Source of the DNA: an uncultured virus (IMG/VR IMGVR_UViG_3300044591_001667)
Taxonomy: Duplodnaviria; Heunggongvirae; Uroviricota; Caudoviricetes
Strand: one strand, 5' to 3'
Length of the DNA: 20,000 bases
IMG/VR virus record: IMGVR_UViG_3300044591_001667
The notes under the pieces were generated by a model. The model worked only from the letters and a program-made list of their open reading frames with translations. It ran no database searches and was not told the origin of the DNA. The translations under genes were made by a program, and so were the position numbers. This document shows, one piece after another, positions 1-20,000 of the stretch (within the stretch, counting starts at the first letter, position 1; every line of letters begins with the position of its first letter).

Positions 1-801
1 TCTGAGTGGAACATGGACAAACTTGACGGTAGCGGTCCAAGTGATGTTGTCCTTGATTTGACTAAGGCTCAAATTATGTTTTCTGAGTATGAATGGCTTG
101 GCGTTGGCTCAGTTCGTTTGGGGTTTGCAATTGATGGAGTATTCATTATTGCTCATCAATTTAATCACGCAAACCGTATAGACCGTGTCTATATAACAAC
201 TGCATCTCTTCCATGTAGATATGAAATAGAAAATACAGGAACTACAAACTCTTCAAGCACTATGAAGCAAATCTGTATTTCAGTTATATCTAATGGCGGA
301 TACCAAAAACAATCTACTTCTTGGACAGCTTCCCGTGATGTACCTATTTCTGTAGGAACATCTTTTTATCCAGTTGTAGCTATAAGAATGGCTTCTGGCA
401 GAGAAGACTCTGTAATTGTTCCAGCTAACTTTGCTGCACTTCCAACAACTGACCAAAATTTTATTGTTGCTTTAATTAAGAATCCAACCTCAGTAACTGG
501 CGGAACTTGGTCAACTCATTCAAATCAAAACATTGAATATAATAATTCAGCCACTTCAATGGTTGGTGGAACTGTTGTAGGAGAGTATTTTATGGCTGGT
601 GGCTCTGGACCAGGTAACTCTGGAAAAAGCTCAGCTGTTGGACTTGATGTAAACGGTATTGCCAACTTTGCTCTTCAACTAGGAAGAACCAACGCTTCAT
701 CAGTTGGTGGACCAGTCAGCGATGTCTATGTGGTGGGAGTAAAAACAATTGCCTCGACTGGCAGCGTAGTCGGCTCAATTTCTTGGTTTGACTTGCTCTA
801 A
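1..801 (+). CDS. 5'-truncated phage protein, possibly virion-associated (C-terminal part)
   Basis: The frame is open from base 1, so the true start is probably upstream. The protein is G/S/T/V-rich and beta-like. The motifs DKLDGSGPS, YEWLGVGSVRLGF and HQFNHAN..TASLPCRYEIEN resemble a family I recall from aquatic phages. Confidence 0.55.
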   Translation, partial: SEWNMDKLDGSGPSDVVLDLTKAQIMFSEYEWLGVGSVRLGFAIDGVFIIAHQFNHANRIDRVYITTASLPCRYEIENTGTTNSSSTMKQICISVISNGGYQKQSTSWTASRDVPISVGTSFYPVVAIRMASGREDSVIVPANFAALPTTDQNFIVALIKNPTSVTGGTWSTHSNQNIEYNNSATSMVGGTVVGEYFMAGGSGPGNSGKSSAVGLDVNGIANFALQLGRTNASSVGGPVSDVYVVGVKTIASTGSVVGSISWFDLL

Positions 802-839
802 GCCTGGACTTTTTTAACTTTCTCTGATAGCCTGGAGCT

Positions 840-1916
840 ATGGAGAGTTGGCAAAAGCTACTGAGGTCTTCTACCCCTTTGACCTCAACAGTAGAGATGG
901 ACGGTCTTACGCGAGACTTAGTTCGTCCCTTCGATTACGAAACAGACGGTCTTTCAACCTTTCACCCGTTTGTTCTTCCAGAACTTCCTAGTGAGTTTAA
1001 CCTTGGCGTAATCGTTGGTGCCTCTGGGACAGGTAAGTCAACTCTCCTCCAATCTTTTGGAAATCCTGTAGTCCCAACTTGGGACCACAACAAATCAATT
1101 GCATCTCACTTTAATAATCCAGTAGATGCTAGCGAGCGCTTGTCTGCAGCAGGATTAATGTCTGTACCAGAGTGGGTAAAGCCTTATCAAGTTTTATCAA
1201 ATGGACAAAAGTTTCGTGCAGACTTAGCAATATCTTTACAAAGTAATGCTGTTATTGATGAGTACACCTCAGTAGTAGACCGTAATGTTGCAAAAGCTGC
1301 ATCAACTTCAATGTCTAAATATATTCGTCGTAACAACATAAAAGGAGTTGTGCTGGCAACTGTTCATCGCGACATCCTTGAGTTCCTCGAACCAGATTGG
1401 GTTATTGATACTGATCGTGGTGAGTGGACCTCGGGAAGGTATCTTCACCGACCTGAATTGGTTCTCGACATATATCCTGCCCACAACAGCATTTGGGAAT
1501 ACTTCGCTTCGCACCACTATCTCTCGAACAAGCTCAATAAAGCCTCACACAGCTACGTGGCTATCTGGGAACAACAGTTAGTCGGGTATGTGGCAGCAAT
1601 GACCTATCCGTCAGGTACCGTACAAAATGCATGGCGTGAGCATCGTTTAGTAGTTCATCCTGATTATCAAGGATTAGGTTTTGGACCCAAACTTTCGGAA
1701 GCTGTTGCTCAACATTACTTAAGCAATAATAAAAGATATTTTTCAAAGACTTCTCATCCTCGACTAGGAGAATATAGAGACACTTCTAAATTGTGGAAAC
1801 CAACATCAAAGAATCATATGAAGCGCTTAGATGGACTTGTACATCGTGAAAACATGCGTTGGGAGTTAAACCCAAATCGTTGGTCTTATTCACATGAATA
1901 TATTGGAAACAAATGA
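840..1916 (+). CDS. ABC-type ATPase fused to a C-terminal GNAT acetyltransferase-like domain
   Basis: Walker A GASGTGKST, signature LSNGQKFR, Walker B VIDEY and H-loop ATVH. The C-terminal part has HHYL and the acetyl-CoA-binding motif RLVVHPDYQGLGFG. No transmembrane segments. Confidence 0.85.
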   Translation: MESWQKLLRSSTPLTSTVEMDGLTRDLVRPFDYETDGLSTFHPFVLPELPSEFNLGVIVGASGTGKSTLLQSFGNPVVPTWDHNKSIASHFNNPVDASERLSAAGLMSVPEWVKPYQVLSNGQKFRADLAISLQSNAVIDEYTSVVDRNVAKAASTSMSKYIRRNNIKGVVLATVHRDILEFLEPDWVIDTDRGEWTSGRYLHRPELVLDIYPAHNSIWEYFASHHYLSNKLNKASHSYVAIWEQQLVGYVAAMTYPSGTVQNAWREHRLVVHPDYQGLGFGPKLSEAVAQHYLSNNKRYFSKTSHPRLGEYRDTSKLWKPTSKNHMKRLDGLVHRENMRWELNPNRWSYSHEYIGNK

Positions 1917-1945
1917 CCATCCTTCTAGAGGTCTACACTGACTGT

Positions 1946-2245
1946 ATGAGTGATATCAACTCTCCTGATTCTCCTCAGGAAGAGCCAAAAAAAGACTCTG
2001 TTGATTTTAATCAACTAGAGGTCGAGCTAGGCATGTCGTCTTTGGACGAAGATGCAACTCAGATGCATGAACTTTTTAAGTCTTTAGTAAAAGCAGGATT
2101 TAGAGAAAAACAAGCTCTCCGTCTTGTTGCTCTTATCATCACAGAGCATGACGTTCTAGATGAAGCAATAGTTTTTCAATCAGAGATTGACTTTGATGAA
2201 ATTGGTGACCAAGACCCCGACATTGATTTTGATGATGAGGAATAG
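1946..2245 (+). CDS. acidic hypothetical protein
   Basis: ORF 1913..2245. The start was moved to ATG 1946 because TACACT (1934-1939) lies 6 nt upstream, matching the leaderless pattern. Confidence 0.65.
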   Translation: MSDINSPDSPQEEPKKDSVDFNQLEVELGMSSLDEDATQMHELFKSLVKAGFREKQALRLVALIITEHDVLDEAIVFQSEIDFDEIGDQDPDIDFDDEE

Positions 2246-2580
2246 TGGAAGAAAAGGACAAGTCCGACTACCTCTTTGAACTCCTGTTAGAAATGGGAGC
2301 GGTTGAGTTTCACGGAATAGAGCCATCTACAGGAGAACCTGTATACAAGATTACAGACGTCTGCGAAGAACTCTTCCCTGAGCTTTGGGATATGCAAAAG
2401 CAGCATGTTGGAGAAATGGCTAATTCTTTGTGGCAAAAAGGACTAGTTGAGATAAACCTTACCGCTTCAGGGGAAACAGTTTATTTTAGACAGCATAATT
2501 ATAATAAATATCTAGAACTGAAAGACTCTCTTTCACTAGACGAAAAAACCTTCATGCAAGTTTTTCTTGACGATATGTAA
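2245..2580 (+). CDS. hypothetical protein
   Basis: 111-aa ORF whose GTG start overlaps the upstream TAG. Confidence 0.7.
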   Translation: MEEKDKSDYLFELLLEMGAVEFHGIEPSTGEPVYKITDVCEELFPELWDMQKQHVGEMANSLWQKGLVEINLTASGETVYFRQHNYNKYLELKDSLSLDEKTFMQVFLDDM

Positions 2581-2615
2581 TATTTTGTTAGAATAAAAAC
2601 TTAACTAGGGAGATA

Positions 2616-2855
2616 ATGATGGCTTACGCAAGATTTTTTGCAGACGATGTTTATATTTTTGCATCACCTAAAGGTCTCATGTGTCAGATGTGTAGTTTTG
2701 GTGACATGCTAGAGACAAGCTTTTTAGCTGAGTCAACTCAAGAAATGGTTGACCACCTCAAAGCTCATCAGAAAAAAGGAGACAGAATGCCTTCAACAAT
2801 TTTCGACGAGCTTTGGGCGGATGATGCTGCGAACTACCCAACTAAAAAGGTTTAA
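2616..2855 (+). CDS. small protein with possible C2H2 zinc site
   Basis: CQMC...HLKAH motif. GGGAG RBS and an upstream TAGAAT. Confidence 0.6.
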   Translation: MMAYARFFADDVYIFASPKGLMCQMCSFGDMLETSFLAESTQEMVDHLKAHQKKGDRMPSTIFDELWADDAANYPTKKV

Positions 2856-3252
2856 AGTCTTTTAATTTGTTAAATGCTTCTTCAATAGCTGGCGGAAGAT
2901 TTGTATTTTTTATCGTATTGTTTGCGTAATTCTCATCAAATCTTGGAGTAGTAATAGTTGTCGCTCCCCCATCATTTGAGTAAATACGAGGATTTCTTTT
3001 GTTTCTCCACAACTCTTCATCTATTTGAACCCACTCATTTTCGTGTTCTGTAAGTTGGCGTAGGTTTTCGAATCTCATCAGTTTTTCAATAGCTTCTGGT
3101 GTGAAGTACAAAGTATTTTTATCATGAGGAAAATCTGTAAACACATCAAGAACTTTTAGATAAAACTCAACAAGTTCAGGAGCTTCTAGTGCCAATTCAA
3201 GCTCAAGCTTGGCATGCTCCATCCATTTTTCTTTGCTATATTCAAATGCCAT
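2842..3252 (-). CDS. hypothetical protein
   Basis: 136-aa ORF whose start overlaps the end of the upstream minus-strand gene. Confidence 0.7.
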   Translation of the reverse strand: MAFEYSKEKWMEHAKLELELALEAPELVEFYLKVLDVFTDFPHDKNTLYFTPEAIEKLMRFENLRQLTEHENEWVQIDEELWRNKRNPRIYSNDGGATTITTPRFDENYANNTIKNTNLPPAIEEAFNKLKDFKPF

Positions 3253-3973
3253 TGTTATCCCTATTTCTAACGTTGTCGTTGTACCACTGTCTGCCTTCTA
3301 CAATATTACTCACAAAGACAGGCTCCCCCAAGTCTACCGAAGCAAACCAGTCATACCATTTAGGCAAGCAGTCTATGTAAGGTCCATCTAGTAAAGCAAA
3401 AGGAACCCCATAAGCATGAGCTGTCATAGCAACATGCATAGCTCCTGTTAGAACAAACCTAGCTCCAGAAATCTTGTGAACTATGCGTATAGTGTCATCA
3501 ATAGTTTCTACAACTGCACTATAAATCTCATCTGCTCCATATTCATGTGCAGTAAATTCATTATATTCAGATGGGTCTTTTACGTGACGCATAACAAATG
3601 CCAACCCATTCGGCTGAGCCTTTGTTAATAACTCAGGTAGTACATAGGCAGGGTCTCCTGCAACTTCTATGTCAACACCATGTCTTGCTAGCTCCGCTTG
3701 AGTATTAGGTCCTCGTGCAGCTCTAAATTCGCAAAGTTCAACAAGACTGGGATCTAATTCTTCACCTCTCCAACCACAAGTAACAAAAACTGGTTTCAAT
3801 CCAAGCTTTAAAGTTTCTTCTATTATTTCATTACATATAACACTTCCCAAAGGAAAGTACATGTGGTCTTGGTTTTCAGCCCACATCTTGTAAATAGTGG
3901 GTGGCGTTATTAGCTCAGCCAGAGCATCGCCATAGTTCCTGACGACTCCATCCATCTTCCACTCATAAATCAC
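3242..3973 (-). CDS. polysaccharide pyruvyl transferase-like protein (ExoV-like)
   Basis: The motifs NYGDAL, LGSVI, ARGPNT, GDPAY and AMHVAMTAHAYGVP match the family pattern NxGD / GS / RGP / GDP / SLHxxIxAxAYGxP. Confidence 0.75.
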   Translation of the reverse strand: MIYEWKMDGVVRNYGDALAELITPPTIYKMWAENQDHMYFPLGSVICNEIIEETLKLGLKPVFVTCGWRGEELDPSLVELCEFRAARGPNTQAELARHGVDIEVAGDPAYVLPELLTKAQPNGLAFVMRHVKDPSEYNEFTAHEYGADEIYSAVVETIDDTIRIVHKISGARFVLTGAMHVAMTAHAYGVPFALLDGPYIDCLPKWYDWFASVDLGEPVFVSNIVEGRQWYNDNVRNRDNNGI

Positions 3974-4027
3974 ACCTCAACCATACCTTCCCTTTTCCCC
4001 TTTCATTTCTCGCAACGCCGATGCTTT

Positions 4028-4050
4028 TAAGGGAAAGAGAGCCCGGAAAA
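4028..4050 (+). repeat. dispersed polar motif, copy 1 (TAAGGGAAAGAGAGCCCGGAAAA)
   Basis: Core GAGCCCGGAAAA at 4039-4050, between divergent genes. Confidence 0.9.
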
Positions 4051-4075
4051 TACAATTTTCAACTATGATAAATAC

Positions 4076-4819
4076 ATGGCACGCAAAGACGAAATAGTCG
4101 TTTACTGGTCTCCATACTACCCTGTTCGACCAGAGGAGCGGTATGACTGGAACATGTTATACCAAGACCCTAAATCTCTAACAGATTCTTTGAAGCCTGA
4201 AAGATTAACTAATATCGATCCAAATAGCAGCATATTTTCCTGTCCTGCATATAAAAACATGTTCTCTAATACTTTTGTTTTTTCAAATCTTGTTGACAGT
4301 AAGTATGAATTTAATTTAGAGGCTAACCGATTTGTTGCTATGCAAGAACATCAGTATGTAATGTCTCGGTCTATGCAGCCTTTTTTGCAAGACAGGAAGG
4401 TAATTTGGATTCCCCTTGGGTGGACGTTCTTCTGTGAAGAAGATATTGAAATGGAGCTTATGCCCCCCATTTTGCACGACACTGTCCATAGGCATTACGG
4501 GAGCATTACTCCAGGAAGATTTAATATATCTAAGTGGTATAGACCTTGTATAACAGAGTTTATTCTTTGGAAAGGTCAAAATAGATTCCATCTTGCTGAA
4601 GAGCCAGTTTTGTACGCAAGGTTTATTACAGATAAGAAAGTAACTCTAAAAAGATTTGAAATGACAGCTGACCTACAAAAACTGGCTGAAAGCATAGCTG
4701 ACACAAAAAACAATCTTGGTAGATTTAAGTCTTTGGCTTATAGGTACGATACGTTTGTTAAATCTAAAACCAGAGACCTTGTTCTTCGTAAGGTAAAAGA
4801 GGCTGTCATAGATGAGTAA
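4076..4819 (+). CDS. hypothetical protein, tandem paralogue A
   Basis: Aligns end to end with the next gene (EIVVYW.P.Y, DWNM.Y.DP, CPA, NTFVFS, GRF.I..WYRP, TRD..L.K.KEAVI). Confidence 0.85.
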   Translation: MARKDEIVVYWSPYYPVRPEERYDWNMLYQDPKSLTDSLKPERLTNIDPNSSIFSCPAYKNMFSNTFVFSNLVDSKYEFNLEANRFVAMQEHQYVMSRSMQPFLQDRKVIWIPLGWTFFCEEDIEMELMPPILHDTVHRHYGSITPGRFNISKWYRPCITEFILWKGQNRFHLAEEPVLYARFITDKKVTLKRFEMTADLQKLAESIADTKNNLGRFKSLAYRYDTFVKSKTRDLVLRKVKEAVIDE

Positions 4820-5552
4820 AGAAGAGATTGTTGTTTATTGGGGGCCTTGTTACGATGTTGGTCCAGACAATGTTATTGACTGGAATATGTTCTATGCTGA
4901 CCCTACAGAGCTTCTTCCTGATTTAAAAAAGATGAAAGACAAAACAGCAGGAAATCAAAGCATACTTTACTGCCCTGCCTTCACTGAAAACTATAAAAAT
5001 ACTTTTGTATTCAGTAGCGTTGTAGATAGCAGGTTTTCATACAACCATCGAGAAAACCTCTGGGAAATACCTAACAAGTATCAAATACATCCTGCTACAA
5101 CCATGCGAACCAGTTACATGGAAAATCGCAAACCTTTAGTTCTTTCTATGATTTGGCTTTTTGTTTCTGAAGAGCCATTAGAGATGGAGATTATTTCTCC
5201 ATACCTTCATCAAACAGAGTCTTCCAAGTACGGGGTTATTGCCACTGGAAGGTTTGATATTGGACGTTGGTATAGACCTATCCATGCTGACTACCTGTTG
5301 TGGAGTGGTCTTGACAACTTTGCAATTAAAGAGGGGGATCCCTTTTTCTATGTAAGGTTTAATACTGATAAAAAAGTTGTTCTAAAGAGATACATCAATA
5401 CTCCTGAAATCTACAAACAGACTGTTTCTAATGTTGAAACTAAATTTCTTTTTGGTAAAACACCCCCTCTTGCAAAGCTATACAACTACTTTTCAAAAAC
5501 TAGAACCAGAGACATCATGCTTAAAAAGATAAAAGAAGCAGTGATTGAATAA
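4812..5552 (+). CDS. hypothetical protein, tandem paralogue B
   Basis: Paralogue of 4076..4819, with an 8-nt overlap. Confidence 0.85.
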   Translation: MSKEEIVVYWGPCYDVGPDNVIDWNMFYADPTELLPDLKKMKDKTAGNQSILYCPAFTENYKNTFVFSSVVDSRFSYNHRENLWEIPNKYQIHPATTMRTSYMENRKPLVLSMIWLFVSEEPLEMEIISPYLHQTESSKYGVIATGRFDIGRWYRPIHADYLLWSGLDNFAIKEGDPFFYVRFNTDKKVVLKRYINTPEIYKQTVSNVETKFLFGKTPPLAKLYNYFSKTRTRDIMLKKIKEAVIE

Positions 5553-6004
5553 TGGAGTCTTCAGCACTGATAGAGCTTGAGCGTATGTTCAAGCAGAACA
5601 AGGTTGGCTTCACTGCATCTTGCTTTGACATGCTACATGCAGGGCACATTCTTATGCTGGAAGAAGCAAAATCAGTTTGCGACCACTTGATAGTTGCTCT
5701 TCAGACAGACCCAAGTATTGATAGGCCAAATAAGCGTAAGCCGATTCAATCTTTGATTGAGCGTCAGATTCAGCTTAAAGCAGTTAAATATGTAGACGAA
5801 ATCGTCATTTACGAGACAGAAGAAGACCTGCTCAATTTACTTAAGACTCTACCTATAGACATCCGAATTATCGGGGAAGACTATGCAGGTAAGGACTTCA
5901 CAGGACGCGACTGGTGCGCAACTCACGGTATAGAGATTTACTACAATAGTAGGAAGCACGAGTATTCATCAACAGAGTTAATAGAGCGCATCCGAAAGGG
6001 TTGA
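5552..6004 (+). CDS. cytidylyltransferase-family protein (glycerol-3-phosphate cytidylyltransferase/TagD-like)
   Basis: HxGH motif in GFTASCFDMLHAGH, plus VKYVDEIV, IGEDY and C-terminal YSSTEL. Confidence 0.85.
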   Translation: MESSALIELERMFKQNKVGFTASCFDMLHAGHILMLEEAKSVCDHLIVALQTDPSIDRPNKRKPIQSLIERQIQLKAVKYVDEIVIYETEEDLLNLLKTLPIDIRIIGEDYAGKDFTGRDWCATHGIEIYYNSRKHEYSSTELIERIRKG

Positions 6005-6005
6005 C

Positions 6006-6221
6006 ATGAATTACAGAAGTATCGAAGCTGGTTCAATAGCTCAAGGGTGGGGGAGCTTTACTGCTCAGTCTTTAGATGACGCTGTAACTTTGTCTGTCAC
6101 CACTAAGTGCCCAGAGAAGTGGCTTCTAGTTGATAGAGAAACTGGTCAGGTTTATCAAGGTTCAAATGAAGTAAATCCATACATGCCTTCACAATTTCTT
6201 TGGAAACCTATAGACTCATAG
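6006..6221 (+). CDS. small hypothetical protein
   Basis: 71-aa ORF packed directly after the previous stop codon. Confidence 0.65.
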   Translation: MNYRSIEAGSIAQGWGSFTAQSLDDAVTLSVTTKCPEKWLLVDRETGQVYQGSNEVNPYMPSQFLWKPIDS

Positions 6222-6245
6222 TCTAAGTAAGTAAGGAAAGACGTA

Positions 6246-6707
6246 TTGAAAAAGTTAATAGCAGGTTCTCTTTTATTAGTTATGTCTATAGGAACTTTTG
6301 TCGTTCTTGGGCAGCCAAAAGCAGATTGCGTAAATCTTTATATTGATTATGGCCCGCTAAACAACGGGGCAGTCATAGAGCAGTGCATTCCAGTTACAGG
6401 TGATGTTATGGCATTGGACCTTCTAGCCAGTGTTAACCTATCGACAGAGGGGACTCAGAAGTATGGCAACGCAGTGCTTTGTCGTCTTAATGGGTTCCCT
6501 AACGCATCAGTGGAGTCTTGCGAGGATATGCCACCAGCAGAGTCCTACTGGGCAGTTTTAATAAAAGAGAATGAAATCATTCCTTGGCCTTTTGATTTGC
6601 AAGGCGAATGGGGGTGGGCTCAAACAGGTATAGATGAAGTGCATCTACATCCAGGTGAATCTCTTGGACTTGTATTTGCAGATAATGGAGAGGTGCCATT
6701 CCCATGA
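6246..6707 (+). CDS. secreted/membrane-anchored protein, putative DUF4430/transcobalamin C-terminal-like domain
   Basis: TTG start with AAGGAAAG RBS and a signal peptide (MKKLIAGSLLLVMSIGTFVVLG). The pattern LCRLNGFP..C..MPPAESYWA...WGWAQTG.....L.PGESLGLVF resembles the xxxING...W...G....L.xGD pattern of B12-binding beta-grasp domains. Confidence 0.5.
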   Translation: MKKLIAGSLLLVMSIGTFVVLGQPKADCVNLYIDYGPLNNGAVIEQCIPVTGDVMALDLLASVNLSTEGTQKYGNAVLCRLNGFPNASVESCEDMPPAESYWAVLIKENEIIPWPFDLQGEWGWAQTGIDEVHLHPGESLGLVFADNGEVPFP

Positions 6708-6850
6708 TTCTCCTCGAAGAGAAGATTGAAGTAGCAACAAAAGTTAATCCTTGGCTCAATGCTGTCGTAAGCATTGGATTCAATTTAGCTGCACTCTATG
6801 TATCACATCTGATAACTCTTGAAATTTGGCGCTCACTAACAGGACATTAA
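6704..6850 (+). CDS. 48-aa single-TM protein (not in ORF track)
   Basis: MILLEEKIEVATKVNPWLNAVVSIGFNLAALYVSHLITLEIWRSLTGH. ATGA overlap upstream, TAATG overlap downstream, and a GGAGAGG RBS. Confidence 0.75.
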   Translation: MILLEEKIEVATKVNPWLNAVVSIGFNLAALYVSHLITLEIWRSLTGH

Positions 6851-7458
6851 TGGTCAACTTAACTCGTATTTACACAAAGACTGGCGATGACGGAACTACA
6901 TCTTTAGGTGACCTCAGCAGAGTCCCTAAGACAGATTCTCGTATTGAGGCTTACGCAACGGTAGATGAAGCAAACTCATTTATTGGTGTTGCTATGTCTT
7001 CTATGGTTAGTACTAGGCTAATCTCAGTAATGCGCAACATTCAAAATCATTTGTTTGATGTTGGAGCAGATTTATCAACTCCTGTAGTCCAAGATCCAAA
7101 AATCACACCGCTTCGCATTACAGAAGAGCAAATCGAGTATTTAGAGAAGTGGATAGACAGTCTTAACTCTAAACTTGAACCACTTCGTTCATTTGTTCTT
7201 CCCTCTGGCACAAAGGCATCAGCTGACCTTCATGTTGCTAGGACTGTAGTTCGTAGAGCTGAACGAGCAGTTTGGCGAGCATTGGAAGACCGTTGGGGCG
7301 GTGTTAACCCTTTAACTGCTAAGTATTTGAATAGATTGTCTGATTTGTTGTTTGTGATAGCAAGATACGAAAACAGAACTTCTGGTGACATATTGTGGGA
7401 ACCAGGTGCTAAAGTAAAAGATACTGAAGCAACACACCTCAGCGACGATACAGTGTAA
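6850..7458 (+). CDS. pduO: ATP:cob(I)alamin adenosyltransferase, PduO type
   Basis: MVNLTRIYTKTGDDGTTSL, RIEAYATVDEANS, QNHLFDVGADL, FVLPSG, LHVARTVVRRAER and YLNRLSDLLF. The start at ATG 6850 is coupled to the upstream stop. Confidence 0.95.
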   Translation: MVNLTRIYTKTGDDGTTSLGDLSRVPKTDSRIEAYATVDEANSFIGVAMSSMVSTRLISVMRNIQNHLFDVGADLSTPVVQDPKITPLRITEEQIEYLEKWIDSLNSKLEPLRSFVLPSGTKASADLHVARTVVRRAERAVWRALEDRWGGVNPLTAKYLNRLSDLLFVIARYENRTSGDILWEPGAKVKDTEATHLSDDTV

Positions 7459-7467
7459 GGAATTTAG

Positions 7468-7584
7468 ATGGCTGCAAAAACATCAAGAGTTAGAAACGAT
7501 AGTCGCAAGTGCGGGAAAGCTTCTAAAAAGCGTCCAAAGCAATTTGATGCTCAGCGTAGAAGATTAGTTACAGTAACGCCCTGA
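7468..7584 (+). CDS. 38-aa highly basic peptide (not in ORF track)
   Basis: MAAKTSRVRNDSRKCGKASKKRPKQFDAQRRRLVTVTP with an AAGGA RBS. The last codons overlap the tRNA 5' end. Confidence 0.5.
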   Translation: MAAKTSRVRNDSRKCGKASKKRPKQFDAQRRRLVTVTP

Positions 7585-7649
7585 TAGCTCAGTGGTAGAG
7601 CATTCGCCTTGTAAGCGAAGGGTCGTCAGTTCAATCCTGACTCGGGGCT
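7578..7649 (+). tRNA. tRNA-Thr(UGU)
   Basis: Acceptor stem GCCCTGA/TCGGGGC, D-arm GCTC-AGTGGTA-GAGC, anticodon arm TTCGC-CT TGT AA-GCGAA, T-arm GTCAG-TTCAATC-CTGAC. CCA is not encoded. Confidence 0.95.
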
Positions 7650-7720
7650 CGATTTTTTGTGTAGTAATATAAAAAGAGCAGTAGAAGTACTTCTGCTAAT
7701 TGCATCACATAGGAGCCACA

Positions 7721-8110
7721 ATGTTGGCTAAAACAAATTCAGGCAGTGACAAACAAGTAATACAACCAAAACAATGGACATTAGTTTATTTTGGCGAAAA
7801 GAAACAAACATCTTTTATATCTCACGGCTCAGGTAAACTTCTTTTTAATGTCATCCTTCGTGTTGAATACCCCGAGATAGGATGTCCAAGAACTCTTCGA
7901 GGACGATTTGTCAGATGGCCTAATACATCAAAAGCAGATGAGACAGGTCATAACGATGTTAATCCAATTGCTGGACTAACAAGACATCACCACTGGGACC
8001 ACTTCTTAGAGAACAGAGCTAAAATGCCAGTAGGTTTTATAGTCTGGCATGACGGAGAAAGCCCAATAGTTCTTGATGGAAGACAGATTAAAAGTTTTTT
8101 AAGTAACTAG
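7721..8110 (+). CDS. hypothetical protein
   Basis: AGGAG RBS before ATG 7721, in frame with track ORF 7700..8110. Confidence 0.7.
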   Translation: MLAKTNSGSDKQVIQPKQWTLVYFGEKKQTSFISHGSGKLLFNVILRVEYPEIGCPRTLRGRFVRWPNTSKADETGHNDVNPIAGLTRHHHWDHFLENRAKMPVGFIVWHDGESPIVLDGRQIKSFLSN

Positions 8111-8832
8111 TTATATTCTTTTCTAGTCCAAAACTTATCTTTGTATGCATTGTAAAAGCTCATTTTTAGCTTTCTTATGCTTCTTTGAACAGTTATCATG
8201 TCTGATTGTTCTCCATACTTCATCTCATAAGATTCTCTTTTAAATGGAATCACCTGAGCCATCGGGTATCCTGCTGGGATAATCCCTTCCCAGTCTGGGT
8301 CAATCAAAAATGGAAAGTTGATTGGGTGAGCATAAGTATCAGTGTCAACAATAGCTGGTATGCATTGAAGTATTTGGTCTTTTCCATCCCTATTCATTGG
8401 AGGAAGAAATAGACATGAGTAACCTTTTGGAGTTATTACTGTCCAAGGTGAGTGGAATTTTGGAATTGCATTATCAGGATGCTTTTGTACATGGGGATGA
8501 GTAGACATTTGTATTGGTGGATGAAAACCTAGAACATCGTAGTCAGGCCATTGAAAAAGCTGCTGACCATTCTTTTTTGTTACCTTTACATCTGTTGTTA
8601 AAGGGATTATGTAACCTGCTGTCATAGCATCCAGCATCGGCATACACTTTTTTCCTGTAGCAGTGCCAGTGTTCAATCCAATGTCACTCCAGTAGACAGT
8701 CCCCTGCTCTCCATCTATATATGAAGGCAGTTTTTTATACCAATCTGGAATAGCTTTTTTGGCGGGATAGGGCCGAGTCTCCTCTGGAAGGTCTCCCATA
8801 AGGTCCACAAAAGTAATTGGTATTGAATTCAT
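8107..8832 (-). CDS. conserved phage hypothetical protein (DUF6065-like / dUTPase-like beta fold suspected)
   Basis: IPDWYK, KKCMPMLDAMTAGYIIP, PWTVITPKGYSCLF, IVDTD and IPAGYPMAQVIPFKRE. Confidence 0.65.
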   Translation of the reverse strand: MNSIPITFVDLMGDLPEETRPYPAKKAIPDWYKKLPSYIDGEQGTVYWSDIGLNTGTATGKKCMPMLDAMTAGYIIPLTTDVKVTKKNGQQLFQWPDYDVLGFHPPIQMSTHPHVQKHPDNAIPKFHSPWTVITPKGYSCLFLPPMNRDGKDQILQCIPAIVDTDTYAHPINFPFLIDPDWEGIIPAGYPMAQVIPFKRESYEMKYGEQSDMITVQRSIRKLKMSFYNAYKDKFWTRKEYN

Positions 8833-8927
8833 ATATCTAAAACTACACCTTTTTTCTCAGAAGACAACATACAACCTACCTATAATTATGAAAATATATA
8901 AGTTTCCTTACCCGACAAGCAAGGAAA

Positions 8928-8973
8928 AAGGCGGCTGGACCACTAAAAAACGGTCCAGTCGCCTTCTTTTATT
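8928..8973 (+). terminator. intrinsic terminator-like hairpin
   Basis: AAGGCGGCTGGACC-10 nt-GGTCCAGTCGCCTT followed by CTTTTATT. A-rich 5' flank, so possibly bidirectional. Confidence 0.7.
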
Positions 8974-9012
8974 TCAGCGATAATAGACCTTGGACAATGC
9001 ATTGGAGGAAAA

Positions 9013-9234
9013 ATGAGAAAACTAGGGCTTCTAAGCTTGGTAGCGATGAGTCTTCTTCTCACTGGTTGTGGAAACGGGTCATACCGTTACCCATGTCAGG
9101 ACCCAGCTAACTGGGAAACAGCAGACTGCAAACCGCCAGTTTGCACAGTCAATGGGACATGCCCAGAAGACTTAGTTGGTGAGGATGTAGTAAATGGAAC
9201 TACATCAGATGGAGGAACAGTAACAAATGACTAG
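9013..9234 (+). CDS. small Cys-rich lipoprotein
   Basis: GGAGG RBS, signal peptide with lipobox LTGC, and four further Cys residues. Confidence 0.8.
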   Translation: MRKLGLLSLVAMSLLLTGCGNGSYRYPCQDPANWETADCKPPVCTVNGTCPEDLVGEDVVNGTTSDGGTVTND

Positions 9235-9625
9235 AACTAGATATTCATCAGCGGACTTGGATGCTCGCCTAAAGTTTATTCTTGGAATCATCCTTGGGTT
9301 AATTCTGCTTTTTACAGCAGTAGGTATTCTTTACGCTCTTATTTTTGTTACCCAACCTGTAAACGCTCAGTCAGAGAATGACAAGATGTTCTTTAACGTC
9401 TTGGGAAGCATTGCAACATTCATTACTGGAACTCTTGCAGGTATTTTGATTGGTAGCAAGGGTGGAGATTCTGCAGCACCAATTGATTTTGGTACTCCCG
9501 AAGCTCCAGCTGCAGCAGCGTCTTCAACTGAACCAACTCCTACAGAAGATGCTCCAGCTACAGGTAAGCCAGAAGGTCAGATGCCTGATGAGCAGGACAT
9601 CGATGAGGAATGGGATAAGGACTAA
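9227..9625 (+). CDS. two-TM membrane protein with acidic tail (holin candidate)
   Basis: Two hydrophobic segments (FILGIILGLILLFTAVGILYALIFV and VLGSIATFITGTLAGILIG), directly upstream of the CHAP gene. Confidence 0.6.
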   Translation: MTRTRYSSADLDARLKFILGIILGLILLFTAVGILYALIFVTQPVNAQSENDKMFFNVLGSIATFITGTLAGILIGSKGGDSAAPIDFGTPEAPAAAASSTEPTPTEDAPATGKPEGQMPDEQDIDEEWDKD

Positions 9626-9627
9626 CA

Positions 9628-10203
9628 ATGGCCGAATTGGGGACAGCAGCCAAACTTATTGAGGTTGCAACAGCAGAACTAGGAACTATTGAAGGTCCTA
9701 AGGACAATGAAACAAAGTATGGTGCCTACACAAAGGCTAACTTCCAACCTTGGTGCGGAAGTTTCGTCAACTGGTGTGGAAACGAAGCCGGGGTAAAAAT
9801 CCCTAATACTGTTTACACTCCAGGTGGAGCAGCAGCATTCAAGAAAGCTGGACGTTGGTACGACGCACAGATTTGTGATCCAGAGCCAGGGGATATCGCC
9901 TATTTTGATTTCCCGGCAGATGGTGTTGATCGCATCAGTCACGTAGGAATTGTTATTAAAGATAACAATGACGGAACTGTCTGGTGTATCGAAGGAAACA
10001 CTAGCCCAGATAAAAAGGGAAGCCAAAGAAATGGCGGACAGGTTTCCAAGAAACTCCGTGCGTATAAGAAGAACAAAGCAGGAGAGCAAATCTCAATCGT
10101 GGGATTTGGTCGTCCTAAGTTTAATGGCGCAAGTTCTTCACCAGCATCTTCTGCTTCAAAACCAGCAGCAAAAGCAGAAAAGTGCCCGACCTGCGGTAAG
10201 TAA
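9628..10203 (+). CDS. CHAP-domain peptidoglycan hydrolase (endolysin candidate)
   Basis: Catalytic motifs PWCGSFVNW, PGDIAYFD, SHVGIV and IEGNT. C-terminal CPTCG. No signal peptide. Confidence 0.85.
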   Translation: MAELGTAAKLIEVATAELGTIEGPKDNETKYGAYTKANFQPWCGSFVNWCGNEAGVKIPNTVYTPGGAAAFKKAGRWYDAQICDPEPGDIAYFDFPADGVDRISHVGIVIKDNNDGTVWCIEGNTSPDKKGSQRNGGQVSKKLRAYKKNKAGEQISIVGFGRPKFNGASSSPASSASKPAAKAEKCPTCGK

Positions 10204-10298
10204 TGTATTACCTAACTCACGTCACCTTCCAAGGAGTGTTTATCGTAACTTTAGTTGCGGTAGCACTCTTTGGTTGTTGGTGGGTAGATAGAAACTAA
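10203..10298 (+). CDS. 31-aa single-TM peptide (not in ORF track)
   Basis: MYYLTHVTFQGVFIVTLVAVALFGCWWVDRN. TAATG overlap with the CHAP stop; it fills the gap to the next gene. Confidence 0.6.
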   Translation: MYYLTHVTFQGVFIVTLVAVALFGCWWVDRN

Positions 10299-10311
10299 AA
10301 ACGGAGAACGT

Positions 10312-10722
10312 ATGTACGAGTATCGCGTAAAAAAGGTTATCAAGGTTGTTGACGGTGACACCATTGATGTTGACATTGATTTAGGGTTTAACGTGTCTTT
10401 CTATCAACGAGTCCGTCTTGCTGGCATAGACACTCCTGAATCTCGTACTACCAATAAACATGAAAAAGAACTTGGTTTAGAAGTTAAAAAGAAACTTGCA
10501 GCTTTGCTTGCTAGTGCTGGAGATATTGTCATTAAAACAGAGAAGCCAGACAGCACAGAAAAGTATGGTCGTATTCTTGGGTGGCTATATCTTGATGGTG
10601 CAGAGGTCTCTGTCAATGAAGCTTTAATTGCTGGTGGATACGCTTGGTCTTATATGGGTGAAACCAAAGTTAAGGACTTTGATGCTTTGTTGGCAAAACG
10701 TAAACTAAAGAAGGACATCTAA
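10312..10722 (+). CDS. thermonuclease (SNase-like) family nuclease
   Basis: VVDGDTIDV, RVRLAGIDTPE, KYGRILG and VNEALIAGGYA. Confidence 0.9.
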   Translation: MYEYRVKKVIKVVDGDTIDVDIDLGFNVSFYQRVRLAGIDTPESRTTNKHEKELGLEVKKKLAALLASAGDIVIKTEKPDSTEKYGRILGWLYLDGAEVSVNEALIAGGYAWSYMGETKVKDFDALLAKRKLKKDI

Positions 10723-10910
10723 TGGAAGCAATACTTGTATATCTTGGCCTTGCCCTTGCTATCTCTTTTATTACTATTTCAGATGATAGAAAAGCAAAGA
10801 AGATTAAAGAAGGGTATAACCCAAACGCAATAGACCGCGACGGCGACGGGGTTGTCCAAGAAGGAACTAAGTTCGAACGTAAAGCTAAGAAGTCAAAGAA
10901 AAAAGCTTAG
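10722..10910 (+). CDS. small membrane-anchored protein with DxDGDG loop
   Basis: N-terminal TM segment, DRDGDGVVQE (Ca-binding-like loop) and a basic tail. TAATG coupling. Confidence 0.65.
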   Translation: MEAILVYLGLALAISFITISDDRKAKKIKEGYNPNAIDRDGDGVVQEGTKFERKAKKSKKKA

Positions 10911-11215
10911 TCATGTTTTAGGTTGCTTGGCACTTTAGCCAACTTACCTACAAACCCTTCTGGTGCATTTTCGAATCCGACCTTCTCGTCCAAGTAGCCT
11001 TTAATGGCTCTTGGCACAATAAAAGTTAGAATCTCTCTTGCTTCACAGACATTGCATCCACAAAATGGCAAGCCACTTTCTGTTTCTACATCAGCTTCAG
11101 GGGTATCACTTTCAGCGTCCACAGAGTCATACAGACTCATCATGTACTCTTCCAACCCATTTTGTAGGTCGGTAGCCCAACCCTCATCCCTAATCACAAA
11201 CTCTTTTATCTCCAT
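10907..11215 (-). CDS. hypothetical protein with CGCxxC motif
   Basis: FCGCNVCE motif. TATGAT-N6-ATG upstream on the minus strand. Confidence 0.7.
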   Translation of the reverse strand: MEIKEFVIRDEGWATDLQNGLEEYMMSLYDSVDAESDTPEADVETESGLPFCGCNVCEAREILTFIVPRAIKGYLDEKVGFENAPEGFVGKLAKVPSNLKHD

Positions 11216-11242
11216 CCCCCCATCATACGCTGCTTCGGCGTA

Positions 11243-11265
11243 AAAGGGAACGGGAGCCCGGAAAA
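11243..11265 (+). repeat. dispersed polar motif, copy 2 (AAAGGGAACGGGAGCCCGGAAAA)
   Basis: Core at 11254-11265, between two minus-strand genes. Confidence 0.9.
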
Positions 11266-11302
11266 AGCAAAACCCGCCCTCAAAACGAGGACGGGTCTTT
11301 GC
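11262..11302 (-). terminator. intrinsic terminator of the NlpC/P60 operon
   Basis: Minus strand reads ACCCGTCCTC-GTTTT-GAGGGCGGGT followed by TTTGCTTTTT, just after the stop at 11309. Confidence 0.8.
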
Positions 11303-11308
11303 TTACCG

Positions 11309-11551
11309 CTACTTTTTCTTTTTGAAGGAGCCCTTTAGTTTCAAGATGGCAGATTTCTCTGAATACTTGACCCACTCGTATACAAAGATGCATGCAGCGA
11401 TTAGGAAGCCTAAAGACTCTGCTTGAACTATGTAATAAGTGGTTGGGTTGACAAGGTACGTCTCCCACGGGAAGGTATATGCAACTACAGGGAATGCAAT
11501 TACATTACCGAACACAACTGAAGTCACAATGCTCTTGTATACGTTTGTCAT
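11309..11551 (-). CDS. small two-TM membrane protein
   Basis: Start assigned to MTNVYK (AAGGA RBS). Two hydrophobic segments and a basic tail. Confidence 0.65.
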   Translation of the reverse strand: MTNVYKSIVTSVVFGNVIAFPVVAYTFPWETYLVNPTTYYIVQAESLGFLIAACIFVYEWVKYSEKSAILKLKGSFKKKK

Positions 11552-11570
11552 TTTGTCCTTTCTAGTGTTT

Positions 11571-12332
11571 CTAGTTGTTAGTTTCAACAATTCGAGTATA
11601 GGTAATTACAACATCTCCGTTGCCCTTACCCCATTTGCTGATTGATGTAATTTCAGTCTTGTCGCCTCTTTTACCGCCAGAGTGGAGCATCTCATCTGGT
11701 CCAGTATAAATAGCGGTGTGGAAGGCCCCATTTGAGCCTCTATGAGTAAATGCAACTATGTCTCCGATTTTAGGATCATCGACAAAGGTTCCTGCCTCTT
11801 TTTGAACTGAAGCACTGTGATAGAGAGATATATCGAGATGTGCGTACATCCAAAGCACCAGACCAGAACAGTCCCAAGCGTCGGGGGTAGAGCCACCTAA
11901 GGCATACCAAGTTTTACCGACGTACTGTTTAGTTAGGGCAAGTGCCTTATTAAGGTTCTCTGTGTCTCTTGCTATCTTCTCTAGGCGAGCAATCTCTGCT
12001 TCTAGTTCTGCTTGCTTGCGCTCAGCTTCTGACTCAAGTTTGTCTTGCCTTGCCTTTTCTTGAGCCATCCAGTCTATGGAACCAATCTCAGGAGTTTCTA
12101 CCCTGACAATTGGACCAGTCACCACGGAGGATGTCTTTACTGGGCCCGAAAGAACGTTTGTTACTTGAACAGGATTTACAATCTTGGGAGCTGGCAGTGT
12201 TACTAGTTGTTCTGTTGTTACTTCTTGAATCGGCTCTGGCACTACTTCTGCAAGAGCAAAAGCTGCGCTAGTACCTGTAGTTATTACTAGTGCCGTCAAG
12301 GCACCTACTGTAATAAATCTTTTCCTTTTCAT
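11571..12332 (-). CDS. secreted NlpC/P60 (C40) peptidoglycan endopeptidase
   Basis: Signal peptide, coiled coil, then YALGGSTPDAWDCSGLV, IGDIVAF, HTAIYTG and MLHSG. Confidence 0.9.
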   Translation of the reverse strand: MKRKRFITVGALTALVITTGTSAAFALAEVVPEPIQEVTTEQLVTLPAPKIVNPVQVTNVLSGPVKTSSVVTGPIVRVETPEIGSIDWMAQEKARQDKLESEAERKQAELEAEIARLEKIARDTENLNKALALTKQYVGKTWYALGGSTPDAWDCSGLVLWMYAHLDISLYHSASVQKEAGTFVDDPKIGDIVAFTHRGSNGAFHTAIYTGPDEMLHSGGKRGDKTEITSISKWGKGNGDVVITYTRIVETNN

Positions 12333-12450
12333 TTGGCGACCTACCTTTCCTTGGTAGTTAGTACTCGGTCGTTGAGTGTTGAGGCGTCCTATTCAGTTAT
12401 GAACCTCCAGCTTAGTGTGATTCGAGTCACAGCTCAACTAGAGGTTATTT
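12333..12450 (-). ncRNA. candidate structured cis-regulatory 5' leader
   Basis: -10 TATGAT at 12462-12457. Stems 12446-12436/12412-12402 and 12431-12427/12420-12416. RBS-sequestering hairpin at 12371-12337. Confidence 0.55.
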
Positions 12451-12587
12451 CAATCTATCATATAGTTTTCTTTAAATTAGCCTTATCTTCGATTTATTGA
12501 AAGCCCCCAACTCCTACATCCCAGTAACCACCTACCATCCACCCCCTTTCCCCCCTTTTTTCTTTTTGCCCCGTTTTCTGCCGTTTT

Positions 12588-12610
12588 TAACGGAATGGGA
12601 GCCCGGAAAA
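12588..12610 (+). repeat. dispersed polar motif, copy 3 (TAACGGAATGGGAGCCCGGAAAA)
   Basis: Core at 12599-12610, 14 nt before TAGCCT-N6-ATG. Confidence 0.9.
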
Positions 12611-12636
12611 TCCAGTTTTTATGCTAGCCTGACTCC

Positions 12637-12774
12637 ATGCTTGATTTCCTAAAAAGACTGTTTTGTAAACATCCCATCACCACCCAATCCTCCTGCCCCT
12701 TTACTGGTAAGGACTACGACATTTGTATCGCATGCGGAAAGGTCTCTGAACGGGGTGGGAGCCCGGAAAATTGA
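12637..12774 (+). CDS. 45-aa Cys/His-rich putative zinc-binding protein (not in ORF track)
   Basis: MLDFLKRLFCKHPITTQSSCPFTGKDYDICIACGKVSERGGSPEN. Leaderless-type promoter. The stop overlaps the next gene's TTG start. Confidence 0.7.
   Translation: MLDFLKRLFCKHPITTQSSCPFTGKDYDICIACGKVSERGGSPEN
12748..12770 (+). repeat. dispersed polar motif, copy 4 (GAACGGGGTGGGAGCCCGGAAAA)
   Basis: Core at 12759-12770, abutting the TTG start at 12771. Confidence 0.9.
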
Positions 12775-13559
12775 TTTCTGAGCCGTATAAGGATATTTCG
12801 CAAGAAGTTGTTGATGTCTTAGAAGTTCTTATTGCTCCCGAAGATTCATATCATCAAAACCATAAGCGGCGTATGGCTCGCACTCTTGACCTACTTCTAC
12901 AAGAAAAACCAAAGGGTAAGCTCTTAGAGCTTGGAACTTCGAAAGTTATTCCGTTGTCGCTTCAGCAGCTAGCTCCAGATCTTGAAGTCCATGTAACTGA
13001 CTTTCAAAAGCATCTGCCCACAATTGACACTTCAACTATCTCAATTAAAGATAGAACGCTAGAAGCTCCAACCTACAGAATTGATTTAGAAACAGAAACC
13101 ATCCCCGTTGAGGATGAGAGCTTTGATGTAGTAATTTGCTGTGAAGTCATTGAGCACATGGAATTAGACCCAATGTTCATGCTGGCTGAGGTCAACAGAG
13201 TCCTCAAACCACAAGGAACTCTTATTCTCACCACACCCAACATCACCAGTTCAAGGGCTCTGTATAAGATGCTCAGGGGCATGGAGCCATACTTCTACAT
13301 GCAGTATCGCCACAAACCAGCTTTATATCGCCACAACTACGAGTACAGCGAGTACTCAATACGTCAGGTAACTAAAGCAGCGGGGTTCTCAGGGAGCGTA
13401 TGGACCGAGGATTCTTTTGAAGATGGAGTGATGGAGGACATCACCCGCCTACGAGCTATTGGCTACCCACTTACCTCCATTGGAGACAACATTTTTGCTG
13501 TCCTCACCAAAACTCGGGGGGTTGTAAATCGCTTCCCTTCGGTTATCTACGCAGACTAA
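12771..13559 (+). CDS. class I SAM-dependent methyltransferase
   Basis: LLELGT, IPVEDESFDVVICCEVIEHM, RVLKPQGTLILTTPN and HNYEYS. Confidence 0.88.
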   Translation: MISEPYKDISQEVVDVLEVLIAPEDSYHQNHKRRMARTLDLLLQEKPKGKLLELGTSKVIPLSLQQLAPDLEVHVTDFQKHLPTIDTSTISIKDRTLEAPTYRIDLETETIPVEDESFDVVICCEVIEHMELDPMFMLAEVNRVLKPQGTLILTTPNITSSRALYKMLRGMEPYFYMQYRHKPALYRHNYEYSEYSIRQVTKAAGFSGSVWTEDSFEDGVMEDITRLRAIGYPLTSIGDNIFAVLTKTRGVVNRFPSVIYAD

Positions 13560-13582
13560 TAACGGAATGAGAGCCCGGAAAA
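13560..13582 (+). repeat. dispersed polar motif, copy 5 (TAACGGAATGAGAGCCCGGAAAA)
   Basis: Exactly fills the 23-nt gap between the stop at 13559 and ATG 13583. Confidence 0.9.
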
Positions 13583-13849
13583 ATGAAGGTTAAGAAGATG
13601 AAACAGCCTCCAATAGGCTCTATTCTCGTAGACAAGGGTGGTAGTGCTTGGCAGCGCACGCCAAATGGTTGGTCCATGGCAGGAAGCGATGGATCTTGGC
13701 ACTACACATGGAAAGAGTTACTAGAAGAGTTACATCAGGAATTAAGACACCCAACCATTGAATGGGAGCCAGTTCTTGGGGATGCAAGGCTGCCTATGAT
13801 TGTGTATGTTCCTCATGAAGAGCTTTTTATTGAAGAAGAGGACGACTGA
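13583..13849 (+). CDS. hypothetical protein
   Basis: 88-aa Trp-rich ORF, coupled to the next ORF by TGATG. Confidence 0.7.
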   Translation: MKVKKMKQPPIGSILVDKGGSAWQRTPNGWSMAGSDGSWHYTWKELLEELHQELRHPTIEWEPVLGDARLPMIVYVPHEELFIEEEDD

Positions 13850-14022
13850 TGGCTCAATGTGTCAAAAAAGGCTTTCCTAGTCGAGAAATCGCTGACAGGT
13901 TTGCTCAGATGAAGAACTACTCTGAAACCAAAAAAGGACGTCGCGCTGCCTACGTTATTCACCCTTGTGACAAGTGCAATGCTTGGCATGTGCTTAAATC
14001 ACGCTCAGTTCGTACGGTCTGA
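13849..14022 (+). CDS. 57-aa putative zinc-finger protein (not in ORF track)
   Basis: MAQCVKKGFPSREIADRFAQMKNYSETKKGRRAAYVIHPCDKCNAWHVLKSRSVRTV, with a C...CxxCxxWH motif. TGATG overlap. Confidence 0.7.
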   Translation: MAQCVKKGFPSREIADRFAQMKNYSETKKGRRAAYVIHPCDKCNAWHVLKSRSVRTV

Positions 14023-14095
14023 AGGTTATCATACCTTTTAAAAACACCTGTTTTAGGTGTTGTAATTTAGAATTAACTTACTATATGATATTCCT

Positions 14096-14632
14096 ATGAC
14101 TACACATAACAGACCACAGTTTGGCTCTCTAAGCGAGAATCCTTTTGGAATCGTCGGAGTTTTCCAAGAGCGACCAAACAAGTACATGATGCTCCTCTCC
14201 CTTGCACAAGAAATCCTGCGTGAGGACTCCCACCTCTCTTCAACCGAGCGAGAAGTGATTGCTGCCTATACCAGCAAGCTAAATGGTTGCCAGTATTGCT
14301 GCGGCTCCCACACGGCCTTTGCCCAATCCCTTGGTGCAACTGAAGATGACATCTATGCCATCGAAAGCGGAGATGTCGAAGGACATCCTTTGTCTGCCAT
14401 CTTGAAGTATGTAAAGAAGCTGACTCTTGCTCCTAGCACTATTTCAAACGAAGACAAGGAACTAGTTCACGAGGCTGGCTTCTCAGAGGAGCAGTTGAAG
14501 GACGCGATTGCCGTTTGTGCCGCTTTCAACCTATACAACAGGATTGTTGAGGGTCATGGAATTGCCCCTCACGATAACTACGACAAAGACGTAGAAATGA
14601 TCAATACTCATGGCTACGACCGTAGGTATTAG
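14096..14632 (+). CDS. AhpD/carboxymuconolactone decarboxylase-family (peroxidase-related) protein
   Basis: LSSTEREVIAAYTSKLNGCQYCCGSH, YVKKLTLAP, AGFSEEQL and AFNLYNRIVEG. Confidence 0.88.
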   Translation: MTTHNRPQFGSLSENPFGIVGVFQERPNKYMMLLSLAQEILREDSHLSSTEREVIAAYTSKLNGCQYCCGSHTAFAQSLGATEDDIYAIESGDVEGHPLSAILKYVKKLTLAPSTISNEDKELVHEAGFSEEQLKDAIAVCAAFNLYNRIVEGHGIAPHDNYDKDVEMINTHGYDRRY

Positions 14633-14675
14633 TCCCTACGAGGAGTCGACAGGGTTCTACTCCAGTAGGACTGCA

Positions 14676-15119
14676 ATGTCATCCCTTGATGACACTTGGT
14701 CTACGCCAAGAAGTTACTATGCCAAGGTAGATGCAGAGTTTAACTTTGCTTTGGATGCAGCAGCTCTGCAGTCCTCTACTTTGGTAGCAGGTAATTGGTA
14801 TGGACCAGATCACCCAGAGACAGATAGACGAGACGCCTTCAAACGCGATTGGACTGTCGATGCTCAAGGTGGAGCTGTTTGGCTCAATCCTCCTTATGGC
14901 AAGACCATTAAGGATTGGATGAGAAAGGCTGATGCTGAATCTCAAAAAGGAGCTATCGTTGTGTGCCTAGTGCCATCAAGAACGGACACTGCTTGGTTTC
15001 ACGACTACGCAATACACCACGAAGTTCGTTTTATTCGTGGACGGCTAAAGTTTGGTAACTCGACCAACGCAGCCCCCTTCCCCAGCGCTTTGGTGGTCAT
15101 GAGACCACTAAACAGATAG
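14676..15119 (+). CDS. phage DNA N6-adenine methyltransferase (Dam-type)
   Basis: DTWSTP, FALDAAA, WLNPPYG, LVPSRTDTAWF, FIRGRLKF and APFPS. The start could instead be 14610. Confidence 0.9.
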   Translation: MSSLDDTWSTPRSYYAKVDAEFNFALDAAALQSSTLVAGNWYGPDHPETDRRDAFKRDWTVDAQGGAVWLNPPYGKTIKDWMRKADAESQKGAIVVCLVPSRTDTAWFHDYAIHHEVRFIRGRLKFGNSTNAAPFPSALVVMRPLNR

Positions 15120-15133
15120 AAAGGTAGTTAGTT

Positions 15134-15367
15134 ATGAATATCGATTGGCAAGCACCCTTCAAGTTAGCCTTTGATTTAGGTCTATTCCTTGTTGGATCTC
15201 TATTAGTAGTAATTATTGTTGGATTCTGTCTTCTTGTGCTCTACGCAATCGTAAAGACTTTTTTCCAAGCTTTTGCTAGAGCAAAGGCAAACGTAGAGTC
15301 TGGTAAGCACTCAAAGCCTAAGAAAAAGGAAGAGCCAAAGCCAAACCACCTAAAGCCAGTGCAGTAG
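15134..15367 (+). CDS. small membrane protein
   Basis: Long hydrophobic segment, basic tail and an AAGGT RBS. Confidence 0.7.
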   Translation: MNIDWQAPFKLAFDLGLFLVGSLLVVIIVGFCLLVLYAIVKTFFQAFARAKANVESGKHSKPKKKEEPKPNHLKPVQ

Positions 15368-15375
15368 GTGATGCT

Positions 15376-16095
15376 TTGATTCCAGAATTGAAGTTTAGTT
15401 CTGATGTTGTTGTAGAACTTGTAAAGCACAGCGCATCGGATGACGATGTAGCTTTTGCTGCCCGAGTATCTACTTTGGGTGAGAGAGCTCAGTCCCAGAT
15501 TGGGGCCGAGGACTCGAAGCTTGGCGGTCTTATTAACTTTTTAATGCGAGACCGCCATGGCTCACCATTTGAGCACTCTGTCTTTACTTTTTATGTAAAG
15601 GCTCCTATTTTTGTATGGCGCGAGCATATGCGTCATCGCATCGCTTCATACAATGAAGAGTCTGGTCGTTATCGAGTTTTAGACCCTGAGTTCTATATCC
15701 CTAATAAAGATAGAAAACTGCTTCAGATTGGTAAACCAGGAGCATATGTTTTTGAAGACGGTACTGATGAACAGCATGCAATTGTCTACAGTAACTATCG
15801 CCGGGTCTGTAAACAGTCTTATATGGAGTATGAAGAGATGGTAAGGCTTGGTATTGCTCGAGAAGTTGCTCGAGGGGTTTTACCTCTAACTATTTACTCT
15901 TCGGCTTATGTCACCATCAACTCACGAAGCCTTATGAACTTTCTATCTCTTCGACGTAACGTTGAGGGGCAGAGTTTTCCCTCATACCCACAACGCGAGA
16001 TTGAGATGGTGGCAGAGAAGTATGAAGAGTTTTTCAAAGAACTTATGCCTCTAACTCACAAAGCTTTTGTTGAGAATGGAAGAGTTGCTCCGTGA
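15376..16095 (+). CDS. thyX: FAD-dependent thymidylate synthase
   Basis: HGSPFEH, signature RHRIASYNEESGRY, AREVARGVLP, NSRSLMNFLSLR and QREI. Confidence 0.96.
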   Translation: MIPELKFSSDVVVELVKHSASDDDVAFAARVSTLGERAQSQIGAEDSKLGGLINFLMRDRHGSPFEHSVFTFYVKAPIFVWREHMRHRIASYNEESGRYRVLDPEFYIPNKDRKLLQIGKPGAYVFEDGTDEQHAIVYSNYRRVCKQSYMEYEEMVRLGIAREVARGVLPLTIYSSAYVTINSRSLMNFLSLRRNVEGQSFPSYPQREIEMVAEKYEEFFKELMPLTHKAFVENGRVAP

Positions 16096-16775
16096 CTAAT
16101 GGGATTGCATATTGTTATGCACGTGTATCAACCCAGATGCAAGCAGAAGAAGGCGTCTCACTTGACGGGCAAGAACGTCAACTGATTGCAGCAGCAGAAG
16201 CAGCTGGGTATGAAGCCGTGATTCTTCGTGAAGAAGGTAAGTCTGGTAAAAGTATTACTGGCAGACCTGTTTTGCGGAAAGCTTTAGATGAATTAGATGC
16301 TGGAAAAGCGCAAGCACTTTTTGTAACTCGCTTAGACAGACTTGCTCGTTCGACTCGTGACTTTCTTAGCATTGTTGACCGTTCACATAAATACGAATGG
16401 CGTTTAGCACTTCTTGATTTGGGATTGGACACTGGAACTTATCAAGGACGTTTTGTTGTAACCATCATGTCAGCAATGGCAGAGATGGAGCGCGGAATGA
16501 TTTCTATGCGTCAAAAAGATGTACATAAGGACCGTAGAGACGCTGGCAAAGTGTGGGGAGTCACTATTGGTCCTAAGTCTCCTCTTTCAACGGAAGTTAA
16601 AGAAAAGATATACAGTCAACGTTTAGCTGGACTTTCATACGGAAAAATTGCTGAAAGTTTAGAAAATGACAACATAGTTCCCCCTCGTGGTGGAAGCGGT
16701 TGGTATGCAGCAAATGTAAGACACATTTTTTTGACTTATTCAAAAGAGAAAAGCATTTTAGATAAATCCTCGTAA
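16092..16775 (+). CDS. serine recombinase (resolvase family) with a short C-terminal DNA-binding/recombinase-like domain
   Basis: YARVST (catalytic Ser), SGKSITGRP, VTRLDRLARS and AEMER. C-terminal GLSYGKIAESL...PPRGGSGW. Confidence 0.9.
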   Translation: MTNGIAYCYARVSTQMQAEEGVSLDGQERQLIAAAEAAGYEAVILREEGKSGKSITGRPVLRKALDELDAGKAQALFVTRLDRLARSTRDFLSIVDRSHKYEWRLALLDLGLDTGTYQGRFVVTIMSAMAEMERGMISMRQKDVHKDRRDAGKVWGVTIGPKSPLSTEVKEKIYSQRLAGLSYGKIAESLENDNIVPPRGGSGWYAANVRHIFLTYSKEKSILDKSS

Positions 16776-16816
16776 GGTAAAATTATCTTGTAGTTTGAAT
16801 GGACAACAGACTACAA

Positions 16817-16840
16817 ACAGGCGGTTTGCTAGCCGCTTGT
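16817..16840 (+). promoter_or_regulatory. hairpin in the 5' leader of the giant surface protein gene
   Basis: ACAGGCGGTT-TGCT-AGCCGCTTGT, lying between a TAAAAT -10 (16778-16783) and the GGAGG RBS (16854-16858). Confidence 0.4.
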
Positions 16841-16865
16841 ATTGCCGTGCGTTGGAGGCAGTGCT

Positions 16866-19800
16866 TTGTTGCGTACTATTTTTGGAAGAACCCAGAACAA
16901 TCTAAAAAGATTTTGGGTATCAGTTGCTGCCACCCCTTTTATAATTTTTTTCATTGGAGTTCTAGCTCCACAAGTTGCACATGCTTCTGACGAACAGGGG
17001 GTCCAACCACCACAAGACCCAAACCAAACGCCAAATTTAAATGCGTCGTCGGGAGGTGATCCACAAGCTTCTTCCAGTGGCTCAACGCAAGAGCAAATCA
17101 CAGAAGCGGCAACCGCAGTAGCAACAGCGGTATCTGAAGTAGCAACTCTAAACACACAAGTAACTCAGATTACGGAGGTAGCAACATCAATATCTCAACC
17201 TTCCACGCAAATAACAGAGGCAGTATCTAGCGCACAGACCTCAGTAACAGAAGCATCCATAGCTGTTCAGACTGCAAATACAGCAGTTCAGTCAGGTCAA
17301 ACAGCAGTTACAGTCTCTCAAGTAGCAAATCAAACATTAGCTCAAGCAACTGCCACAGTAACAACTCAAACAGCAGTAGTAGAAGCAGCACAAACAACTC
17401 TTACTCAAGCATCAACAGCAGTAGATTCTCAAGAGACAGTAGTAGCTTCCGCTCAGGCAGAGGCAACATCAACAGCAGAAGCAGCAAGTGCTTCTAATAC
17501 ATCTACAACAGTTACAGAAACTTTTGCAAATAACACCACAAGCGTAGTCACAGTTACTACTGGATCTGGTGTAACTATTGGTGGTAATTGGAATACTGCT
17601 CAAACATCAGGATCGGGTCTTGTAATTCAATACCCAGCAAATGATGTTGTTATTGATGTAAACCCAAGCAACACTGGAACTGTCACTTCTGTGACCATGG
17701 GCGTATACGCTAAAAATGGCGATACAGAGATGGTAGCAATAAACACGGATGGTTCAACTACTAGTACAGTGATTGATAATAACGTTTCTTCTGAGACACA
17801 AGCAGTTGGCTACACTTCTACTGAAACCATAACAGGCTCATCTATTGAGACACTGATAATTAAAAAAGATGCTGACTACTACATTATTGACAATATTGCT
17901 GTAACAAAGACTACTTCTGACCCAGCTCTCACAGCAGCAGCTCAAGAAGCAGCTACAACTTTAGCTACAGCTCAAGCAACACTTACTACTCTTCAAGCTG
18001 CAGAATCTACAGCTACAGCAACTTTATCTTCGGAACAAACAACTTTAGTTCAGGCTCAAAATACAGAATCTACAGCAACTACTGTTGCTCAAGCTGCTTC
18101 TGCAGCTATGACAACTTTAGTTTCAACAGCAGTGACAGCTACAGAAACAGCAGTATCAGAGGTTAAAGAAGCTAAGGTTGAAGTTGCAGAGGCTCAGGTA
18201 ACTGTGTCCGCAGCAGCAATCGAGGTTGTCTCTAATACACTACAAACAGTAGTTACATCTTCAGATGCTCTTCCATTACAGAAACCAGAAGTAGTTTCCG
18301 TAGTTGATGCTGCTGTAGATGCAGTAGTTGAAGCTCAGGAAGCAGTTGAAGCAGCACAAACTGCTATGGAGACTGCAGTAACTCTTGCATCTACTGCACC
18401 TACAGTTGCAGCAGCGACAGCAGTTGTAGAAGATAAAACTCAAGTTCTAGCCACTGCCTCTGCAGCAGTAGACGCTCAAGAAGTAGTAGTAACGCAAGCC
18501 GTTACTACCGAGGCTGCTGCACAGGCAGTTGTTGATTCTGCTACAAGCCAAGGACTAAAGGTTGAGGTCTACAGTGTTGCAGGACAAAACAACGCTCCAG
18601 TTGTTCCAGAAGGTGCAACACCTATTCACACAACCACTGACACCAATGGGATCAGCGAACAATGGGGTGGAGGAGCTGTTGCAGGATCTAATAGAGCAGA
18701 AGATGTAGTTGTTAAATACACAGGAACTTGGACACCTTCAGTTGATGTAACTCATGTCTATGCTCCAGCAGATGATGGAGTAAAGCTTTATCTTGATGGT
18801 CAGCTTGTAATTAACGACTGGTATGACAAGGGTGGCGGAGGAAGTGTTGTCGAACAGACAATCTCTGCGGGAGATAGTAAAGAGTTTGAGCTGTGGTATT
18901 ACGAAAATGGCGGGGGAGCTGGCGTTTGGTTCTATCGTCACAACAATTCAACTGGCATGGTTATAGCTCCCGGTTCTGAGTTCTCTCAAACAACTGCTAC
19001 CGCCGAGCAACTTCAGACTTTAGCAACTGCAGAAGCAACTTTAGCTACAGAGACCCAAACACTTTCAACTTTACAAGCTACAGAAACTGCAGCTACTACT
19101 AATCTTCAAAATGCTCAAGCAAATCTTCAAGCAGCCAATACTGCAGTTGCTGCAATGGATGCCGCTATTACTGCAGCACAAACTGCAATAACAGAAACAG
19201 TCGAGGCAATTACAGCTGTACAAACTGCACAAACAGTCGTGGAGCAAGAAGTTATTCTTCAAAGCCCAATTGGGGCACCAACAAATATTGTTGTCACACA
19301 GTTAGAAAATGGCGATGTCCAAGTTTCATGGGACCCACCAACAGGCGTGATTTCACCAGAACGTTATGCAATTTCTTGGTCTGTTGGAGATAGCGGATGG
19401 GGTGTTGCAACTGGTAATGCAGGAGACGCTAATGCTCTCAATACAAGCATTGTTCTTTCAGCAGCTTTGTTTGAAAGCACTGGTGGATTAGACACCACTT
19501 ACCAAATTAGTGTTCGTTCAGATAATGATTCATTGGCTAAATATTCAACAACAACTGCTACTCAGCTACTCGTCGTTGATCCCACCCCGGCTCCAGAACC
19601 TCAACCTTCTCCTCAACCTGAACCAAATCCCAATCCAAATCCAGAGCCTCAGCCTGATCCCGAAACTGAACCCACACCAACCCAGCCAGAGCCAGAGCCA
19701 GAGACGCCGCAAGAGCCACAGCCAGAACCAGAGCCAGAACCCACCACACCTGAAGAAGAAAATCCATCTGAGCCTCCTACTGAGCCCGAACCTGAACCAG

Positions 19801-20000
19801 AGACTCCTGTTGAGCCTGAACCAGAACCTGAAACACCTGTGGAACCAGAACCTGAACCAGAGACTCCTGTTGAGCCTGAACCAGAACCTGAAACACCTGT
19901 GGAACCAGAACCTGAACCAGAGACTCCTGTTGAGCCTGAACCAGAACCTGAAACACCTGTGGAACCAGAACCTGAACCAGAGACTCCTGTTGAGCCTGAA
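16866..20000 (+). CDS. 3'-truncated giant secreted/surface protein: signal peptide, Ala/Thr coiled-coil stalks, PA14 domain, FN3-like domain, Pro-Glu repeats
   Basis: TTG start 7 nt after GGAGG. The frame is consistent to the window end (1045 codons, spot-checked). Signal [18 protein letters not shown]14 at ~18550-18990 ([27 protein letters not shown]); FN3 at ~19265-19580 (APTNIVV, VSWDPP, YQISVRS). Confidence 0.88.
19788..20000 (+). repeat. perfect 60-bp coding tandem repeat (~3.5 copies, continuing off the window) encoding ([10 protein letters not shown])n
   Basis: The lines starting at 19801, 19861 and 19921 are identical. Each unit is two synonymously diverged 30-bp halves. Confidence 0.95.

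Follow-up and report, generated by a model that had tools for sequence, protein, structure and literature searches.

A conserved, strand-biased DNA site in a family of freshwater actinophages, probably a protein-binding site and sometimes a gene swap point

Introduction

Asymmetric sites repeated on one strand have been described in several groups of phages. In Cluster A phages, operators and stoperators (L5 gp71 and the TipsytheTRex repressor, PMC9283540; Rhodococcus cluster CA, PMC5721134) are asymmetric, multi-copy, mostly intergenic and strongly one-stranded, as are the sites that we describe in an uncultured phage family; in both systems some copies lie over promoters and two-HTH proteins of similar size are encoded (PMC9283540). 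However, the present site is 23–32 bp long and not 13 bp, it occurs as 3–9 copies in one block and not as more than 20 genome-wide (PMC9283540), its orientation does not follow the direction of transcription, and no repressor homolog was detected. The start-associated sequences (SAS) of Cluster K, about half of which carry upstream 17-bp inverted repeats (ESAS), are likewise purine-rich, asymmetric, end in GAGCCC and lie in one orientation in the non-structural region (PMC3203893, PMC12699233, PMC11373665). Two of the five copies described below are, by eye, within 2 mismatches of the 13-bp SAS consensus, a comparison based on the text of PMC3203893 and PMC12699233. Whereas virtually all SAS lie 3–7 bp before a start codon, most of the present sites are not at starts; they also lack the AGGAG Shine-Dalgarno core, number 3–9 against 11–19 SAS per genome, are longer with a conserved right arm, and include antisense copies inside coding sequences.

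The PeSLs of T4-like phages (PMC2839356, PMC4122927) are also repeated elements in a hyperplastic region, and there too modules between copies collapse, leaving a single chimeric element, but the element here has neither a sigma-70 -35 consensus nor a terminator stem-loop, and most indels touch no copy. In T5, phiKMV and tf, programmed nicks fall at one-strand consensus sites (PMC3517423) whose purpose in those phages is an old open question, and terminases related to that of the present family go, as in T5, with long terminal repeats. Unlike those nick sites and T4 pac (PMC3012670), our site is longer and clustered. It also differs from integron-like or serine att cassette systems in that not every mobile gene carries a site. 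A conserved, position-fixed and in-gene-constrained site in two sequence versions is a testable handle on a phage protein-DNA system, and it bears on the SAS repeats, themselves unexplained, in that a similar-looking motif is here not mainly a start signal. We conclude that a viral protein probably binds the motif, which sometimes doubles as a gene swap point.

The site and its copies in the window

The DNA analysed, called the window, is a stretch of 20,000 nt; statements on whole genomes rest on the records of relatives. The copies and the elements around them are as follows.

3985..4027, + strand: C/T-rich tract upstream of copy 1, a family-wide feature
4028..4050, + strand: copy 1 (23-bp core), covering the -35 position of a leaderless-type promoter
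4064..4069, + strand: -10-like hexamer, starting 13 nt after copy 1 and 6 nt before the ATG at 4076
6004..6006, + strand: empty junction, where relatives carry a copy
11243..11265, + strand: copy 2, at the left edge of an array of variable modules
12520..12587, + strand: long pyrimidine tract upstream of copy 3
12588..12610, + strand: copy 3, covering the -35 position of a leaderless-type promoter
12625..12630, + strand: extended -10-like hexamer (with TG), 14 nt after copy 3 and 6 nt before the ATG at 12637
12637..12774, + strand: 45-aa Cys/His-rich ORF, its 3' end holding copy 4
12748..12770, + strand: copy 4, adjoining the TTG start (12771) of a methyltransferase gene
12771..13559, + strand: class I SAM methyltransferase, 262 aa, between copies 4 and 5
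13560..13582, + strand: copy 5, the whole intergenic gap, followed by an ATG

The five 23-mers listed in an earlier note on this DNA were all found in place on the + strand with an exact 12-bp core (core starts at 4039, 11254, 12599, 12759 and 13571). Five matches at no more than 1 mismatch compare with a mean of 0.10 in shuffled sequence, and none of 200 shuffles reached five, which confirms that the copies are real against shuffled sequence. The same note had copies 1 and 3 sitting 13–14 nt before a -10-like hexamer, copies 4 and 5 abutting start codons, copy 5 filling its gap and a serine recombinase 2.5 kb beyond it (gene start 16092), and all of this held. Copy 4, however, is not intergenic but inside the 3' end of the 45-codon ORF, a reading frame with weak PHROG matches that include a zinc-finger family (E 1e-3). 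Pyrimidine tracts, said to precede copies 1–3, are present before copies 1 and 3 and reduced to a short pyrimidine run before copy 2, and the length of 23 bp was too short, for a T-run at positions 30–32 is conserved as well. Neither copy 1 nor copy 3 has a -35 consensus, and the hexamer at 4064–4069 is for this reason absent from an automated promoter listing. Copy 1 occupies the same position in the relatives G001–G004 and G007. A search of the window against Rfam returned tRNA only.

In the family alignment the site is about 32 bp long and asymmetric, with an A4-N5-T3 right arm and a C-rich tract upstream, and it has sharply invariant positions across 129 non-redundant sites. The upstream C fraction is 0.39–0.40 at family sites vs. 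0.19 in motif-free gaps. An RNA hairpin between the tract and the motif was considered and rejected, since the true sequences fold no better than permuted ones (-10.8 vs. -10.7 and -12.2 vs. -12.1 kcal/mol); upstream of the sites no partner-specific pairing was found. There is no dyad symmetry around the core, and covariation among the right-arm columns is slight. As direct repeats, the copies share 14–15 bp of identity, and lineage-specific variants are common to the copies within genomes (3.15 vs. 5.34 mismatches). Positions 16–17 are uniform in 8 of 15 genomes and mixed in the other 7.

Distribution in the phage family

The window belongs to an uncultured family of freshwater actinophages with genomes of about 130 kb; these phages are frequent in lake metagenomes, and 20 of the 24 runs listed contain part of the window. 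The motif is conserved at one chromosomal position across at least 28 distinct genomes, with 3–9 copies per record in the 14 motif-bearing records. One strand holds 69 of the 72 matches in these records (control, 2 in 3.37 Mb), and in 75 loci, partly identical with the training set, 197 matches lie on the recombinase strand vs. 2 on the opposite one (control, 1 and 0). The site system is thus strand-biased and conserved in relatives as the earlier note proposed, and it was not found described in the literature searched, which covered papers outside subscription; instead of being genome-wide, however, it is a local array with rare lone copies. Nearly all copies lie in a variable block of 3–12 kb between the ribonucleotide-reductase and the serine-recombinase/terminase genes, and the lone copies outside it are antisense. 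Exceptions to the strand rule occur in G013, G019 and DSL-LC01; the two inverted copies of G013 head inverted promoter-gene cassettes, and the inverted copies have a self-complementary centre. GC-skew follows gene direction, with no switch at the array.

In a sister clade a look-alike motif occupies the corresponding place, and in a homology test of the two motifs 114 of 2000 shuffles did as well. The array points toward the recombinase and primase genes in both clades, although the genes around it are transcribed mostly in the sense direction in one clade and mostly antisense in the other: around the sister-clade arrays 43 kb are coding antisense vs. 25 kb sense, and 16 of 47 sites were called inside antisense ORFs. 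In the sister clade terL is far from the array. A third clade (G025/G027) has the recombinase and no array, and a de novo repeat search in segments of G025, G027 and G028 gave coding repeats only, with the positive control recovered. A second repeat in the sister clade was discarded as ribonucleotide-reductase coding sequence. A host-derived site was also rejected: GTDB genomes gave 7 matches, all of them single, and no genome among these is titled as Actinobacteria. Cultured phages gave a single 21-bp match, at chance level, and neither the 75 kb examined of A3Wally nor the 50 kb of GodonK contains an array.

Gene context and constraint

Sites are mostly intergenic, and the flanking genes may have either orientation. 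By the gene calls of this analysis only 12 of 116 sites adjoin a same-strand start, so that the SAS-like start association suggested earlier does not hold as a rule; 24 of the 116 are directed at the 3' end of a gene on the minus strand. An ATG follows directly on 19 of the 129 family sites and a TTG stands at offset 0 in 22. Where a gene starts 8–45 nt downstream, 12 of 19 sites have a -10 hexamer at leaderless spacing, at a variable distance from the site (13–15 or 22–23 nt). Both the strong RBS repeat of the phage family, which belongs to the early region, and its PeSL-like early promoter repeat are motifs separate from this one.

One lone copy lies antisense inside a coding sequence near the portal gene, 45 kb from the array. 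In three diverged versions its degenerate codons are all kept (5 of 5), compared with 11 of 37 in the rest of the gene, and the kept codons include the rare CCG (6%) and TCC (7%). This copy is under synonymous constraint, that is, constraint on the DNA. Taken together with the 12 of 116 sites at starts, it indicates that the motif acts as DNA and not as a ribosome site.

Gene modules and the serine recombinase

The right part of the window contains the following further features.

11266..12610, no strand: motif-bounded module, ending with copy 3
11269..11299: terminator hairpin in the module
11309..11551, minus strand: 80-aa ORF in the module
11571..12332, minus strand: NlpC/P60 gene in the module
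13583..13849, + strand: 88-aa ORF inserted right after copy 5, its far end without motif
16092..16775, + strand: small serine recombinase (Resolvase and partial Recombinase domains)

The module is missing at this place in G001, G002, G005 and G007, where one chimeric copy is left, and its genes sit elsewhere without the motif in G001, G003, G004 and G005. The methyltransferase is replaced by an ORF of about 45 codons in G003, and the 88-aa ORF is missing here in G001, G002 and G004. Within the subclade of the window, at least 7 different motif-bounded modules are found between the same anchors. Two sites collapse exactly into one in the pairs L126/L129 (99% identical) and G004/G001 (95%), with the crossover confined to site positions 10–23 and 10–24, i.e., in the core; a crossover in the middle of the A4-N5-T3 arm was rejected, as the crossovers fall left of it. 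Some gene-content changes thus map exactly to the motif, as the earlier idea of gene-cassette insertion had it, but a general system of this kind is not supported. As many as 29 of 40 indels touch no copy, and of 80 indel ends 13 coincide with a copy, compared with 83 of 443 junctions that have a copy, these events being partly redundant. Among close relatives, changes affect 4 of the 5 junctions with a motif and 16 of the 25 without (one paralog artefact left out). One-sided insertions leave the site intact, and at 6004/6006 the same two neighbouring genes enclose a copy in G002, G003, G007 and the metagenome loci L379/L383 and none in the window, a gain or loss of a single copy. In both motif-bearing clades the recombinase borders the array on the right, lying on the same strand as the sites, and it occurs without an array in G025/G027. 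No circle joint was seen among the contig matches listed, which are assembled contigs, and contig depth is flat across the window at 24.9–25.6 in one run (X1, coarse).

Competing explanations

The reading that we prefer, tentatively and with somewhat less than even confidence, is a stoperator-like array of operators or roadblocks at which a phage DNA-binding protein would sit, PeSL-like recombination being a by-product. The motif would be the core of an asymmetric site of about 32 bp bound by a phage-encoded protein, and a redundant array of 3–9 sites would punctuate the accessory/lysis block from the ribonucleotide-reductase gene to the recombinase-terminase genes. We infer that the protein, once bound, gates those promoters at which it covers the -35 region, and it may also be a roadblock to read-through, possibly aided by the C-rich (rut-like) tract in front, much as Cluster A operators and stoperators act. 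Recombination between copies, expected occasionally because they are direct repeats with 14–15 bp of identity, would delete or swap the intervening genes and homogenise the copies within a genome, as do PeSLs in T4-like phages; of this, the crossovers themselves were seen. Family-wide, strand-biased and mostly intergenic sites, the constraint on the lone in-gene copy, the variants common within genomes, the leaderless -10 spacing, the C-rich upstream tract, the inverted promoter-gene cassettes of G013 and the family-wide two-HTH proteins all argue for such an array, and a monomer with two DNA-binding domains is able to read asymmetric stoperators (PMC9283540). Against it, orientation does not follow transcription (sites facing minus-gene ends, antisense lone copies, mostly antisense sister arrays), the spacing to the -10 is not fixed, single copies are gained and lost while their flanking genes stay the same, and the candidate proteins neither match a known repressor nor, for the one before terL, covary with the motif. 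The chief alternative is a chromosome-polar landmark read in a one-way step, which we consider rather unlikely overall. A phage protein, perhaps the two-HTH protein encoded just before terL, would mark one strand at redundant sites beside the recombinase, primase and terminase genes and so direct packaging (terminase initiation), terminal-repeat formation, staged ejection, programmed single-strand nicking or a fork block; the marks would seed gene exchange, and site and protein would have diverged into two versions in two clades. The array does point to recombinase and primase in both clades despite opposite prevailing transcription, its copies are redundant, not bound to particular genes and sometimes inside coding sequences, and the right arm is an A-tract/T-tract. 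In addition, T4 pac synapsis promotes gene amplification (PMC3012670) and the nick sites of T5, tf and phiKMV are all on one strand (PMC3517423). Should the site turn out to serve packaging or nicking, it would bear on the old question of what one-strand programmed sites do in long-terminal-repeat phages. However, G013 has 2 inverted copies and DSL-LC01 some, terL is distant in the sister clade, A3Wally, whose TerL is related (64%), has a 15,503-bp terminal repeat and lacks the motif in the 75 kb examined, depth is flat in the one coarse run, G025/G027 have no array, and the homology of the two motifs is statistically weak.

A crossover site for the neighbouring small serine recombinase, cut near positions 16–17 of the 32-bp site so as to excise and integrate motif-bounded modules, would account for the exact two-to-one collapses, the modules between the same anchors, the position and strand of the recombinase in both clades, the genomes uniform at positions 16–17, and the self-complementary centre of the inverted copies. 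We regard it as improbable, given the indels and junctions counted above, the intact sites after one-sided insertions, the missing dyad, the genomes in which positions 16–17 are mixed, a partial rho near zero between motif and recombinase, and the third clade with its recombinase and no array. A repeat that propagates itself or is close to neutral, multiplied by unequal recombination in a plastic region and retained just for safe swapping, fits the concerted variation within genomes and the gain and loss of single copies, and orientation would simply be inherited from duplication; the sharp invariant positions, the synonymous constraint 45 kb away and the lack of indel enrichment at copies make it highly improbable. 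We give least credence to a translation-initiation element resembling SAS, a phage-specific ribosome-binding signal. In its favour, copies 3 and 4 are those within 2 mismatches of the SAS 13-mer, in copies 4 and 5 that 13-mer ends 6 nt before the start, inside the SAS range of 3–7 nt, and some family sites are followed directly by ATG. Yet few sites adjoin a same-strand start, in-gene copies are antisense, AGGAG is present in none of the five window copies, the strong RBS repeat of the family is another motif, and the family consensus drifts from SAS.

Candidate binding proteins

For the operator or roadblock array, the best candidate binders would be the tandem helix-turn-helix (two-HTH) proteins, encoded family-wide with one gene immediately ahead of terL and another immediately ahead of the portal gene, or a zinc protein specific to the clade.

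2245..2580, + strand: acidic protein with weak winged-helix matches, a second clade-restricted candidate
2616..2855, + strand: C2H2-type zinc protein, candidate binder

The zinc protein is confined to motif-bearing records and adjoins a copy in 16 of 21 loci; it has no clear fold match, nor has the HTH protein before terL. By profile or fold no candidate matched a known repressor, and the two-HTH candidates did not match repressors composed of an HTH and a Stoperator domain. Beyond phylogeny, the motif does not covary with the recombinase (partial rho -0.04), the pre-terL HTH protein (0.09) or ThyX; for terL the partial rho is 0.36 over 20 genomes, a value without a significance figure. Among 130 ORFs of at least 70 aa in the relative G003, a set that misses ORFs across tile borders, there is no phage RNA polymerase or sigma factor, and two encode WhiB.

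The Motif and Its Copies

The window carries the following features.

2245-2580, acidic winged-helix-like protein
2616-2855, C2H2-type zinc protein
4028-4050 (+), motif copy 1
11243-11265 (+), motif copy 2
12588-12610 (+), motif copy 3
12748-12770 (+), motif copy 4
12771-13559 (+), methyltransferase
13560-13582 (+), motif copy 5
16092-16775 (+), small serine recombinase

All five 23-mers lie on the + strand where an earlier note had placed them, each with the exact 12-bp core; in 200 dinucleotide shuffles of the window the mean number of matches was 0.10 and none of the 200 reached five. The -10-like hexamers reported 13 nt (copy 1) and 14 nt (copy 3) past the motif end were found again, with an ATG 6 nt further on and, in a promoter search of the window, no -35 consensus. 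Such spacing is the geometry of leaderless actinobacterial promoters. Copy 5 is indeed the entire gap 13560-13582. Copy 4, also described as lying at a gene boundary, abuts the methyltransferase TTG but sits within the 3' end of a 45-codon ORF.

Among the 129 sites left after redundancy reduction, conservation is strong at positions 3-7, 10, 12-18, and 20-23; with a T-run further on, at positions 30-32, the site reaches about 32 bp. The C fraction of the 40 nt upstream, taken at gaps of at least 40 nt, is 0.39-0.40 in either orientation of the upstream gene, against 0.19 in 151 motif-free gaps; a folding comparison gave no specific pairing of the C-rich tract with its own motif. Variants are genome-specific (3.15 mismatches within and 5.34 between genomes, n = 28). 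A simple gene caller placed genes on both sides of 116 sites: 12 directly adjoin a start codon on their own strand, 24 point at a minus-strand gene's 3' end, and at 45 the next plus gene is more than 60 nt off. A leaderless -10 occurs in 12 of the 19 sites with a start 8-45 nt away, at offsets of 13-15 or 22-23.

The Virus Family

Judged from its gene content, its ThyX (nearest to Streptomyces and Gordonia phages), its occurrence in lake-water samples, and the two WhiB, portal, capsid, and tape-measure genes of its relatives (78-88% nucleotide identity), the phage is a freshwater actinophage of about 130 kb. No RNA polymerase or sigma factor was matched among 130 ORFs of a relative. Among named records the closest is DSL-LC01, assembled from a metagenome (TerL 74%), for which the family "Nanparkviridae" is proposed in PMC10611076. 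Other genes of the window are as follows.

840-1916 (+), ABC-ATPase/GNAT fusion (phrog_11143), possibly a DNA-modification enzyme
2842-3252 (-), match to Tad3, a Thoeris anti-defence family (PF25185, E 6.5e-19), kept in relatives
4076-5552, tandem paralogs (phrog_17480), copy number differing in relatives
6850-7458, cobalamin adenosyltransferase
7578-7650, tRNA-Thr
8107-8832, DUF6065-like gene, copy number differing in relatives
14096-14632, CMD/AhpD-like gene

In the corresponding region, the related genome records G001 and G004 have a Na+/H+ antiporter among their accessory genes. Record G002 (L025, L032; 160.7 kb) holds two diverged versions of about 25 kb of structural genes and is perhaps a two-strain chimera.

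Distribution and Strand Bias

The strict pattern of the motif occurs at 24 loci on 13 viral contigs. In a recombinase-baited collection of 75 loci, which is redundant and includes the training sites, a motif matrix (12 bits or more) gave 197 matches on the recombinase strand and 2 on the opposite one (reversed controls, 1 and 0); locus L181, with 10 kb upstream of the recombinase available, had none. When 15 records were scanned whole or mostly whole (at least 80 of 93 kb), 14 had 3-9 copies and DSL-LC01 had none of the window's motif. Six copies were counted in a record of 136 kb. A common strand holds 69 of the 72 matches (control, 2 in 3.37 Mb); the strand bias is confirmed. The site system had been proposed as genome-wide; in these 15 records it is not, since nearly all copies form an array of 3-12 kb. 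On one side of this array is the ribonucleotide-reductase gene; on the other is the recombinase, and after it come a large repetitive gene, a two-HTH gene, and terL.

The early region of the family has its own promoter and RBS repeats, different from the motif. These form a PeSL-like array at 22.6-43.4 kb of DSL-LC01 (L113; 15-16 copies) and 92-114 kb of G003, and the RBS word of DSL-LC01 is common to G002 and G003. In arrays of glycine-rich (PF21722) genes (L165:4480-9381 and 15717-18896; L191), every gene is preceded by a copy of the motif together with a near-consensus promoter; two PF21722 genes with a leading motif are inverted, after terL.

A lone same-strand copy lies about 40-45 kb off, near the portal gene, in five genomes (G002, with two, G003, G005, G011, and G018) and in none of five others. 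The lone copies are antisense within coding regions, and the two lineages concerned have them in different genes. For one of these genes three diverged versions were compared: beneath the motif, 5/5 degenerate codons agree, rare ones included, against 11/37 elsewhere (hypergeometric p about 0.005, hand-calculated for a site picked by the motif). Of all the findings, this constraint speaks most strongly for a site that works as DNA rather than as a ribosome signal.

A Sister Motif

Among 80 more distant recombinase loci, none has the window's motif as an array (0 matches on +, 1 on -, control 1). Many carry a sister motif in the same interval, from the reductase to the recombinase gene, built of a pyrimidine-leaning flank, GC core, A-run, short spacer, and TT. 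Of its 50 sites (control 0), 46 lie on the recombinase strand; of the four others, three are in one contig and one is a DSL-LC01 copy, on its recombinase strand. Compared as profiles, the two motifs show no significant similarity (114/2000 column shuffles), and thus their probable homology rests on position and build. Coding around sister arrays is mostly antisense (43 kb against 25 kb sense), 16 of 47 sites being called within antisense ORFs, and the window's clade is reversed (94 against 43 kb, sense-dominated). In the sister clade terL is far from the array, and DSL-LC01 has sister copies in both orientations. At about 47.2-47.3 kb (L113), its pre-portal two-HTH gene holds an in-frame Ser-rich insertion consisting of a pyrimidine tract and a sister-motif copy. 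In a third group (G025 and G027 whole, G028 in part, G026 by pattern), the recombinase occurs without an array. Relatives of the small serine recombinase occur in at least 595 stretches of viral contigs, beside a primase in the loci examined.

Gene-Content Changes at the Motif

Module 11266-12610 is missing from G001, G002, G005, and G007, where one chimeric copy remains; in its place G004 has a 3.8-kb tail-fibre-like module and a metagenome contig two further modules, and in G003 a tiny ORF replaces the methyltransferase. The single site joins the left flank of one copy to the right flank of the other (L126/L129, 99% identical; G004/G001, 95%), with the crossover confined to motif positions 10-23 and 10-24, respectively. 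Module-less junctions occur in a minor contig of metagenome run X1 (depth 2.3 against about 25) and a major contig of run X17; both contigs stem from other strains and do not demonstrate excision.

The proposal that gene content changes at the motif holds for this module and the other swaps, but 29 of 40 indels between close relatives touch no copy (both ends, 2; one end, 9). Of 80 indel ends, 13 fall at a copy, and of 443 junctions, 83 carry one; events are partly redundant, and the window's own module is missed by the count. In six close relatives, 4/5 motif junctions and 16/25 other junctions had changed once a paralog artefact at copy 1 was taken out. A general gene-cassette system is counted against by these indels and junctions, by the NlpC/P60 pair at other, motif-free places in four relatives, and by window position 6004/6006, where a copy is present or absent between the same flanking genes. 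Motif-bounded modules of relatives contain manA RNA matches below the gathering score (L373:3306-3484, E 7.5e-07; L074:158-337, 1.5e-11); the window has none.

Possible Functions

The motif is one of the repeated asymmetric phage sites. It is partially like the start-associated sequences (SAS) of cluster K described in PMC3203893, PMC12699233, and PMC11373665, the Cluster A stoperators, and the PeSLs of T4-like phages, but lacks defining features of each. Start association and cassette swaps each hold for a minority of sites; an SAS-like element is the least probable of the readings weighed, just behind a near-neutral repeat, itself a slim prospect. Tentatively, we favor an operator or roadblock array for a putative phage protein, which would work in the manner of stoperators, whose asymmetric site is read by a two-domain monomer according to PMC9283540; recombination between direct-repeat copies would then be a by-product, as PMC2839356 indicates for PeSLs. 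Under this operator reading the one-strand bias may reflect the spread of copies rather than a polar function, and G013, where inverted cassettes are headed by copies that are inverted too, agrees with such a view. The main rival, which we consider rather unlikely, sees the array as a chromosome-polar landmark that serves packaging, the formation of terminal repeats, ejection, or nicking, of the kinds treated in PMC3012670 and PMC3517423. The array direction, fixed although local transcription is opposite in two clades, speaks for it; the inverted copies, the flat contig depth across the window in run X1 (a coarse measure), and phage A3Wally, with a 15,503-bp terminal repeat and no motif in the 75 kb examined, speak against it. 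That the motif is the site of the recombinase appears improbable, if less so than the neutral repeat; motif distance does not track recombinase distance (partial rho -0.04).

For the favored operator array, motif distance does not track the pre-terL protein either (partial rho 0.09). This is one of three related two-HTH proteins of the family; the second is encoded ahead of the portal gene, and the third is a longer paralog. The zinc protein is present in 10/11 and the winged-helix-like protein in 11/11 motif-clade records, both in 0 of the others examined, and the zinc gene adjoins a motif copy in 16/21 loci. Clade restriction cannot single out one candidate binder, and none of these candidates matched a known structure. 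No published description of the motif was found in the literature searched; new here are its family-wide breadth, fixed chromosomal position, and synonymous constraint on the in-gene copy, together with the crossover window, the sister motif, and an indel test that came out negative.

Follow-up and report, generated by a model that had tools for sequence, protein, structure and literature searches.

In actinobacteria, regulatory RNAs tend to gather on the genes for cell-wall hydrolases; they include c-di-AMP riboswitches and a number of orphan motifs with an unexplained signal. The c-di-AMP riboswitch (ydaO; RF00379), a 134-nt multi-junction pseudoknotted model, precedes actinobacterial NlpC/P60 genes, as at 10 of the 20 cellular loci that served as our positive control, and the one on C. 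glutamicum nlpC most likely acts on translation, according to the accessible part of PMC9960051. The NLPC-P60 motif (RF03033) is an orphan cis element of two GC-rich hairpins upstream of NlpC/P60 genes. The lysM-Actino, lysM-TM7, lysM-Prevotella and M23 motifs are orphan 5' UTR motifs of cell-wall-degrading genes, for which the accessible text of PMC5737381 states that c-di-AMP binding was not observed. From phages, PMC10690425, in its accessible sections, describes structured RNAs of IMG/VR that lie at most 25 nt from genes and are proposed to act in cis.

The locus considered here lies in a window of 20,000 nucleotides which looks like phage DNA and whose relatives sit on virus records of 110–152 kb. 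On its minus strand an NlpC/P60 gene, predicted from its sequence to encode a secreted peptidoglycan endopeptidase (by eye, the N-terminus resembles a signal peptide), forms a unit with a small membrane-type ORF and is preceded by the leader whose parts are collected in Table 1. A preliminary description had listed a −10 element, an 11-bp stem around a palindrome, a linker, two CUCAAC repeats and an RBS-burying hairpin, and all of them are found on this strand before the NlpC/P60 ORF where it had placed them. Positions 12333–12462 are identical across one contig run, at an uninformative depth of 2. Elsewhere the window encodes a cobalamin adenosyltransferase, with proteins 56–63% identical to it in 17 of 301 genomes of the actinobacterial phylum, the only one searched, as well as a tRNA and a long Thr/Ala-rich ORF. 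A 12-nt intergenic element is present in five exact copies (0.10 expected at one mismatch), of which two directly precede a start codon and two others occupy the gap 5' of the NlpC leader; two related phage records have 3 and 5 copies. It is, we assume, reminiscent of mycobacteriophage start-associated sequences.

Table 1. Features of the leader, its gene and the surrounding window, with examples of the second leader class
Feature	Position	Strand	Remarks
Conserved core hairpin, 35 nt	12337..12371	minus	model R1 score 78.6 bits
Stem P1, 5 bp	12367-12371/12337-12341	minus	
Purine bulge, 3 nt	12364-12366	minus	
Stem P2, 4 bp	12360-12363/12342-12345	minus	
UAA/GAAA internal loop		minus	between P2 and cap P3
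Variable cap P3	12350-12357	minus	1-2 bp and variable loop
Extended Shine-Dalgarno (SD) sequence	12339..12349	minus	3' arm of hairpin; pairs with actinobacterial 16S 3' end
Two CUCAAC repeats	12371-12383	minus	
A/C-rich linker	12372..12389	minus	includes CUCAAC repeats; possible ribosome standby site
Conserved single-stranded box AYAACUKAAUA	12390..12400	minus	at or near candidate transcript 5' end
Candidate near -10 TAAGCT	12409..12414	minus	8 nt before box
11-bp stem	12402..12446	minus	arms 12436-12446/12402-12412, two U-G pairs; clade-specific case of optional 5' hairpin, 4 leaders
Palindrome TGTGA-N6-TCACA	12416..12431	either	inner stem of 5' hairpin or CRP/GlxR-type DNA site
Candidate far promoter, extended -10 TG-A-TAGATT	12452-12460	minus	overlaps TATGAT 12457-12462
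NlpC/P60 endopeptidase ORF, 253 aa	11571..12332	minus	PF00877, E 8.7e-15; AUG at 12332
Small membrane-type ORF	11309-11590	minus	likely start 11551; downstream of NlpC/P60, same unit
Intrinsic terminator	11269-11299	minus	ends NlpC/P60 and small-ORF unit (11269..11590)
tRNA gene	7578-7649	plus	
Thr/Ala-rich long ORF	16842-20000	plus	Pro-Glu repeats at end; continues past window edge
12-nt intergenic element	4039, 11254, 12599, 12759, 13571	plus	five exact copies
Class II leader examples	L113:1375-1503, L128:1370-1500, L164:1220-1347		24 more in alignment A3

The leader stands above chance because of the comparative evidence on its 3' hairpin and not because of its single-sequence fold, which does only modestly better than shuffled sequence (146 nt folded, z −1.98, 9 of 200 shuffles equally stable). 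Relatives conserve only the last 35 nt of the leader and an upstream 11-nt box. From 127 distinct leaders with enough flank, two (L395 and L434) were chance matches, and the other 125, all of phage NlpC/P60 genes, carry the core hairpin and are referred to as class I. Their proteins are 28–100% identical to that of the window (median 41%; 108 of 109), and the distance from P1 to the AUG is usually 3–4 nt (4 nt in the window). Alignment A2 was made from 77 distinct leaders by omitting 14 near-duplicates and L158, which is aberrant; in the 62 that remain, the drawn structure is paired in 98.6% of 657 cells, against 24–46% in controls with the structure slid along the alignment. Two-sided changes are found in 36 cells over five pairs, a count reached in none of 500 shuffles, with nine in the best slid control. 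RNAalifold recovers P1 unaided, and three of its five pairs carry two-sided changes. P1 and P3 covary; one of the four P2 pairs is invariant and none has two-sided changes. These counts are tilted in favour of the drawn structure, because many A2 rows were retrieved with patterns that fix P1 and because relatives share changes; the structure was also drawn from the same sequences.

Two scans are free of the first of these biases. With the 5' arm of P1 left free in metagenomes (117 rows), 47 of 49 evaluable NlpC-linked matches pair at all five positions, as do 12 of 13 matches before ORFs running off the locus, whereas a full P1 is seen in only 1 of the 54 other matches. With a change forced in the 3' arm, a viral scan gave 29 stretches, 16 of them distinct, and among the 10 distinct ones before NlpC genes eight are fully compensated and two retain P1 with a bulge. 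The commonest P1 variant is spread over nine positions of a rapidly built protein tree (catalytic domain, 135 columns, 57 open branches), a scatter that would follow from recurrence or recombination. Conservation extends to unpaired bases: at loci found by protein alone, 24 of 31 distinct class I leaders have an exact copy of the 8-mer containing them, and 28 have CUAA. The pair closing the UAA/GAAA loop in A2 is CG in 49 rows, AU in 6, GU in 5 and another in 2. A loop E register for AGUA/GAA is incompatible with the covariation of the P3 pair and was discarded. Of the 125 hairpins, 50 are capped by GNRA tetraloops, which are known for their stability. As judged by comparison, the hairpin does fold as RNA and does cover the SD, so that the proposal of a cis RNA burying the RBS of a phage NlpC/P60 gene holds for this 35-nt element.

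The extended SD:16S duplex amounts to 11 bp and −13.7 kcal/mol and is the strongest among the 29 starts listed in the window. Most of these starts show some SD pairing and only a few (4076, 14096, 1913) look leaderless, which weakens the suggestion that many neighbouring genes are so. The hairpin averages −7.5 kcal/mol, 121 of 125 leaders have the SD core paired with a probability of at least 0.5, and no conserved alternative fold was found among the leaders folded. On this comparative basis we consider it very probable that the hairpin acts in cis as an RNA occluding the SD. The 3' arm is accounted for by SD function, as is P2 via pairing; the unpaired AA and RAG, which are retained in 24–28 of the 31 protein-found leaders, are not. 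The pairing CUACC/GGUAG, drawn in the preliminary description, is energetically preferred in the window (folding energy −7.2 against −5.8 for P1+P2, with a P2 probability of 0.17), yet no more than 21 of 127 leaders could form it. CUCAA before P1 accompanies the CUACC loop in 15 of these 21, compared with 4 of the 104 others, the carriers being mostly close relatives, and the SD is paired irrespective of it.

How widespread is this arrangement? Among 79 loci found by protein alone, 50 have class I leaders and 19 (20 by eye) a different type, class II; three are P1-only (one distinct), two have a short hairpin, and truncated loci make up the remainder. The reduced forms are P1 alone enclosing an A-rich loop (L124:13-68, L152) and a short hairpin with a U-run before the SD (L177, L180). 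L158 and L173 are without the internal loop. P1-only and loop-less leaders indicate that the core is dispensable in some phages. Five phage records have one strong motif copy each. The genes flanking the motif form 34 clusters on its upstream side and 50 on its downstream side, a variability which suggests that leader and gene move as a unit, and no conserved regulator gene is found among these clusters. Model R1, scored on 34–86 candidates per genome, had no match in 60 relatives of the Actinomycetota bin G001, in 150 genomes of its phylum or at 60 cellular NlpC loci, and a pattern scan of GTDB (at least 121 rows) returned mostly a Pseudomonas tRNA terminator, with one true match (L319) among the matches listed. 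The sole match from a bacterial bin falls within G001:C118 (L533-L534; 46.6 kb), which by eye looks like a phage contig: its phage-like structural genes include terminase-, portal- and capsid-like ORFs, and it also has catalase-peroxidase- and heme-oxygenase-like genes. On the genomes sampled, the motif is apparently phage-specific. The small-genome actinobacterial genus of G001 (G001–G037, G188–G191) is no more than a candidate host, from this one co-binned contig; diadenylate cyclase (DAC) is found in 0 of its 41 genomes, and no ydaO-like leader was seen by eye on its NlpC genes among the matches listed. Cultured phages gave only distant NlpC relatives, and the one such locus checked is without the motif.

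Class II leaders (27 distinct, alignment A3) serve the same NlpC/P60 family with another layout, a hairpin with an anti-SD segment, then another hairpin, which varies, and an SD of canonical type. The class I model matches none of seven, and Rfam gave no match in the five class II loci scanned. The upstream hairpin region pairs with the SD at −9.1, against a shuffle mean of −5.7, and 11 of 27 leaders are individually at or below 5 in 100 shuffles. The two classes are intermingled on the catalytic-domain tree, whose well-supported branches force a minimum of 5–7 changes, and the four-row clade of the window contains one class II member. Class II thus appears to have repeatedly exchanged with class I on the same gene family, though recombination swapping leader and signal peptide would give the same picture; we regard it as a second candidate motif. 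By eye, L582, L594, L600, L113 and L122 have direct repeats of about 11-nt period 5' of the class II leader, and also an SD with a short upstream ORF that does not keep its frame between leaders. These repeats resemble the C. glutamicum MtrA consensus as given in the accessible part of PMC3353115.

What is the role of the conserved unpaired bases then? Their retention beyond the needs of the SD, together with the fit of the internal loop to a known UAA/GAN module, leads us to favour, tentatively, a translational operator whose shape a protein recognises. Transcripts from a host sigma-A-type promoter would begin with an open 5' segment rich in A and C, which could serve as a waiting place for the 30S subunit. 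The weak hairpin (about −7.5 kcal/mol) would compete with SD:anti-SD pairing (about −13.5) and keep translation low, while the bulge and the UAA/GAAA loop would be kept as a shape for a trans-acting RNA-binding protein, either of the host or encoded elsewhere in the phage. By clamping or releasing the hairpin this protein could time hydrolase production. Repression, partner and signal are what we infer beyond the comparison itself. Several observations count against a recognised operator: no partner gene lies beside the motif, reduced leader forms exist, the window energetically prefers CUACC/GGUAG to P1+P2, and the invariance of P2 may be forced by the SD alone. Ranked together, a protein-recognised operator still comes out as most likely, followed by a passive tuner and then a ligand riboswitch.

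It is possible, if rather unlikely, that nothing binds and that the hairpin just lowers the output of a very strong SD to a level tolerable for a wall-cutting enzyme, stabilising the mRNA as well, with the UAA/GAAA module merely setting stability. Such passive tuning is in keeping with the 3' arm being accounted for by SD function, with P1-only and short-hairpin leaders on the same gene family, with the GNRA caps and with the lack of an expression platform among the leaders folded. It is at odds with the internal loop, as the anti-SD could pair with GAAA directly, yet AA and RAG stay unpaired.

Less probable still, and in our view unlikely, is a compact riboswitch with the SD inside the aptamer, in which an ion or a cell-wall metabolite would lock the hairpin and turn translation off. 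Gene class and position match those of the cellular actinobacterial c-di-AMP riboswitches, that of nlpC probably also acting on translation (PMC9960051, accessible part); unpaired bases are conserved and the leader has been exchanged for a second structured one. However, the motif is a single unbranched hairpin with neither pseudoknot nor junction, it was not found in the cellular genomes sampled, and pairing between the upstream box and the coding start was rejected, as it is no stronger than in permuted sequences (−3.35 against −3.42). A new phage riboswitch class of ~35 nt, sensing an ion or wall signal to gate the hydrolase, interchangeable with class II as a second new, pseudoknot-like anti-SD class and used in hosts without c-di-AMP synthesis, is to be viewed with corresponding doubt. 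An RNA thermometer is very improbable: a weak hairpin with a non-canonical interior over a strong SD would suit it, but it would not need sequence-specific conservation, and over the range 5–60 °C the predicted SD pairing of four examples stays at 0.63–0.94 (only canonical pairs modelled). Even less credible is mimicry of an rRNA protein site (L20, 23S H40/H41) that would couple the hydrolase to free ribosomal protein, although a 23S helix of the candidate host, which we take to be H40, shares a stem, 5' bulge, short stem and UAA/GAA. As in L20 sites, where two helix-adjacent adenosines are conserved, As precede P1, but L20 binds a two-helix junction (both points from the accessible part of PMC1865079), no second helix follows P1, the registers differ and no Rfam r-leader matches the window or 18 loci.

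Equally improbable is the switch of the preliminary description, which spans the whole leader and has GUUGAG alternate between the 5' stem and CUCAAC, opening the RBS. While the covariation that was to be looked for does exist in the 3' hairpin, the conserved RNA is not this switch, its parts being found in 3–4 of 127 leaders. The 11-bp stem is shared by three by pattern and four by eye; three one-sided changes among these four keep pairing in all, which favours the switch, as does one possible compensation in L146 (GUUGAG to GUUGAA, the first CUCAAC to UUCAAC). GUUGAG occurs together with CUCAAC in 3 of 127 leaders and their pairing probability in the window is 0.000; forcing it costs 3.6–9.6 kcal/mol (7.5–9.6 in the window), and the SD is still paired in each of the eight forced folds. 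CUCAAC is also kept without its partner in L004 and L085, and if the near −10 is used the 5' stem lies outside the transcript.

Upstream of the hairpin, A makes up 44% and C 23% of the linkers of 95 leaders, and the CUCAAC repeats are subclade-specific (two copies in 5 of 127). The box AYAACUKAAUA is found in 98 of 127 leaders, mostly unpaired, and TAnnnT lies 5–9 nt before it in 64 of these 98 compared with 69 of 588 background windows. The idea that the box marks promoters throughout the genome was rejected (eight exact matches in five phage records, five in the reversed control; across the window four at one mismatch, 2.96 expected). A promoter and then some hairpin precede the box in 51 of 98 leaders; 26, that of the window included, have both this arrangement and a near −10. 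The far promoter would start the transcript at the first base of the 5' stem. In three leaders the core directly follows a −35/−10 promoter and the box is absent, so the hairpin can stand alone. The palindrome TGTGA-N6-TCACA, present in 5 of 127 leaders and once in the window (1.07 expected at one mismatch), is retained in L004 though the outer stem is lost. We assume that it fits the CRP/GlxR consensus; the candidate host genus gave only weak partial HTH matches for CRP. C. glutamicum nlpC is controlled by GlxR and MtrA, as far as the accessible part of PMC9960051 goes. The box resembles a half-site of the MtrA consensus in the accessible text of PMC3353115, but no second half-site was seen by eye, and an MtrA site was set aside on that ground.

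Returning to the known families, Rfam has no family that matches over the leader at E≤1, either in the window or at the 18 loci scanned, in agreement with the earlier remark that the ydaO consensus is missing. Specifically, RF00379 (gathering 38 bits) gives no match there; its consensus blocks are absent from A2, which shares only short words with it such as CUAAC and GUAGG, and its size and topology set it apart from a 35-nt hairpin. RF03033 (gathering 53.7 bits) has a different 5' consensus and two hairpins instead of one, and finds no match in the motif-bearing G001 or the phage loci scanned. The motifs of PMC5737381, belonging to another gene family and to cells, differ by their description in the accessible text and by the Rfam null. 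The candidates of PMC10690425 before NLPC_P60 genes are only two, in human-gut and soil viruses with one instance each as far as its accessible part goes; the phage motif differs from them by listed annotation only, and an unannotated candidate could coincide with it. No description of the motif was met in the literature searched, mostly outside subscription journals. In the UAA/GAN internal loop (UA_handle family), a structural module and not a regulatory family, described as forming tertiary contacts, the phage loop fits the example printed in the accessible part of PMC2615604: A2 has UAA opposite GAN between helices, with a covarying flanking pair, and the bulge of the phage motif would be 2–3 nt. 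As is general for riboswitches, a covarying structure lies in the 5' UTR. The SD is inside it, and the leaders folded showed no conserved alternative fold. The RNAs of actinobacterial wall-hydrolase genes are thus joined by a very small, well-covarying motif and by another leader class, which has replaced it several times on the same gene family; together they would mean that these phages control a secreted wall enzyme at translation. The two short RNAs also offer a cheap way of testing what the orphan wall-gene motifs sense. If the hairpin is only a passive tuner the significance is modest. On sequence comparison, the motif is a real and probably undescribed orphan cis-regulatory RNA, of a known kind but with a new structure and a phage home.
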